Counted from the stretch's first letter, positions 1 to 64,000 are shown. The stretch is DNA of 64,000 nt from Candidatus Latescibacterota bacterium (GCA_965206595.1 OZ242214.1:1312001-1376000), one strand, 5' to 3'. Numbers and translations: made by a program. Notes: generated by a model not told the origin, from the letters alone.

Positions 1-957
1 CAGATGGGCAGCCCGCTCGGACAGCACCTGTCGACCCACCTCGTCTCGTCGGAGGGAATCCTGGGGCACCTCCTCGACAGGCCGAAGGTCTTCTACAACC
101 TGCTGGTGGCCGCGACCCCGGCGCCGATCGTCTCGATCTTCCTCTCCGCCCCGTTCCTCTACGCCTGGCTGCGCCGCCCGGGGTTCGGCGCCTCCGGCTA
201 TCGCACCGCCCTTCCCCTGTACGGCGCCGCGGCGACGGCCAGCGCCCTGCTCGCCTTCGCAGGCTACTTCCTCTTCGACAGCCCCCTGGCCTATCTCCTG
301 GCCTCGTCGAACAGCCTGTTCGCGGCCGCGCCTCTGGCGATCCTCGCCTTCCCGCGCTGCGGCGAAGAGGGACGGGTGCGCCGATGGCTGGCGCACCTGG
401 CGATCGCCTACGCGGCGCTCTACGCCGTCGCCGCCCCCGACCTCGGCTCCTCCGGCCTGCACTGGGGCAATCGCTTCCTGCTCCTCCTCTACCCGGTCTG
501 GTCGCTGCTGGCCGCGGTCAACCTCGAGCAGTGGCTGCGGCTGGAAGGCGGCGGCTGGAGATCCTGGAGGTCCTGGAGCCTCGCCGCGGTGGTCGCCGTC
601 AGCGTCGGGGCGCAGCTGTTCTCCGTCGAGCTGCTGCGCCGCAAGAAGGAGTTCTCCCACCGGCTCAACGACTTCGTCGCGGCGAGCCCGGAGCAGGTGG
701 TGCTGACGAGCGAGCGCTGGGCAGGGCACGAGCTCCATCGCGTCTTCTACGACAAGCCGGTCTTCTACGTCGAGTATTCCCATGCCATGGACGCCCTGCG
801 GCAGAAGCTGAAGCAGGCCGGGTACGACAGCTTCCTGTTCCTGACGCGCCGGCAGGGAGTAGTCTGGCCGGCGCCCCCGGTCGCAATCGGGGACGGCGGT
901 TTGAACTGGTACGGGATGAGGGCATTTTCAGGCAGCACGTCGGCGCGGCCGCGATAA
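1..957 (+). CDS. Polytopic membrane protein, possibly GT-C/ArnT-like; probably starts upstream of the window
   Basis: Open frame from position 1, several hydrophobic helices, 'LHWGNRFLLLLYP' loop, soluble C-terminal tail; GC3-rich codons. Confidence 0.6.
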   Translation, partial: QMGSPLGQHLSTHLVSSEGILGHLLDRPKVFYNLLVAATPAPIVSIFLSAPFLYAWLRRPGFGASGYRTALPLYGAAATASALLAFAGYFLFDSPLAYLLASSNSLFAAAPLAILAFPRCGEEGRVRRWLAHLAIAYAALYAVAAPDLGSSGLHWGNRFLLLLYPVWSLLAAVNLEQWLRLEGGGWRSWRSWSLAAVVAVSVGAQLFSVELLRRKKEFSHRLNDFVAASPEQVVLTSERWAGHELHRVFYDKPVFYVEYSHAMDALRQKLKQAGYDSFLFLTRRQGVVWPAPPVAIGDGGLNWYGMRAFSGSTSARPR

Positions 958-1012
958 CCGGAACCGAACCGGCGGCTGCCCACCCCATAGAATGAAACCG
1001 GGAGGAGATCAC

Positions 1013-2107
1013 GTGACCGAACGCAGATTCATCCGCACCAGCGACCGCGATCTCGTCAGGGTCGGCGTCCTCACCGGAAACGGCGGCCACACCCTGAACA
1101 TCTGGGGCGAGAAGATGAACCCCACCGGCGATTTCATCCGCACCACCGGGATGATCCTGACCCACGTCTGGAGCGTGCGCCCGCAGTTCGCCGCGCAGGT
1201 GGCCGGCAAGTTCCGGGAGACCGTCGCCGTCGAGGATCCGCGCGACATGATCGGCCAGGTCGACGGCGTCATCGTCGACGACATCACCGCCATCTCCCTC
1301 TACCCGGTGCTGGCGCGGCCGTTTCTCGAAGCCGGGATACCGACCTTCGTCAACCGCCCCTTCGCCACCTCCCTGGCCAAGGGCCGCGAGATGATCGCCT
1401 GCGCCGAAAAGCACGGCGCCGCCCTGTACACGATGTCGTCCTGGGAGGCATCGGAGAGCATCGGCGACCTGCGGCTCAAGCTGGCCAACATGGGGGCGAT
1501 CAAGGGGTACGTCGCCCACAATTCCGCCAGCGACTACTACTCCCACGGCCTGCACGGGGTCTGGTACATACACGCCGCCTTCAGGGAGGAGATCGCAAAG
1601 GGCCGGGTGCGGCTGGCCGCGGCGGCGTATCACACGCAGGACTGGCGCACCCCGGGGGGCGTGATCGTCTTCGAGCACGAGGGCCCCGGAGGCCCCTTCC
1701 ACGGGGCCCTGCACCAGGTCTCGGGAGCGGACGGGGCCGGGTACATGCGCGTCCTGGGGCCCCCGGAGTTCGGCGACGCCGAGGGCCGCGTCCCGGCGAG
1801 CGCCCAGCATTTCATGTACAACACCTGGAACTCCGCGCAGCTCGTCCTCCAGGAGATGTTCGAGACCGGGACAGCGCCGGAAACCGGGGAGGCGTTGATG
1901 GAGAAGCTGCGCATGTTCCTGCTCCCCTTCTACTCCGTCCTCGAGAAGGGGGGGGAAATGGCCCGGCTGGAGGAGATCGAGAACTGGGAGCTGCCGCGGC
2001 CGTCGGAGCCGCTGATGAGGGACGGCCACCCGACCGACAGCGCCTTCCAGGTCCTCTACAGCGACGACGAGATCGAGGCGGTCGCCCGCCGGCTCGGAGG
2101 GGCTTGA
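1013..2107 (+). CDS. Gfo/Idh/MocA-like oxidoreductase
   Basis: GGAGGAG RBS before GTG 1013; 'DMIGQVDGVIV', 'ARPFLEAGIPTFVNRPFA' (EKP-like motif), 'YYSHGLH'. Confidence 0.75.
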   Translation: MTERRFIRTSDRDLVRVGVLTGNGGHTLNIWGEKMNPTGDFIRTTGMILTHVWSVRPQFAAQVAGKFRETVAVEDPRDMIGQVDGVIVDDITAISLYPVLARPFLEAGIPTFVNRPFATSLAKGREMIACAEKHGAALYTMSSWEASESIGDLRLKLANMGAIKGYVAHNSASDYYSHGLHGVWYIHAAFREEIAKGRVRLAAAAYHTQDWRTPGGVIVFEHEGPGGPFHGALHQVSGADGAGYMRVLGPPEFGDAEGRVPASAQHFMYNTWNSAQLVLQEMFETGTAPETGEALMEKLRMFLLPFYSVLEKGGEMARLEEIENWELPRPSEPLMRDGHPTDSAFQVLYSDDEIEAVARRLGGA

Positions 2108-2503
2108 GGAATCGGCCCGGTGCGGATCCCGTGCCCCCGAAATATCCGGTTGGGCGCGGTCGCCCGGTGGCGCAGCTAGGGGAGAACATGGTTGGCGGCG
2201 GTCTTTCGAGATGGGACGAGGCCGCGGAGTCGGTGCGGGTCGAGAAGCTCGAGCTCCCGGGTGCGTTATTCGCGGGAGGGGTGAGGTCGAGGCTGTCGAA
2301 CCGCTGGGGCTGGGAAACCGGTGTTGGAGCCGGCTCGCAACTACAGGTTGCATGGGATGCAATTGCCGCTGGAAGAGGGGCCGGTAACATGCCTTCCTCG
2401 AGGCCCGGCTCGGCAAGCCGTCTGCGGTACTGGAGTTCCCCTCCCATCTGGTTTCCAAGAGCGCTGGCCGCATGAACACTCCACCTGGCCGTCGCGTCAA
2501 ATA

Positions 2504-2563
2504 TTGACGATTGACCTGGGAAGATTATTATGCGTCTTGAACATAATGTTCGAGACACATAAT
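2504..2563 (+). promoter_or_regulatory. Sigma70-like promoter overlapped by a 37-bp palindromic operator
   Basis: TTGACG 2504-2509, TATTAT 2526-2531; ATTATGCGTCTTGAACAT-A-ATGTTCGAGACACATAAT (2527-2563, arms match 16/18) just before ATG 2575. Confidence 0.65.
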
Positions 2564-2574
2564 ATGCCCGTACC

Positions 2575-3951
2575 ATGCGCCTCGAGTTTCTGAACAGAAC
2601 GCGGGAAGTCGACCGACTGACCAGGGCCCTCGTCGCCGAAGAGCCCGGCTTCATTGTGGTCTTCGGCAGGCGTCGATGCGGCAAGTCGACTCTTTTACAG
2701 CAGGTAATGCGCCCGGGCGATATCTACTACGCCGCGGACCTGCGCGAAGCTTCTCTGCAACTCCCTGCTCTTGCCGGGGAAGTGGCCCGGTCCATTCCGG
2801 GCTTCGCCGAGGTCGATTACCCGTCCTGGCCGGCCCTGCTCCGGACCCTGGACGCCCGCGCCGACCGCGGCACCTGCCTGGTCCTGGACGAGTTCTCCTA
2901 CCTGGTTCAGATCTCCCCCGAACTGCCAAGCCTGCTGCAGAAGTTCATCGACGACCGCGGCCGCCGTATCCACCTGACCATCTGCGGTTCCTCCCAGGGG
3001 ATGATGCAGGGCCTGATCCTCGATGCGGCGGCCCCCCTGTACGGCCGGGCGAGCCAGGTGCTGGCCATCGGTCCCCTTGCCCCCTTCTGGATTCAGCAAG
3101 CCCTCGAGGTTCGCGGTATCGAGGCGGTGGAACAGTATGCGGTCTGGGGGGGAGTGCCGCGCTACTGGGAGCTGGCCCGGGGATGCACCGGCCTGCAGGA
3201 GGCCATCGAGGAGCTGGTGCTCGACAGGTACGGCGTCCTTCACGGCGAACCGGAGCGCCTGCTGCTCGACGACATGCGCAGCGCCGTGCAGGCAAACTCC
3301 CTGCTGTCGCTTATCGCCAACGGCAGCCACCGGCTCTCCGAAATCGCGGGACGCCTGGGAAAGCCCGCAGGACACCTGGCCCGCCCCCTCGCCCAGCTGA
3401 TCGAGCTGGGGTATATCCGGCGGGAAGTCCCCTTCGGCGAGACCACCAAGTCGACCAAGCGCTCCCTGTACAAGCTGAACGACCCGTTTCTGATCTTCTG
3501 GTACAGGTACGTTCAGCCCAACCGGTCGCTGTTGGAACGCGACATGATCGACGATGTGTCCCGCGCCATCGGGCAAACCTTCGCGCACCACGTCGCCGAT
3601 ATATGGGAGGATCTTGCCCGCCTGTCCACGGCCTCTCTGCCGGTCGGGGGCATCCGCTGGGAACCCGCCCAACGGTGGTGGGGACGCGGCCTGGACGGGC
3701 AGCAGATGGAGATCGACCTGGTCGCGGAGGATCTGGAGGGTGAGGCCTTGTTGCTGGGCGAGGCCAAATGGCGGGAGGGGCCGGACCAGGGCGCGATTTT
3801 CGAACGTTTGCGCAACTGCGCTGAGAACTTTCCCCGGGCAAGGGGAAGGAAGGTGATTCTTGGGGCCTGGTTAAAGCAGGGTGGCGGAGCGAAAGCCCGG
3901 CCAGGGGAATTTGTCGTCGATCCTGGGGCAACGCTGGCGGTGCTGCGCTGA
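2575..3951 (+). CDS. AAA ATPase (archaeal-type ATPase) with wHTH and C-terminal DUF234 / PD-(D/E)XK-like domain
   Basis: 'FLNRTRE', Walker A GRRRCGKS, Walker B LVLDEF, 'GGVPRY', 'DPFLIFWYRYV', 'EIDLVA...GEAKW'. Confidence 0.9.
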   Translation: MRLEFLNRTREVDRLTRALVAEEPGFIVVFGRRRCGKSTLLQQVMRPGDIYYAADLREASLQLPALAGEVARSIPGFAEVDYPSWPALLRTLDARADRGTCLVLDEFSYLVQISPELPSLLQKFIDDRGRRIHLTICGSSQGMMQGLILDAAAPLYGRASQVLAIGPLAPFWIQQALEVRGIEAVEQYAVWGGVPRYWELARGCTGLQEAIEELVLDRYGVLHGEPERLLLDDMRSAVQANSLLSLIANGSHRLSEIAGRLGKPAGHLARPLAQLIELGYIRREVPFGETTKSTKRSLYKLNDPFLIFWYRYVQPNRSLLERDMIDDVSRAIGQTFAHHVADIWEDLARLSTASLPVGGIRWEPAQRWWGRGLDGQQMEIDLVAEDLEGEALLLGEAKWREGPDQGAIFERLRNCAENFPRARGRKVILGAWLKQGGGAKARPGEFVVDPGATLAVLR

Positions 3952-4101
3952 GATGGAGATCACAAGGATGCGGATCGGCTGACGGACGGCTCGATATGCA
4001 GGTATGGGGCCCGTGACTATGTCCTGACCAAGGCAGCCATCTGTCGCCGGAATCGGATACGAAATGAGATTACGAGATGGAAGGTCAGGCGCTGCAGGAC
4101 G

Positions 4102-5499
4102 TCAGGTCTTGCTGTTTCCTGTCTCGATCTCGTTGATAATCGGTATAGCCTTCTCAGCAATTTCAATAAACGTGTTTACAAAGTAGCTCGTGATTTCCCC
4201 GCCGTTATCCTGGCATTCCTTATGCAATTCCGGGACCAGTGAGTACCAATTCTCCCGGTCCTTTTCAACATAGTCCCCCCATGGCGACATAGGAGTTATT
4301 CTGGCAGAGCCAAGCTCGTCCTTTAGTTTCCTTTCAAGAAGCTGTCGTCGTTCCTTATCCACCTTCACCATTTTCCCTACCGGCATTGGACTAAATACGC
4401 CAATGTACCAGCCATTTGGCCCCTTACGCTGATTGCTCAGCGAAATATGGGTGTTCAGAATGGATCCTCCTCCTTTATACTGGACCCAACAGGTTCGGTA
4501 CATTCCGATGAAATTTGCAAAACTGGTGTCATCCTTATAGTTCTGATCGACCGGTAGGTCACCGACAAAATCCTTGAGTATTTCACTCTCTCTTTTCGCC
4601 TGCTTGGTCGCGGAATATAGTTGCTTAAAAAATTCCCAGCACACTTTTTTCCTGATGGCAGGCCAAGACTCGTAAACTTTTACAGCGGTTCTCATATTGT
4701 CCTGATCTGACATCACGAAGTCCCGGATCGCGTCGGCTTCGATATCGGTAGTCATGGTTTGGCCTCCAAATTTCCTTTGGCAGAATGTCTCCGCATCGCG
4801 AAGAAACCAGCGCAACCGTTCCACATCGCAGTTCTTACGGCTTTCTCCGAGCCAGTCGGCGAGCGAATGAGAAAGGCGAAAGTCATTGAGTTCGTCCTCT
4901 ACCTCCTCATGACTTCTGTTTCTGTAGTACGGCATGATGGCAAAGCGGCCTTTCCACTTCTCGTTCAGCTCATCCTTGTGGATGCTCCACTCTGAGGGTT
5001 CTTCACCTGTGGGTGAGAGGTAAATCAAAAGAAACCGTTCCTCGTATTCTTCCTCAAGGTATTCGAGGTAGTCCTTGACCTGGTTTTCCTGATCGTGGGC
5101 ATAGGGTTTGTTCTCGATAGCCAGACAGTACTTTCCATCGGGGCCATGGATTTCAACGACCACGTCAATTTGCCTCCCCTCCTCAGTCCTCTGCTCGCGG
5201 ACAACGGAAGTTCTCCTGTCAAGATCTGGCCAGTTTTTTAGAGGCTCGTGAAAGCTCTTGAAATTCGCCAGGAACGTCCGGAGAAACAGCGCTCCCTGAC
5301 CATGGCTCGCTTCAGGGTTGAACAGATCCGCAATAATCCGGGAAAGTCCCAATTCATTGGTCTTCAAGTAGTCGAGCACGTTGAATCTGCGCGCCAGGTT
5401 TCGGTCGAGCTCGTGTTCTAAAACCCTCGCAGTCTTCAGTCGAGGGGCCAACTCGTCAAAGAAGCGTTTTATCTCCATGAGGTTGTATTTTCCTTGCAT
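4102..5499 (-). CDS. PD-(D/E)XK nuclease family protein (PDDEXK_4-like)
   Basis: 'ELGLSRIIADLFNP..SHGQG..FL', 'IDVVVE...IENKPYAHDQENQVKDY', 'IYLSPTG'; clearly lower GC than flanks; start uncertain (5478/5499/5544). Confidence 0.8.
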   Translation of the reverse strand: MQGKYNLMEIKRFFDELAPRLKTARVLEHELDRNLARRFNVLDYLKTNELGLSRIIADLFNPEASHGQGALFLRTFLANFKSFHEPLKNWPDLDRRTSVVREQRTEEGRQIDVVVEIHGPDGKYCLAIENKPYAHDQENQVKDYLEYLEEEYEERFLLIYLSPTGEEPSEWSIHKDELNEKWKGRFAIMPYYRNRSHEEVEDELNDFRLSHSLADWLGESRKNCDVERLRWFLRDAETFCQRKFGGQTMTTDIEADAIRDFVMSDQDNMRTAVKVYESWPAIRKKVCWEFFKQLYSATKQAKRESEILKDFVGDLPVDQNYKDDTSFANFIGMYRTCWVQYKGGGSILNTHISLSNQRKGPNGWYIGVFSPMPVGKMVKVDKERRQLLERKLKDELGSARITPMSPWGDYVEKDRENWYSLVPELHKECQDNGGEITSYFVNTFIEIAEKAIPIINEIETGNSKT

Positions 5500-5530
5500 T
5501 CGGGAATTGGTTCCAGCCGATCGGATTCGT

Positions 5531-5881
5531 TCAATCGGATGCAAGGTGGAGAGGCAATGCAGCCCGCAACGCCTCGGTTACCCTGCGCTGGTCCTTCTCC
5601 TCCAGGCGCGCCAAGGTACCGAGGATGAGTCCTTTGTCAACCGCGAACAGCTTCATCCGCGCGGGGCAGGGTTTTCGCAAGCCGGCCTCCCTCCACTGCT
5701 CGAGGGACGTGTCGAGGTGCCAGGCGCTGCGGCTGGCGCTGGTGATCATCATGAGCAGGGTAGAGGCGTTTTTCCGGTTGAACGTCCGGTCGGACAGGAC
5801 CAGTGCCTTTCGGCGTTTGGAGCGGGGCAGGTCGCTGAACGGGAAAGGCATCTCGACGAGGTCGAAAGGGCTACAGGTCAT
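5531..5881 (-). CDS. mazF: PemK/MazF family toxin
   Basis: 'FDLVEMPFPFSDLPRSKRRKALVLS', 'MITS', 'AGLRKPC'; overlaps upstream antitoxin. Confidence 0.88.
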   Translation of the reverse strand: MTCSPFDLVEMPFPFSDLPRSKRRKALVLSDRTFNRKNASTLLMMITSASRSAWHLDTSLEQWREAGLRKPCPARMKLFAVDKGLILGTLARLEEKDQRRVTEALRAALPLHLASD

Positions 5882-6092
5882 CGTCTTCCCCGTCCTGCCA
5901 CTCCGTCAGGGTCGGCTCCAGGGCCCTGGCCCACTCCAGGTCGATTTTGGAAGCCTTGTGGATGCTGACCCTGTCCCCCTCCACTTCATAGGCAAGGGCG
6001 TCTCCCGGATGCAGGTCCAGGGAACGCCGAATGGCAACGGGAACCGTGGTCTGTCCCTTGGATGAGATTGTGCTGAATATGACCGGTTCCAT
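5871..6092 (-). CDS. AbrB/MazE/SpoVT family antitoxin
   Basis: 'STISSKGQTTVPVAIRRSLDLHPGD' AbrB fold; acidic tail 'LTEWQDGEDDDL'. Confidence 0.9.
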   Translation of the reverse strand: MEPVIFSTISSKGQTTVPVAIRRSLDLHPGDALAYEVEGDRVSIHKASKIDLEWARALEPTLTEWQDGEDDDL

Positions 6093-6219
6093 AAGTGGAA
6101 TTGACCTTAGAGGCAGGGAGAGTGGGTCCTCTTTGTGTGCTTTGCTCGTAAGGTGCCCTTGGTAGGAACCGCAAGTCCGCGGTTGGATGGCAATGCGAGG
6201 GGATTCCTTCCGGCCCGGG

Positions 6220-7062
6220 TCACCCGGCCGGCACCTCGACCGTCATCGGCACCTCCTCGACCGGCAGGCCGTTCTCCCGCGCCCACTCCTTCACCGTTTC
6301 CGGCAGGGCCTCACCGGGGACGCCCCCCAACAGCTGCTTCTCCACCGGGCCAGCATCCTCGGCGAGCTCGGCGTCCGGCAGCCGCAGGCTCGGATCGACG
6401 CGCATCCAGCGGTAGGCGTACCCGTAGATGACGACTTTGGAGACGCAGTCGCCGGTGTTGGGGGCGACGCTGGTGGAAGGTGCGGTTCTCGAACAGGACC
6501 GCGTCCCCCGCCCTCGGGGTGAGCTCGACCATGGCCGGCGGATCGACCTCCCCCTCCGGAATGCCGAGCGGCTCGCGGAGCCGGTGGCTGCCGCGTGCGA
6601 ACATGGTGATGCCGCAGCGCGGCCCGGGGAAATCGGTGAGGCAGTAGCAGACCTTGACGCCGGCGCGCACCTGTCCGTCGTGGCCGAGATCCGGGGTCAG
6701 TCCGATGTCGCGGTGCCAGGTGCGCAGCCCGCGGTCCTCGCTTTCGGGACCTTGTAGATGACGGCCGCGGTGTGCAGGTGGATGTTCGGGCTGAGGAGCT
6801 GGACGACGTACGGGACCGCCGGGGAGTGGGCGAGCAGCGGGCGCAGCCCGGGCTCCTGGACGACGCTGTCCCTGAGCTGCAGGTAGGCGCTGTCGGCGTC
6901 CGGCTTCTGGCGAAACCGCCCAGCCCGGAAATCGGCCATCAGTCGGTCTCCCGCTTCGGTACAGCGCGTGCGCTCGCTTTCGCTCAGCACCCCCGGGGCA
7001 TGGAGGTACCCGTCCCGCTCGAAGGAGCGGCGCCGGTCGCTGGAAAGGAAGGCCATATCCAT
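6220..7062 (-). pseudogene. Phytanoyl-CoA dioxygenase (PhyH) family, two frameshifts
   Basis: 'FERDGYL', 'WHRD', 'GSHR', 'AGDAVLFENRTFH' spread over three frames (shifts near 6745 and 6473). Confidence 0.8.
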
Positions 7063-7173
7063 CGGTGACAATTCCTCGTCGAGGTTGCCCGGACCCTGCC
7101 GGGGTGGCAAGATTCAGAACAGAAACCGAAAGCTCCAGGTAGGGGTAATTCCCAAAAAGGAAAGGAACAGTAA

Positions 7174-7962
7174 ATGATCGATACCCTGCTCATCGGGGGT
7201 AAGGGCCAGATCGGGTCGGGGCTGCGAATTTGGCTGCCGCGGCTCGACCCGGACTATGAAACCACCTCCGTCGACCTGCCGGGTGCGCCGGACAAGGCGC
7301 TGGAAGCGTCGGCGCAGAGCAACTTCGTCGAAATGGACGTCTGCGCCGATCCAGATGGTCTGCGCCGCCTGCTGGAGGGGCGCGATCTCGTCGTCTACCT
7401 CGCCCGCACCAGTCCGCTGCAGGCGATGAACTCCATGACGGATCTGGTCTTCGAGTCCGTGCGCGACGTCTGTCCGCAGGCCCTGCTCATCGGCTCGAGC
7501 TCGGTGCATGCGGTGGACGGGGCGTACTGGCCGTTCGACAGGGAGCCGTACGCGACGCTCGCGGCGCGCCGCTTCGATGAGCTCGAGTCGCCGCCCGAGC
7601 CGATCCCGGCGCGGATGGAAGCCTGCCCCGCCAGCGATTACGGGGAGGAGAAGGCGTACGTCGAGCGCTGGGCCGAGCGCTTCGCCGCCGAAGGGCTGGC
7701 CGCGGTCGCCACCAGGTGGGGTGGCGTCAACGTCCACAACCGGAATGTCGGGGAGATCGGGTACTTCACGGTCTGGTGCCACCAGGAGGATGCTGCGCGC
7801 ATGGTCGACAGCTGCTGCAAGGCCCACCGGGACGGCAGGCTGCGCAGCGGCGCCCACTACTTCGTCATTTCAGACAACAGGCACAACATCTTCGACATCG
7901 AGACCCCCCGGCGCGAGGTCGGGTACGCACCGGTTCACGACTCCGAGGTCTTCTTCGGGTAG
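7174..7962 (+). CDS. NAD-dependent epimerase/dehydratase (uronate-dehydrogenase-like SDR)
   Basis: GGKGQIG Rossmann motif, 'GSSSVHA', YxxxK (YGEEK), C-terminal 'ISDN...GYAPVHDSE'; AAGGAA RBS. Confidence 0.85.
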   Translation: MIDTLLIGGKGQIGSGLRIWLPRLDPDYETTSVDLPGAPDKALEASAQSNFVEMDVCADPDGLRRLLEGRDLVVYLARTSPLQAMNSMTDLVFESVRDVCPQALLIGSSSVHAVDGAYWPFDREPYATLAARRFDELESPPEPIPARMEACPASDYGEEKAYVERWAERFAAEGLAAVATRWGGVNVHNRNVGEIGYFTVWCHQEDAARMVDSCCKAHRDGRLRSGAHYFVISDNRHNIFDIETPRREVGYAPVHDSEVFFG

Positions 7963-8223
7963 CGGCGGTCACCAAAGGGCGGTAGAGGGCGGCAGGTCCC
8001 GGATCTCGCCAACGCCCTGTATCAGCCGGTCCGACTGTGGTAACGAAAGTCGTCGAAACAGGGGTCCGGTCCCGGATTTTCCGCAAGGCGCCTGAATCCG
8101 AGGGATGACCTGGTTCCCGGGGGGGTCACGGAAAAATTGCCAGGTCCCGGATCTCGAGCGCATCCCCTCCGAACCGTAACCCTCAAAGCCGGCAGAGTGC
8201 CCGCGCCTTCCCCCGGTTCCGGC

Positions 8224-10830
8224 TCAGCGGTTCAGCCGGGGGCGCAGCTGGTCGACGTAATAGGAGGCCGTCCACTCCCGCGGGTTGATGCGCAGCGCCC
8301 GGGCGTAGGCAGCCAGCGCCTCCCGTCGCTCCTTCCGGTAGCGCAGCACGTCCCCCCGGATGACCTCCTCCCTGGCCCTGAACCAGGTGTCGAGGGTATC
8401 GCCGCGGGCCGGGGTCCAGGCGGGGTCGGCCAGTTCGAGCCAGGGGATGAGGTCGACCGGGCGTTGCTCGGTCTCGCGGGCGAGATCGAGCAGCACCATC
8501 CAGGTGGCTGCCCCGAATCCGCGCGGGCCGACGAAACTCAGGTGGGGATGGTCGTCGGTGTTTAGCGGGCCTTCACCGACGTACCTGCGATACGCTTCGG
8601 ACCCGAAAAAGAAACAGCCGAGGACGGCGAAGGGGCGGTCGAGGTCGACTTCCTCCAGGCTTTTGCGCACCGGGGGCGAGGCGAATTTCTCCATGAGCCG
8701 GCTGTAGGAGATCGACAGGGGGTCGAGGGTACCCACCATGATCGCGTAGTTGTTGGTGCGCCAGAGGCTGGCGTGGGGGAACACGGACTGGAAGGTCCGC
8801 AGGACGGTCTTGAAGTCCCCGACCGGAAGTCCGTGAAACGGCAGCCACTGCACGACGATGCCGCCCGGTTTCAGGCGCGACCGGCACAGCTCGTAGAACT
8901 CCCGTGTGTACAGCAGCCAGCTGTCGGTGCTGGTGGGATGGGTCGCGTCCCCGGTGATGACGTCGTAGCGGCGCCCGGTCCGCAGCAGGAAGTTGCGGCC
9001 GTCGTCGATGATCAGCTCGATGGGATGGTCGTCGAGACGCCCCAGGATCTGGTGATTGTAGGGGCCGAACTCCTTCCGCGCCGCCTCCACGACTTCCGGT
9101 ACGAGCTCGACGCACTGGATGCGGTCGACGTCGTGCTGCGCCACCGCCCCGAGGGCGATGCCCCCGCCCAGGGCCACGACAAGGACGTCCCGGGGGTCGG
9201 GATGCAGCAGCATCGGCAGGTGTCCGAGCAGGCGGAAGAGCTGGAAGGAACCGTAATCGGTGGGGACCTGTGCGCCGTTGTTGAGCAGCATCTTGCGGTA
9301 GCCGTCCCGCTTGCCGGTAATGGTGATGATTCCCTCGGCCCCTTCCTCGTAGAACAGCAGGCTGAACCCGGATTGCGTGGGACGGGACAGCTCTCGCATC
9401 CCCTCCCCGGGAGAAGCGATGATCACCGCGGCCGCGGCGGCCCCGGCCAGGGCCAGGGTTCCCAGCTTCCGTCCGGACCGAAGCAGGGGGTTGGCGGCGA
9501 TGGCCGCGGTCCCGACCAGCAGGTTGAGGCCGCCGAGCAGACGGAAGGTGCCCTCGGTGCCGAAGAGCGGGATCAGCAGGAGGCCGGCGGCGAGGGAGCC
9601 GGCGAAAGCCCCCAGGCTGTTGGCGGCGTTGACGTCACCGACGCCGCGGCCGACCTGCCGAAGGCTCCGGGTGCAGATGCGGCTCACTACGGGAAAGGAG
9701 GCTCCCATCAGCAGGGTCGGCACCAGCATGATGCCGAAGGCCATGGCGAAGATGCCGCCGCGGTAGCTCCACCAGGAGCCCGCCCCCTGGATCGCACCGA
9801 CCCAGTCGGAGGCGGCGGCGAAGAGGGCGACCGAGGCCATCCCCATGAGGCCGACGGCGATCTGGAAGCCCCCGAACATCGACAGCAGGTCGCGGCGACT
9901 GTCGAGAAGGAGGCCGCAGAGGAAGCTGCCGAGGCTGAGGCCGAGCAGGAACGCCATCAGCACGATGCCGAACTCGTAGTGGGAGTTTGCGGAGAAGGCG
10001 ACGATGAACAGGCGCACCCAGGCGACCTCGTAGGCGAGGGCGGCGAACCCCTGGAGGGCGAAGCCGAGGAGAACGGCCTTCAGCGCCAGGGGGGACAGGG
10101 GGATGGTCCCAGGCTCTGACGGCCCCGCTTGCGGAGCCGGCTCCGGGGCCCGTTCCCGGCTGTCCCCTTCCTCCTCCTCCTCACGCGGGCTCCGGACGCC
10201 GCGGCCGATCCAGCAGGCCAGCGATGCCACGAGCAGGTTGACCATGCCGACGGCGTAGCCGCTGCCCCGCAGGCCGAGCTCCTCCATCAGGAAGAAGGTG
10301 ACGCCGGCGACTCCGGCGACGGCCCCGAGGGTGTTGGCGGCGTAAAGCAGGCCGACGCCGCTGCCGAGTTTCCGGAAGCGCCGCACCGAGGACCTCGAGA
10401 TCACCGGCAGCGTCGCCCCCATGGCCGCGGTCGGGATCAGCAGCAGCCCGAAGGCGAGGGCGAAGCGGGCCGCGGCGAAGGCCGACGGGTTGTGCTCCGT
10501 CCACTCGGCCTCGGCCAGCCATCCGGTCGTTGCCAGCAGGTGGGGGAACAGGAAGGCGAAGAGGCCGACCCCGGCCTCGAGGCAGGCGAACACGAGAAGG
10601 GGCCTCCGCACGCCGTCGATCCAGCGTCCGAAGCAGAAACTGCCCAGGGCCAGGCCGGCCATGAAGGCGCTCAGCACCGTGCTCACCGCCGGGAGGGTGG
10701 CGCCGAAGACGACGATCAGCATGCGCGCCCACAGCACCTGGTATACCAGTCCGCACGCCCCCGAGAGCAGGAAGAGGGCCGGCAGCCCCCATACAGGTGA
10801 GGAGCCGGTGCGGTTGTTTTCTGCGTCCAC
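8224..10830 (-). CDS. Fused MFS-like membrane domain / spermidine synthase-like SAM methyltransferase, TPR-like tail
   Basis: 'LFLLSGACGLVYQVLWAR', repeated 'LYAANTLGA'/'AANSLGA', 'VLVVALGGG', 'DDGRNFL..YDVITGD', 'LYTREFY', 'NTDDHPHL'. Confidence 0.9.
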   Translation of the reverse strand: MDAENNRTGSSPVWGLPALFLLSGACGLVYQVLWARMLIVVFGATLPAVSTVLSAFMAGLALGSFCFGRWIDGVRRPLLVFACLEAGVGLFAFLFPHLLATTGWLAEAEWTEHNPSAFAAARFALAFGLLLIPTAAMGATLPVISRSSVRRFRKLGSGVGLLYAANTLGAVAGVAGVTFFLMEELGLRGSGYAVGMVNLLVASLACWIGRGVRSPREEEEEGDSRERAPEPAPQAGPSEPGTIPLSPLALKAVLLGFALQGFAALAYEVAWVRLFIVAFSANSHYEFGIVLMAFLLGLSLGSFLCGLLLDSRRDLLSMFGGFQIAVGLMGMASVALFAAASDWVGAIQGAGSWWSYRGGIFAMAFGIMLVPTLLMGASFPVVSRICTRSLRQVGRGVGDVNAANSLGAFAGSLAAGLLLIPLFGTEGTFRLLGGLNLLVGTAAIAANPLLRSGRKLGTLALAGAAAAAVIIASPGEGMRELSRPTQSGFSLLFYEEGAEGIITITGKRDGYRKMLLNNGAQVPTDYGSFQLFRLLGHLPMLLHPDPRDVLVVALGGGIALGAVAQHDVDRIQCVELVPEVVEAARKEFGPYNHQILGRLDDHPIELIIDDGRNFLLRTGRRYDVITGDATHPTSTDSWLLYTREFYELCRSRLKPGGIVVQWLPFHGLPVGDFKTVLRTFQSVFPHASLWRTNNYAIMVGTLDPLSISYSRLMEKFASPPVRKSLEEVDLDRPFAVLGCFFFGSEAYRRYVGEGPLNTDDHPHLSFVGPRGFGAATWMVLLDLARETEQRPVDLIPWLELADPAWTPARGDTLDTWFRAREEVIRGDVLRYRKERREALAAYARALRINPREWTASYYVDQLRPRLNR

Positions 10831-11090
10831 GTGGATTCCGTCGTTGCGCCGGCGAAGGGGATCATCCCCTCGATATCATGCCCGCCGCGAAGGGCCTTCG
10901 GTCCACCCGGGGCAGGGCCGCTTCCCCCTGGCAACTCCCTGGACTGTTCCGGGGAGTTTCGCGGACGGCAGTTGAAAGCTCATTCAGCTAACATCCCTGG
11001 CGCAGCCAGGAGCTGCGGCCGATCTGCTCCGCCGGTGCCGCTTCCGAGCTGCCGCGCGAGCCGGTTTCGGAGCTGTGCCCGTCACCCGGT

Positions 11091-13010
11091 TCACCAGCGG
11101 ATGACGTCCCCGATCATGCCGGTGAAGTAGTCGACCACCATCCAGGCGCCGTGGCTGGTCACCTGCCCGAGGACCATGCCGAGGAACAGCGGCCTCAGCC
11201 TGCGGTAGAGGGGGGAGCCGCCGTAGCGCAGGATCAGGAGCTTGAGCAGCCAGGCGATGAACATGCTCGACCAGGCGAAGAACATCATGTAGGTGCCGCC
11301 CACCGGAAACCCGATCGGGTGCAGGGGCCACCACAGGAAGCGGTGCCGGAGCCAGGTCAGGGCGAGCATGGCCGCGGCGCCGGCCGCAGTGAAAGCGCCG
11401 CGCGGGCCGAAGAAATTCCAGTCGTCGACCGGCGTGGAGATCGCGGTGGCGACGTTGCGGAACGACCAGTCCCCCATGATGTGGTAGAACCAGTAATGCA
11501 GGTTGATGCCGCCGTACTCGTAGGCGATGGCGATGATGGTCCAGGCCGAGCTCGCCAGGCTCACGGCGATGGCGAGCATGATCGACCAGAACAGGACCGG
11601 GCCGCGAATCCCGGCGAGGTCGGCGAGCCGCGCGCCGTTGGCGACCGCGGCCATCAGGCTGATCTTGATGTCCCCTGCCCAGCCGTTGCACAACCCCAGC
11701 ACGGTCAGTCCCTGGGCGCCGATCGGCCCGTTGCCGAACGCCATGGCGGTGAACGCCGTCGGCGTCATCTGGGCGCGGCCGTACCCCATCCCCCCTTCGG
11801 CGACGATCTTGGTCAGCCCGAAGAAGACGACGAAGGAGATTCCCATCAGGAACACGGAGACGACCAGGGGCAGCCCCGCCTGGTTGAGGAACAGGACCGC
11901 GTACGCCGTCGCGGCCAGCAGAATCCAGACTGCGGTGCGGTGCCTGAGCAGCCCGTTCCCGTCTCCTTCGTCAGTCCGCGAGAAGGCGGCGCGAAACGCG
12001 GTTTTCAGGTGCCCTCTCGCCGTCCACAAGGCCACCGCGACGAGGGCGATCATTGCGCCCATCGCCTGCTGGGCGGAGGCGATCGACCCTTCGGTGTGCA
12101 TCAGGCGCAGCTCCGGCACCGAGTAGCCGAGGCGTCCGAACAGGGCGAGTTCGACGTAGTAGAACAGATAGAAGAACCACAGGCTGAAGGAAATCTCCAG
12201 GCTGAGGAAGTAGGTCAGGCCGATGACGATGAACCAGATGCTGAACAGCAGGTGGCGGACCTCGGGAAGGACCTCCACGGTCGTCGACAGGCTGATCCCG
12301 GACAGGCCGGTGGTGTAGCGGCTCAGGGCGTTGATGCCGAGCAGCACCATCGGAATGGAGAAGCCGATCCACATCGTCGAGTTTTTCAGGAACGGGTTGA
12401 TCCTCCCGCCGTCCTCCTGCACCATGTCGGCCGGCAGCTGCACGAGCGGGTAGACGAGGCGCTCGTGGTGGGCCCACTGCCGGTGCATGAGCGCCACCAT
12501 CGAGATCATCATCAGGTAGAGGGCCAGGACGAAGGAGCCCCAGGCGGCCAGGGGGACGAACCAGGCGTCCCAGGGAATCGGCTGCCCTTTTGGCAGCCCC
12601 TCGAAGAAGTAGAAGACGGCGAGGTCGTCCTGCGGTACCAGCCAGGATTTCAGGTGCGGGTGAATGAGCTCCGACCAGGCGTTCTCCGGCGTCGCGTAGT
12701 AGAAGACCTCGGCGAGAAAGGGGATCAGCTGCGCGGTCAGGCCGACCGTGGGAATGGCGGTGGCGACGATCATCATCGTGTAGACGAGGACGAGTTCCTG
12801 CGACGACAGGGCCCACTGGCGCCGCACCAGCACCAGCGGCGTGTTGTAGACCAGGATCAGGAGAAAGAGCAGCAGGATCGCCCCGCCCGAGATGAAGTCG
12901 CCGGTCCAGTTGAAGGTGCCCATGACGAGGACGCCGTACGACATGACGACGTTGATCACCAGGCACATCAGGGTGCCGATGAACAGGGCTTTGAGGGGAA
13001 ATCGTTTCAC
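11091..13010 (-). CDS. DUF6785/DUF6784-type polytopic membrane protein (putative transporter)
   Basis: 'ELVLVYTMM', 'YYATPENAW', 'IPWDAWFVPLAAW', 'RQWAHHERLVYPL', 'WWPLHPIG', 'LILRYGG...RPLFLGMVLG'. Confidence 0.8.
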   Translation of the reverse strand: MKRFPLKALFIGTLMCLVINVVMSYGVLVMGTFNWTGDFISGGAILLLFLLILVYNTPLVLVRRQWALSSQELVLVYTMMIVATAIPTVGLTAQLIPFLAEVFYYATPENAWSELIHPHLKSWLVPQDDLAVFYFFEGLPKGQPIPWDAWFVPLAAWGSFVLALYLMMISMVALMHRQWAHHERLVYPLVQLPADMVQEDGGRINPFLKNSTMWIGFSIPMVLLGINALSRYTTGLSGISLSTTVEVLPEVRHLLFSIWFIVIGLTYFLSLEISFSLWFFYLFYYVELALFGRLGYSVPELRLMHTEGSIASAQQAMGAMIALVAVALWTARGHLKTAFRAAFSRTDEGDGNGLLRHRTAVWILLAATAYAVLFLNQAGLPLVVSVFLMGISFVVFFGLTKIVAEGGMGYGRAQMTPTAFTAMAFGNGPIGAQGLTVLGLCNGWAGDIKISLMAAVANGARLADLAGIRGPVLFWSIMLAIAVSLASSAWTIIAIAYEYGGINLHYWFYHIMGDWSFRNVATAISTPVDDWNFFGPRGAFTAAGAAAMLALTWLRHRFLWWPLHPIGFPVGGTYMMFFAWSSMFIAWLLKLLILRYGGSPLYRRLRPLFLGMVLGQVTSHGAWMVVDYFTGMIGDVIRW

Positions 13011-13123
13011 CGCGGGCGGTCCGCCGGGGGGACGGGGGTTTGTGACGCAGGCGAGCGGGGAGTATGCTAGCCGGCCAACCGAAGAACGCCGGGGAAACTC
13101 GGCGACATGCGCGGGAAAGGAAA

Positions 13124-14026
13124 GTGGGTATCGCCAGGCGCGCGGTTCTCTACGGCGCTCCCATCCTGATCGGCCTCTACCTGCTGGCGCTGCTGGCCGC
13201 CCGGGTCCGCGGGCCGGTGCCGGCTCCCGGACATCCGTACTTCGCGGGCACCGGGTTTCTCGTCATCGCCCACCGCGGCGGAAGGGGGATGGGTCCGGAG
13301 AACACCCTGCCGCTGTTCCGGGAGGCGGCGGCGGCCGGGGCGGACGTCCTCGAGATGGACGTGCGCTTCAGCACCGACGGGGTGCTCGTCGTGCATCACG
13401 ACCGCACCGTCCGCCGTACCGCCGGGGGGGGCGGCCGCGTCGACTCGCTGACCGCGGCGCAGCTGTGGGAACTCGACGCCGGCTTCGCCTGGACCCGCGA
13501 CGGCAGGAGCTACCCGTTCCGCGGCAAGGGGTACCGGATCCCGCGGCTGGCGGAGGTGCTGCGCGCCTTTCCCGGTCAGCGCATGATGATCGAGCTCAAG
13601 CCGCGGCTGCGGCGCGCCGCCGAGGCCCTGTGCGGGGAGATCCGCGACGCCGGGATGCAGTACCGGGTGGCGGTCGCCGGCTTCGACGGAGACACGCTGG
13701 ACGCCTTCCGCGGCCTCTGCCCGGAGGTCGCCACTTCGGCCGGCGGCGGGGAGGTGATCGCCTGGAAGGCCCTGCACCTGCTCGGGCTGGGGAATCTCTA
13801 CGCTCCGGAGTTCGCGCTGTTTGCGGTGCCGGAGCGGATCGGGAGGTTGCGGCTCGTCGACCGCGGCTTCGCCTCAAGGGCCCGGGAGCGCAACCTGCCT
13901 GTGCAGGTCTGGACCGTGAATGAAACCGAAGATATGCAGCGGCTGATCGACCTCGGGGTGACCGGCATTCTGACCGACCGCCCGGTACGGCTGCTCGAGC
14001 TGCTGCGCGATAAAGGACTGAGATGA
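13124..14026 (+). CDS. Glycerophosphodiester phosphodiesterase
   Basis: 'IAHRGG...PENTL', 'LEMDVRFSTDGVLVVHHD', 'IELK', 'VWTVN', 'GILTDRP'; N-terminal TM anchor; GTG after AAGGA. Confidence 0.92.
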   Translation: MGIARRAVLYGAPILIGLYLLALLAARVRGPVPAPGHPYFAGTGFLVIAHRGGRGMGPENTLPLFREAAAAGADVLEMDVRFSTDGVLVVHHDRTVRRTAGGGGRVDSLTAAQLWELDAGFAWTRDGRSYPFRGKGYRIPRLAEVLRAFPGQRMMIELKPRLRRAAEALCGEIRDAGMQYRVAVAGFDGDTLDAFRGLCPEVATSAGGGEVIAWKALHLLGLGNLYAPEFALFAVPERIGRLRLVDRGFASRARERNLPVQVWTVNETEDMQRLIDLGVTGILTDRPVRLLELLRDKGLR

Positions 14027-14733
14027 AGGACGAAGTGCTGGTAGCGAACGGCCTGACCAAGACCTACCGGAGCGGCAACCGCTCCTCCCCCCTCACCGTG
14101 CTCAGCGACGTCAGCTTCTCGGTGCCGCGCGGCTCCACCTGCGCCGTGGTCGGCCCCTCGGGAAGCGGCAAGACCACCCTGCTCGGGCTGTGCGCCGGCC
14201 TCGACCGCGCCTCCTCGGGATCGGTGGTGCTCGACGGCATGGCCCTCGATGAACTCGACGAGGACCAGCGCGCCCGCCTGCGCAACGAGAAGGTGGGGTT
14301 CGTGTTCCAGACCTTTCAGCTGGTGCCGACCCTGACGGCGCTCGAGAACGTGTCGGTGCCGCTCGAGCTGCGGGGTGAAAAGGGAGTCGAAGCCCAGGCG
14401 CGCGAGCTGCTCGAGCGTGTCGGACTCGGCCACCGCACCGGCCATTACCCGGCGCAGCTCTCCGGCGGGGAGCAGCAGCGGGCCGGGCTGGCGCGCGCCT
14501 TCATCAACCGGCCGCGGATCCTGTTCGCCGACGAGCCGACCGGCAATCTCGATACCGAGACCGGCGGGGTCGTCGCCGACCTGATGTTCAACCTCAACGA
14601 GGAGGCGGGCACCGCGCTGGTGCTGGTGACCCACGACCTCGAGCTGGCCGGGAGGGCAGGACGGGTTATCCGCCTGCACGGCGGCCGTATCGCCGAGGAC
14701 TCCGGGCCCCCCGGCGGGACGGTGAGCGCCTGA
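14023..14733 (+). CDS. ybbA: ABC transporter ATP-binding protein, YbbA/LolD-like
   Basis: GPSGSGKT, 'GFVFQTFQL', LSGGEQQR, 'FADEPTGNLD'; ATGA-coupled to GDPD. Confidence 0.9.
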   Translation: MKDEVLVANGLTKTYRSGNRSSPLTVLSDVSFSVPRGSTCAVVGPSGSGKTTLLGLCAGLDRASSGSVVLDGMALDELDEDQRARLRNEKVGFVFQTFQLVPTLTALENVSVPLELRGEKGVEAQARELLERVGLGHRTGHYPAQLSGGEQQRAGLARAFINRPRILFADEPTGNLDTETGGVVADLMFNLNEEAGTALVLVTHDLELAGRAGRVIRLHGGRIAEDSGPPGGTVSA

Positions 14734-17264
14734 TGGACTGGGTTCTGCGCATGGCCTGGCGGGACAGCCGCGGCCGCCGCGGCCGGCTGCTCCTGCACAC
14801 CGCTTCCATCGCCGTGGGGATCGCCGCCCTGACCGGGCTGCGCGGGTTCTCGCGCACCATGGAGAGGAACGTCGACGAGCAGGCGGCCACTCTGATGGGG
14901 GCCGACGTCGAGATCGAGAGCCCCACCCCTTTCGAGGGGGAGCTGGGGGGTATCGTCGATTCGCTCGCCGCGCTCGGCGGCCGCAAAGCGGAGGAGGCGG
15001 AGATGAACTCGATGGTCCTGTTCCCGGCTTCCGGCGGCAGCCGGCTTGCCCGGGTGCGCGCCCTGCAGGGGGGATTCCCGTTCTACGGCGAGCTCGGCAC
15101 CGACCCTCCTGAAGCCGCGGCCGCCTGGCAGTCCGGGGGCATGGCCCTGGTCGACGACGGCATGATGCTGCAGTACGGCGTCGCCGTAGGCGACACCATC
15201 CGCGTCGGCCGCGAGAGCCTGGCGATCGCCGGCCGCCTGCTGAACCTGCCCGGGGAAACGGCCTTCCGCAGCGACCTGCAGCCGGTCGTCTTCATGCCGC
15301 TGAGCCGCATCGGGCAGACCGGGCTGATACAGCGGGGAAGCCGGGTGCGCTACCGCGCTCATTTCCAGCTGCCCGTAGGCACCGACGCCGCGGCCCTGTC
15401 CGCCTCCCTCGATGAGCGGCTCGAACGCTTCGACGCCGGCATCGAAACGGTGGAGGACCACAAGCGGCGCCTCGGGCGCACCCTGCGCAACCTCTACCGC
15501 TTCCTCGGCCTCGGCAGCTTCGTCGCCCTGCTGCTCGGGGCGGTCGGCGTCGCCAGCGCCATCCATGCCCACGTCGAGCAGAAGCTGGAGACCATCGCCG
15601 TTCTGCGCAGCCTCGGGGCCGCCTCCGGGGCCGCCCTGCGCATCTACCTCGTGCAGGCCTTCGCCATGGGGCTGATCGGCTCGCTGGCCGGGGCCGCGGC
15701 CGGCACCGCCCTGCTCTGGCGGCTGCCGGCCCTGCTCGCCGATTTCCTCCCGAAAGAGCTGGGAGAGCTGCAGGCGGCGCCGTCGCTGCCGGCCCTGGGC
15801 GAGGGCGTGGCCGCGGGTTCGGCCATCTCCCTGGTGTTCGCGGCCCTGCCGCTGCTCGCGGTGCGCCGGGTGTCGCCGCTGCTGGCGTTGCGCGCCTCGT
15901 ACGAGGCGGAGCCGGGCCGCAGCGACCGCCTCGCCCGCGCCCTGCTGCTGGGGCTGGCCGCCGGGGCCACCTTCCTGCTGGCATGGGCTCTCGCCGGGCG
16001 CCCGGACCACGCCCTCTACTTCGCCGGCGGAACCCTGGCGGCGCTGCTGCTGCTGGCGGCGACGGCGCGCCTCCTGCGCGGCGCCCTGCGCCGCTTCCTG
16101 CCCTCCTCCTGCGGCTACCTGCTGCGCCAGGGACTGGCAAATCTCTACCGCCCCCACAACCAGACCCTGCTGCTGCTGGCCAGTCTCGGCCTCGGCACCT
16201 TCCTCGTCGCCGCCCTCTACACGGCGCAGACCTCCATTCTCGGGCACGTCAACAGCGTCGCCGGCGGCCAGCGGCCGAACATGGTGCTGTTCGACATCCA
16301 GAGCGACCAGAAGGAAGCGGCCGCCGCCCTGGTGCGGGAGATGGGGATGCCGGTGATGCAGGAGGTCCCCGTGGTCGCCACGCGGCTGCGGGAGGTGAAG
16401 GGAAAAACAGTGGAGGAGCTTCTGAGGGACGGACCGCGCCGGGGGCGCTGGGCCCTGCGCCGCGAGTACCGCGTCACCTACCGCGATTCCACCACCGCAA
16501 CCGAGGAGATCGTCGCCGGGCAGTGGCGCGGGTCGGCCGCGGACACCGCCTTCATCTCTCTCGAGCGCAGGCTGGCGGAGGCGCTCGACGTCGCGATCGG
16601 GGACCGGCTCCTCTTCGACGTCCAGGGGGTCCCGGTCGAGGTCGTCGTCGGCAGCCTGCGGCAGGTCGAGTGGCAGCGCATCATGCCGAACTTCCTCGTC
16701 CTCTTTCCCGCCGGGGTCCTCGAGGAGGCGCCCCAGTTCCACGTTCTCGTCACCCGCTCCGGCGACGCCGAAACCCGCGCCGGGCTGCAGCGGCGGGCGG
16801 TCGGCGACTTTCCCAACGTATCGGTAATCGACCTCGACCTGGTCCTGATCACCGTCGACAAGGTGCTCGCCAAGGTCGCCGTGGTGGTGCGCTTCGTCGC
16901 CCTGTTCAGTATCGCCACCGGTCTCGCGGTGCTCGCCGCGGTGGTCACCGGCAGCCGTTTCCAGCGCCTGCGGGAAAGCGCCCTGCTGCGCACCCTGGGA
17001 GCCAGTCGCGGCCAGGTCGGGAAAATCCTGCTGATCGAGTACCTGCTCCTCGGCGGGCTCGCCGGGCTGGTCGGCTTGCTGCTGGCGATGGCCGGGGGCT
17101 GGGCCCTGGCGGCCTTCGTCTTCGAGGTCACCTTCGCGCCCTCCTGGCAGGCCCTGGGATTCGCCCTGATCGCCGTGCCGCTCTGCACCGTGCTCGCCGG
17201 CCTGCTCGGCAGCCGCGGCGTCCACCGGGCCCCGCCCCTCGAAGTGCTTCGGCAGGCAGACTGA
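14733..17264 (+). CDS. ybbP: ABC transporter permease, YbbP/FtsX-like
   Basis: 'MAWRDSR', 'FPFYGEL', two FtsX-type halves, 'PNMVLFDIQSDQ', 'SALLRTLGAS'. Confidence 0.88.
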   Translation: MDWVLRMAWRDSRGRRGRLLLHTASIAVGIAALTGLRGFSRTMERNVDEQAATLMGADVEIESPTPFEGELGGIVDSLAALGGRKAEEAEMNSMVLFPASGGSRLARVRALQGGFPFYGELGTDPPEAAAAWQSGGMALVDDGMMLQYGVAVGDTIRVGRESLAIAGRLLNLPGETAFRSDLQPVVFMPLSRIGQTGLIQRGSRVRYRAHFQLPVGTDAAALSASLDERLERFDAGIETVEDHKRRLGRTLRNLYRFLGLGSFVALLLGAVGVASAIHAHVEQKLETIAVLRSLGAASGAALRIYLVQAFAMGLIGSLAGAAAGTALLWRLPALLADFLPKELGELQAAPSLPALGEGVAAGSAISLVFAALPLLAVRRVSPLLALRASYEAEPGRSDRLARALLLGLAAGATFLLAWALAGRPDHALYFAGGTLAALLLLAATARLLRGALRRFLPSSCGYLLRQGLANLYRPHNQTLLLLASLGLGTFLVAALYTAQTSILGHVNSVAGGQRPNMVLFDIQSDQKEAAAALVREMGMPVMQEVPVVATRLREVKGKTVEELLRDGPRRGRWALRREYRVTYRDSTTATEEIVAGQWRGSAADTAFISLERRLAEALDVAIGDRLLFDVQGVPVEVVVGSLRQVEWQRIMPNFLVLFPAGVLEEAPQFHVLVTRSGDAETRAGLQRRAVGDFPNVSVIDLDLVLITVDKVLAKVAVVVRFVALFSIATGLAVLAAVVTGSRFQRLRESALLRTLGASRGQVGKILLIEYLLLGGLAGLVGLLLAMAGGWALAAFVFEVTFAPSWQALGFALIAVPLCTVLAGLLGSRGVHRAPPLEVLRQAD

Positions 17265-17314
17265 CCGACTTCGACCCTGAATTGGTGGTGCAAACGACCC
17301 ATGGCATGGGGGGA

Positions 17315-18076
17315 CTACCCGTTCGACTCTCCCGCCAGGCGGCGCAGCAGCGGTTCGAGCGAAGCCCACACCACCGCGGCGACGCGGGCGTGTCCGGCCG
17401 CGTTCGGATGGATGCCGTCGGCCGACATCAGCTCCGGGTCTCCGCCCACCCCTTCGAGCAGGAACGGGATCAGCAGGGCCCCGCTCTGCTGGGCGAGACG
17501 GGGAAAGAGGTCGCGGAAGCGGCCGGTGTAGTCCGGTCCGAGGTTGGGGGGAAGCTGCATGCCGGCGATCACCAACTCGACCCCGGGGTTGTTCTGCCGC
17601 GCCCGCGCGAGAATCGCGGCGAGGTTGCTCTCCGTCTGCTGCAGCGGCAGACCGCGCAGCCCGTCGTTGCCCCCCAGCTCGAGGACGAAGACATCGACCG
17701 GCCGCCGCAGGACCCAGTCGACACGGCGCAGCCCCGCGGCGCTGGTCTCGCCGTCGAGGCCGGCGTTGACGACGCGGAAGTTCCACCCCAGCGAGTCGAT
17801 GCGGCTCTGCACGAGGGCGGGGTAGGCCTGCTCCCTCCCGAGGCCGTACCCCGAGGTCAGGCTGTCGCCGAAGAAGAGGATGGTGCGCGCGCTGTCCGCG
17901 GAGGCCACTGCGGCGGTTGGGGTATCGGCAAGGCAGGGGAAAGCCGCGACCAGGGCGCAGAGGGCGAGGAGCCCGAGGGAGAGGAACCTCCGTGGCGCCC
18001 GCGTTCCGGGTCGGGCCTTACGGCCGCGGATTCCCGCGCTGGTTAGCCCAGGGGTTCTGATTCTGCTTGATCGCAC
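17315..18076 (-). CDS. tesA: Arylesterase / TesA-like SGNH hydrolase
   Basis: 'FFGDSLTSGYG', 'NAGLDGETS', 'LELGGNDGLRG', 'DGIHPN'; signal-like hydrophobic stretch; start codon uncertain. Confidence 0.88.
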   Translation of the reverse strand: MRSSRIRTPGLTSAGIRGRKARPGTRAPRRFLSLGLLALCALVAAFPCLADTPTAAVASADSARTILFFGDSLTSGYGLGREQAYPALVQSRIDSLGWNFRVVNAGLDGETSAAGLRRVDWVLRRPVDVFVLELGGNDGLRGLPLQQTESNLAAILARARQNNPGVELVIAGMQLPPNLGPDYTGRFRDLFPRLAQQSGALLIPFLLEGVGGDPELMSADGIHPNAAGHARVAAVVWASLEPLLRRLAGESNG

Positions 18077-18353
18077 TCGCCCGTCTCGATATCCGGGATG
18101 GCTGTGGTGCCGGCCTCCAAGGCCGGCGGATCGTCCGAGGGACGGCGCGTTTTCTTCCGCCCCGGGGACCGGTGAAGGTGATTGGTTATCATTGAAGGAA
18201 TGATATGGAGACGACGTTGGAGAACCCACCCCGTTCCTCGGGCAGGTCAATTGGACCTGATTCCGGCCAAAAATTCCGATGCGATCAAGCCGATGGGCCG
18301 GATTGATCGCAGGTCTCCGGGATTTCCATCAGAACTGAGTGTGGAGGAGAGAT

Positions 18354-18638
18354 GTGACTAGACCGACAGAAGCAGAGGCACGAGATGGCTACCGAATCTG
18401 GCTACGCTACTCAGACGGCGCCGCCGGAGAGCTGGACCTATCTCATCTTGCTGGACGGGGTGTATTCGAAGCCTGGAACGACCGCGCCTGCTTCGAGGCC
18501 GTCCACATAGGTCCTGCCGGAGGGATCGCCTGGGGACAGGAAATCGAACTGTGTCCCGATGCCCTGTATATGCAACTGACTGGCAAGTCCGTTGAAAAAG
18601 TGATGTTTGGGGCATGGGCTCTGCTGGAAGATGCCTGA
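18354..18638 (+). CDS. DUF2442 protein (DhiA-like antitoxin)
   Basis: 'GYRIWLRYSDG..GELDL', 'GVFEAW', 'IAW..EIELCPDALY'. Confidence 0.82.
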   Translation: MTRPTEAEARDGYRIWLRYSDGAAGELDLSHLAGRGVFEAWNDRACFEAVHIGPAGGIAWGQEIELCPDALYMQLTGKSVEKVMFGAWALLEDA

Positions 18639-18891
18639 AATCTCCCGATTCTATGGAATCGTTATTCGGATGTATTTCGATGACCATGCACCTCCTCATT
18701 TCCACGCGACGTATGGTGAAGAAGAGGCTGTGGTCGGAATCGATAGTTTGGCCGTATTGCATGGGCATCTTTCTCCAAGGGCGCTTGGGCTGGTGGCAGA
18801 GTGGGCTTCCATGCATCAAGAAGAGCTGCGAGAAGCCTGGAATCGCGCGAAGCAGCTCAAATCTCCAGGAAAGATTGCACCGTTGAATTGA
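18631..18891 (+). CDS. DUF4160 protein (DhiT-like toxin)
   Basis: 'MPEISRFYGIVIRMYFDDHAPPHFHATY', 'EWASMHQEELREAW', 'KIAPL'. Confidence 0.9.
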   Translation: MPEISRFYGIVIRMYFDDHAPPHFHATYGEEEAVVGIDSLAVLHGHLSPRALGLVAEWASMHQEELREAWNRAKQLKSPGKIAPLN

Positions 18892-19061
18892 GTCGGAGCT
18901 AAACGATAGACCATAACCTCACGAGCACCCATCCCGGGTCCATCATTCCGAGAAACCCGCCGGGGGTCGCAACCGCTGACCGGTTCGTCCAGGCGGCCAT
19001 CCACCCCTCTGCTGCCAAAGCCTCGACAAGCCAGGGAACCCGCGGCTGCGATGAAGTGCCG

Positions 19062-19145
19062 GAGCGCAGACTGCTTGTCGGCGACGACGGTATCGAGGTC
19101 GCCGAGTTCCTTTCGAAACCGGTGGAGCACTGGGTGTGTCCGTGA
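19062..19145 (+). pseudogene. C-terminal stub of an AAA/DUF4143-type ATP-binding protein
   Basis: Reads RRLLVGDDGIEVAEFLSKPVEHWVCP*, resembling the C-terminus of that family from recall; no upstream gene body. Confidence 0.4.
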
Positions 19146-19169
19146 CCGATTCGCACAGGGTTCAATGAG

Positions 19170-19415
19170 ATGAGCAGCGAAACGCCCGCAACCCGTCCTG
19201 ACGGCGAGATCGCCGTCTACGAAACACCGGATGGCGAAGTGCGTGTGGACGTTCGCGTTGGGCAAGAAACCGTTTGGCTGACCCAACGGCAGATGGCGCA
19301 AGTTTTCGACACCACTCCCGAGAACGTCCAGATGCACTTGCGTAACGTATTCTCCAGTGGGGAGTTGGAGGCAGAGGCAACTACCAAGGATTTCTTGGTA
19401 GTTCGAACCGAGGGG
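19170..19415 (+). pseudogene. rhuM: N-terminal fragment of RhuM-family protein
   Basis: 'YETPDGEVRVDV..ETVWLTQRQMAQVF...HLRNVFSSGEL..EATTKDFLVVRTEG', after which similarity stops. Confidence 0.8.
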
Positions 19416-19491
19416 CAGGGCGGTTCACAAATGACGGGGCCACATCAATTCGCGAAGCCGCCGCTTGCGCCGCCGGCCACAGGAGACCGGA

Positions 19492-20301
19492 ATGGATGAG
19501 GACCTGCTGATTCTCGAGCCAGGACAGAAGCGGTTCTTCGACGACAACGGGTACCTGCTGCTGCCCGGCTTCTACAGGGCAGCCCAAATGGGGGAGATGC
19601 GGCGGCAGTACCACGAGCTGGTCACCGACACCGGCGAGCGGCCGAGGAACATGAGCTACTCCTTCATGGAGCCGGTCGCCGGGTACCCTCCCGACCGGTT
19701 CAACCCGAAGAACGTCGTCGGCATGATGGACCAGACCTTGGCCGGCGACTACTGGTTCGACCAGTTCACCGAGCCGCGGATCGTGTCGGTGATGGTCGAC
19801 CTGCTCGGGCCGAACCTCGACTTCCACAACGGCAAGATCCGCAACAAGCCGCCGGGATTCGCCAACACCCAGGGCTGGCACCAGGACTGGCCGTACGAGC
19901 TGCACACCGAGCCCGACCTCGCCGCGGCGATCACCTACCTCGACGCCACCGACGCCGGGGCCGGGGCCACCGAGGTGGTTCCGGGAAGCCACCTCGACGG
20001 CTTCCTGCCGACCGCGGAAGGCGGGCCGACCCTGGTGCAGGAAGAGGTGCCGGAGGAGAGGCGCGCGGTCATCAGGGCGCAACCCGGGGACGTGGCGATC
20101 ATCCACGTCCTGGCGGTGCACCGGGCCGGAAACAACAACACCTCGACGAGCCGCAACGCCATCATCAACGAGTACAAGACCGCGGAGACCATAGACCGCT
20201 GGAACAACCGCTGCGCCTTCGCCGGACTGCCGCTGGCGCGCAACCGCAAGCTGCTGATGCCGCGCGTCAGCGAAGCGGGGAAGGACAGCCGAAAGGGATA
20301 G
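19492..20301 (+). CDS. Phytanoyl-CoA dioxygenase (PhyH) family protein
   Basis: 'FFDDNGYL', HxD in 'WHQDW', 'VVPGSH', 'HRAGNN..SR'; AGGAG RBS. Confidence 0.9.
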   Translation: MDEDLLILEPGQKRFFDDNGYLLLPGFYRAAQMGEMRRQYHELVTDTGERPRNMSYSFMEPVAGYPPDRFNPKNVVGMMDQTLAGDYWFDQFTEPRIVSVMVDLLGPNLDFHNGKIRNKPPGFANTQGWHQDWPYELHTEPDLAAAITYLDATDAGAGATEVVPGSHLDGFLPTAEGGPTLVQEEVPEERRAVIRAQPGDVAIIHVLAVHRAGNNNTSTSRNAIINEYKTAETIDRWNNRCAFAGLPLARNRKLLMPRVSEAGKDSRKG

Positions 20302-20306
20302 CCGAC

Positions 20307-21473
20307 ATGACACAGAGTTGGGAGCGAAGCGACAACGAGGTCCTCGCCACGCTGCAGGACGTGGTGGCGATAGAAAGCGTCAACCCCGCGCTGCCCGGGG
20401 GCCGGGAGGGGGAAGGGGGCATGGTCGAGTACCTGTCCGGCTTCTTCGACGGCGTCGGGTTGCCGTTCGAGCTGTCGGAGGCGCTGCCGGGCCGCCGCAA
20501 CCTCGTTGCCCGGCTCGAGGGGGAAGACCCGGAGCGGGCGCTGCTGTTCGAGTGCCACATGGACACCGCTTCCGTCGAGGTGATGTCGATTCCCCCGTTC
20601 GAGCCGCACATCCGGGACGGCCTGATGTACGGACGCGGCTCCGCGGACACCAAGGCCGGGGGCGTCGCCATGATGCACGCCATGCTGCGCTTGGCCGAGG
20701 CGGGGGAGAAACCGCCGCGCACCATCATCTACGCCGGCTCGGTCGACGAGGAGTACCTGATGAGGGGCGCGCGCCACCTCGCCGGACGCATCGAGGTCGA
20801 GGCCGCGGTCATCGCCGAGCCGACCGACCTCGCGGTGATCCGCGGCCACAAGGGAGTGGTCCGCTTCCACGTCGCCGTCAACGGCAAGGCCGCGCACAGC
20901 TCCAAGCCCTGGCTCGGGGTCAACGCCATCTCGGGGATGGCGCGGCTGGTCACCCGCCTCGAGCAGGTGATCGGCGCCGACTACGCCTCCCGCAACGATC
21001 CCCTGCTCGGCAGCCCGACCCTGAACGTCGGCGTCATCGAGGGGGGCATGCAGGTCAACTTCGTGCCGGACAGCTGCCGCATCGAGGTCGACGTGCGCAC
21101 CATACCGGGGCAGACCGCGGAGGAGGTGACGGCGCAGTTCGCCGCGGCGGTCGCGGAAGTGGAGGGAATCGACGCCGTCCTCGAGGAACCGTCCATCACC
21201 CTGGGAGCCCTGGGTACCGCCGAGGACGCGGAGATCGTGCAGAGCGCGGCCGCCGCCTGCCGCGAGGTCCGGGGGGAGGCGGAAATCGCCGGGGTGCCGT
21301 ACGCCACCGACGGCAGTCCGTTCGCCGACCGCGGCGTGCCGACCATCATCCTCGGGCCGGGCAGCATCGACCAGGCCCACGGCGCCGTCGAGTGGATCGA
21401 GTGCCGGCAGGTGATTCAGGCGGTCGAAGTGTACGAGCGGATCATGATGAGTCCGGGCAAGGGCTCGTCGTGA
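20307..21473 (+). CDS. M20 peptidase / ArgE-DapE family deacylase
   Basis: 'HMDT', 'YGRGSADTKAG', 'DEE', 'AEPT', 'GKAAHSS', 'GPGSIDQAH'. Confidence 0.92.
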   Translation: MTQSWERSDNEVLATLQDVVAIESVNPALPGGREGEGGMVEYLSGFFDGVGLPFELSEALPGRRNLVARLEGEDPERALLFECHMDTASVEVMSIPPFEPHIRDGLMYGRGSADTKAGGVAMMHAMLRLAEAGEKPPRTIIYAGSVDEEYLMRGARHLAGRIEVEAAVIAEPTDLAVIRGHKGVVRFHVAVNGKAAHSSKPWLGVNAISGMARLVTRLEQVIGADYASRNDPLLGSPTLNVGVIEGGMQVNFVPDSCRIEVDVRTIPGQTAEEVTAQFAAAVAEVEGIDAVLEEPSITLGALGTAEDAEIVQSAAAACREVRGEAEIAGVPYATDGSPFADRGVPTIILGPGSIDQAHGAVEWIECRQVIQAVEVYERIMMSPGKGSS

Positions 21474-21529
21474 AGTAACTGGTCTACTGCGGCGACGCTT
21501 GGATTCGGGGGCTCGGCTTGGAAGCTCGC

Positions 21530-22642
21530 TTATTCGCGGCGAGACCCAACCGTCCTGCGGCGCAGTGTGCGCTCGGCGAGAAACTCCGGGTCGGGAGCCG
21601 GCAGGCCTTCGGTGAAGGGCTTGAAGACGCAGCCCTCCGCCAGCTCCATCGCCGGCTGTGAAAGGTCTTGGCGGTAGAAGCGGGAGGAGGGGAACAGGTC
21701 CCCCGGGTAGGTGAAGTTCTCCAGGGTCGCCAGCTCGACGCAGATCGAGCCCCCGAGGGCGCTCTCCAGCATGCCGCCGACCCAGACCGGAATGCCGGCG
21801 TCCCGGGCCATGTCGTGCACTGCCAGGGCGTTGGCAAGGCCCCCGATCCTTCCTGGCTTGATGTTGATGTAGCGGCAGGCCCCGATGCGGATCGCCTGCT
21901 CCGCGGCGCGCACGTCGACGATGGTCTCGTCGAGACAGATCGGGGTGCCGATCCGCTTGGCGAGCTCGGCGTGATCGAGGAGGTCGTTGTAGTGAAGGGG
22001 CTGCTCGATGAAGGCGAGCCCCATGCCGTCGATGGCCTTGAAGAAGGGGAGGTCGTCGAGGCTGTACCCCGAGTTGCAGTCGATGTGGAAGGTCATGTCC
22101 GGGAAGGTCGAGGTGACGACCTGCAGCATCTCGAGGTCCCAGCCCGGGGCCGCTTTCAGCTTGATGCGCGGGAAGCCGGCGTCGACGGCCTTCTGAATGT
22201 TTCCGAGGAGCATGTCGTAGGAATCCTGGATGCCGAAGTCGGCGCCGGCGGCCACGTCCCGCGTCTGTCCGCCGAGCAGCCGGTGCAGGGGGGTTCCGGT
22301 GATCCGGCTCTGCAGCGTCCACCAGCCGATCTCGATGGCCGCCTTGGCGAAGCTGTTCCCCTTGAAGATCGCCAGCCGCTGGTTGAGGTCGGCGGCGGTG
22401 TCGAACTCGCGCCCTGCCACCCAGGGCCCCATCACCTCGGAGACGTGGTAGAAGACCGACCCGGCGCTCTCGTTGAGATAGGTCGGCGCGAAGAAGGGGG
22501 TGCTCTCCGACCAGGCGGCGTGCTCGCCGCTGGTCAACTCGACGAGCACCGAGTGGATGTCGGCGTCCTCGCCGTAGGCGGTGCGCCATGGATAGATCAG
22601 GGGCATCACCGCGTAGTACACGTCTAGTCTGTCGATCCGCAT
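21530..22642 (-). CDS. menC: o-succinylbenzoate synthase / N-succinylamino acid racemase (enolase superfamily)
   Basis: 'PTYLNES', KxK 'RIKLK', 'IDCN', 'IEQPL', 'CLDE', 'NIKPGRIGG', 'WVGGMLES', 'YPGDLFPSSRFY'. Confidence 0.85.
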   Translation of the reverse strand: MRIDRLDVYYAVMPLIYPWRTAYGEDADIHSVLVELTSGEHAAWSESTPFFAPTYLNESAGSVFYHVSEVMGPWVAGREFDTAADLNQRLAIFKGNSFAKAAIEIGWWTLQSRITGTPLHRLLGGQTRDVAAGADFGIQDSYDMLLGNIQKAVDAGFPRIKLKAAPGWDLEMLQVVTSTFPDMTFHIDCNSGYSLDDLPFFKAIDGMGLAFIEQPLHYNDLLDHAELAKRIGTPICLDETIVDVRAAEQAIRIGACRYINIKPGRIGGLANALAVHDMARDAGIPVWVGGMLESALGGSICVELATLENFTYPGDLFPSSRFYRQDLSQPAMELAEGCVFKPFTEGLPAPDPEFLAERTLRRRTVGSRRE

Positions 22643-22897
22643 CTGCCTGCTCCCGGTTTTTCAGCCTTTGCCGCGCCGGGCTTTCCTCTGCGTGGGGCGC
22701 AAGAAGGGGCGCTCCCGCCGTGCAGCGATCCGGCGCGTTCCATGAGGTCAGCCGATAAAGGCGTTTTCCCGGGCAGGGTCAAGCGGTGCCCATGAGGGGC
22801 GCTTCTTGACCTCGGCGGCGAATCGGGCCGTATCATTCCCTGCGGGCGGGGCGTCCTGCCCTTGCCCGATTCTCTAACGAACCGACGGAGGTGACGG

Positions 22898-23761
22898 ATG
22901 ATCGTCGATACGCATGTGCACATCTGGGAGATCCCCCCCAAGGCCCCGGTGGGCCCGACGGCGCCGCGCTGGTCGAGTCTTCCGGACGAGCCGGCGACCG
23001 CGGAGCTGCTGCTCGAGGACATGGACGCCAACGGCGTCGACTGGACCGTCCTCGTGCAGACCTCCTTCTCGACCTGGGACAACGGCTACCTCGCCGACAG
23101 CGCCCGCAAGTACCCCGACCGCTTCGTCGTCCACGGCCTCGTCGACCCGCTGGCCCCCGACAACGCCGGGACCGCGGCCTACTGGATGGACGAGCGCGGC
23201 CTCGCCGGCTTCCGCTTTCACCCGATGTACTACCGGACCGACGACCCGGCCGAGGGCAGCATCCTGACGCGGCCCGAGAACGAAGCGATGTTCGCGGCGA
23301 TAGCGGAGCGCCGCGGCATAATCCAGGTCCACGCCTTCCCCGAGCACGCCGGCCAGCTCGACTACGCCGCGTCCCGCTGGCCGCAGATCACCTGGCTTAT
23401 CGATCACATGATGTACCCGCAGCCGCAGTGGGCTGAGGAGAACTGGGCGCCGTACGACCCGGTGCTGGCCCTGGCCGACCACCCCAACGTCGGCATCAAG
23501 ATCTCCGACGTGCACAACCGCTCGCAGCAGGAGTTCCCGCACGCCGACATGTTGCCGGTGGTTCGCAAGGCGGTGGAGGCCTTCGGCGCGGACCGCATTC
23601 TCTGGGGCACCGGGTACCCGGGGGATCTCCGCGTCAAGCACGGCTGGCCGACGCTGCGGGATGAGCTGCGCATCGTCGAGGAGGCGTTCGACTTTCTCAG
23701 CCCGGAGGAACGCTCCGGAATGCTGGGGGAGAACGCGGCGCGGATCTGGGGGCTGAAATGA
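22898..23761 (+). CDS. Amidohydrolase_2 family protein
   Basis: 'IVDTHVHIW', 'DNGYL', 'IDHM', 'FGADRILWGTGYP', 'GENAARIW'; GGAGG RBS. Confidence 0.9.
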   Translation: MIVDTHVHIWEIPPKAPVGPTAPRWSSLPDEPATAELLLEDMDANGVDWTVLVQTSFSTWDNGYLADSARKYPDRFVVHGLVDPLAPDNAGTAAYWMDERGLAGFRFHPMYYRTDDPAEGSILTRPENEAMFAAIAERRGIIQVHAFPEHAGQLDYAASRWPQITWLIDHMMYPQPQWAEENWAPYDPVLALADHPNVGIKISDVHNRSQQEFPHADMLPVVRKAVEAFGADRILWGTGYPGDLRVKHGWPTLRDELRIVEEAFDFLSPEERSGMLGENAARIWGLK

Positions 23762-23838
23762 GCGTCAGGGACCCCTGATGGACTGCGGAATCAAAATTTC
23801 ACGCCGGAAAGTACGTGCATTTCTTGAACTTGCCCGAC

Positions 23839-26800
23839 CTAACCGTTGGACGTCCTCAACACATCGCGCATGAGCTCCCTGGCCGGCCGGATGCGATTAG
23901 TGAGAATGTCCAGCGCGAAACGTGGTGGCCCCGAGCGCCGACACTCCGCGGCCAGCAACTCCTCTGCCAGGTCCTGGGTTTGCCCTTTCGATGTCGACGC
24001 CAAAAGCCGGACGGTTGACGCGCGAACACTTGGCTCATCATTGTCCATGGCGAACTGTCGAAGAGTTTCCACAACCTCGGGATCTCGTTTCAATCGCGCT
24101 TGGAATGCGTCCAACGCATCCTCGGGGAAATCCCATGGACTTGACGCCGGCCTCGTGACGAACCGGGCAAGGGCTGTAGCTACTTGTTCGCGTGTTCCTT
24201 GTGCACTCAGCAGCCAGAGTTGGGCGCCGACATGGAATCCGCGCCACCTCTGTCTCTCCACAAGATTTCCGTATTCGCGTACCACTATCTCGTGATCCGG
24301 CCAGTGGGATGCCAATCCGACCAGTGCGCCTCCCCGCGACCGCAGATTGTCGCTGGACGCAATAATCGCTGCGACAGCGGAAGAATCTTCGGAGAACTGC
24401 GCCGCCAGACATTTCGACGCTACGACCACGGTTCGGGCATCAGATAAGTGAGTAGGGTTCTGTTCGTCGAACTCCCCTGTCAAGACCCGTTTGCAGCAAT
24501 CCAGTAGCAGCGAGCTGCCGGGTCTGAGGCGTGACAGAGCCGCCAGCCCGGAAGCCTCCAGCACCACAGACTCGTCCCCGCAGTATGCGAGGAATCTCGT
24601 CCTCAAGAGGGATGAGCGGCTTAGGTAGGGTACAAACGCCCTCCAGAAGCCGGCAGGATCGTCGTTCCATCGGCTAAGGCGACTAACTGGAAAGCCCCCC
24701 GTCGCCCTTTCCAGTTCCTCCCATCGCTCTGCCGCCAGTTCAAGAACTGGTGCATAGTCCCTGAACTGATGCACGAGGTCAATTCGGAGGGCCTCGTCGC
24801 CGCGTTCTTCCTTCGCATCTGCGAAGACGTCGAAGCGCCCGAGGGCCAGCAGGCCGCCGAAAGCCGCCGCGCGCAGTTCGTCGTAGTGGGGCCCGATCGC
24901 GTGGAGTTGGTCGCGCAGGACTTCCGTTCTACCCTGAGCCTCGCCGGGTGTTGTGAGCGCAGCATAGGAAAGTCCGATCGTCGCTTGGATCATTGCATGT
25001 TCGTCCGTCTCCAGTTCGCACTGTTGCAGCGCCTCCCGCAACGCATTGTCATCGAAGCGTTGGCTTGCCCTCCTCGCAATGTATCGGCGAAACACCGTCG
25101 GAAGCGGCGCCGCACGCTGCAGTATCAACGGTGCGATCTCCGGGTCGCTGCCGTAGACGCCTGCCATTGCCACCAGAGGGGACGATGGCTCCCGTAGACG
25201 CTCCAATGCGAACTCCCTTACCCTCGGATCGGAGTGAAACCGGGCGATCAGTCCGCCTTCGCCCCTGAACCTGACCGGAGACTTCCTGATATGAGGAAGG
25301 ATTGCGGACACAGCCTCCCCGTCGTCGATCTCGTTTCCGAGGGTGGCAAACCCTTCTATCACGAAGTCCGTGCGCGAGACCTCCGGAAGGTCACAGATCT
25401 CCTTCAGCAGTCGAAAGCTCTCGTCGACCGAACGGACAATCGCCGGTAAGTGATGGGCAATGTGCTGCCGTTCTTCGGGTGGGATCCGCGGGAGCGGTTC
25501 CAGGACAGCAGTAACCTCGGGATCGTCGATCCCCCAGCCATGTAGCAGGCTCCAGACCGGCCAGAATCGCAATTCGCCCGTTTCGGCCGCCCACCTCAGC
25601 ATTGCCCGCTTGGACGCGTCGCTCCTGAGAATCGCGGCCACCTGCGCCACTTCGTGGGGGAGACTCGAGGATTCCTTCTCCTCGAACCAAGTCTCGACGG
25701 CCCTACGCACGTTCGCATGTTCGGACAGGATCGGCTCCAGAAGTTCGTCCTCCGGTCGCGTTCCCCTGAACGGGAAGTAGTCGCCCCTTTCTATTTCCTC
25801 CTGTACCCAGCGGGGCACGCGGGGATCTTCCCGATGGAGCCTCATGAGCATCGATCGGGCGTTTTCGTTGCTGATGTCGTACTTCGGTGGGCCGCGCCAG
25901 CCCACGACCGCCCAACAAGCGTCGTGCAATTCGCCATCGTCCGCCCAGTCCGCGACCAGCGCGTCCATAATCTCCGCGGTGAGGCTGCCCTTGAACCTAT
26001 TCCAACCCGTGCCCAAGGTGCGCAGCAGCGAATCCCTCCCCTCATCACCTCGGCGACCGCGGCGGTACAACGCCAGGGTGGCTACCGTTCGAATTTGAAT
26101 GCTCGGCGAACGCTCAGCCTCGTGCAGCCAGTCGTCCAGACCATCGACGGACGGCCAGCCCCGGCTCAGTGCATCAAGCACCGCCGCCGTCACCCAAGGG
26201 TTCACGGACTCGTGACTGAGTGCGATCAGGCGGCACTCAACCTCGGGGCTCCTACCAAAAGCCCTCGCGAGACTCGCTGCGGCCGCCAGCTGGTTGCTGT
26301 CCCCTTGGAGCACGAGCTGCAGCGTCTGGGCAAGTTCCTTCGTCGGCGGCCACCGACCGAGCTGTGCGTGAAGGTCCGCTTGCCACTCGGTGACCCCGGG
26401 CCACCATCTCGCAAGCCGTGTGACTATCGCCTCGCCGATGGGGCCGGCGCGCGGACCATCCAACGCCAAGCCCAGCAACTCGAGCCCTTCGGTGTCATCC
26501 GTCCCCGCTTCAATCCGACTCAGGCTGTCAAGAGCCGCCTGCCGACCGACCGCCCCCGAGACAGACGCCGTTGCGAACGCGCCGTCCGCGAGCAGCCGCC
26601 GCCGATCCGTCGAGTCCGGTTCCCCCTCTCGTTCGTCCAGTATCGCATCGAGTATCCGCTCCACGTCGGCCCTGCGCTTTAGGGATTGGAGCAGCGCAAG
26701 AATGGCGCCGCGCCAGCGCGGCTCGCCCGCATGGCTGGACACGAACTCAACTTGGTCTTCCAGCGTTCGGGTGGCGAGTTCCAAACCTGCGAGGTGTTCA

Positions 26801-28776
26801 CGAAACGCAGCATGGCAGAACGCGAGTTCCTCCGGACCACACTCGACTAGCAAGCCCGAGGTGTCCGCATCGACGTCCGTCAGTTCCCCCGCCCCGAGTC
26901 GGGCCTGCTCCCTAGACCACGCGGGTCCGCCGTCCGAATCAGCCAAGAAATCCTCGATGATCCGCCGGGCATCGCCGCGATCAATCCCGGCGTCCGCGCC
27001 CCGTACCTGAACCTCGAAAGCCAGCTTCGCTAGAGCTTCGCTGCGAACGTCGTCGGTCGAGAACATGCGGGTTCGTGGTTTCACCTCGGCGGCGGCCGTC
27101 GCACGCCGATTGGGATGCACCTCCAAGAGGATTTCGATGAGTTTCTGAAACAACTGGAATCGTGTGTTCGGTAGGATGATCTGGCGCGCCGCCACCGAGA
27201 GCATCCCGTGGAGCAGCAACGGATTGCCTGCGAGAGACTGCAGGCGACCGTTATGCTCCAGTTGCTGGAAGAACTGCTCGACCCGAAGCGCGACGGGAGT
27301 TGCCACGCTATCGTCCTCGCTCAGGAGCTTGGTCGCGAGGTCGCGCTGTTGGCGCGGGTGCAACTCCACCAGTCGCGCAGTGTTCCAGTGACCGCTCATG
27401 GGGCCCAGGCGGCGCAGCCCGGCCGGGCGCGCGGTCGCTATGGTGAACACGTCGTGGGTGCGAGCGAAGGTTTCGATCGTGGCGAGCGTCGTCCGCGCGG
27501 CCTGTGCGTCGCTGTACTCGTCCAGACCGTCTATCAGCAGCACCAGTCTCTCGTCGAATAGCGCTTCGATAAAGGAGTTCTCCAGTTCGCTTTGGGGTAC
27601 AAACGCCCTGAACGTCTCTCGGATTACCTCCGCCAACCCCACCTCGCGTTGTTCCTTTGCCGCGAGGCGGCTCCAGAGTGCAAAAGGGATGAGCAAAGGT
27701 ATGCGCGCCCCGAGCCGGTCATGGACCCCAGGGAACAGTTCTGGAGTGCGCACCAAGTCGAGAGCCAGGCACCGCAGAACCGTGCTCTTGCCCGAACCGG
27801 GCGCGCCCGAGAGCAGCAGCGCTCGCTCGCCCTGCAACAGCCAGTCGTCGAACGCAACGGAAGGGGCCACGGACGGTTCGCTCGGCGGTCTGCGGGAACC
27901 GGCGGGTTTCCCGGGGTCGCCGTACTTGTCGAACTTCCAGGCATCATCATCCTGTCCGGGCGCTTCGGTGGGCAAGTCCTCCGGCTCCAGCGACGGTTCG
28001 AGAAACGGATTGGCCGGATCGACATTGGGGACGACGAAGCGCTTGCGGATGTCGCGCGCATCCCGCCGCGCCGGGTCAACATTCAACCCCGGGTCGAGTT
28101 GCTGGCTCCGCGCGTCGTAGGTCTCCGCCAGACGTCTCCGCAGTGCAATCACGCGTTGCACCTCCAACGGACGTTTCAGGCTCGCCGTGACCTCCTCGCC
28201 AGCAAAGGCAACGAGCCAGCTCCGACCGAAAAAGTCGTCGACGATCTCCGGATGGGTCCTTAGCTTCTCGCTGAGTTGGGTACCGTCGACACCTTCAAAC
28301 ACGATGCCTTGTTCAAGAAGCCGTGCGGCCTGTGCCTCGATCGTGTCCTGCAGCGCGGTGTCCGCGAGGCTTGCACGGACGCAAAAGACGAAGCGCTCCG
28401 CCGACGCAGCCCAACTTCCCATGAGGAAGTCGTCGACAGCGCTCTCGATGTCGGGCGTGCCCACGTCCTTCCGATTTCGGGCTTGCCAACAGATGTGTCC
28501 ACCGCCAGTTAGACGCGCATAGACGTCGATACCCTCCTGAGCTTGACCGGGTCGCCCGTACCGCGCGCAATACACCACGTCGGAATTCTGGCGCGCCAAG
28601 CGGAACACAAGCCGTTCGAAGTCTTGCCAGGAGAGCTGGTCATAAGGCAATTCCGGAATCCGGGTTTCTGCCGGGGGGGCCTTGACGACCGAATCCGGAA
28701 GCTCCAGGAGACAAGCGGGGGCCGTCTGGGCCCCTGAAGGCACGATCGCGTCCTGCAAAGCTCGACTACCTCCCAA
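23839..28776 (-). CDS. NACHT/STAND NTPase with N-terminal restriction-endonuclease-like domain and helical C-terminal region (NLR-like defence protein)
   Basis: 'LSWQDFERLV...YGRPGQAQEGIDVY...WQAR'; Walker A GAPGSGKS; Walker B LLIDGLDE; 'NPLLL'; 'FCHAAFREHLAG'; codon usage unlike backbone. Confidence 0.85.
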   Translation of the reverse strand: MGGSRALQDAIVPSGAQTAPACLLELPDSVVKAPPAETRIPELPYDQLSWQDFERLVFRLARQNSDVVYCARYGRPGQAQEGIDVYARLTGGGHICWQARNRKDVGTPDIESAVDDFLMGSWAASAERFVFCVRASLADTALQDTIEAQAARLLEQGIVFEGVDGTQLSEKLRTHPEIVDDFFGRSWLVAFAGEEVTASLKRPLEVQRVIALRRRLAETYDARSQQLDPGLNVDPARRDARDIRKRFVVPNVDPANPFLEPSLEPEDLPTEAPGQDDDAWKFDKYGDPGKPAGSRRPPSEPSVAPSVAFDDWLLQGERALLLSGAPGSGKSTVLRCLALDLVRTPELFPGVHDRLGARIPLLIPFALWSRLAAKEQREVGLAEVIRETFRAFVPQSELENSFIEALFDERLVLLIDGLDEYSDAQAARTTLATIETFARTHDVFTIATARPAGLRRLGPMSGHWNTARLVELHPRQQRDLATKLLSEDDSVATPVALRVEQFFQQLEHNGRLQSLAGNPLLLHGMLSVAARQIILPNTRFQLFQKLIEILLEVHPNRRATAAAEVKPRTRMFSTDDVRSEALAKLAFEVQVRGADAGIDRGDARRIIEDFLADSDGGPAWSREQARLGAGELTDVDADTSGLLVECGPEELAFCHAAFREHLAGLELATRTLEDQVEFVSSHAGEPRWRGAILALLQSLKRRADVERILDAILDEREGEPDSTDRRRLLADGAFATASVSGAVGRQAALDSLSRIEAGTDDTEGLELLGLALDGPRAGPIGEAIVTRLARWWPGVTEWQADLHAQLGRWPPTKELAQTLQLVLQGDSNQLAAAASLARAFGRSPEVECRLIALSHESVNPWVTAAVLDALSRGWPSVDGLDDWLHEAERSPSIQIRTVATLALYRRGRRGDEGRDSLLRTLGTGWNRFKGSLTAEIMDALVADWADDGELHDACWAVVGWRGPPKYDISNENARSMLMRLHREDPRVPRWVQEEIERGDYFPFRGTRPEDELLEPILSEHANVRRAVETWFEEKESSSLPHEVAQVAAILRSDASKRAMLRWAAETGELRFWPVWSLLHGWGIDDPEVTAVLEPLPRIPPEERQHIAHHLPAIVRSVDESFRLLKEICDLPEVSRTDFVIEGFATLGNEIDDGEAVSAILPHIRKSPVRFRGEGGLIARFHSDPRVREFALERLREPSSPLVAMAGVYGSDPEIAPLILQRAAPLPTVFRRYIARRASQRFDDNALREALQQCELETDEHAMIQATIGLSYAALTTPGEAQGRTEVLRDQLHAIGPHYDELRAAAFGGLLALGRFDVFADAKEERGDEALRIDLVHQFRDYAPVLELAAERWEELERATGGFPVSRLSRWNDDPAGFWRAFVPYLSRSSLLRTRFLAYCGDESVVLEASGLAALSRLRPGSSLLLDCCKRVLTGEFDEQNPTHLSDARTVVVASKCLAAQFSEDSSAVAAIIASSDNLRSRGGALVGLASHWPDHEIVVREYGNLVERQRWRGFHVGAQLWLLSAQGTREQVATALARFVTRPASSPWDFPEDALDAFQARLKRDPEVVETLRQFAMDNDEPSVRASTVRLLASTSKGQTQDLAEELLAAECRRSGPPRFALDILTNRIRPARELMRDVLRTSNG

Positions 28777-29050
28777 TCACGGCTCGGACGTAACCTCCGC
28801 ACCGGGCGCTGCACGTACTCGATCGCCGCGCAGGTCGCAATCCCTCCCGAAGACACTTCACCGCAGCACCGCGCCCTGCGCTGGCAGGATGATTGAAGTG
28901 CTTTAGTTCCCGCCGTTGGCGGGCTTCGATGGATCCTCTGCGCCGCTTCGATTTCGCCGCCCGTAGGCGGACACCAAAAGCGGGTCCACCTCCGATCACG
29001 CACTCTTGCCGATGACCGATGAAATTGACAGGCGGTCGACGCCGAAGGGT

Positions 29051-29076
29051 TACCGCGCACACATACCGCGCACACA
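29051..29076. repeat. 13-bp tandem duplication inside a GTTACC...GGTAAC palindrome
   Basis: TACCGCGCACACA x2. Confidence 0.9.
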
Positions 29077-29102
29077 TATGGTAACAAGTGGGCGCCCCAG
29101 AG

Positions 29103-29152
29103 TAGGCCAAGAGCAATCACCCGTTCATAGGCCAAGAGCAATCACCCGTTCA
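29103..29152. repeat. Perfect 25-bp tandem duplication
   Basis: TAGGCCAAGAGCAATCACCCGTTCA x2. Confidence 0.95.
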
Positions 29153-29314
29153 AATGTAGAGCCCTAAGCGCACGACAGCACCTTAGAGCGCTGTCTCCGT
29201 AAATTCGGCGCACAATACGACCCGCACATGGACGACCTTGGTCGAGGCCCCGAATCGCCACCGTGGCAAGTCTGAGGCATCTGCGGAGGCGACCAGCGAG
29301 TCGAGCGCTCCGTC

Positions 29315-29671
29315 CTGCGCCCATCGCCTGGGCTGGGCGCTGCTTGCCCGCGTGTTTCTGCCGACCCCAGCGAATGCGCAGCCTGTGGCGGGCGCCTGAA
29401 ACCATCGCCGCTCTGACCGATCCCGCCTCGATCCGGACCTACCTGCAGGGAGTAGGGCTGCCGGCGTGGGCCCCGCCTCAGCCGCTGTTGGATTTCGCCG
29501 TCTGACCTCCTTCGCGATGGGCTCCCGGCACCGGTGAGCCGTACGGAGGAGTGCGCCCTCAAGTACCAGATCGACCCCTGAAACGGGCCGAAATCAAATT
29601 TACTCTGAGCCTTCTCAAACGATTCTGGAGGACGATAAGCGATTCACCAGGGACCCTGATGGACCCTTGCG
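29315..29671 (+). mobile_element. IS91/ISCR-family remnant: transposase C-terminus plus 3' non-coding end, oriIS tip missing
   Basis: Frameshifted 'RLGWALLARVF / DPSECAACGGRLK / IAALTDPASIRTYLQGVGLPAWAP'; downstream DNA shares blocks with 35325-35506 and 42936-43159. Confidence 0.75.
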
Positions 29672-29795
29672 CACGTTCTCAGCGAACGGCATAGTACCGA
29701 TATGTGCCCTGATCACGTGCCCCAGATCTCGGGCCCGGCGCCCCGAGACGTGGCGTTTAGCTACGCCTTCGGATACATCCAGGCGATCATAACAA
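29666..29795 (+). pseudogene. uxuA: C-terminal stub of mannonate dehydratase-like gene
   Basis: 'CPDHVPQI...VAFSYAFGYIQAII' resembles the UxuA C-terminal PDH/GY motif. Confidence 0.6.
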
Positions 29796-29905
29796 GCCGT
29801 GAATCACCTGCCCTGAGCACTGGCCATGGGCGTGGCATTGCCGGGTCGCCGGTCTTCAGCAACGCGTCGCCGCGTCTGCGTTAGTGTGGTTCGGAGGAGA
29901 GCGGT

Positions 29906-31435
29906 ATGACCGTGCCCGCATTCATTGCCTATTCGAAAGAGAGCGCCTACAAGCGGATCGATCACAAGAAGCAACTGTTTCTCGACAACGACGTCATCGG
30001 GGTAGTCAAGAACGTCAAGCGCAGCGTCCACGAGCCGGCCAAATTCGAGGGCAATCCCGTGATAGAGCAGGACCGGCCGTGGGAGAAGTTCGCCTACTTC
30101 CGAACCTCCAGCTACACGGTGCTCTACGACGAGCGAGACGGGTTGTTCAAATGCTGGTACGAAGATCTGCCCACAGGCCACTCCAACTTCGCGCGGTTTC
30201 TATATGCGGTCTCCCAAGACGGAGTCAACTGGACAAAACCTGAGATCGGGATCGTTGAGGATGGCCGCAAGACAAACATCATCTGGCGAGTCCCGGAGGG
30301 GGGCATTCATTCAGCCTCGATTCTGATAGACCCCAACGAGTCCGACCCCGCTCGCCGCTTCAAGTCCGTCTTTTGCTACGAGAGGCCCAACCTGAATGTG
30401 CCCAAGCGCACGACGATGGCGACGACCTTCAGCGATGGTCTGTCGCTGGCTTTCTCGGCCGACGGAACCAACTGGACTCCCTACGAGGACAACCCCGTCA
30501 TCACTGAATACGGCAGCGACGTGGAAATCCTCACCTGGGACCCCATCGATGAGCAGTACGTAATGAACTGCCGCGCCATACACGTCGCCGATAGTCCCAA
30601 TCCCGCCACTGACAGTTGGTTCCTGCCCTACGCCCCCGACCAGCCCCACGGCGTCTACAGTCCCAGGCGCAAGGTGTCGCGGGTGGTCAGCGACGACTGC
30701 ATTCACTGGTCGGCCCCGGTGATAATCTCCGAGCCCGGTCCGGACGACGATATCCAGGAGAGCCATTATGGCCTGACGCCCTGGCGGGTGGACGATTACC
30801 ACCTGGGGTTCCTGATGGTCTTCCACCAAGTGGACAACACCCTGCATTTCGAGTTGGTCCACAGCCTCGACGGCTTGAACTGGAAGCGCCTGACACCCGG
30901 ACGCTCGGTGATTCCCCGCGGCGAGCCCGGCACCTACGACTCGCTGATGATCGAGTGTCCCAGCCCCTTCGTGACAGTTGGAGACGAGCATTGGATCTAC
31001 TATGGCGGCTCCTCCATGCACCACGACTACTACGGTCATCCGCAGGTGCGCGGCGTTCCCGAGACGAGCCGACATCCCAAGGCCAGGACGCACCTGGGGC
31101 TGGCCAAGATCCGAGTGGACGGGTGGGTTGCACTTGAGGCCGGGTTGCGGGAGGGCTACGTCGAGACCAAACCCATCTACTCAGAGGGCTCGAAGCTCAT
31201 CATCAACGCCAGGTGCAACACCGACGGCTACGTCGCCGTCGAGGTGATGGATAACTGGAACAACGTCTGGCCCGGGTTCACCCGCGGGGAATGTGATGTC
31301 TTCAACGGGGACAGCGTAGACCACGTGGTGTCCTGGGAGGGCCGGTCAGAGGTGAACGAGGTCCCGTGGTGCGTTAAGTTGCGCTTCTGGATGAGGAATG
31401 CGGAACTCTACTCGTTCCGCATCGCCGACGAATAG
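29906..31435 (+). CDS. Glycoside-hydrolase-like five-bladed beta-propeller protein with C-terminal beta-sandwich
   Basis: 'KQLFLDN', 'NPVIEQDRPWE', 'YAVSQDGVNWTKP', several SxDGxxW repeats, 'LAKIRVDGWVAL', 'NAELYSF'. Confidence 0.75.
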   Translation: MTVPAFIAYSKESAYKRIDHKKQLFLDNDVIGVVKNVKRSVHEPAKFEGNPVIEQDRPWEKFAYFRTSSYTVLYDERDGLFKCWYEDLPTGHSNFARFLYAVSQDGVNWTKPEIGIVEDGRKTNIIWRVPEGGIHSASILIDPNESDPARRFKSVFCYERPNLNVPKRTTMATTFSDGLSLAFSADGTNWTPYEDNPVITEYGSDVEILTWDPIDEQYVMNCRAIHVADSPNPATDSWFLPYAPDQPHGVYSPRRKVSRVVSDDCIHWSAPVIISEPGPDDDIQESHYGLTPWRVDDYHLGFLMVFHQVDNTLHFELVHSLDGLNWKRLTPGRSVIPRGEPGTYDSLMIECPSPFVTVGDEHWIYYGGSSMHHDYYGHPQVRGVPETSRHPKARTHLGLAKIRVDGWVALEAGLREGYVETKPIYSEGSKLIINARCNTDGYVAVEVMDNWNNVWPGFTRGECDVFNGDSVDHVVSWEGRSEVNEVPWCVKLRFWMRNAELYSFRIADE

Positions 31436-31487
31436 TTTAAGCAACCCAGCCAGACATTGTGCGAATCTCCTTGTTCTATTCGTGACT

Positions 31488-32495
31488 TCAGATCCGTGTC
31501 CGCCCTTGATAGATGAGAGGATGAACAATCCCGACCTCCTCTATCCCAGCGTTGAGGTCGTCCGGGAGTACCCCACGAAGCGCAGCAGACATATTGAATT
31601 CGACTTCTTGGAGATTACTGAAACCAACAACGATGGACTGTTGCTTTTGCTCTGAAAGCATCCAGCGGATACAGAGTTCCGCCATGGGAATATCAGCGTC
31701 CGCATGAAGGTCAAGGAACCTGAAATAGGACGCCTTGAATATCTCGTCCATCCAATCGGGAGGACTCTCCCGCCATGCGTTTTGGGGAACGGCAAGCCAA
31801 CCTTTCATCAATGGTGCACCGATCACAACGCCTGCCTGTAGGTCTTGAGCAGTCGGGAACAGGAATTCAACAGCATTCCTGAAAACCGGGTTGAACTGAT
31901 GCGCTGTCATGACAGAATCAACCTTGATCACTTTCAGGATTCGCGCCAACACGCGTGCATTCTTAGCCGTCAATCCGATAAAACGGGCCTTGCCGCTACG
32001 CTTCGCATCTGCGAGGAATTTGACCGCCGGCGCATTACAGAAGTCGTAGTCTGTGTCATCCTCAATGAGTGCACCCCAATCCACCGCATCTTCATTTTCG
32101 GGGATATCGTCAGTCCACCATTTCATGTAGTCCGCTTCGTGAATCTGGATGATGTCCACGTAATCGGTCTGAAGTCGCTTGAGGGAATTCTCGAATTGCT
32201 CCATGAGCTGGTCGGCGCTGCGATGACCCTCCAAGCGGGAGCGCTCACGGTTTGTAAATCCCACTTTGGTAGCAAGGATGACCTTGTCTCGTTTTCCTTT
32301 CAAGGCGGCGCCCAGCATCGTTTCATCCCTGCCGTCCCCGTAGTTTGCGGCTGTGTCGAAATAGTTCACGCCGTAGTCAATCGCATAATCCACACAACGA
32401 TTCACACCATCCTGCCCTTGACCTGCCATAAAAGCAGAGCCGAGTCCGAGTTCACTGACGTTGAGACCTGTCTTACCTAGTATGCGTGTTTTCAT
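31488..32495 (-). CDS. Aldo/keto reductase
   Basis: 'RILGKTGLNVSELGLG', 'NYFDTAANYG', 'LATK', 'SLKRLQTDYVDIIQIH'; low GC. Confidence 0.92.
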   Translation of the reverse strand: MKTRILGKTGLNVSELGLGSAFMAGQGQDGVNRCVDYAIDYGVNYFDTAANYGDGRDETMLGAALKGKRDKVILATKVGFTNRERSRLEGHRSADQLMEQFENSLKRLQTDYVDIIQIHEADYMKWWTDDIPENEDAVDWGALIEDDTDYDFCNAPAVKFLADAKRSGKARFIGLTAKNARVLARILKVIKVDSVMTAHQFNPVFRNAVEFLFPTAQDLQAGVVIGAPLMKGWLAVPQNAWRESPPDWMDEIFKASYFRFLDLHADADIPMAELCIRWMLSEQKQQSIVVGFSNLQEVEFNMSAALRGVLPDDLNAGIEEVGIVHPLIYQGRTRI

Positions 32496-32685
32496 TGCCG
32501 TTGTTTGTACTCGTACTGATTCGTCCAGTTCTTTTGAAAATCGAAACACAAAGAGGCATAGCTTCCAAGCGACCGTTACCGGGTCAGGAAATCATGGAAT
32601 TCTGCAACGCATCCGTTACCAGGAATTGCCGGAGCCACCTGTTTCGGGTCCTCGACTTCCGAATAGTCTTTCGATTTCCGCCTGC

Positions 32686-34317
32686 CTACCTGGCGCTGTC
32701 GCACCCCAGGACCATCACCTCGCACTGGTGCAGGGTCGGCCACGGGTCCGGGGTCTGCAGACCCTCGAGTCCGACCAGGACCAGGTTCTCCCCCCTGCGG
32801 ACCGGTGGATCCTCCACCACGAGCCAAGTGCCGTACTGGTTCTCCAGCTTGCCGGCGCCGGCGAGCGGAACGTCGCGGCCGTTGACCTGGCAGAAGATCC
32901 GCTCCATGCAGGCCTCGCAATCGGTCAGCCGCAGGCGCAGCTCGGTGCCGAGTATGCGGCCGTCGGCGAGGCCGGCTTCGATGTCGTCCTCGATGACGAG
33001 GCTCATCTCGTATCCGGAACCGCCGGTGGCGCGCGCCGGCATGCTCAGGTCGCGGGGAACCTGCGGGTAGTGGTCCCCCGGGGAGTGGTGGACGGCCCCG
33101 CCGAGGGCGGAGTCCGACACCGAATAGCTGCGGTCGCGGCGCGCCAGCCGCTGCGGATCGGCGAGGTCGGCAAGCAGGGCGAGGTGGTCGTCGTTGTACT
33201 CCTCCTCATCGAACGGGGAAGCGCGGTGGTGCCGGTAGTCGTAGTTGAAGACGTAGACCCCGGAGGCCCCCTGCTCGTACCCGTTCAGGGCCGCCCCCCG
33301 CAGGACCGCGGGCACGCCCCGGTCGTAGCCTTCGTGCGGCGAGGTCAGGTGGGTGGCGCCGTCGAAGCCGACGTAGACCGGCACCTCGCTCTCCCCGGCG
33401 CAGGCGACCGCCTCGGCGATGTCGAAACGGGCGGGACAGTAGGAGGAGGAGGAGAGCACGAAGAGGTCGGCCACCGGCTCGCGGATCCAGGCCCGGGCGT
33501 CGATGCCGATGGCGCGGGCTTCGGCAAGGCAGGGAGGTACGCGAGCGATCAGGGAGATCGGCTTTCCCTTGCGTTCCCCGTGGCCGCGCACGATGGCATG
33601 GGCCTCGCGCATGAAGCGCGTGAGGGTGTCGAGGTTGTCGAGCAGGCGCCCCGGCCGGAAGTAGGGGGGGCCGCGCATCCAGTCGACTTCGACGCCGTCG
33701 AAGTCATAGCGCTCCAGAGTCTCGTCGACGAGCCCGAGGAAGCGGTCGCGCACCTCCTCCTGCTCGTAGTCCCACTGCCAGCAGAAGTTCCAGCGGTCGG
33801 CGCCGCCGGCCCGGGTCGGGGTGGGGGAGCCGATCAGCAGGTCGGGCCGCGACTTCTTGTGGCGGCTGCGCACCTGCCACTCGCGCCCCTCGTCCGAGGT
33901 GTGGGCGTCGTTCATGCGCATCGAGGCGATCGCCGCGATGCCGTGCCGGCGGCAACCGCCGATGTAGATCCGCATCAGCTCGCGGCCGTCGGCGATGACG
34001 GCGTCCATGCAGTTGTAGAGCTGCTCGAGGCGGCTGAGCTCGAAGCCGCCCGCGGTCATCTTGCGCACCGGGTTGCCGTCGGCGTCGACGTCGGGGTCGG
34101 GGTCCCAGACCTCGGTGTCGTCTCCCCACATGGCCGAGTGCGGGCTGCCGCGCCAGACGACGTCGTCGTCGATGCCGATGAGCCCGGCGAGGGCGTCGAC
34201 GCCGGCCGGGACCAGGGCTTCGAGCTGGTGGGTGACGTCGCCGGGGTTGCGGTCCGGCAGGTAGAAGAGCATCCAGTTGCCGTCGGTGTTGAAGATCAGG
34301 CGCGGAAGTCTGGTCAT
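32686..34317 (-). CDS. GHL10/family-10-like TIM-barrel glycosyl hydrolase-like protein (intact copy)
   Basis: 'IFNTDG', 'SMRMNDAH', 'YDFDGVEVDWMR', 'LRGAALNGYEQGASGVYVFN'; paralogue of 56081-57685. Confidence 0.75.
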   Translation of the reverse strand: MTRLPRLIFNTDGNWMLFYLPDRNPGDVTHQLEALVPAGVDALAGLIGIDDDVVWRGSPHSAMWGDDTEVWDPDPDVDADGNPVRKMTAGGFELSRLEQLYNCMDAVIADGRELMRIYIGGCRRHGIAAIASMRMNDAHTSDEGREWQVRSRHKKSRPDLLIGSPTPTRAGGADRWNFCWQWDYEQEEVRDRFLGLVDETLERYDFDGVEVDWMRGPPYFRPGRLLDNLDTLTRFMREAHAIVRGHGERKGKPISLIARVPPCLAEARAIGIDARAWIREPVADLFVLSSSSYCPARFDIAEAVACAGESEVPVYVGFDGATHLTSPHEGYDRGVPAVLRGAALNGYEQGASGVYVFNYDYRHHRASPFDEEEYNDDHLALLADLADPQRLARRDRSYSVSDSALGGAVHHSPGDHYPQVPRDLSMPARATGGSGYEMSLVIEDDIEAGLADGRILGTELRLRLTDCEACMERIFCQVNGRDVPLAGAGKLENQYGTWLVVEDPPVRRGENLVLVGLEGLQTPDPWPTLHQCEVMVLGCDSAR

Positions 34318-35200
34318 CGCGGTCTCCGTTGTTTCGATTATGGGTTCCTGCCGGCGTCAGCCGGCCAAGATAGCTTACCCCCGCAGTCGCGTGAACGGAG
34401 AGCGAACATGTACCGAACCGATCTCGTCCTCAACCGGAACTTCCGCCCGGGAGCTCCCTACGGACCGGAGTAGCGGGCGCTGCTCGACTCGGAGTCGATG
34501 GCCGCGGTCAGGGAAGAGGTCGGTTCCTGGCCCGGGTACGAGCCGACCCCCCTGGTGCGGCTCGACGGCCGCGCCGCGGCCGCGGGGATTGCCCGGTTGT
34601 GGTGCAAGCACGAGGGCCCGCGTTTCGACATCGGCAGCTTCAAGCCCACCGGACCGACCTACGCCATGCTGACCGTGCTGCGCGGCGAGATCGAGAAGGC
34701 CGCCGGCGTCCGCCACGCCCCGACGCGGGAGCTGCTCGACGGCAGGTACGCCGCCGCCGGGGTCACGGTCTGCGCCGCCACCTCGGGCAACCACGGCCGC
34801 GCCCTGGCCTGGGGGGCGCGCATGTTCGGCTGCCGCTGCATCATCTACATGAACGACAAGGTGAGTTCCGGAAGGGAGGCGGTGATCGCGTCCTTCGGAG
34901 CCGAGGTGGTGCGCGTCCCCGGCTCCTTCGACCGGGCGGTGCAGCGCTCGTTCGAGGATGCCGAGGAGAACGGCTACTTCGTCATCTGCGACCGGCAGCG
35001 GCGCTATCCCGAGGTGCCGCTGCGGATCATCCAGGGGTACGCCCTGGTCGGGGAGGAGATCGCATCGCAGCTGCCACTACCGGAAGCCCCCACGCATGTC
35101 TTCGTGCCCGGGGGCAGCGGCAAGCTCGCCTCGGCGGTCTGCGCGCGCCTTTGGGAGCGCTACGGAGAGGCGCATCCGCGGGTGGTCACCGTCGAGCCGG
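34052..35200 (+). repeat. Copy 1 of a ~1.15-kb imperfect direct repeat
   Basis: Aligns with 41036-42185 from GCGGTCATCTTGCGC to GTCGAGCCGG. Confidence 0.97.
34408..35200 (+). pseudogene. dpaL: Diaminopropionate ammonia-lyase-like gene, inactivated copy
   Basis: In-frame TAG at 34471-34473 (CAA in copy 2); truncated at 35200 by an IS91-like fragment. Confidence 0.88.
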
Positions 35201-35506
35201 TCTCTCGCCGATGGAACTGCTTGAGAAGCTGGCAGCTTTGGTCCCTCCGCCCCGGTTTCATCTCCTGCGTTACCACGGGGTCCTGGCTTCGCGCGGTGAT
35301 CGCCGTAGAGTTCGCCGCTTGACCTGCCTTCTCGACCCGCCTCCGGCGCCGGCCGTACGGGGGCGTGTCCTCAACGGTCCCTCAGGCCACCGACCTGCGA
35401 GCTCTGACGAAGGACCAGCAAACGACCCTCAGGAATCTGCCGGACCCTTGCGGTGCCCTCGGCGCCTTCGCGGAGAGTCCGCAAAGGTGCCTTGATTTAC
35501 CTATAC
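35201..35506 (+). mobile_element. Internally deleted IS91/ISCR-like element ending in an oriIS-like tip
   Basis: 'LSPMELLEKLAALVPPPRFHLLRYHGVLA' (Y2 transposase motif), then the last codons/stop and a 3' end terminating GCCTTGATTTACCTATAC. Confidence 0.82.
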
Positions 35507-36052
35507 ATCTGACCGATATGCGCGATGCCGCTATCCTGGCGGTCGCCTCCGACGCCCTGCTCAGGGTCGGCGAGGTGGCCGCGCTTCAGGTCGACGACAT
35601 CGCCTTCGAGGCAGACGGCTCGGGCATTGTCACCATCCGATCCAGCAAGACCGACCAGGAAGGACGTTGAGACAAGCTGTACCTGGGGAAGACCACCGCG
35701 CAGAGAATCAAGGCATGGCTGGAGAAAGCCGGCCTCCGGGAGGGACCGTTGTTTCGCCGCGTCTTTCTGAAGGGCAGCCGCGTCGGCGACAAAAAGATGA
35801 ACTCGGACAGTCCGTCAGATCATCAAAAAGCGGTGCGCGGCCATCGGGATCGTGGGGCACGTCTCCGGCCACTCGCTACGCGTCGGCGGGGCTCAGTCGC
35901 TGGCCGCCGGCGGGGCTTCCCTACCGGAAATGCAGACCGCCGGCCGCTGGGAGTCGCCGCAGATGCCCGGACATTACGCGCGGGGCCAGCTGGCCGCCAA
36001 GGGCGCCGTGGCGCGGATCAAGTACCCTCAGGAGAGGGGGCGAAATGACTGA
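35507..36052 (+). pseudogene. Cre-like tyrosine recombinase catalytic domain, 5'-truncated, nonsense plus frameshift
   Basis: 'RDAA..LLRVGEV..SSKTDQEG', TGA at 35668, shift near 35812, 'SGHSLRVG..GRW..PGHY'. Confidence 0.85.
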
Positions 36053-37454
36053 TGGCCCTGGCACGGACTCTCCCCCCGGGACGAATGAAACGCTTCCGGC
36101 TTCGCCCGTTCCGGCCCCGCGGATTCTTGACCTGGCTGACGCCCGAGGGAAGACCCTTTCCGCGCAGGTTTGGCGCGCGGATGCCAGTGTCTTCCCGAAA
36201 ACCAAGAGAAAGTACCGATCCGCGCTGGCAAAGTTCGACGAGGCGGTTGCCGACAAACCCGTTGCCGACTCCGTAATCGCGGACTACCTCGCCGACCTGC
36301 ACGCGGCCGGAAAATCACCGGGGACGTGCAACCAGGTCGTTACTGCTCTCAAGTACCGCGCCCGGCTGCAGGGCACCCCGTTGCCGGTCGGCCCCTTAAC
36401 CCAACGGGTTCTTGCCAGGATCTGGAAGTGGCCGGAGGTCCTTTTCGCGCAGATTTGGACCTTCGCCGGCGTCTCCGATCCGGTCACCGACTCCCAGGCC
36501 GCCGGCTACCTCGCGGGCCTGCGCGCCTCCGGACAATCGCCGGCCACGTGCAGCCGGATCCTCGATGGGCTCGAGTTCCGCGCCGAGCAACAGGGCATCC
36601 CGTTTGAGGCCGGTCCTTTGACCCGACGGGCTCTTGTCGGGACCGGTGCCGCGCGGCCCGAGCTATCCGCCAAGGTCTGGGATCTCGTTGCTGCCAGTGT
36701 CGCGGAAAACACCAGGAGAACGTACGGAGCCGTACTGGCGAAATTCGACAGGGCCGTTGCCGGGGCACCTGCCACCGATGCCCTGGTCGCGGGCTACCTC
36801 GCCGGCCTGATGATGGCCGGTATTCGCCGCAAAGGCCGGGGGCGGGGTCGAGGTCAGGTCCAGGGGGTGGATTTCGCGCAAGCCCTCGCCGTGGGCGCCG
36901 CTGCCGCCGAAGACGGATTCCTTCAGGGGCTGCGCGACGCCGCGCTCATTGCGGTCATGTCGGACGGCTTGATGCGCGTCTCCGAGGTCGCCGCACTCCA
37001 GGTCGACGACATCACCTACGAACCGGACGGCACGGGCATTGTCACGGTCCGGTCCAGCAAGACCGACCAGAAAGGAACCGGAGCGGTTCAGTTCCTGGGG
37101 GCTGCCACCGTGGAGAGAATCGAGGCATGGCTGGACAAAGCCGGCCTCCAGGACGGGCCGTTGTTTCCCCGGATGCACCGTGGCGAGACGGTCGGCCAAG
37201 CCGCCCTCAGCACGGTTTCCGTCCGGAATATCATCAAACGGCGGTGCGCCGACGCCGGGATCGAGGGGGACATCTCCGGCCACTCGCTCCGGGTCGGCGG
37301 GGCTCAGTCCCTGGCCGCCGGCGGGGCTTCGGTTGTCGAAATGCAGACGGCGGGCCGCTGGGAATCGCCGCAGATGCCGGGACACTACGCACGGAGACAA
37401 CTGGCCGCCCGGGGAGCCGTCGCGCGGATCAAGTACGGTTACGGTGCTCCGTAG
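36045..37454 (+). CDS. Cre-like tyrosine recombinase with internally repeated core-binding (SAM-like) domain
   Basis: Catalytic R (MRVSE), K (SKTDQ), HxxR (HSLR), W (GRW), Y (GHY); 'D..(I/A/V)A.YLA.L' unit occurs three times; AGGAGAGG RBS. Confidence 0.9.
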   Translation: MTDGPGTDSPPGTNETLPASPVPAPRILDLADARGKTLSAQVWRADASVFPKTKRKYRSALAKFDEAVADKPVADSVIADYLADLHAAGKSPGTCNQVVTALKYRARLQGTPLPVGPLTQRVLARIWKWPEVLFAQIWTFAGVSDPVTDSQAAGYLAGLRASGQSPATCSRILDGLEFRAEQQGIPFEAGPLTRRALVGTGAARPELSAKVWDLVAASVAENTRRTYGAVLAKFDRAVAGAPATDALVAGYLAGLMMAGIRRKGRGRGRGQVQGVDFAQALAVGAAAAEDGFLQGLRDAALIAVMSDGLMRVSEVAALQVDDITYEPDGTGIVTVRSSKTDQKGTGAVQFLGAATVERIEAWLDKAGLQDGPLFPRMHRGETVGQAALSTVSVRNIIKRRCADAGIEGDISGHSLRVGGAQSLAAGGASVVEMQTAGRWESPQMPGHYARRQLAARGAVARIKYGYGAP

Positions 37455-37620
37455 GCCGCCCGGGCCAAACCCGTGCGCCCCCCCCCGGGGAGGGGGGGGT
37501 TACACTCCGTTTCAGGGGGTTGCGCTACGTGACATTTGTGATCCAGGGTAGAAATTTCTCATAAAACCCGTTTCAGCCCAGGGGTGGCGGGCTTTTCGCT
37601 GGAGCCGACCCCAATCCCCG

Positions 37621-39358
37621 TTACCGCCCCTTGCTCCACGCTCGCATGATTCGCGGCGTCCCGTACCACGCATGGCAGCCGAAACCCTTGGGCGGATCGA
37701 CCGGATCGGGTATCAGCCCTTCTTCGCGGCAGGCGACCGTCAGTTGCCTACACGCCGTCATGAAGCCCAAAAAGCCCAGATAGTAAGGCTGTCCCAGCAA
37801 GTGTGAAAACTCCAACTCGTCCACCTTCTCGGCAAAAGCCGTTATCGCACCGTCGAGCACGTTGCAGGCGAGTTCGGCGCAGATCGCATCGACCGTTCCG
37901 ATCAACCACTCCTCGTCTGCTCCAGTCACAACCGGCATGCCCAACCGCCAGCGCCCGTTTTCTAACTGAACTAAATAGCTCTCCTCGCTGTATTCCGCCA
38001 ATCTCGATCTCTCCTCTTCGTCCGCGTCGCCGAGCAAATCCTCCTCGCTTATAGGTCCCTCGCACAAGCCGCCGACAAATCGATCCAGGTCTTCGAAGCG
38101 CAGAGACTTTATACAATCGCCTCCGACCATAAGGCGCGGCTCCGCTATACTGCCCATGCCCATGTCGTCCCCCTCCACCTCCACCCCGCCAACCCGGAAA
38201 GAAGGCTCCTTTTCGACACCGCAATGGCCTACCAGATACCAAAAGTCCACCGGCCTGAGTGGATAGGTCAGAATGCGATGTTTACCCCAATTGGGCAGCG
38301 ACGACACTTGCCGCCCCAGACCACGCATGACAATCCACTCCGGCAACGCGATCCAAGCCAGTTCCTCATAGGTAAATCCCTGCCAGCCGCACAACGAAGT
38401 ATGGCTCAGGGCCTCTCTGAGCTGCGGCAGGCGGCGCTTGAGGATGGCTATGCCCTCCCGCACCGAATACACGCTCTCTTCCAGCGACAAGTACTCTTGG
38501 CGCGCCATAAAGAGAAAGGCCGTCTGATAACGACCGGGAAAGGGCTCCTCCAGTATTTCTCCTTCCACCAAGCCCGGCACGATGTCCTGCACATAGGCCT
38601 TGTCGGCATGCAACAGACGGGCTAGTTCCCCAACGCTTTTTGCCCTCTTGCGGCAGAAGTAGAGCAAGCGCCTAGCCAGCAAGCTGTTCGTCTGCCGCAG
38701 CGGATGCAGCGGATCATGCTGGTTTTCGCACTCGCCTATGACCTCGATATTAAGCGTCTCAGGTGTTTCCATTGGCATCGTCGTCTCGGGTGCCATGCTC
38801 TCCAACTCCTTTCTCAATCTTTTGCGCCCCTGGAAGAGTCGGGCCTTCACCGCCCTCACAGAAAGCCCCATCTCCTCGGAGATCTCCATAATGGATTTGT
38901 CCTCTATATGAAAGGCGGTGAAAATGCGGCGCGAAGAGTCCGACAGACTCTGCGCCGCTTCTGCGATGGCTGCCCCTATTTCACGCGATAGCAGCCGCTG
39001 CTCCGGCGTGCGTTCCCCCTCCGCTACCATCGCGTGCCGGGCGAGTAACTGATCCCGGCACTGCTGCTTATCGCACCAGTCGAGTGCCAAGCGATACATC
39101 AGCGTGCGCAGCCAAGCGTGAAAAGCGGCCCCCGTCTGCAACTCGCCAAGCCGACTCCAAGCGCGGACAAAGGTCTCCTGCAACAGATCCTGCGCCTCAT
39201 CGATCTCGCCGCCGCTCAAGGTGCAGGCATAGGGCCATAGCTGTGCCGAATGCCCGCTCGAAGAGCCGCGCAAAAGCCCATTCGTGGCCTTCCTGTGCGG
39301 CGGCCACCAAATGGGCGTCATTTACCGTCTGGCCATGGATTAGCTGATATTCTCGCAT
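37621..39358 (-). pseudogene. ECF sigma-70 factor with long C-terminal extension; one-base frameshift near 39254
   Basis: ATG 39358 gives 'DAHLVAAAQEGHEWAFARLFER', continuing after a one-base shift as 'HSAQLWPYA..DEAQDLLQETFVRAW..FHAWL' and region 4 'EISEEMGLSVRAVKARLFQGRKRL'; could be a sequencing indel. Confidence 0.8.
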
Positions 39359-39382
39359 CGCACTTTACGCCTTTCTGTCTCC

Positions 39383-39410
39383 TAAGACGGGGCGACGGCG
39401 TTAGAGGTTA
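39383..39410 (-). promoter_or_regulatory. ECF-type promoter, probably autoregulatory
   Basis: Minus strand TAACC-N16-CGTCTTA directly upstream of the ECF gene start. Confidence 0.65.
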
Positions 39411-39598
39411 TATTGGGCGAGAAAAAAATGGCAACAACAGGGGGGTTCACCTTGCGGTGATGGGAGATGGATCCAACTGCAAGAAATTACAACTACAATT
39501 TTAACAGACACTTAAAAGCTAGGCGCCTACAGAGCGGGGCGGGAAGGCTCCCAAGCCTTGATCCAACCGACCCCGGTTACTTAAACTCCCCTTGGAGT

Positions 39599-39646
39599 AA
39601 AAAAAGCGGGCAGCAGTCCCCTGATCGACGATCAGCGACTGCCCGC
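39599..39646 (-). terminator. Intrinsic terminator for the small minus-strand ORFs
   Basis: GCGGGCAG...CTGATCG-A-CGATCAG...CTGCCCGC stem next to A7 (U-tract on minus strand). Confidence 0.7.
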
Positions 39647-39665
39647 CAGAGCCGGGGGAGGCACC

Positions 39666-40147
39666 TTACCTGGTCAACGCCTGGCGCAGGTCCTCCAAAT
39701 CGGTGAATCGCATCTGCGCGAGCTCGGCGACCATTGCCAGCCCCTGGTCATCGGCCAATTCGGGAGGCAGGACGGTTATCATCGTCCCGCTCGACAACCG
39801 GGTGGCCGACGTCGCATTTTGCTGTCCCCAGGAGCTGGCGGGGCAGGCATGAGTCGCCCTGCCTCCCTGCGTAGCGCGAACCACCACGGCCAGTAACCAC
39901 ACCCCCCGTCCGGTTGCTTCAGGCCGACGAGGTGGCCCTTCCGGACTTTCAGTTCGGTGCCGGGGACCAGGGGAACGTGAGGGATCTCCCCGAGGTCCTT
40001 CCGGACGCGGGCGAGGTAGGACTTCGAGCGCTTGTTGGCTAACCCCCCTTGGCGTATCCCTGAGCAGATGTCCGAGCAGGTTTTGACGTGCGGCCGCACT
40101 TTCCGCCGGGCGGCGGGAATGGTTTTTCTGCATTCACTGCACTTCAT
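39666..40147 (-). CDS. Small hypothetical protein with CxxC...CxxxC zinc-ribbon N-terminus; probable frameshift in G-run near 39905
   Basis: 'MKCSECRKTIP...KTCSDICS'; AAAGGAAAGG RBS; alternative C-terminus in frame of ORF 39666-40133. Confidence 0.5.
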
Positions 40148-40202
40148 ATGTGCGCCCCTTTCCTTTCTTTTTGGTATCCTCTGAGGCCGTCCCGCCCCCT
40201 CG

Positions 40203-40457
40203 TCAAGACAGGGATCCCAGGAGGCGGAAGATGGCGTTGAGGATGCGGCGGCCCAACGGTTCGGTTGGGTTGCGCTCGAGCCACCGCGCTTTGAGCAGCT
40301 CGCTTTCCCGCCGCCGGCGGATTGCGGCCTCCAGATCGGTCGCGGCGGCGGCCTCGAAATCCCGATGCGTAAGGGGTTTCCGTTTCATCGCTTCTCCGTC
40401 TTCTCCGTCTTTGCGGGGGCCGCCCATTCGTTTCTCCTCGTTTCTCCTCATTCCCAA
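40203..40457 (-). CDS. Small hypothetical protein
   Basis: Short helical ORF co-oriented with the zinc-ribbon ORF; true start may be 'MKRKPLT'. Confidence 0.35.
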   Translation of the reverse strand: MGMRRNEEKRMGGPRKDGEDGEAMKRKPLTHRDFEAAAATDLEAAIRRRRESELLKARWLERNPTEPLGRRILNAIFRLLGSLS

Positions 40458-40559
40458 AAGATAAGATCGTTTCCCCCCTCGGAAGGTGCCAAGCCCCCGG
40501 TCAGCTCCTCGCCGCCCGGCAGCTCCCGTTTTCCGGGCCGGTCCGAGGGGGAAGGGGAA

Positions 40560-41035
40560 TTATCGGTTGTGGTTGTGCCGCGATTCGGCCCGGTGAAGCC
40601 GCGCCTGCAGCTGCTGGTTCTGCTTGCGTAGCGCGCAGACCCGCTCTCCCAGCGCCTGAACGGCGTCGTGGCGGCGCTTCACAGCGCCCCAGGTGGACCG
40701 CTCGACGGCGGTGCCGGTCGGTCGGCGTTGCCACACGGTGACGGATCCCGTCCTCGTCGGTGAGGGTCAGGGTATCCCCTGCGACCTCGAACTGGAACAC
40801 CAGCTCCTCGGCGATCTCCTCCGCGCTCGGTTCGGAGCCGGTCAGCTCCTTCGTCGCGGCCACCAAGGCGTCCACGAGCAGGTCGATCAGCTCGTCCCGG
40901 GTCAGCCCGTTGAACCGCAGGGTGGCCGGATCGACGACGACCCGCAGCAGGGGGTTGCCCACGTCCCGGAGTAGGTCACGCCCAGAGTGTCCCCGGCTCC
41001 CGTGATGGTGCCGGAGAACGAGAACCGGCCGTCCT
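40560..41035 (-). pseudogene. Decayed lipocalin-like secreted protein with C-terminal TAVERSTWGAVK motif
   Basis: Three frames join to 'DGRFSFSGTITG..VTYSGTWAT / LLRVVVDP..FEVAGDTLTLTDEDG / VTVWQRRPTGTAVERSTWGAVKR'. Confidence 0.55.
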
Positions 41036-41301
41036 GCGGTCATCTTGCGCACCGGGTTGCCGTCGGCGTCGACGTCGGGGTCGGGGTCCCAGACCTCGGT
41101 GTCGTCCCCCCACATGGCCGAGTGCGGGCTGCCCCGCCAGACGACGTCGTCGTCGATGCCGATGAGTCCGGCGAGGGCGTCGACCCCGGCAGGGACCAGG
41201 GCTTCGAGCTGATGGGTGACGTCGTCCGGATTGCGGTCCGGCAGGAAGAAGAGCATCCAGTTGCCGTCGGTGTTGAAGATCAGGGGCGGAAGTCTGGTCA
41301 T
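41036..41301 (-). pseudogene. 5' fragment of the GHL10-like gene (duplicate)
   Basis: MTRLPPLIFNTDG...PVRKMTAG, then unrelated sequence. Confidence 0.88.
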
Positions 41302-42185
41302 CGCGGTCTCCGTTGCTTCGATTATGGGGCTCCTGCCGGCGCCGGCCGGCCAAGATAGCTTACCCCGCAGTCGTGTGAAACGGAGAGCGAACATGTACCG
41401 GACCGACCTCGTCCTCAACCGGAACTTCCAGCCGGGAGCCCCCTACGGCCCGGAGCAACAGGCGCTGCTCGACTCGGAGACGATGGCCGCGGTCAGGGAA
41501 GAAGTGGGCTCCTGGCCCGGGTACGAGCCGACCCCCCTGGTGCGGCTCGACGGCCGCGCCGCGGCCGCGGGAATTGCCCGGTTGTGGTGCAAGCACGAGG
41601 GCCCGCGTTTCGACATCGGCAGCTTCAAGCCCACCGGACCGACCTACGCCATGCTGACCGTGCTGCGCGGCGAGATCGAGAAGGCCGCCGGCGTCCGCCA
41701 CGCCCCGACGCGGGAGCTGCTCGACGGCAGGTACGCCGCCGCCGGGGTCACGGTCTGCGCCGCCACCTCGGGCAACCACGGCCGCGCCCTGGCCTGGGGG
41801 GCGCGCATGTTCGGCTGCCGCTGCATCATCTACATGAACGACAAGGTGAGTTCCGGAAGGGAGGCGGTGATCGCGTCCTTCGGAGCCGAGGTGGTGCGCG
41901 TCCCCGGCTCCTTCGACCGGGCGGTGCAGCGCTCGTTCGAGGATGCCGAGGAGAACGGCTACTTCGTCATCTGCGACCGGCAGCGGCGCTATCCCGAGGT
42001 GCCGCTGCGGATCATCCAGGGGTACGCCCTGGTCGGGGAGGAGATCGCATCGCAGCTGCCACTACCGGAAGCCCCCACGCATGTCTTCGTGCCCGGGGGC
42101 AGCGGCAAGCTCGCCTCGGCGGTCTGCGCGCGTCTTTGGGAATGCTACGGAGAGGCGCATCCGCGGGTGGTCACCGTCGAGCCGG
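41036..42185 (+). repeat. Copy 2 of the ~1.15-kb direct repeat
   Basis: Matches 34052-35200 at an offset of 6984-6985 bp. Confidence 0.97.
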
Positions 42186-42595
42186 AGGCCTCGGCCTGCC
42201 TGCGCGAGAGCGCCCTCGCCGGCAGGGCGGTGGAAGTGGGGGGCGACGCGAGCACGGTCATGGACGGGCTGGTCGTCGGCAAGGCCTGCGTCAACGCCTG
42301 GACGATCCTGGGGGCTGGGGCCTTCGCCTTCATGACGGTGGAGGACCGTGCCGCGACCGACGCCATGCGCCAGGCCGCCGAAGGGGCGGACGGGGACCCC
42401 GGGGTCGTGCTCGGCGACACCGGGAGCGCCGGCTGGGCAGGGTTCCTCGCGGCGTCGAGCGACCCTGGTTTGCGCGAGCAGCTGGGGTTGGACTCCGACA
42501 GCCGCGTGGTGGTGGTGGCGACCGAAGGGGCTACCGACCCGGAGGTGTACCGAGAGATCGTGGGCAGGAGCCCCGAGGAGGTGGAGGGGAGATAA
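41393..42595 (+). CDS. dpaL: Diaminopropionate ammonia-lyase-like PLP enzyme (intact copy)
   Basis: 'YEPTPL', 'KHEGPRFDIGSFK', 'ATSGNHGRALAWGA', 'IIQGY', 'THVFVPGGSG', 'ATEGATDPEVY'. Confidence 0.85.
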   Translation: MYRTDLVLNRNFQPGAPYGPEQQALLDSETMAAVREEVGSWPGYEPTPLVRLDGRAAAAGIARLWCKHEGPRFDIGSFKPTGPTYAMLTVLRGEIEKAAGVRHAPTRELLDGRYAAAGVTVCAATSGNHGRALAWGARMFGCRCIIYMNDKVSSGREAVIASFGAEVVRVPGSFDRAVQRSFEDAEENGYFVICDRQRRYPEVPLRIIQGYALVGEEIASQLPLPEAPTHVFVPGGSGKLASAVCARLWECYGEAHPRVVTVEPEASACLRESALAGRAVEVGGDASTVMDGLVVGKACVNAWTILGAGAFAFMTVEDRAATDAMRQAAEGADGDPGVVLGDTGSAGWAGFLAASSDPGLREQLGLDSDSRVVVVATEGATDPEVYREIVGRSPEEVEGR

Positions 42596-42779
42596 CCAGG
42601 GAAGTCACCCTCCCCTTGGCCGCCCTGTCTGGTCGGCAGATGATCCCAAGGTCTCGCACGTGACCATCGGCACGGTCTTGGAACGGCATAAGGTCACCTC
42701 CAACAGACCACACCTGGAAGGAGTCGAAGGATCCGGGCTTCTCCTCCCCAAAAAGCCCCTGCCCAGCTTCCCTGTGCAA

Positions 42780-42915
42780 CTTTTTCGACGTAGACCAAGA
42801 TCTCCGAACAGATGTTTCGGGCCAGAGCGTAGTGGTCTTGGTGGGGGTGCGAGATCACGCCTCCCAGCAAGCTGCCATCCGGCTCCTGAAAACCAGAAAC
42901 CTGAGGCAGCAGGCC
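42780..42915 (-). pseudogene. Internal fragment of an MBL-fold metallo-hydrolase
   Basis: 'LLPQVSGFQEPDGSLLGGVISHPHQDHYAL' (HxHxDH motif). Confidence 0.6.
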
Positions 42916-42935
42916 CTCTTCCTCTTTCCTCCAGA

Positions 42936-43159
42936 TGCCTTCTCGACCCGTCGCCGTCGCCGGGCGTACGGCTGGGTGGGCCCTCAACGGACCCTCAGGC
43001 CCCGGATTGATCCGGATACGGGCCGACGGCAACCAAACTGTACTGCGAACTCGGTCGAAGGACTGGCAAACGATTGTCACTCAGGGGAGTTGCCGGACCC
43101 TTGCGGAGCGCTGTCCGCTTTGACCGAGAGTCCAAAAAGGCGCCTCATTTTTCCTATAC
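42936..43159 (+). mobile_element. Non-coding IS91/ISCR-like oriIS end module
   Basis: Shares TGCCTTCTCGACCCG, CCTCAACGGxCCCTCAGGCC, TGCCGGACCCTTGCGG, GAGAGTCC and terminal CCTATAC with 35325-35506. Confidence 0.78.
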
Positions 43160-43384
43160 TTCGGCGAAGCATCCCTGCCAAGACGGCGTCGAGACCTAGA
43201 CCCAGACGCGGCTGCCGGACGGCAGTCCGGCGCGGCCGTGAAAGGCGTCGGCTTGCCAGACGGCGGGGAACGCCGGGACAAGAGCTAAGCCTGTAGGGAA
43301 CGCAAGCGTCGAATTATCTTGCCCGAAGGAGGTATGTCGGGCTATTGGGGTGATGCAATCTCCCCCAAAGGAGAGAATCTCGGG

Positions 43385-44152
43385 ATGGGACACGAAAGAT
43401 CAGGGGCGCTCCCACGTTCGCAGCAGTGGCGAGAGGTTGTCTCTTCGATAGCGGCACTTCAGACGGAGGGACAAGTCTCACAGGTCGCGAGGGCTACGAT
43501 CCATAATGTTCGTAAGCAATTTCACCTGATTCATAGAGATAGGGGGGTAATAGCAGCGTTCGGCTTCCTGATAGCGCTCTCGAGATCATCCGTCTCAGAT
43601 CATTCTCAGCGGCCTCATGTTGACCTCTCATCAAATCCCTCACCGCTGCGAATCTCCATAGACCTGTCTAAGTGGATCAAAGCTCACCTTGACTCCGTTG
43701 AGTATGCTGATATCGCACAGAAGGCTGCTACGGAGGTGGTCGGAACGTGGACCCGCCAGCAACAGCAACAATCGACCATTTTCCCCGAATACAGCAACGC
43801 TTCTGAAGTGTGGAGGAAAGCCGGAGGCGCCAGAGGTTTCTGTGAGGTAGCGAGGATTTTCTTTGCCAAATTCACTGAGAGATACCTCCATTTCTTCTTG
43901 GATAGAGAAGCCTCAGCCGTCCTCCCAGGTGTGGAGGAAAGGGACGGGTTTTCCAATCTCCTAGAAGAGCATGTCGATGCCGTTTCCACCCATGCGTTCG
44001 AAACCTCCAGAATTACGCAGTCATTCGCTGCCGGTTGGTACAACAACCACGCCCGTACGCGGATGCCTTCAAATGAGGAAATAGAGGGATTCTTACGGGT
44101 CGCATTCGGCAAGATCCGGGAGGAACTGATGCGGGAGAGTGTCGCTAAATGA
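43385..44152 (+). CDS. Hypothetical helical protein with MGH N-terminus; putative QatB-like partner of a QueC-like enzyme
   Basis: 'MGHERSGALPRSQQW..VV', 'FFAKFTERYLHFFLDRE', 'FAAGWY', 'AFGKIREEL'; AGGAG RBS; ATGA-coupled to next gene. Confidence 0.6.
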   Translation: MGHERSGALPRSQQWREVVSSIAALQTEGQVSQVARATIHNVRKQFHLIHRDRGVIAAFGFLIALSRSSVSDHSQRPHVDLSSNPSPLRISIDLSKWIKAHLDSVEYADIAQKAATEVVGTWTRQQQQQSTIFPEYSNASEVWRKAGGARGFCEVARIFFAKFTERYLHFFLDREASAVLPGVEERDGFSNLLEEHVDAVSTHAFETSRITQSFAAGWYNNHARTRMPSNEEIEGFLRVAFGKIREELMRESVAK

Positions 44153-44311
44153 CTCGCCCCATCATTCTCTGCAATGGTGCCGAGATGACGCCGGGGAAGG
44201 CCGCGGAGTCCCTGTATCGGCTAGACTATCTGGATGAGGCCACAAGGAATGTCAAACTACTACTCCCTGACTTCGTCAAAGGGGTGTATCACCTACCCGA
44301 CCGATTCTTAG
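44149..44311 (+). pseudogene. 5' stub of a putative QueC/QatC-like gene cut by IS1380
   Basis: 'MTRPIILCNG...RNVKLLLPDFVKGVYHLPDRFL|' stops at the IS end; family call from recalled N-terminal pattern only. Confidence 0.5.
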
Positions 44312-46171
44312 CCCTTGTTATTCATGGAATTTTAGTGGAGAGGGCTGTACTGGGTGCCTCCCATGCTTAGATTTCAGAGGGAAACACAAGGCAGTATCGC
44401 CCTTTGAACCCATCACACAGTAGGACACCCAATGGGTGAATTACCGTCACACACCGAGTCCGAGCAAGCCGGGCCGATTCAGCCGTCTTTCAACCGCTCC
44501 ATCCACATCGAAGCCCGCCCCACCCACCTTGGCAGCGACACCGGTGCGCTGATGTTGCGTCAACTGCTCGAACACAGCCGGGTTCTGGATTGGCTCGACG
44601 CCCACTTCGAGGATCTCCGTACCCAAGACCAGATCACGCACCCGCTGCCGGAGCTGCTGCGCACACAGATCGTGCTGCTGGCACAGGGCTGGACCCACGC
44701 CGCCGACGCCGACGCGTTGCGCCAAGATCCGATCCTGCGTCTGGCGGTCAGCGATCGCAAAGGGCAGGCGCCGTTGCGCAGCGGCGACGAAGACCGGCCG
44801 CAGGGACTGGCCAGTCAGCCGACGCTGTCGCGCCTGCTCGAGCAAGCCTCGACTGCCTATAACCGCGAGGTGTTGGAGGAAGCCGTCCTGCGCAGCGCCC
44901 GGTCTCGTTGCCGGCTGCTGGAAGGACGGATGAAATACGAGGAGTTGGCCGTCGACATGGATGCCCTGCCGATGCCGGCGCACGGGCACCAGGCGGGGGT
45001 CGAATACAACGGCTACTTCCACGCCTCGGGGTACCATCCCCTGCTCCTCGGCTCGGCGCAGACGGGCGATTTCTTCGGTGCCGTGCTGCGGCCGGGCAAC
45101 GTGCACGCCCATGAGGGCGCCTCAGAGGCTCTCGGCAAGCGCTTGGACTGGATTCAGTCGCATCTGGCCCGGCGCCTCATCCTGCGCTTCGACGCGGCCT
45201 CGGTGAGCGGGTCTTTCCTGAGTGAGCTGGAAGCGCGGGCCGACACCTCGTACGTGGCGCGCATCAAGAAGAATGCGCGCCTGGAGGAGCTGGCTCGTGC
45301 CTGGGTGGAAGGCTATCAGCAGGAGCTGGCGCAGCACCCGGAAGAGCTGCGGGAAGAGGGTTTTCGCTGTCGCGAGCTGCGTTATCAAGCCAGGTCCTGG
45401 GCGCAGCCCCGGCGGGTGGTGTTGGTCCTGGTCCCTTCCGAGACGGAAGAGCTGCCCATCGCCCGCCACTTCTTCCTGATCACCGACCAGAGTCCCCAGA
45501 CGATGAGCGGCCGCGACCTGGTCGCCTTTTATCGTCAGCGCGGCCTTTTCGAGCGCATGCTCGGCGAGTTGAGCTCCACCCTCCAGCCTCAGCTCTCCTC
45601 TACCACCCGTCGCAAGCAACACTACCGGGGTCGAGAGCCGCGTCAGCGCACCCCGTCCCGGGATGCCTTCGCTGCCAACCAGGCGCTTCTGACCTTGAAC
45701 CTGCTGGCCTACAACCTGCTTCACCTGGGCCGCCAGGCCGCCGAACGCGCCGAGGCCCGACGCGGGCGGCCCCGCACATACGGACGCTCGACGACGGCCC
45801 TGAGCCTGGACAGTTTTCGACGGCGCTACCTGCGCCTGCCGTCCCGCGTCACCTTGCATGGGCGCAGGGTGGGCGTCATCCTGACCCAAGGGACGGCGGC
45901 TGCCTGGGATCGTCTGTGGAGATTTCTGGCCACGCTCAAACCGGTGGACGCGGCGATGGCGTAAGCGCAGGCCGGGTCGGTCGGGATGATGGGCTCGCAA
46001 AGGCAAGCGTCTTCGAGAAGGCGCGTACAATTTCAACAAGGTCGGTAGAGATAAGGAGACGGCTCTACCCAAAAAGCCGACTATAGAAGGGACGCAAGCC
46101 TCTGAGGCTAAGCAAAGGGGTCTCGGAAGCGCCTATGTCCGCTTATGCGCGGGTTGAATGAATAACAAAGG
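44312..46171 (+). mobile_element. IS1380-family insertion sequence
   Basis: Terminal IRs CCCTTGTTATTCAT / ATGAATAACAAAGG (13/14); flanks CTTAG and CTAAG, no direct target duplication. Confidence 0.92.
44432..45964 (+). CDS. IS1380 DDE transposase
   Basis: 'SDTGALML', 'DADALRQDP', 'LASQPTLSR', 'FNG/YNGY..YHPL', 'LRPGNVH', 'RFDA', 'FYRQRG..E', 'FAANQ'. Confidence 0.92.
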   Translation: MGELPSHTESEQAGPIQPSFNRSIHIEARPTHLGSDTGALMLRQLLEHSRVLDWLDAHFEDLRTQDQITHPLPELLRTQIVLLAQGWTHAADADALRQDPILRLAVSDRKGQAPLRSGDEDRPQGLASQPTLSRLLEQASTAYNREVLEEAVLRSARSRCRLLEGRMKYEELAVDMDALPMPAHGHQAGVEYNGYFHASGYHPLLLGSAQTGDFFGAVLRPGNVHAHEGASEALGKRLDWIQSHLARRLILRFDAASVSGSFLSELEARADTSYVARIKKNARLEELARAWVEGYQQELAQHPEELREEGFRCRELRYQARSWAQPRRVVLVLVPSETEELPIARHFFLITDQSPQTMSGRDLVAFYRQRGLFERMLGELSSTLQPQLSSTTRRKQHYRGREPRQRTPSRDAFAANQALLTLNLLAYNLLHLGRQAAERAEARRGRPRTYGRSTTALSLDSFRRRYLRLPSRVTLHGRRVGVILTQGTAAAWDRLWRFLATLKPVDAAMA

Positions 46172-46256
46172 CTAAGTAATCGCCATAGCTCACCCCGTCA
46201 TCGCGTAGGGTGGTGCAGAAGCTCCAGACTTTGGAGACGATGGGAGCGGTGTTCAT
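46172..46256 (-). pseudogene. hsdM: First 28 codons of type I RM methyltransferase, cut by IS1380
   Basis: MNTAPIVSKVWSFCTTLRDDGVSYGDYL|, a typical HsdM N-terminus; ATGA overlap with upstream gene. Confidence 0.88.
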
Positions 46257-47872
46257 GTGGGGGCATCTCTTGTCTTGAGTCGCACAGCCAAAGCCTCGCC
46301 GCCGGCAGTTCGGCGATAGCGCTGGTGGCGACTTTGCGGTTTGTCCGGGAGGGTCATTTCGATCAGACCGGCCCTGAGGGCGGGGCCAAGGTATGCTTCC
46401 ACGAAGTGAGGCCGGTTGCTTATGCCCAGGATGTCCTGTAGCTGAGGACGGTTCATTTCCCCCGTGAGGATCGAGATCAGGCGTTCAACATGTTCTGTGA
46501 CATGTATGGTCTCATGTATGGTCTCATGTACGGTGTCTTGTGGGGCGTTCTGACCCTTCTTCTTGTTTTTCAATGACTTATCTTGTTCGGTCTCATGTTC
46601 GGTCGCCGCAAGCGAGGCCCGTTCATGGACCGGTAGGCGCACTCGAAACCAAGTGCGGTCGTCGTCGCTCTCAAAAATTGGATCCGGGGAGCCGTTCTGC
46701 CGCATGGCCCGGAAATCTTCGGCACGCCGGTTGAGCGCGCCTCGGCGAGGTCGAGTTCTTTCAGAAACTCACCAATACGCCGGTTCCGGTAGCGCCTGCT
46801 CACGGCCTGCCCCTTCTTGAAGTCATCCATACGGATGGAGCGGTCCGCACCCGGATAACTCAAGACCAGCAACTCTTCGCGGGTGATCCGAACTTCAACC
46901 GGCTCCCGCTCCTCGTATGAGCGATGGTAGATGTCGTTCACCAGCGCCTCTTCGATGGCACCAATCGGAAAATTCCAGAATCGCTCGGCCTCCGGCTTGT
47001 GGGGATACTTGACGACGATTTCCTTCAGGTAGTTCCGCTCAATGTAGCTGATCGCCTCGCTGAGAATGATGGATAACGGCCCGCGGAACTCCTTCTCCTC
47101 GAACTGATCGCCGCCCGGCCCATCGGGAAACCACACGACATCGATCTGGGTGGCCGGAAAAAACCTGTCCGGCCGCTCATTGAAGAACAGCAGACCGACG
47201 TTCTTCGGAAACATCGCCTCGGGCGGGCCGCCGACGATATTCAGGCGCTTGCCCAAGTCCTCAACAGATAGGCCCTCTGCTTCCGCTGCCAGTTCCGCTG
47301 CCGATTTCCCCGAGAAACTCACGGATCAGCCGATGGGACAGGTCATCAAGCGAAGCAGTCTGGCGATAGCGGTCGTCAAAAGGTACTGTGGCCGCCAGAC
47401 TGAGCAGCTCACGCTCGTCCTGACCCTTGGCGCGAACCGTGCTGCTGTGTCTGCGCATGAAGTAGGCCCAATCGTTGCGCTCCGCACTCAGATTCACTTT
47501 GGCTTTGTAGGGACGGGTTTCGCCGCCGGGTACCCAGAGGACGAGGATGGTCTGGCCATCGACGTTATAGGTAGCGGTGAGGGGATGGTAATGCGGCTGT
47601 ATGGCGGCATGCCCCAGATTGAGTAGTTCCTTCTGTATCGCATCGATGGCATCGGGCCTGATGCCCTTGGGCGGCAAAATTGGGCGGCCGTTTTGTTCCT
47701 CGACGCCCAGGACCACGTAACCGCCGCCTAGATTGTGGAAGTCGTTGGCAAAGGCGCAGATGGTGTGCAGCACGCTCTGCGGATTCCAACCAGCTTTGTA
47801 CTCGATGCGTTCGCCTTCGATGGGGCGCTGGCGCAGCAGGTGGTCGATGTTGATGGGAAGTTTGCCGGTCAT
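46253..47872 (-). pseudogene. AlbA_2 (Schlafen-like) + HATPase_c_4 (RecG-C-like) + wHTH protein, two frameshifts
   Basis: 'EGERIEYKAGW..TICAFAND..GGYVVLGV', 'EEALVN..YHRSY', 'YRNRRIGEFLKELDL', 'PDKPQSRHQRY'; shifts near 47293 and 46712. Confidence 0.85.
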
Positions 47873-49422
47873 GCTGTTGCCGTTATGCTTCTGCGTTTTG
47901 CCCGCGTGTTGTTTTGAGACCGTGCAGCTTTTTCGGCTTTGATGCGCTCAAGAAGGCTGGATGCAAGCTCGTCATCAGGGTCTTGCGGGACGAGTTGGCC
48001 GGAGAAGGCTTTTTTGAGGGTGGATTGGCGCAGCATCTCCGCCTGATTCAAGGCCGAATCGATCTCTCGCTCCTGCTGCTCGATCGCCGCGAATCGCTCC
48101 TCCAACAGTCGGACAATTTCTTGCTGTTCGGCCAGAGAGCAGAGAGGGAGCGCGATCTGAGCAAACTTGAATGCACTTAAGTGGTTGATCCCCACGCCGC
48201 CTGCAACTTGAGCAAATTTCCCGCTTACATAGAAGAAGCGATACAACCAAAGCAGATAAACCGCATAGTCACGACAATGTGGTTGATGCCTGATAACGGT
48301 GTTTTGAAAGCAGCAATTCGGGATCTGATCGTTCCAAATCGCTGGCTTTCCGACTTGCGCTGCGCTGCCGGATGCTTCGGACAGCACTAAATCACCCTTT
48401 TCCAAACAGTATGCGCTTAGTTCGTGAGGAAGGAAGTCCATGTCGAGGATGTCGTCCAAATCCAAACCTTGTTTCGTAATGTTCGCAGCTCGTATGTACT
48501 TTGTAGGGTAATCCTTCGACCTGTTCTTTGGCGAACGTTGTCGACCGAGTTGGACGATTCCTACAGACTCGACGGTCAACCGTAGCCAACCATTCGGCAG
48601 TGCTTCTAGGTGGGCAATCTCCTCTTCTGTCATCGTTGAAACTGACTTGGGCATTCTTGGTCGAGCCGGCTTCTTGCCTGACTTGCCGCCTTCCTCCCAT
48701 TTCTTGACGGTGGCCTCCCACCCTTGGAGTTGCCGCTCGTAGCGCGTTTTTCGCTCCTGCTTGATGCGAGTGAGTAATTGTTCGGGCGTCTCAAGCTTGC
48801 CTTTGTTCTCTCCGCGCCACTGGGCCGTGAGCTTGCCTTCGAAGGCGTGCTTGAGCACGGCTTGGCGGTAGATATTGAGCTTCGCCCGCGCCGTCTTCAG
48901 GCTCTCGACGCCCTTGTCCAGTTCGGAAAATAGTTCCTCGATCTTGGCGACGATGCGGCGTTGTTCATTGAGAGGAGGTAGTCCAAAGTGGAGACCTTCA
49001 ACAAATCCCTTGGTAATGGCTTTGAATGTCGAGCCGGTGCCCTTGCCCGAAATCTCGGGTTCGATGCTTCTAAAAAGATACAAGAGGAACTTCGGAGCTA
49101 TCCCACCGCAAGAATGAATAGCTGCTAGACCACGGCCAATACAGCAATCTTGTTGCGCGAGATTGGTCGGTCCGACTGGGGCTCTAACTGACAGGAGAGT
49201 CGCACCCTGTTTGGCGATTTTGTTGGGCTGTGAGCAGTACATATTGACCGTTGGGTATAGATCTCCAAACTCCGCCTTTCCTTGGAAGAAGGGGAGACCG
49301 TCGCCAGAACGGTTGTAGGTTGTTGACGGCGGTGACTGCCCCATCACGATGTGCGCGAAGTCGGGCAGAACGCATTGTTGCCATCCGTTTGGAATCATGG
49401 TACTCACAAAATCGGTCGTCAC
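47869..49422 (-). CDS. hsdS: Type I RM specificity subunit
   Basis: 'IPNGW', two TRDs, 'PPLNEQRRIVAKIEELFSELD', 'VLKHAFEGKLT', 'LKKAFSGQLVPQDP'. Confidence 0.93.
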   Translation of the reverse strand: MTTDFVSTMIPNGWQQCVLPDFAHIVMGQSPPSTTYNRSGDGLPFFQGKAEFGDLYPTVNMYCSQPNKIAKQGATLLSVRAPVGPTNLAQQDCCIGRGLAAIHSCGGIAPKFLLYLFRSIEPEISGKGTGSTFKAITKGFVEGLHFGLPPLNEQRRIVAKIEELFSELDKGVESLKTARAKLNIYRQAVLKHAFEGKLTAQWRGENKGKLETPEQLLTRIKQERKTRYERQLQGWEATVKKWEEGGKSGKKPARPRMPKSVSTMTEEEIAHLEALPNGWLRLTVESVGIVQLGRQRSPKNRSKDYPTKYIRAANITKQGLDLDDILDMDFLPHELSAYCLEKGDLVLSEASGSAAQVGKPAIWNDQIPNCCFQNTVIRHQPHCRDYAVYLLWLYRFFYVSGKFAQVAGGVGINHLSAFKFAQIALPLCSLAEQQEIVRLLEERFAAIEQQEREIDSALNQAEMLRQSTLKKAFSGQLVPQDPDDELASSLLERIKAEKAARSQNNTRAKRRSITATA

Positions 49423-50111
49423 CTATGCAGCCAACGCCTCATTCAATTCATCAATCACGCTATCCATCCGGTCGCCAAAGATCCTGTACATCTGTCCTAA
49501 GCCGCCCTTGCCATCGAATGGAGCCATGTCCAGATCGTCGCGGCCCAGATGAAACGAGGTGATGATGTGGTCACGGATCATGCGCAGCCATTCCATCTGC
49601 TCCTCATTGAACTTCTCTCCGCTTCCACTGTGATGCGTCATGATCCAATTCTGAAAATTGCGGCGCACGGTTTCCGAATAGGGAGACAGTGTCGCGTCGA
49701 TACCGCAGACGCGGCGGATCAACGCCACGAGCGCGGTCAGTTCACTGGCCGGTTGGCTGCCCTTGTATTCATCCAGCAAGGAGTATGCCTGCCAGACCCG
49801 CAAAGGGGCCAGTCGAGGCTGGTCGCTCTTGAGCTTGTCGAAAACCTCGCGGATCATCTCGAATGTCAGCTCTCTGCGCCTGTGCGGTTGGGTGTAGAAG
49901 ATGGTCAGGGCTTCAATCATATCTCGATTCGCTTCCAAATACTGGCGGAACTCCTGTGCCATGGCTTCGGCATTCTCGTTCGCGTCGCCTTCCCATTCGG
50001 CGCGCTCCACGGTGTCCAGGCTGTCATGGTCGATGATCTGTTCCTTGTCGCGACGAATCGAGTCGATCAGCTCGACCAACTCGCCGTTGAACACGCTGGC
50101 CGCGTCACGGA

Positions 50112-51200
50112 CTAGTGTCCTGTCGCAGAGATTCGTTCACAAAGTCTCTTGATTTTGGCGAGGATGGAATCCGCCGTAGCCGTCCAGACGAAAGGGTGTG
50201 CGTTGGCGTTCCATTTGGCCGTGTAGCGTTCGATTCGCTCGATGAGCTCCGACACCTTGCGGAACGAATCGCGCCGAACCGCCTGGCGGGTGAGGATATT
50301 GAACCAGATCTCCACCTGATTGAGCCACGAAGCATACGTGGGAGTGTAGTGAAGGTGAAATCGGGGACGCCGTGCCAGCCATCGCTTGACCTTGGCATGC
50401 TTATGCGTGGCGTAGTTGTCGACGACGAGATGAATATCGAGGTCAGCGGGCACGTTGGCCTCGATGTGGCGCAGGAACTGGAGGAACTCCTGGTGACGAT
50501 GACGGGGCTTGCACTGGGTCATCACTTCCCCGGTGGCGATGTCCAGGGCGGCAAACAGGGTGGTGGTGCCGTGCCGCTTGTAGTCGTGCGTAATCCCTTC
50601 CACGTATCCCAGTCCCAGGGGCAGCATGGGCTGACTTCGTTCCAACGCCTGGATCTGGCTCTTCTCGTCCACGCACAGCACCAGGGCGTGCTCGGGGGGA
50701 TTCAGGTATAAGCCGACGATATCCCGTACTTTGTCGACAAAGAAAGGATCGGTGGAAAGCTTGAAGCGCTTGTGTCGATGGGGCTGCAAACCATACGTGC
50801 GCCAAATGCGATGAACCGCGTCCTTGGTCAGGCCGGTTTCTTCGCCCATGGAGCGCACCGACCACTGTGTTTCGTCTTTGGGCTTGGTCTTCAGGGTCTT
50901 GTATACCACCTCGGCTACCTGCTCGTCCGTGATCGATCGCGGCGCCCCTGAACGTAGTTCATCATACAAGCCATTGAGTCCGTTGTCGAGAAAACGCCGG
51001 CGCCATTTGCCCACCGTAGCTCGCGTCACACCCACCGCGGAAGCGACCGCTTCATTGGGCCAGCCATCGGCGGCCAGCAGCACCATCTCGGCTCGCCGCA
51101 CCAATCCGTGGGGAAGACTTCGTGATTTGGCCATCGATTCCAGTCGTTCCCGGTCCGACGGACTCAGCTCTAACGGCGTTAATGGACGCCCCGTCACCAT
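50112..51200 (-). CDS. IS630 transposase
   Basis: HTH N-terminus, '[11 protein letters not shown]', '[13 protein letters not shown]', 'VDNYATHK', '[10 protein letters not shown]'; stop codon formed at element end. Confidence 0.95.
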
Positions 51201-51281
51201 AGGTCTCTCCTTTCAGAAGGGGGATAAGGGAAACCTACGGCACTTTCAATTGTTTGTACAGTTAATTACACGACATGACAC
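50115..51281 (-). mobile_element. IS630-family insertion sequence
   Basis: IRs GTGTCCTGTCG / CGACATGACAC; TA duplicated at 50113-50114 and 51282-51283 within CTAG. Confidence 0.95.
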
Positions 51282-53427
51282 TAGCTGCTCCCCAACCTTT
51301 TCGCGTGCGGCCGGTGACGGCTCGGCATCGTCGGGCACGCGCTCGGTCTCGCGGGCCTTCGCTTCGATTTTGTCTGGGTCGATGGCGTCCAGCAGATTGC
51401 CGACGATAGCGGTTAGTTCGATGCCGCCGGTTTGCTCCTTTATCCGCTCCTGCTCAGTTGGGTCGAGTTGCCGGTTGAGCCTGGCGAGACGTCCGGCGAG
51501 AGAACTCACCGTGTCTTCATCGTGGGCACCCATCATCACGCCCATGGCGAGATCCTTGAGTGGCACGGAGGGTTTGGTGATGAGCGGCTGGCTGGCGGTC
51601 TTGAGTGATTTTGTGACGCCGACGGCGTCCACGATTACATAGTGGGTCTTTCCACTGACAGCGGAAGGCGAAACTTTCTTGAGATCGTCATGGTCGAGTG
51701 TGCGGGTGCCACGTCCCTTCATCTGCTCGAAATAGTTGAGGCTCCTCACGTCGCGCATGAAGAGCAGGCATTCGAGCGGCTTGACGTCGGTACCCGTGGC
51801 AATCATATCCACGGTCACAGCGATGCGCGGGTAGTAGTCGTTTCTGAACTGGGCGAGGATGGACGCTGGGTCTTCCTCGGTTTTGTAGGTGACCTTTTTG
51901 CAGAACTCGTTGCCTTCCGCGAATTCTTCGCGCACGGTCTGGATGATGTCGTCGGCGTGGCTGTCGGTCTTTGCAAAAATCAGTGTCTTCGGGACCTCGT
52001 CGCGGCCAGGGAATATTTCTGGCAGTTTGTCGTGGAAGGTGCGGACCACGGTGCGGATCTGGTCGGGGTTGATCACGGCATGGTCCAGTTCGCGAGCGGT
52101 GTAGGTGACGTCTTCGTCCTGGATTTCCCAGCGCCTTCGGCGTGTCAGACGCTCGCGCTTTTCGACCTGCTGGAAGGCCTTGAGCTGACCGCCATGTTTT
52201 GTCCTTTCCGTGTCGATGACATAGATCTCGTTGCCGACATTGACGCCGTCGGCAACCGCTTGCTCATGGGTGTACTCGCTGACGACGTTTTTTCTGAAGA
52301 ATCCGAAAGTGCGGTTGTCCGGCGTCGCGGTCAGGCCGATGAGATAGGCGTCGAAATATTCGAGAACTTGCCGCCAGATGTTGTAAATCGAGCGGTGGCA
52401 TTCGTCGATGACGGTGAAGTCGAAGAACTCGGGTGGAATCCTGTCGTTATAGACGACCGGCATCGGTTTTTTTGGTGTAACCATTTCCGCCGGATTGAGC
52501 TCTTCGGTGGCTTCGTCCAGCTCCTCGCCCTTCAGGAGCGAATACATGCGCTGGATGGTGCTGATGCAGACTTGGGTGTCCTGCGCGACGAAAGAGGATT
52601 TTAGACGCTGGACGTTGTAGAGTTCGGTGAATTTCCGGTTGTCGTCGCTGGGCACGTAGGCCATGAATTCCTGCTCGGCCTGTTCTCCCAGATGCCTTGT
52701 GTCCACGAGAAAGAGGATGCGCTTGGCGTCGGCGTGTTTGAGCAGCCGGTAGATCGAGGTGATGGCGGTGTAGGTCTTGCCCGAGCCGGTGGCCATCTGA
52801 ATCAGGGCCCGCGGGCGGTCATCTTTGAAAGATGACTCCAACTTCTCGATGGCCCTGATCTGACAGGCCCTGAGGCCTGCAGGCTCTAAATCCGGAAGCT
52901 GTTGGAGGCGTCCTCGAAGCGAACCCGACTGGGAGTGCCAGTTCTGTAGCGTCTTTGGCCGAGGGTAGTTGAACACCTCCCGTGAACGGGGCTTCGGATC
53001 TTGTCCGTTGGTGAACCGCGTGAGCACCCCAGTACTTTCATAGACGAACGGCAGGGGTTCTTCATTTTTCACCCACTTGAGCTTGGCGGCGGCATAGGCG
53101 GCGGATTGCCCCTCGACAGTCGTGATTTTATGACCCCATTCCTCCGGCTTGGCCTCGACAATGCCGACAGGTTTCTTGTCGACAAAGAGAACGTAGTCGG
53201 CTGGGCCAACATCCGTCTGATACTCACGAACGGCGACCCCGAGCCCAGCGTTGAAGTCGATTCTATTCTTGTCCTGAACTATCCAGCCCGCATAGGACAG
53301 CCGTCCGTCGATTTTTTCTCGCGCTGCCTGTTCGGGGGTCCGGTTAGCTCTCGCCATTCTGCTTGATCCTTTGACCCGCTATGGTGTGGAGTGAAGGAGC
53401 AAAACTGATCTCCGAGCATTCGAAGGC

Positions 53428-54576
53428 CTACGAAACCGTGATCCAAGGGTAATGCAGTGCTTTTTCACTGCACAAGCCATTCCCCTCGGACCAAGGAACC
53501 CTCTTATGCCCATCCGGCCCCATGTGACAGGGCCTAAGCTTCCCCACCGCATACCGCTGCACCGCATCCTCGTCCAGCTCGACCCCCAGTCCCGGCTTGT
53601 CCGGGACCACCGCATATCCATCCCTGACCAGAGGCTCCGCGAGCAGGCTGTGCTCGTGGACGAAGTTGCCGCACAGGTCGCTGGCCAGGGTGCAGTTCGG
53701 AGCAGCGGCTGAAGCGTGGAGACGGAACGCGTCGAAGATCCCCAGGTCGACATTGGAGGCCTGCCACACCGGGATGCCGGCGGCATCGGCGATTCGCGCC
53801 ATGTCCAGGAAGCCCCAGTCCGAAGGGGCGACATTGATCCCGTCCACCGCGTCCCGGTATACCATCTCGATAACCTGGCGCGGGTTCTGTAGATGAGGGG
53901 CGATGATAATGGATGTCTCGTTCTTGAGCCGCCGATAGTCATCCACGTCGTCTTTCGGGATCGGGTCTTCGAAGACGACATCGTACGCTTCTATTTCGCG
54001 TGCCAGCGCCAGTGCCTGGTCGACGGTGTGAAACCGGTGGTTGGGATCGAGGACGATGCGCAGTGAGGGCGCCGCCTGGTGAATGGCGTGCACCCGGTCG
54101 GCCACGTTCCCGTCGTCCAGGGTGCACTTCACCTTGATGCCGTGGAAGCCCATGTCCGCGGCTCGTCTGGCGGCCGCGGCGGACGCTTCCGGGCCCATGC
54201 GTGCGATCCAGTAATCGACGAGCACGCGGTGTTGGGACTTGCCGCCGAAAATGCGGTACAGGGGCCAACCGACCGCCTTGCCGATCAGGTCCAGAAGGGC
54301 GATGTCGTATCCACCGCCGCCCAGACTGCGCGGCTCGAAGTCGAGCGGGTTCCTGCCAATCAGGTCCGGGACCGGATCCTCGCGGTCGCCGAAATAGGGG
54401 CCGCTCATGCCGAGCCCGGTGATCCCCTCGTCCGTGTGAATGCGCAGCACATCCTGCCTTCTTTCCCCGAGGGGGGCGGGATAGGATTCGGTGAACTCCT
54501 CGTACTCGGGCGGCGGCAGGATCCCGGGAAGAAACGGAACGCACACCACCGTCCGTTCCAGATGCGTAATCCTCAT
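53428..54576 (-). CDS. Mandelate racemase / muconate lactonizing enzyme family
   Basis: 'IHTDEGITGLG', 'DIALLDLIGKA', 'GIKVK', 'LDPN', 'FEDP', 'PDKPGLGVELDEDAV'; last ~37 codons look like read-through into island DNA. Confidence 0.88.
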   Translation of the reverse strand: MRITHLERTVVCVPFLPGILPPPEYEEFTESYPAPLGERRQDVLRIHTDEGITGLGMSGPYFGDREDPVPDLIGRNPLDFEPRSLGGGGYDIALLDLIGKAVGWPLYRIFGGKSQHRVLVDYWIARMGPEASAAAARRAADMGFHGIKVKCTLDDGNVADRVHAIHQAAPSLRIVLDPNHRFHTVDQALALAREIEAYDVVFEDPIPKDDVDDYRRLKNETSIIIAPHLQNPRQVIEMVYRDAVDGINVAPSDWGFLDMARIADAAGIPVWQASNVDLGIFDAFRLHASAAAPNCTLASDLCGNFVHEHSLLAEPLVRDGYAVVPDKPGLGVELDEDAVQRYAVGKLRPCHMGPDGHKRVPWSEGNGLCSEKALHYPWITVS

Positions 54577-54640
54577 TTAATCAATCTCCTCCGTAGCGGG
54601 ACCATCTCTGCCGTCGTGCCGGGAAGCGGCCGGGTCCCGG

Positions 54641-55012
54641 CTACTCCTTCAATTCGCCCCCAAACCCGATCCGCCCTTCGGCGCCGGGGGAATACAGCAC
54701 GTGTACGTTTTCCCTGGGCCTGTCGAGGATCCGGGCGACGGCTTCCGCGATGCCGGCCATCTCCCGGCGCAGCTCGACCGCATCGGGCAATTCGTAGCGC
54801 AAGACGCTGACGAAGGTTGGACGCACGCTCCCGTCGATCAGGGTCCTGTTTTCGGCGTAGTCGCGCCGGTCGATCGAGCGCAATCTTATCCACGTGCCCC
54901 CCGGCTCGCTGCCGAACAGGTCCCCCAGCTCGTCGACGAGAGACTGGAGCTGCTCCTTGCTGGCCACAGGTTCCGAGGCGTTCGTCACGACCTCGATGTC
55001 AACAAAGGGCAT
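54641..55012 (-). CDS. Tautomerase/MIF superfamily protein
   Basis: N-terminal Pro (MPFVDIE), 'RPRENVHVLY', 'RIGFGG'. Confidence 0.7.
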   Translation of the reverse strand: MPFVDIEVVTNASEPVASKEQLQSLVDELGDLFGSEPGGTWIRLRSIDRRDYAENRTLIDGSVRPTFVSVLRYELPDAVELRREMAGIAEAVARILDRPRENVHVLYSPGAEGRIGFGGELKE

Positions 55013-55092
55013 TTTGCGCGGCTCGATTCAGCGCTTCGGAATCGGTGATTCGGCTGCTGCCGGCATCATCCTGTTGCGGGGGATCCTGGAAA

Positions 55093-56064
55093 TCACTGCC
55101 GGAGGAAACAGTCGAACCAGCCGACCACCTGTTCGAAGTACTCCAGCGTGAAGAAGTGACCGCCCGGAGGCCGGTGCACGAGAAAGCGCTCACTGGTCTC
55201 CGCGTAGGCCGGCGCCACGGTGCGGACGAAGTCGTCGACGGCGGTTCGCGGCATGTCCACATCCTCGAGGGGCGCGACGGCCATGAACGGGCGGGGGGCG
55301 ATGCAGCCGGCGACGATGTCGCCGTGGTCGAAATAGCGCAGCAGGTGGGGCACGAAGACCAGGGAGCTGTGGCGCTGGATGTTGCCCTCGTGGATCAGGC
55401 GGGACAGGCTGCCCAGCACGCCGCAGACGGCGGCGCCGGCGCGGATGATGGGATCGCAGGCCATGGCCGTCCAGGTGGCCATGCCGCCGAGAGACATGCC
55501 GGTCAGGCCGATGCGGGTGCCGTCGACCTCGGGGAGGGAAGCCAGGACGCGCGCCGCCAGCAGGGCTTCCTCGGCGACGATGCCGGCGTGAGGGCGGCCG
55601 TACGCCTCCAGCAGCTTCGCCTCCTCCTCCCATGCCTCCTCGGTCCCGCGGCGGACCACGGATCCCTTGAGGGAGATCGAGATCGTCGCGTATCCGCGGT
55701 TGGCCAGCTCCCGGCCCCATCCCCGCAGCTGCCCGCTCTCCGGGTCAACCACGAGCTCCCTCGCAAGGACGTTCGCCGTCGTGCCCCCGGTGCCGTGCAT
55801 GCAGACGACCCCGGGTACCCGGCCCCCGGATGGATCGAGCGGCACGAGCGCGGTACCTGTCAGGGTTTCGCCGAGCGAGTTCACATACGATACCCGCAAT
55901 TCCCGGTTGGCCCCGTCGTCCGCTACTGCTTCCACGGTCGATTCGACCGCATCGGGCACGCGGTCCAGTCCGAGAAGCTCAAGGAACCTGGCCCGCACCT
56001 GACCGGCCGGGGTGTGCCGGGGAAACGCGGGGCGGATTCCTTGAGGAAGCGGGTTGGGCATCAT
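55093..56064 (-). CDS. Alpha/beta hydrolase (dienelactone hydrolase / acetylxylan esterase-like)
   Basis: 'PGVVCMHG', 'VDGTRIGLTGMSLGG' nucleophile elbow, 'IAPRP', 'GGH'. Confidence 0.88.
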   Translation of the reverse strand: MMPNPLPQGIRPAFPRHTPAGQVRARFLELLGLDRVPDAVESTVEAVADDGANRELRVSYVNSLGETLTGTALVPLDPSGGRVPGVVCMHGTGGTTANVLARELVVDPESGQLRGWGRELANRGYATISISLKGSVVRRGTEEAWEEEAKLLEAYGRPHAGIVAEEALLAARVLASLPEVDGTRIGLTGMSLGGMATWTAMACDPIIRAGAAVCGVLGSLSRLIHEGNIQRHSSLVFVPHLLRYFDHGDIVAGCIAPRPFMAVAPLEDVDMPRTAVDDFVRTVAPAYAETSERFLVHRPPGGHFFTLEYFEQVVGWFDCFLRQ

Positions 56065-56080
56065 CTCTGTTGCCGCCCCT

Positions 56081-57685
56081 TCAGAAGGTGAGGTCGATCT
56101 CCAGGCCGACCAGGGAGACGTGGCGGTCGGGGGCGCGGGAGTCCGAGAGCAGGCGGACCTCGATCTCGTTCTCTCCCTGTCGCAGCGGCGGGGTGGTTGC
56201 CGCGAACGTGGCGCTCGCCCCGTCGACGTGCTGCTCCACCGGCTCGGCGGGGTAGCTCAGCCAGAACAGCGACGCCGCGGTCAGCTCCTGCCAGCCGTCG
56301 AAGGAGACCTCGGCCCCGCTCCAGTCCAGCTCCTGGCCGTTGAGGCGGACGGACAGGGAGTCGTCTTCCTCCAGGGCATCGAAACGCAGGGTCAGCCGGC
56401 AGGGGCCGAGCTCGCCGGCCTCCCGCGCCGCTTCGAGATCGTCGGCGACGGCCAGGCGCAGGACCGGGCCCTGGCCGGGGTAGTTGGGCTGCAGCCGCAC
56501 CGGCAGCTGCGTCTGCGACTGCGCCAGGGCGAAGGCGCTGCTGTGCCCGGAGGAGCCGTACGCCGAACCGGTGGTCTCGAGCTCGTAGCGCTTGTCGAGG
56601 CGGCGGAGCTTTTCGAGGTCGGTCAGTTCGGAGGCGATGCGGCGGTTCCACTCCGGGGAGCGGGTGTAGAAGTTGTAGAGGTAGACGCCGTCGGCCCCGT
56701 CGTTGAGCCAGCGGCAGGCCAGGGCGCGCAGCTTGCGGTCGTCGCTGTCCCGGGTCGCCTCGATGCAGCCGTACACCAGCGCGTCGTTCCCCGCGGCCGC
56801 GGCGACGAACTCCTCCACGGAGGTCTCGAAGGAGATGAAACCGCCCCCGACGACGACGATGTCGACGAGGCCCTCCTCGAGCCAGGCGACGACGTCGAGG
56901 CCGACGCGGCTGCAGTCGGCGATCCCCGGCGGCACGCGCACCCCGAGCAGCAGCGGGCGGCCGCGATCAGCGGCGACGGTCCGCATGCGCGCGCGCACTT
57001 CGCGCACGAGGCCGGTCATGAAGTGGCGGTTGGCGTACCCCTCCTCGACGCGGAAGAAGGCCGGGTGGCGCATGAAGTCGAGCTCGACGCCGTCGACGTC
57101 GAAGCGCTCGAAGCACTCGCAGATGATGCCGGTGACGAAAGCGCGGTTGCCGGGGTGGGCGTAGTCGAGGCCGGTGCCGATGCCGTGCTCGATGGTGCCC
57201 TCGGCGAAGCGCTCCCCGGGGCGGGCGATCAGGCGCTCGGGGTGGCGGCGGCGGTAGTTGCCGTACCCCGGGTGGCGGGGGTCGATGACGTAGTGGCTGT
57301 TCATGCGCACGCGCGCAAAGAACGGGATGCCGCTTTCCCGGCAGAGCCTCAGCATCGCCGTCAGCGGGCCGCCGCACTCCTCGATCAGGGAGCGCACGTT
57401 GGCGGCTACCTTCGGGTAGGAGTCGTCCCCGCCGGCGGAGTGCACGAAGGAGTACAGCTCGTCGAGGCCTTCGAGGGAGGGCTGCTCGGCTCCGAAGATC
57501 TCGCCGATTGCGGTTTCGAACTGGTAGACCTCGTGATCGCCCGTCGACCACCAGAGGGCGCCGCCGGTGCCGGCGTACCCGGCGACCACCTTGTCGCGCA
57601 GGTCGGCCTCGGAGACCGGCGGGTCCGAGCTGAAGATCCAGCCGTCGTCGGTGAAGATGAGGGGCGGGAACCCGGGCTTTGCCAT
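56081..57685 (-). CDS. GHL10/family-10-like glycosyl hydrolase-like protein
   Basis: 'IFTDDG', 'RMNSH', 'FDVDGVELDFMRHP', 'GADGVYLYN'; TGATG-coupled to upstream DapA-like gene. Confidence 0.75.
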   Translation of the reverse strand: MAKPGFPPLIFTDDGWIFSSDPPVSEADLRDKVVAGYAGTGGALWWSTGDHEVYQFETAIGEIFGAEQPSLEGLDELYSFVHSAGGDDSYPKVAANVRSLIEECGGPLTAMLRLCRESGIPFFARVRMNSHYVIDPRHPGYGNYRRRHPERLIARPGERFAEGTIEHGIGTGLDYAHPGNRAFVTGIICECFERFDVDGVELDFMRHPAFFRVEEGYANRHFMTGLVREVRARMRTVAADRGRPLLLGVRVPPGIADCSRVGLDVVAWLEEGLVDIVVVGGGFISFETSVEEFVAAAAGNDALVYGCIEATRDSDDRKLRALACRWLNDGADGVYLYNFYTRSPEWNRRIASELTDLEKLRRLDKRYELETTGSAYGSSGHSSAFALAQSQTQLPVRLQPNYPGQGPVLRLAVADDLEAAREAGELGPCRLTLRFDALEEDDSLSVRLNGQELDWSGAEVSFDGWQELTAASLFWLSYPAEPVEQHVDGASATFAATTPPLRQGENEIEVRLLSDSRAPDRHVSLVGLEIDLTF

Positions 57686-58599
57686 CAGTCGATCTGTACC
57701 GGCGGGAAGAGCTCGTCGATGCGGGCGCGGACCTCGTCGAGCAGTCCCGGGTCCGGCGGCGGCTGCGGCGGCCCCGGGAGGTTGTTGGGGTAGAAGCCGA
57801 GCAGCTGAATGGAGGACTTCATCACCCCGAGCCAGTTCTTGCTGACCGCCCAGTTGAGGAACGGCTCCTCGTACCTGAAGACGATCTCCCAGGCGCCGTC
57901 GTCGTCGCCGTCGATCAGGCGCTGATGGAACTGCAGGGCGATCGCGGGCCGGAAGGGGGCGATCGGGCAGAGATAGGCGGGGGAGCCGAATCTGTAGCCG
58001 AAGGCGAAGTTGCGCATCTGGCCGCCGCTGATGACGCCGAACTGGTTGCCCGCGGAGCCGCGCGTGTAGTCGTAGTAGGCGGCGAACATGTCGGCGTCGT
58101 TCTTCATGCCGATGATGTACGGCCGCTGCGAGAGCTCGACCGCGGTCTCCACCGGCAGCATCGGCTGGGTGATCGTCCACAGCAGCAGCGGCATGTCGTT
58201 GACCCCCTCGATCTGGTCGAAGTAGCGGGGCAGGGCCGCGGCGGTCTGGTTGTAGCCGTCGACCTGCACCTTGACGGCGTCGGCGCCGGCGGCGCCGGCG
58301 TGGGCGAGGAACTTCCGGGTTTCGGACGGCTTCCAGTACTTCGTCGATGCGATGAAGAGAGCGCGGCCGTCGTTGGCGGCCCCGACGACCTCGGTCAGGC
58401 GGTACACCTCCTCGTCGCTGAGGGCGGCGAACTCGCTGCTGCCGTAGGTCAGCAGCAGGATCGGGACCTGCTGTCCGGCGAGCCAGGAGACGTAGGCGGA
58501 GACGGCGCCGTAGTTCACGGTGCCGTCCTCGTTGAAGCAGATGTTGAGGGGCACTACCGGGCCCTTCATGCGGGCGTACGCGGCGCTGGCTCGGCTCAT
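57685..58599 (-). CDS. Divergent DapA/NAL-family aldolase
   Basis: 'GPVVPL..CFNEDGTVN', 'TYGSSEFAALSDEE', Schiff-base K in 'IIGMKND'. Confidence 0.8.
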   Translation of the reverse strand: MSRASAAYARMKGPVVPLNICFNEDGTVNYGAVSAYVSWLAGQQVPILLLTYGSSEFAALSDEEVYRLTEVVGAANDGRALFIASTKYWKPSETRKFLAHAGAAGADAVKVQVDGYNQTAAALPRYFDQIEGVNDMPLLLWTITQPMLPVETAVELSQRPYIIGMKNDADMFAAYYDYTRGSAGNQFGVISGGQMRNFAFGYRFGSPAYLCPIAPFRPAIALQFHQRLIDGDDDGAWEIVFRYEEPFLNWAVSKNWLGVMKSSIQLLGFYPNNLPGPPQPPPDPGLLDEVRARIDELFPPVQID

Positions 58600-58767
58600 T
58601 CGGGTTCTCGATTCCTCGGGGAATTCGCGGGTTGTTCGCGCCGCGGACTGAGGCGCCGCTGTGCTTTGCGTCGCGCCGGGGGAGCGGCGATGTTATGCCG
58701 CCCGCTCGCGCACAATGGATCAGGAGGAGCGGCAGAAGGTATCGCCGCTCAAGAGGAGAAACAAGGC

Positions 58768-59919
58768 GTGAAGCTCTCCCGGACAGGCCGCAGAATCGAA
58801 GCCGAGCACGGCGTCATCGCCAGCTTTCCCGACGACTTTTTCGGCTATTTCGGCTGGCCTACCATCGCGCGCATGCCGGACGGAACCATTGTCGCGGCCG
58901 CCTCGGGGCTGCGCAACGAGCACGTCTGCCCGTTCGGGCGCAGCGTCTTCTTTTCCAGCGCGGACGAAGGCCGCACCTGGTCGAGCCCGCGCGTCGTCAA
59001 CGACTCGCCGCTCGACGACCGCGACACCGGGATTGTGAGCTGCGGCGGCCGGCGCCTGCTGCTGACCTGGTTCACCACCGACAACCGCCGGCAGCTCGAG
59101 CGCCGCTCCGGGGATCTCGACGAGGAGGCGCGGCGCCGCTGGGAGCAGGGGTTGCTGCGGGCCGGGGCTCCGGATGCCGGGGAGTGGGTCGGGGCCTGGG
59201 GGCGGACGAGCGCGGACGGCGGCGACAGCTGGTCCCACCCGATCCGGGTGCCGCAGACGGCCCCGCACGGGCCGATCCTGCTGGCGAACGGGGAGCTGCT
59301 GTTTTTCGGGAAGCTGTTCGAGGTCGACATGGCCGGCTTCTCCGCGGGCATCGGCGCCATCGCCGCCATGAGGAGCAGGGACTTCGGCCGCACCTGGGAG
59401 CCGCTGGGAACGGTGCCCCCGTTCGCAGGGACCGAGGAGGGGAACTACCACGAACCCCACGTCGCCGAGCTGCCCGGGGGCAAGCTGGTGGGGTTGATAC
59501 GCCTCGAGCCTGCCCGGGAAGGGGCCGACCCCGCCGATCTCGGGCTGGAGCGGTTCATGCAGATGTACACCGAATCGAACGACGGCGGCGTCACCTGGTC
59601 GCGCGCGCAACCGATGAACTTCCACGGCTCCCCGCCGCATCTGCTCACGCACTCGAGCGGGGCCCTGGTGGGAACCTACGGGCGCCGCCGCGAGCCGTAC
59701 GGCGAGCGCGCCATGATAAGTTTTGACCAGGGGGAGAGCTGGCAGTACGACTACATCCTGCGCGACGACGGTCCCGACAGCGACCTCGGGTACCCGTCGA
59801 GCGTCGAGTTGGACGACGGCAGCATACTGACCGCCTATTACCAGAAACCGCGGGCGGTCGAGGACAAGTGCGCGTTTCTCTGGAGCAAGTGGAGACTACC
59901 CGACCCGAAAGGAGCTTGA
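58768..59919 (+). CDS. Sialidase-like BNR/Asp-box beta-propeller protein
   Basis: Five SxDxGxTW-type boxes, 'EPHVAEL', 'DLGYPSSVEL'; no signal peptide; AGGAG RBS. Confidence 0.85.
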   Translation: MKLSRTGRRIEAEHGVIASFPDDFFGYFGWPTIARMPDGTIVAAASGLRNEHVCPFGRSVFFSSADEGRTWSSPRVVNDSPLDDRDTGIVSCGGRRLLLTWFTTDNRRQLERRSGDLDEEARRRWEQGLLRAGAPDAGEWVGAWGRTSADGGDSWSHPIRVPQTAPHGPILLANGELLFFGKLFEVDMAGFSAGIGAIAAMRSRDFGRTWEPLGTVPPFAGTEEGNYHEPHVAELPGGKLVGLIRLEPAREGADPADLGLERFMQMYTESNDGGVTWSRAQPMNFHGSPPHLLTHSSGALVGTYGRRREPYGERAMISFDQGESWQYDYILRDDGPDSDLGYPSSVELDDGSILTAYYQKPRAVEDKCAFLWSKWRLPDPKGA

Positions 59920-59922
59920 GCC

Positions 59923-60852
59923 GTGATAACCGACAAGGTGCTGGGAGCGTACGCAGCGGTGGGGTCGCTGGCCCCTGCCGAGCAGGCGGAGTGGTATGGG
60001 AAGGCGTGCAGCGAGTGGAAGATCGACACCTTCGAGATTCCGCTGCTGGGAGGAGTACCCCTGGCCCCGGAGCTCGTCGAGGCGTTCACCGCGGGCTCCG
60101 CCTCCCTGGTGGTCACCATGGTGGCGCAGTGGGCGACCAAGGGGCAGCAAAGCCCCGGGTACGGACTCTCGTCCCTCGACGAGGGGCTGCGCCGCGAAGC
60201 CCTGCTCGACGTCCAGTCGGCCATCCAGCAGTGCCGGGCCCTCAAGCACCGGGGGATCGGCATCCGCGCCCTCGAGCTTCACACCGGGCGGCGGACCGGC
60301 AGCGCCGTTGCCCACGCCGTTTCCTTCGCGCGGAGTCTGCAGGAGCTCGGCGAGGCCGCGGCCGCGGCCCTGCCGGAATGCGAGCTGACCGTCGAGGTGA
60401 CCGACAGTCTGCCGCCCGAGCACCCCATCGCGTTTCCCGGGGCCAAGAAGGCGTCCCTGCAAACAGGGGAACTGATCGAGGCGGTGGCCGCCGTCAACCG
60501 GAGCCTCACAGGAAGGCCGATCTTCCTGGCCCTCAACTGGGGCAGGCTGCTGATCAACGGCGACCTTCCCCTCGACGTCGTCGAGCAGGTGCTCGCATCG
60601 CCGGTGCCGCTCGGGGGGGTGATCCTGTCCGGGGCGAATCCGACGCCCGACGGGTTCGCAGACGCCCACAACTCCCACCTCGACCTGGGCAGCGGCTTCA
60701 CCGCCGCGGACGCCCGCGCCTGCGCCGAGGCGCTCCAGGCCGCGGACGACTCCTGCTTCATCGGCATGAAGTGCGGGGTGACCTCGAGCGCGGGGGAACT
60801 GACGCCGGAGCAGGTGCTGACCGCGGAGGCGGAGTTTCTCAACGGCGTGTAG
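59923..60852 (+). CDS. DUF4862-like TIM-barrel protein
   Basis: 'LGAYAA', 'FEIP', 'YGLSSLDEGLR', 'ELH', 'LNWGR', 'GVILSGA', 'ADAH'. Confidence 0.7.
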   Translation: MITDKVLGAYAAVGSLAPAEQAEWYGKACSEWKIDTFEIPLLGGVPLAPELVEAFTAGSASLVVTMVAQWATKGQQSPGYGLSSLDEGLRREALLDVQSAIQQCRALKHRGIGIRALELHTGRRTGSAVAHAVSFARSLQELGEAAAAALPECELTVEVTDSLPPEHPIAFPGAKKASLQTGELIEAVAAVNRSLTGRPIFLALNWGRLLINGDLPLDVVEQVLASPVPLGGVILSGANPTPDGFADAHNSHLDLGSGFTAADARACAEALQAADDSCFIGMKCGVTSSAGELTPEQVLTAEAEFLNGV

Positions 60853-60876
60853 GCTGCCATTGCGCCTGCCCGCCCC

Positions 60877-61752
60877 TCAGGACGGCCGAATCGAGTAGCT
60901 GTTTTTCGCCCGCAGCAGCAGGTTGGTCGATGCGAGGTCCCACACCTCGTTGAACACCGTCGGCTTCGGCCTCGGGGGCGGGTACCCCTCCGGGGCGTTG
61001 GCCGGGTCGATCAGCTCCTGGCGGTCCAGACCCCGCGGCCGGTCGAGCCACTCCTTCTCCGATTCGGCCGCCTTCACCTCCCGACGCAGGATGAACTCGA
61101 CGCGGTCGAAGCGGGTGAGGGCGACGTCGGCGACGAAGGTCCGCCTCAGGTCGGCGCCGTCCCAGGTGCCGAGATCCGGCAGCAGGATCGGCCCGGTGCA
61201 GACCTGGAACTGCGGCGGGTCGGTGTTGACGTTGATGAGGTTGACGGGGAACTCGACGGTCACCTCGAGGCCGCTCGTCTCGTCGCGCCAGGTGCAGACT
61301 CCGTTCAACAGGTCGTCGCCGAGAGAGGCATCGACGATCTGCCGGCGCGTCGTGAGCTCATCGCCGCCGTCGAAACAGCGGATGACGATGCGGTGATCGG
61401 CCCAGGCTTCGGCGTGCGGTGTCATCCGCGAAGGCTCCTGTTCCCCGCTGGGACGCGCCGCGATGGTGTAGGCCCCGGCGCGGCTGAAGGCCATGCGCCA
61501 CTCGCCGCTGGGTATCTGGAAGAGGTTGCTGTCGGCGATGGTGTACTCGCTGCGGCAGGGAGAGCCGAGAAACAGCTCAAGTCCGTCCCCGGAGCCGGGC
61601 TCGCGAATCCTGCATGCGGACTGAAGGTTGAAGCGGACGCGGTAGACCTCCCCGTCTTCGCCGACGAATCCGCCCATGTATTTGAAAAAGGGGTCCGGCT
61701 CGTGGGGGCGGCTTTCCCAGGTGAAGGAAGAGGCGTGAAAGTTGATCATCAT
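60877..61752 (-). CDS. Hypothetical protein
   Basis: GC3-biased 291-aa ORF, TGATG-coupled to the NanA-like gene. Confidence 0.7.
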   Translation of the reverse strand: MMINFHASSFTWESRPHEPDPFFKYMGGFVGEDGEVYRVRFNLQSACRIREPGSGDGLELFLGSPCRSEYTIADSNLFQIPSGEWRMAFSRAGAYTIAARPSGEQEPSRMTPHAEAWADHRIVIRCFDGGDELTTRRQIVDASLGDDLLNGVCTWRDETSGLEVTVEFPVNLINVNTDPPQFQVCTGPILLPDLGTWDGADLRRTFVADVALTRFDRVEFILRREVKAAESEKEWLDRPRGLDRQELIDPANAPEGYPPPRPKPTVFNEVWDLASTNLLLRAKNSYSIRPS

Positions 61753-62666
61753 CAGGCTCCGCTAACGGTTAAAGCCGGCTCCAGCGCCAGCTGCTCGAGG
61801 GCGCGGTCGACCGCGCCCCGCTGTTCGTCGCTCAGGGGCAGGGCGGGCAGCCGCGGATTCCCGCACTCGATCCCCAGCCGCCTGCCGAGCACGTGCTTGC
61901 ATATGGCGACGTAACGGCCGCCTTCGAAGAGGGAGATCAGGGCCTCGACCACATTCGAAGCCCGGGTTTGCGCCCGGCGCGCCGCCTCGAGGTCGCCGGC
62001 CTGAAATGCCTGCCAGATCGCCACCCAGAATTCGGGGGCGATGTTCGGCGGGCCGTCCACGCAGCCGACGGCTCCCGTGGTCATGGCCGGGAGCATCCAG
62101 TGGCAGGAGCCGGTGAAGGTCGCCAGCCCCATGGAGGAGAAGACGCGGATGTTGTGGAAGTTCGGCGCCGAGTGCTTGAGGCCGGTCAGCTGGGGAACCG
62201 CATCCTGCAGCTTCTTCATCAGGTCGGCGGTGATCTCGACGTTGGTGCAGGTCGGCAGGTTGTAGCAGAAGAAGGGCAGGTCCGCGGCCGCGGCCACGGC
62301 GCGGTAGTGCTCGACGATCTCCTCCTCCCTGCGGGGGTAGAAGAAAGTTGGCACGCAGCAGATCGCATCCGCCCCGGCCGCGGCGGCGTGCTCGGCCAGG
62401 GCCGCGGCCCGGCGCGTGGTGAGAGCCCCGACGTGGTGGATGTGTACGGCCCTGCCGCGGCAGACCTCGGCGGCGATTTCGGCGATGCGCCGGTTCTCCT
62501 CGTCGTCGAGCAGCACGCTCTCCCCGGTGCCGCCGGCGACCCAGAAGCCGTGAACGCCGCCGGCGATGTTGAATTCCAGGATCCGCCGCAGGCTCTCCTC
62601 GTGCAGGCTGCCGTCGGCCCGCATCGGGGTGACGAGAGCGGGAACGACCCCCTTGAACTGGTTCAT
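61752..62666 (-). CDS. DapA/N-acetylneuraminate lyase family
   Basis: 'GVVPALVTP', 'AGGTGES', 'CYNLP', 'GLKHS'; AAGGAA RBS. Confidence 0.88.
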   Translation of the reverse strand: MNQFKGVVPALVTPMRADGSLHEESLRRILEFNIAGGVHGFWVAGGTGESVLLDDEENRRIAEIAAEVCRGRAVHIHHVGALTTRRAAALAEHAAAAGADAICCVPTFFYPRREEEIVEHYRAVAAAADLPFFCYNLPTCTNVEITADLMKKLQDAVPQLTGLKHSAPNFHNIRVFSSMGLATFTGSCHWMLPAMTTGAVGCVDGPPNIAPEFWVAIWQAFQAGDLEAARRAQTRASNVVEALISLFEGGRYVAICKHVLGRRLGIECGNPRLPALPLSDEQRGAVDRALEQLALEPALTVSGA

Positions 62667-62831
62667 TTTCTGTTCCTTCGTAGTGAAAAGTTGGCACCGA
62701 CAAACAGGGTGTCCGATTGCGGGCCGTCAAACCTGCGTGCGCGGGGATCGCCGGCGGAACCCGCGGGCGGCGCCTCAACGTCGGCGAATGATCCGGGGAA
62801 CGATAACCATACTTCACCAGGAGAGAACGAA

Positions 62832-63305
62832 ATGGCCGCTGCAGTCGCGTACACGTCGAAAGTGGGAATAGAGAGGGTGAAGGGGCCGCTGCGGCGCGCC
62901 ACCCTGCCCGTGGAGCCGGAGCCGGTGCTGTTCGGCGTCCATTCCGAGGTCGCCGAACACTACGGGGTCGACCTCGACGTCGTCGAGCCCCACGCCACCA
63001 CCCTCGACTACGTGGTTGCCGCCGCGGCCGGGTGACTGACCGGAACCTTCGGGGGCGCGCTGGAGGCGCGCGACGTAGCGGCCGGCGAGGGCCTGCTGTG
63101 GTCCGAGGCGACCGGGGAGATCGAGAAGGAAGGGGGCGTGCTGGTCATCAAGCGGATTCACGTGAAGTACCGCCTGAAAATCGACGCGGCGAACCGCGAC
63201 AAGGCGGAGCGGGTGATGAAGGCGCACGTGGCCTACTGTCCGGTGGCGCGGTCGCTGGCCGGCAGCATCGACATCACCACCGAGCTCGAAATGCTGGACG
63301 CGTGA
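62832..63305 (+). CDS. OsmC-family protein with in-frame UGA (probable selenoprotein, 157 aa)
   Basis: AGGAGAG RBS; 'TTLDYVVAAAAG-UGA-LTGTFGGALEAR...VLVIKRIHVKYRL...YCPVARSL'; both halves in the same frame. Confidence 0.85.
63036..63072 (+). promoter_or_regulatory. Candidate bacterial SECIS element
   Basis: GCGCGC-TGGAG-GCGCGC hairpin; loop begins 25 nt after the UGA and has G at position 2. Confidence 0.6.
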
Positions 63306-63306
63306 A

Positions 63307-63375
63307 GTGAAGATCGCGCTGATCGGCTACCGCGCCTCGGGGAAATCGACGTTGGGCCGCGAGCTGTCGCGGCCG
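63307..63375 (+). pseudogene. aroK: N-terminal stub of shikimate kinase
   Basis: GTG-KIALIGYRASGKSTLGRELSR (Walker A), then similarity ends before the TA promoter. Confidence 0.7.
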
Positions 63376-63414
63376 GCCGGGGCCCCTACGAGGCAGAGGC
63401 AGCCTGCCGGCACC

Positions 63415-63456
63415 TTGACGTGATTTTCGCGACATGTACAATACATCTGTACATGT
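63415..63456 (+). promoter_or_regulatory. yefM-yoeB promoter/operator
   Basis: TTGACG-N16-TACAAT overlapped by ACATGTACA-N7-TGTACATGT; TGTACA core is typical of YefM operators. Confidence 0.8.
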
Positions 63457-63473
63457 ACATCGGGAGAATAAAA

Positions 63474-63764
63474 ATGACCGCCATAACGACCTATACCCAG
63501 GCCAGAGCCGAGTTCGCATCGCTCTGCGCCGAAGTTGCCTCCACGCGCGAGCCCGTGATCATACGGCGGCGCAACGCCGAGGATGTCGCGCTGGTTTCGG
63601 CCGCCGAACTGGCCAGCCTTCTCGAGACCGCTCATCTCCTGAGATCGCCCAGAAACGCCCAACGTCTTCTTGCGGCTATCGACCGCGCACAGAGCCGGGC
63701 GTTGTCTCCTTCTTCCGTGGAAGATCTCCGCAGGGAGCTCGGGCTTGTCCAAGAGGACGAGTAG
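63474..63764 (+). CDS. yefM: Phd/YefM antitoxin
   Basis: 'TYTQARAEFASL', 'EPVIIRRR', 'SLLETAHLLRSPRNAQRL'. Confidence 0.92.
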   Translation: MTAITTYTQARAEFASLCAEVASTREPVIIRRRNAEDVALVSAAELASLLETAHLLRSPRNAQRLLAAIDRAQSRALSPSSVEDLRRELGLVQEDE

Positions 63765-64000
63765 AGGTGCACCTTCCACCCGCGAGTGGACAGGGGTATT
63801 CCATCCCGAATTCGTCGAAGATCTGCGTTACTGGGTAAGCACCAACCGCAAGGTCAGCCTGCGCGCCTTCGACCTGATACAGGCCGTGCTCGGCGACCCA
63901 TTCTCAGGCATCGGCAAACCGGAACCCCTCAAATACCTCCCGTCCGGAACCTGGTCGCGGCGTCTTACGGAAGAGCATCGCCTGGTGTACATGGCAAGCG
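63745..64000 (+). CDS. yoeB: Txe/YoeB toxin, runs off the window; absent from the ORF track
   Basis: 'FVEDLRYW...DPFSGIGKPEPLKY...WSRRLTEEHRLVY'; TTG start uncertain. Confidence 0.9.
   Translation, partial: MSKRTSRGAPSTREWTGVFHPEFVEDLRYWVSTNRKVSLRAFDLIQAVLGDPFSGIGKPEPLKYLPSGTWSRRLTEEHRLVYMAS

Follow-up and report, generated by a model that had tools for sequence, protein, structure and literature searches.

Organization of the repeated locus

The window, which is the whole 64,000-nucleotide stretch of Candidatus Latescibacterota DNA analysed here, contains a direct repeat, S, whose left copy (34045-35200) recurs at 41028-42185 with 96.721% identity over 1159 columns and 4 gaps (E = 0, blastn of the window against itself); a separate repeat search of the window recovers it as three ungapped pieces. 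S comprises the 5' end of a hydrolase-like gene, a divergent intergenic region and the 5' part of dpaL. The first-pass annotation had recognized the recurrence, with coordinates (34052-35200 and 41036-42185) that fall 7-8 bases short on the left. Along the window the order is S, the 3' end of an IS91-family element with its tip towards the cargo, the cargo and S again, which is the ISCR1-type order that the annotation had described, and the insert at the hydrolase/dpaL locus measures 6,983-6,985 bp.

The hydrolase-like gene is whole on the left side (32686-34317, minus strand, an ORF of 543 aa), and its family is uncertain. The protein has 94-95% amino acid identity to its orthologues in two relatives of the same genus, G001 and G002, and is possibly distantly GHL10-like, as it had been called: PF02638 is present in 3 of its 68 homologues, but the protein itself has no Pfam match at E<=0.01 and matches GH18 only weakly (E 0.02). 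On the same side, dpaL is truncated to its first 234 codons (34498-35200, plus strand) and covers only positions 3-193 of the 295 of the PALP profile. The reading frame leaves this family at 35200 and continues out of frame into the IS91 remnant, forming the ORF 34498-35322. The right side has the reciprocal arrangement. Residues 1-90 are all that is left of the hydrolase (41032-41301, minus strand, 96.7% identity over 90 aa by tblastn), and dpaL, which encodes a diaminopropionate ammonia-lyase of 370 aa, is whole (41483-42595, plus strand; NF006058 positions 5-399 of 402, 360 bits, cut-off 276).

The profile matches on both sides bear out the reciprocal truncation proposed before. Direct repeats of an internal segment, together with reciprocal truncation of both genes, are the pattern of a Campbell-type event. 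One intact copy of each gene remains at the locus, and no gene function is lost through the insertion. The ORF 34498-35322 and a second chimeric ORF, 40501-41418, in which the small geneZ is fused to the hydrolase 5' fragment, are a pitfall for annotators.

The IS91 remnant and the cargo

The left copy of S is followed by a decayed IS91-family 3' end (35201-35509, plus strand), which consists of a C-terminal transposase fragment (35202-35287), an internal deletion and a non-coding tail (35308-35509) with an oriIS-like tip. The fragment retains only 36 transposase codons, and the stretch 35187-35294 matches positions 144-179 of the 183 of the Pfam model Y2_Tnp (E 2.4e-6, 28.1 bits, cut-off 20.9). 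The remnant corresponds to positions 885-970 and 1249-1487 of a 1492-bp reference copy and, as it begins at position 885, has no terIS. Fourteen other IS91-like copies in the genome match 35202-35287 over at least 86 columns with 88-92% identity, which together with the Y2_Tnp match upholds the claim that 35201-35506 is IS91-related; the oriIS-like tip of the remnant faces the cargo, as the annotation had it. This 86-bp fragment is 96.5-97% identical to copies on contig C11 of G001 and at most 92% identical to those of its own genome.

At 35509 the remnant ends in ...TTTACCTATACATC, similar to the ...TTTT(A/T)CCTATACTT tips of other copies; among the 21 listed ends, 16 further copies have a clear tip, ...CCTATACTT(T/C/G), that ...CCTATACATC resembles. 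CCTATA is followed by CATC at the 35509 tip and by CTTT, CTTC or CTTG in the other copies; the available text of PMC13181058 describes the IS91 target tetranucleotide (CTTG/GTTC type) and the cleavage sites. The 35509/35510 junction looks like a true IS91 insertion end.

A second IS91 tail with an oriIS-like tip lies downstream of the whole dpaL (42936-43162, plus strand) and is 84-94% identical to many copies. The same position is occupied by a nearly whole IS91 copy in G001 and by a tip remnant in G002. The left and right tails are only 66% alike, with 42 gaps, beside S repeats that are 96.7% alike, and the left remnant is therefore not a copy of the native right one.

Insertion sequences have rearranged the genome extensively. 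The local IS91 family has left ends at only 4-5 places in it, and none of the 19 Y2_Tnp matches in the genome covers the whole profile; a fuller relative is present in G001 (positions 1-177 of 183, 74 bits). Only one of the 24 IS91 tips in the genome has upstream non-IS DNA (>=1 kb) repeated within 25 kb downstream, so the further repeat-oriIS-cargo-repeat units for which a genome-wide search had been proposed do not appear. The IS91 element is now dead, and its only shown role is a past insertion into a recombinase gene. The claims that ISCR-style capture operates here at present and that the inserted DNA arose by rolling-circle replication are not supported, in view of the 36 remaining codons, the internal deletion, the missing terIS, the lack of a whole Y2_Tnp match and the single tip with this layout.

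The cargo begins with rec1 (35510-36030, plus strand), the 3' half of a tyrosine recombinase gene that the IS91 tip has deprived of its 5' part; rec1 is 77% identical to 36931-37436. It has an in-frame stop and a frameshift, and its tblastn match is split over two frames. The neighbouring rec2 (36113-37454, plus strand) encodes a tyrosine recombinase with an open catalytic domain (Phage_integrase, E 1.2e-15), which is preceded by three tandem N-terminal SAM-like modules visible as internal repeats; tblastn detects four further rec2 paralogues. An ECF-type sigma factor of 566 aa with a C-terminal extension of ~390 aa is encoded at 37621-39321 (minus strand; Sigma70_r2 and r4_2, TIGR02937 77 bits), in a stretch of lower G+C (57-58%). 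This protein has no paralogue above 30% amino acid identity in the genome by tblastn, and none of the genus genomes searched contains a close relative of the gene. Two small frameshifted genes complete the cargo on the minus strand, namely a DksA/TraR-type zinc-finger gene (39675-40177; weak zf-dskA_traR matches, and a 176-aa G001 homologue that matches in two frames) and geneZ (40501-41027), whose first codon is 4 nt from the junction and whose frame shifts at a C5 run near 40950.

The geneZ homologue of G001 adjoins ParB-like and SSB genes, as do paralogous modules of the cargo. These neighbours, the lower G+C of the sigma factor gene and its lack of a close relative in the genus mark the cargo as foreign. 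The cargo thus has the content first described, recombinases, an ECF sigma factor and small ORFs, but several of these genes are broken, and instead of functional genes that were captured, the cargo is part of a plasmid/ICE-like module in decay.

Origin of the insertion

The hydrolase gene and dpaL are uninterrupted in both same-genus relatives, and the predicted empty site therefore exists. The two genes are 181 bp apart in G001, and AKR, hydrolase, dpaL and an IS91 tail tip form one run in G002. The outer flanks are syntenic with contig C10 of G001, on the left from window 6633-32620 (C10 595000-570963) and on the right from window 46786-53487 (C10 451630-446070), which indicates insertion into a native locus. 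The architecture, its junctions, the identity of the IS91 DNA, the empty sites and the native flanks are direct observations.

Position 35201 falls within the transposase gene, and neither it nor 41027 marks an end of IS91. One IS91 transposition therefore cannot have given this layout, and the simplest final event is an insertion that depended on homology. The locus is probably, though by no means securely, a fixed fossil insertion by homologous recombination into a native AKR/hydrolase-like gene/dpaL/IS91 locus, most likely through a single crossover of a ~7-kb circle. The incoming DNA would have carried its own copy of S (the hydrolase 5' end, the intergenic region and the dpaL 5' part), which an old deletion had joined to the terminal ~300 bp of an IS91-family element. 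This element would have inserted earlier into a recombinase gene, so that its oriIS-like tip abuts a 5.5-kb plasmid/ICE-like fragment with the broken recombinase, the second recombinase, the ECF sigma factor gene, the zinc-finger gene and geneZ. Homologous recombination with the resident locus, likeliest by a Campbell-type crossover of the circle, would duplicate S, so that the hydrolase gene stays intact to the left of the insert and dpaL to its right. The repeats would have become mosaic afterwards, through gene conversion among the three hydrolase-dpaL copies of the genome, and the insert may still be excisable through recombination between the two copies of S. We infer the circle, the crossover and the order of these events; a circle, donor element or precursor was not found in a search that included 30 relatives. 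The joining of 41027 to the start of S counts against the proposed insertion, as it has a microhomology of only 1-2 nt and no convincing IS91 tetranucleotide.

The third hydrolase-dpaL copy, B, lies at genome position 4,088,285-4,091,248 (4.09 Mb), and its S part (4089687-4090842) is nearly identical to the left S. Among the 42 variable columns of the three-way S comparison, the right copy is the odd one in 32, the left copy in 6 and B in 4. The 38 differences between left and right S are unevenly placed, with 35 in 34045-34587 and none in 34588-35147. The likeness of the left copy to B, moreover, begins outside S, at ~32891. This pattern does not fit a simple crossover, and extra conversion events must therefore be assumed, which would have erased the evidence for the crossover site. 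The third copy and the conversion tracts blur the insertion history; the first-pass annotation had overlooked both, and the second IS91 tail as well.

It is conceivable, if unlikely, that the full ISCR1-type pathway acted here. Read-through past terIS by an active IS91-family element would have carried the dpaL/hydrolase 5' segment, as a one-ended transposition unit, into the recombinase gene of another element, and aberrant rolling-circle replication from the same oriIS would have produced a circle, rescued by homologous recombination. The order S, IS91 3' end, cargo on the oriIS side and S is that of ISCR1-linked class 1 integrons as presented in the available text of PMC6218425, PMC3575428 and PMC7707992, and a rate of 1-10% for one-ended transposition of IS91 appears in that of PMC13181058. 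An IS91 tail lies downstream, on the same strand, of all three hydrolase-dpaL copies of the genome and in both relatives, so the segment is terIS-side DNA of the sort that read-through would carry. The likely insertion end at 35509/35510 also agrees with this pathway, and CTCG occurs 2 nt from the left boundary of S in the intact gene, but it is offset from that boundary. Rolling-circle replication starts at oriIS and moves in the direction opposite to the cargo, and on its own it would thus not place the cargo in a circle. The remnant, with 36 transposase codons and no terIS, and the absence of a whole profile among the 19 Y2_Tnp matches mean that a transposase would have had to act earlier or in another host. 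ISCR1 recurs with many different cargoes and this layout occurs at one tip of 24; moreover, the part of PMC6218425 available describes ISCR transposition as lacking experimental demonstration.

The locus may be, though this is unlikely, a true environmental counterpart of a complex class 1 integron, made by IS91 terIS read-through into another element and homologous rescue of a circle, in an uncultured, sponge-associated phylum. If this is true, the ISCR1 route of gene gain works outside clinical Proteobacteria and on ordinary metabolic loci, and it might explain the IS91 tails tied to the three hydrolase-dpaL copies and the gene pairing confined to the genus. The locus would then be a rare non-clinical, non-proteobacterial example of ISCR1-type capture.

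It is doubtful that a linear fragment of copy-B type, with the hydrolase gene, truncated dpaL, IS91 remnant and cargo, recombined homologously near 32890 and, by illegitimate joining of its cargo end to the resident hydrolase gene at 41028, replaced ~1.15 kb and duplicated S. The left copy is near-identical to B from ~32891, outside S, to ~35170 (0-2 differences in every 200 columns of the hydrolase gene to ~34090, 12 variable columns in S), and the locus is 8% diverged from B left of ~32891. The 41027/41028 junction falls at arbitrary positions in both partners, which speaks for this route. For part of the left IS91 tail, 35359-35490, the closest match is the tail that follows B, at 88%, whereas a recent origin from B predicts ~99%. 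B is the odd copy at 35178 and 35182, just before homology stops at 35200, and these two sites appear to be a better fit to gene conversion between the left copy and B after the insertion. No donor with the junction of truncated dpaL and IS91 remnant occurs among the 30 relatives.

A local tandem duplication from the hydrolase 5' end to the cargo end, followed by deletions in each copy and involving no foreign circle, is very improbable. Such events are common, and the IS-driven rearrangement of the genome would favour them, but the cargo would have to lie natively downstream of dpaL-IS91, where G001 and G002 carry other DNA. The two IS91 remnants should also be copies of each other, which their 66% likeness with 42 gaps contradicts, and a second copy of the cargo would have to have vanished completely; on these sequence grounds tandem duplication is already disfavoured.

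All three novel junctions are also present in contigs from other public runs, which bear three organism labels and come from three studies. One contig of run X16 bridges 35200/35201 and 35509/35510 and another bridges 41027/41028, and two contigs of run X17 bridge 35509/35510 and 41027/41028, respectively. Among the public-run contigs none was seen to span both S repeats, and no match crosses any of the three junctions among the 30 relatives searched. Although the relatives' records are metagenome-assembled genomes and the genome itself has a completeness of 92.9% and a contamination of 4.5%, it is scarcely credible that two strains, with and without the insert, were merged into one contig, as the genome consists of one 7.05-Mb contig with no N, the junctions recur in runs of these three studies, and the S repeats differ at 38 positions and are therefore separable by long reads.

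Comparison with known systems

In Campbell-type single crossovers, for example of non-replicating plasmids with a chromosomal fragment, the integrated DNA is flanked by direct repeats, and a shared segment internal to two genes gives reciprocal truncation. The direct repeats and the reciprocal truncation of the present locus are exactly of this kind; unlike in such integrations, the circle is one that we infer, and the repeats are probably mosaic from later conversion with a third copy.

The sdpA unit of Sphingobium herbicidovorans is also an IS91-family element with non-resistance genes in an environmental bacterium, and repeated neighbouring DNA and circular forms are proposed for these units in the available text of PMC5737581. 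That text describes whole IS91 copies and a sequenced 11-kb circle, whereas here a stump is left and the circle is hypothetical, and the DNA between the repeats is of the oriIS side, not of the terIS side.

Like the ISCR1-linked ('complex') class 1 integrons, the locus joins a conserved segment to an IS91-like element, on its terIS side, where the left end is missing; the oriIS side borders variable DNA, beyond which part of the conserved segment is present again. The ISCR1 model has a circular intermediate followed by homologous recombination, according to the available parts of PMC6218425, PMC3575428 and PMC7707992, and the first of these surveys 1127 ISCR sequences in 93 groups by first downstream gene. 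ISCR1, as far as these sources describe it, has a whole transposase gene and many cargoes; this remnant has 36 codons and a gapped tail. The layout, unlike that of the integrons, is unique in its genome (1 of 24 tips) and without a junction-spanning match in 30 relatives, its repeated segment is an ordinary two-gene metabolic locus, its cargo is a decaying fragment of a different mobile module and its host is an uncultured Latescibacterota chromosome. The locus is a real but fossil rearrangement of an already known kind. It illustrates clearly how an IS-rich, symbiont-type uncultured genome is reshaped by dead insertion sequences and paralogous copies: foreign DNA would have been inserted by homology and then altered by gene conversion among three copies.

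Direct repeat and native gene order

The segments 34045-35200 and 41028-42185 are direct repeats: comparison of the window with itself aligns them over 1159 columns, at 96.7% identity and with 4 gaps, and this repeat (S) cannot be a product of chance. S comprises the 5' end of a hydrolase gene, the intergenic region and the 5' part of dpaL. The left copy overlaps two genes: a complete 543-aa ORF (32686-34317, minus strand), and a dpaL whose agreement with the PALP profile stops at position 193 of 295 and which leaves the family at 35200. The right copy has the whole diaminopropionate ammonia-lyase gene (dpaL, 41483-42595; NF006058 positions 5-399 of 402, 360 bits, cut-off 276), and the 543-aa protein is represented there by residues 1-90 only. 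The PALP, NF006058 and residue 1-90 matches bear out the reciprocal truncation of the two copies described in the first-pass annotation. Its label "GHL10-like" for the 543-aa protein is weakly founded: no Pfam family is matched at E<=0.01, GH18 is matched at E 0.02 only, and PF02638 is found in 3 of 68 homologues. The hydrolase-like protein is a member of a large paralogous family, found at 56150-57343 of the window and at about 25 other genome sites with 22-43% identity.

The gene pair is uninterrupted in G001 and G002, two relatives of the same genus, so that the empty site to be looked for in related genomes does exist. These are the two loci, among 23 with a hydrolase relative, in which dpaL and an AKR gene adjoin it. 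G002 has one run of AKR, hydrolase gene, dpaL and IS91 tail tip, and in G001 3.7 kb of metabolic genes (X) separate AKR from the hydrolase gene, which is followed by dpaL and, 2.3 kb further on, by a nearly complete IS91. The DNA outside the window structure is syntenic with G001 on both sides. A second IS91 tail (42936-43162) follows the whole dpaL. By the gene order of the relatives and this synteny, the right IS91 tail and both outer flanks are native, and the inner 7 kb was inserted. Between dpaL and the right tail there are two small repeats, possibly MITE-like. The first (42625-42754, ~130 bp) is frequent in relatives, with 8 copies listed each in G013 and G016, and is present once more at genome 4030263-4030398; further copies of the second (42773-42924) lie at genome 2244750-2245020 and on G001 contig C11.

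A third hydrolase-dpaL copy (copy B) is found at genome 4,088,285-4,091,248, where the hydrolase gene is frameshifted and dpaL is off the NF006058 profile from position 333 of 402. This copy and the G001 form (X, hydrolase gene, dpaL) are colinear at 96%. The whole stretch, genome 4,084,748-4,094,612 (loci L005 and L006), carries the X genes, here a luciferase-like monooxygenase and PhyH, then hydrolase, dpaL, 3.2 kb and a truncated IS91 tail. Another IS91 fragment (4084004-4084442) lies upstream, in an IS91-rich stretch at 4.07-4.11 Mb.

The repeats are mosaic: alignment of S in the left, right and B copies gives 42 variable columns, in which the odd copy is the right one in 32, the left one in 6 and B in 4. 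The differences between left and right are concentrated in 34045-34587 (35 of 38; 6.4%), with 3 in 35148-35158, and the three copies are identical in 34588-35147. The left copy is almost identical to B from ~32891, beyond S, to ~35170 and 8% diverged further left, and the right copy and B are 5-6% diverged beyond 35200. The B-odd sites 35178 and 35182 lie just ahead of the point where left homology stops, and suggest a conversion between the left copy and B later than the left truncation. Because of conversions among the copies, repeat divergence gives neither a date for the event nor a location for the crossover.

The ~100-kb block that follows IS91 in G001 and G002 is not found at 43163 onwards but at 2.40-2.51 Mb of the source genome. 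It is flanked on one side by an IS91 tail (2508902-2509141) and on the other by a 1.87-kb IS copy (2403042-2404907), which is a copy of 44305-46173. This displacement amounts to a large-scale rearrangement with IS copies at its limits. The IS at 44305-46173 encodes a DDE_Tnp_1_4 transposase of 510 aa; the genome holds over 25 other full-length copies with at least 97.8% identity, most above 99.6%, so it was recently active. The segment 50111-51284 is a copy of a 1173-bp insertion sequence with ~25 near-identical copies genome-wide.

IS91 remnant and cargo

The segment 35201-35506 is IS91-related, as the first-pass annotation had read it. Y2_Tnp positions 144-179 of 183 are matched by 35187-35294 (E 2.4e-6, 28.1 bits, cut-off 20.9), 35202-35287 has 88-92% identity over at least 86 columns to 14 other IS91-like copies in the 7.05-Mb genome, and the terminus ...TTTACCTATACATC resembles the ...TTTT(A/T)CCTATACTT tips of other copies in the genome. 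Only positions 885-970 and 1249-1487 of a 1492-bp reference copy remain, so the remnant lacks its left end and has an internal deletion. Its tip adjoins the middle of a tyrosine recombinase gene at ~35509/35510, which looks like an IS91 insertion end, and at 35200/35201 an internal point of dpaL is fused to an internal point of the transposase gene with no microhomology, which is a deletion scar. An ORF made by this junction (34498-35322) joins dpaL residues 1-234 to 40 residues translated from the remnant.

The IS91 family is old and dead in the source genome, since none of 19 Y2_Tnp matches genome-wide covers the whole profile; a fuller relative is found in G001 (positions 1-177 of 183, 74 bits). 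The left and right tails agree at 66%, with 42 gaps, next to repeats that agree at 96.7%, and the 86-bp transposase fragment of the left remnant is 96.5-97% identical to copies on G001 contig C11 and at most 92% within its own genome. On these comparisons the left remnant is not a copy of the native, right IS91. Beside the G001 copies whose transposase fragment comes closest, there is no hydrolase, dpaL or cargo. A third remnant of the family (29284-29562; reference positions 1027-1317 of 1492, 76% identity) has the same orientation, lacks a clean tip and is located ~3 kb to the left of the hydrolase gene.

The cargo (35510-41027) starts with rec1, a 5'-truncated recombinase gene with one stop and one frameshift (35510-36030), followed by rec2 (36113-37454), in which the catalytic domain is open and preceded by three tandem N-terminal modules. 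These SAM-like modules (36113-36866) are an unusual internal triplication, in which 36156-36299 resembles 36663-36809 and 36265-36420 resembles 36487-36642. The next gene encodes an ECF-type sigma factor of 566 aa with lower G+C (37621-39321), which has no close kin in the genus genomes searched. It carries a ~390-aa C-terminal extension of no known family, has no genome paralogue above 30% identity, and its DNA matches are in the class-level relatives G020 and G024 only. A frameshifted DksA/TraR-type zinc-finger gene (39675-40177) and geneZ (40501-41027), which is frameshifted at a C5 run and has its first codon 4 nt from the 41027/41028 junction, complete the cargo. The junction-made ORF 40501-41418 consists of the hydrolase N-terminus, a 28-residue out-of-frame linker and geneZ residues 29-121.

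Modules with a paralogous recombinase, zinc-finger gene and geneZ adjoin ParB-like and SSB genes, both at genome 5.997-6.006 Mb and in G001. Judged by this neighbourhood, the cargo is a decaying piece of a plasmid/ICE-like module with one foreign sigma gene, and not an array of captured genes in working order. Recombinase paralogues do not adjoin IS91 copies, and the recombinases were rejected as part of an IS91 element.

Origin of the insertion

The inserted DNA has an IS91 end on neither side, however the structure is cut, and one-step transposition is therefore excluded; homology-dependent insertion is what remains. In its simplest form, one crossover would have joined the resident locus and a ~7-kb circle carrying S. 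Insertion of IS91-tagged foreign DNA by homologous recombination is the best reading, at somewhat better than even chances. Site-specific integration via rec2 was rejected, short att repeats and not a 1.16-kb repeat being expected from it. A local dpaL-IS91 hop predicts that 43163 onwards is the lost 5' neighbour of geneZ; this was rejected too, as no homology was found and G+C there is 51-54%.

A full ISCR-type route, by rolling-circle mobilisation, is unlikely. IS91 involvement of some kind is favoured by the same-strand IS91 tail downstream of all three hydrolase-dpaL copies and in both relatives, and a segment so placed is the kind of terIS-side DNA that is carried by read-through. Against the full route, replication from oriIS heads away from the cargo, the remnant has lost transposase and terIS, and the layout is unique: genome-wide it occurs at 1 of 24 IS91 tips, with no further repeat-oriIS-cargo-repeat unit. 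Tetranucleotides were rejected as footprint evidence, as neither of the two concerned lies at the junction itself and the 4-5 left ends of the local IS91 family did not define a terIS site. In the intact gene CTCG is 2 nt away from the S boundary, on its left, and the minus strand has GTTC at two places in the cargo, close to its 41027 end.

A linear fragment, with homologous pairing on one side and illegitimate joining at 41027/41028, would give the same product as the circle and is rather less probable still. Tandem duplication followed by deletions is very improbable, given IS91 tails so much less alike than the repeats beside them.

An assembly artefact is the least credible of all. Public runs that come from three studies and bear three organism labels contain 0.66-0.92 of the sampled words of 33500-43300. 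In run X16, record 10 (35157-35728) bridges both left junctions and record 15 (40638-41184) the right one; run X17 agrees, with records 19 (35171-35728, with 30 nt left of 35200 only) and 24 (40638-41092). None of the public-run contigs (Logan contigs) spans both repeats, and short joints with 21-31-letter sides in them look like repeat artefacts. The search for a donor or precursor gave no junction-spanning match in 30 relatives, and the metagenome scan with the hydrolase protein as query gave 2 distant loci only. All in all, this is a real structure of an ordinary kind, with a tidy form, and it is inert today.

Comparison with ISCR elements

The ISCR-style reading of the first-pass annotation holds for the architecture, with repeat, IS91 tip, cargo and repeat, and is not supported for a rolling-circle origin. 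In the literature on transposases in sponge Latescibacter, the topic covered, no related report was found. IS91 reads through at a rate of 1-10% (PMC13181058). Environmental bacteria in which IS91 is linked to the capture of genes other than resistance genes have been described, with a sequenced circle; for Sphingobium, exonuclease-treated, circle-enriched DNA was sequenced (PMC5737581). The published ISCR1 model ends with homologous recombination of a circle (PMC6218425, PMC3575428, PMC7707992), and it is this last step that the single crossover of a ~7-kb circle would match here.
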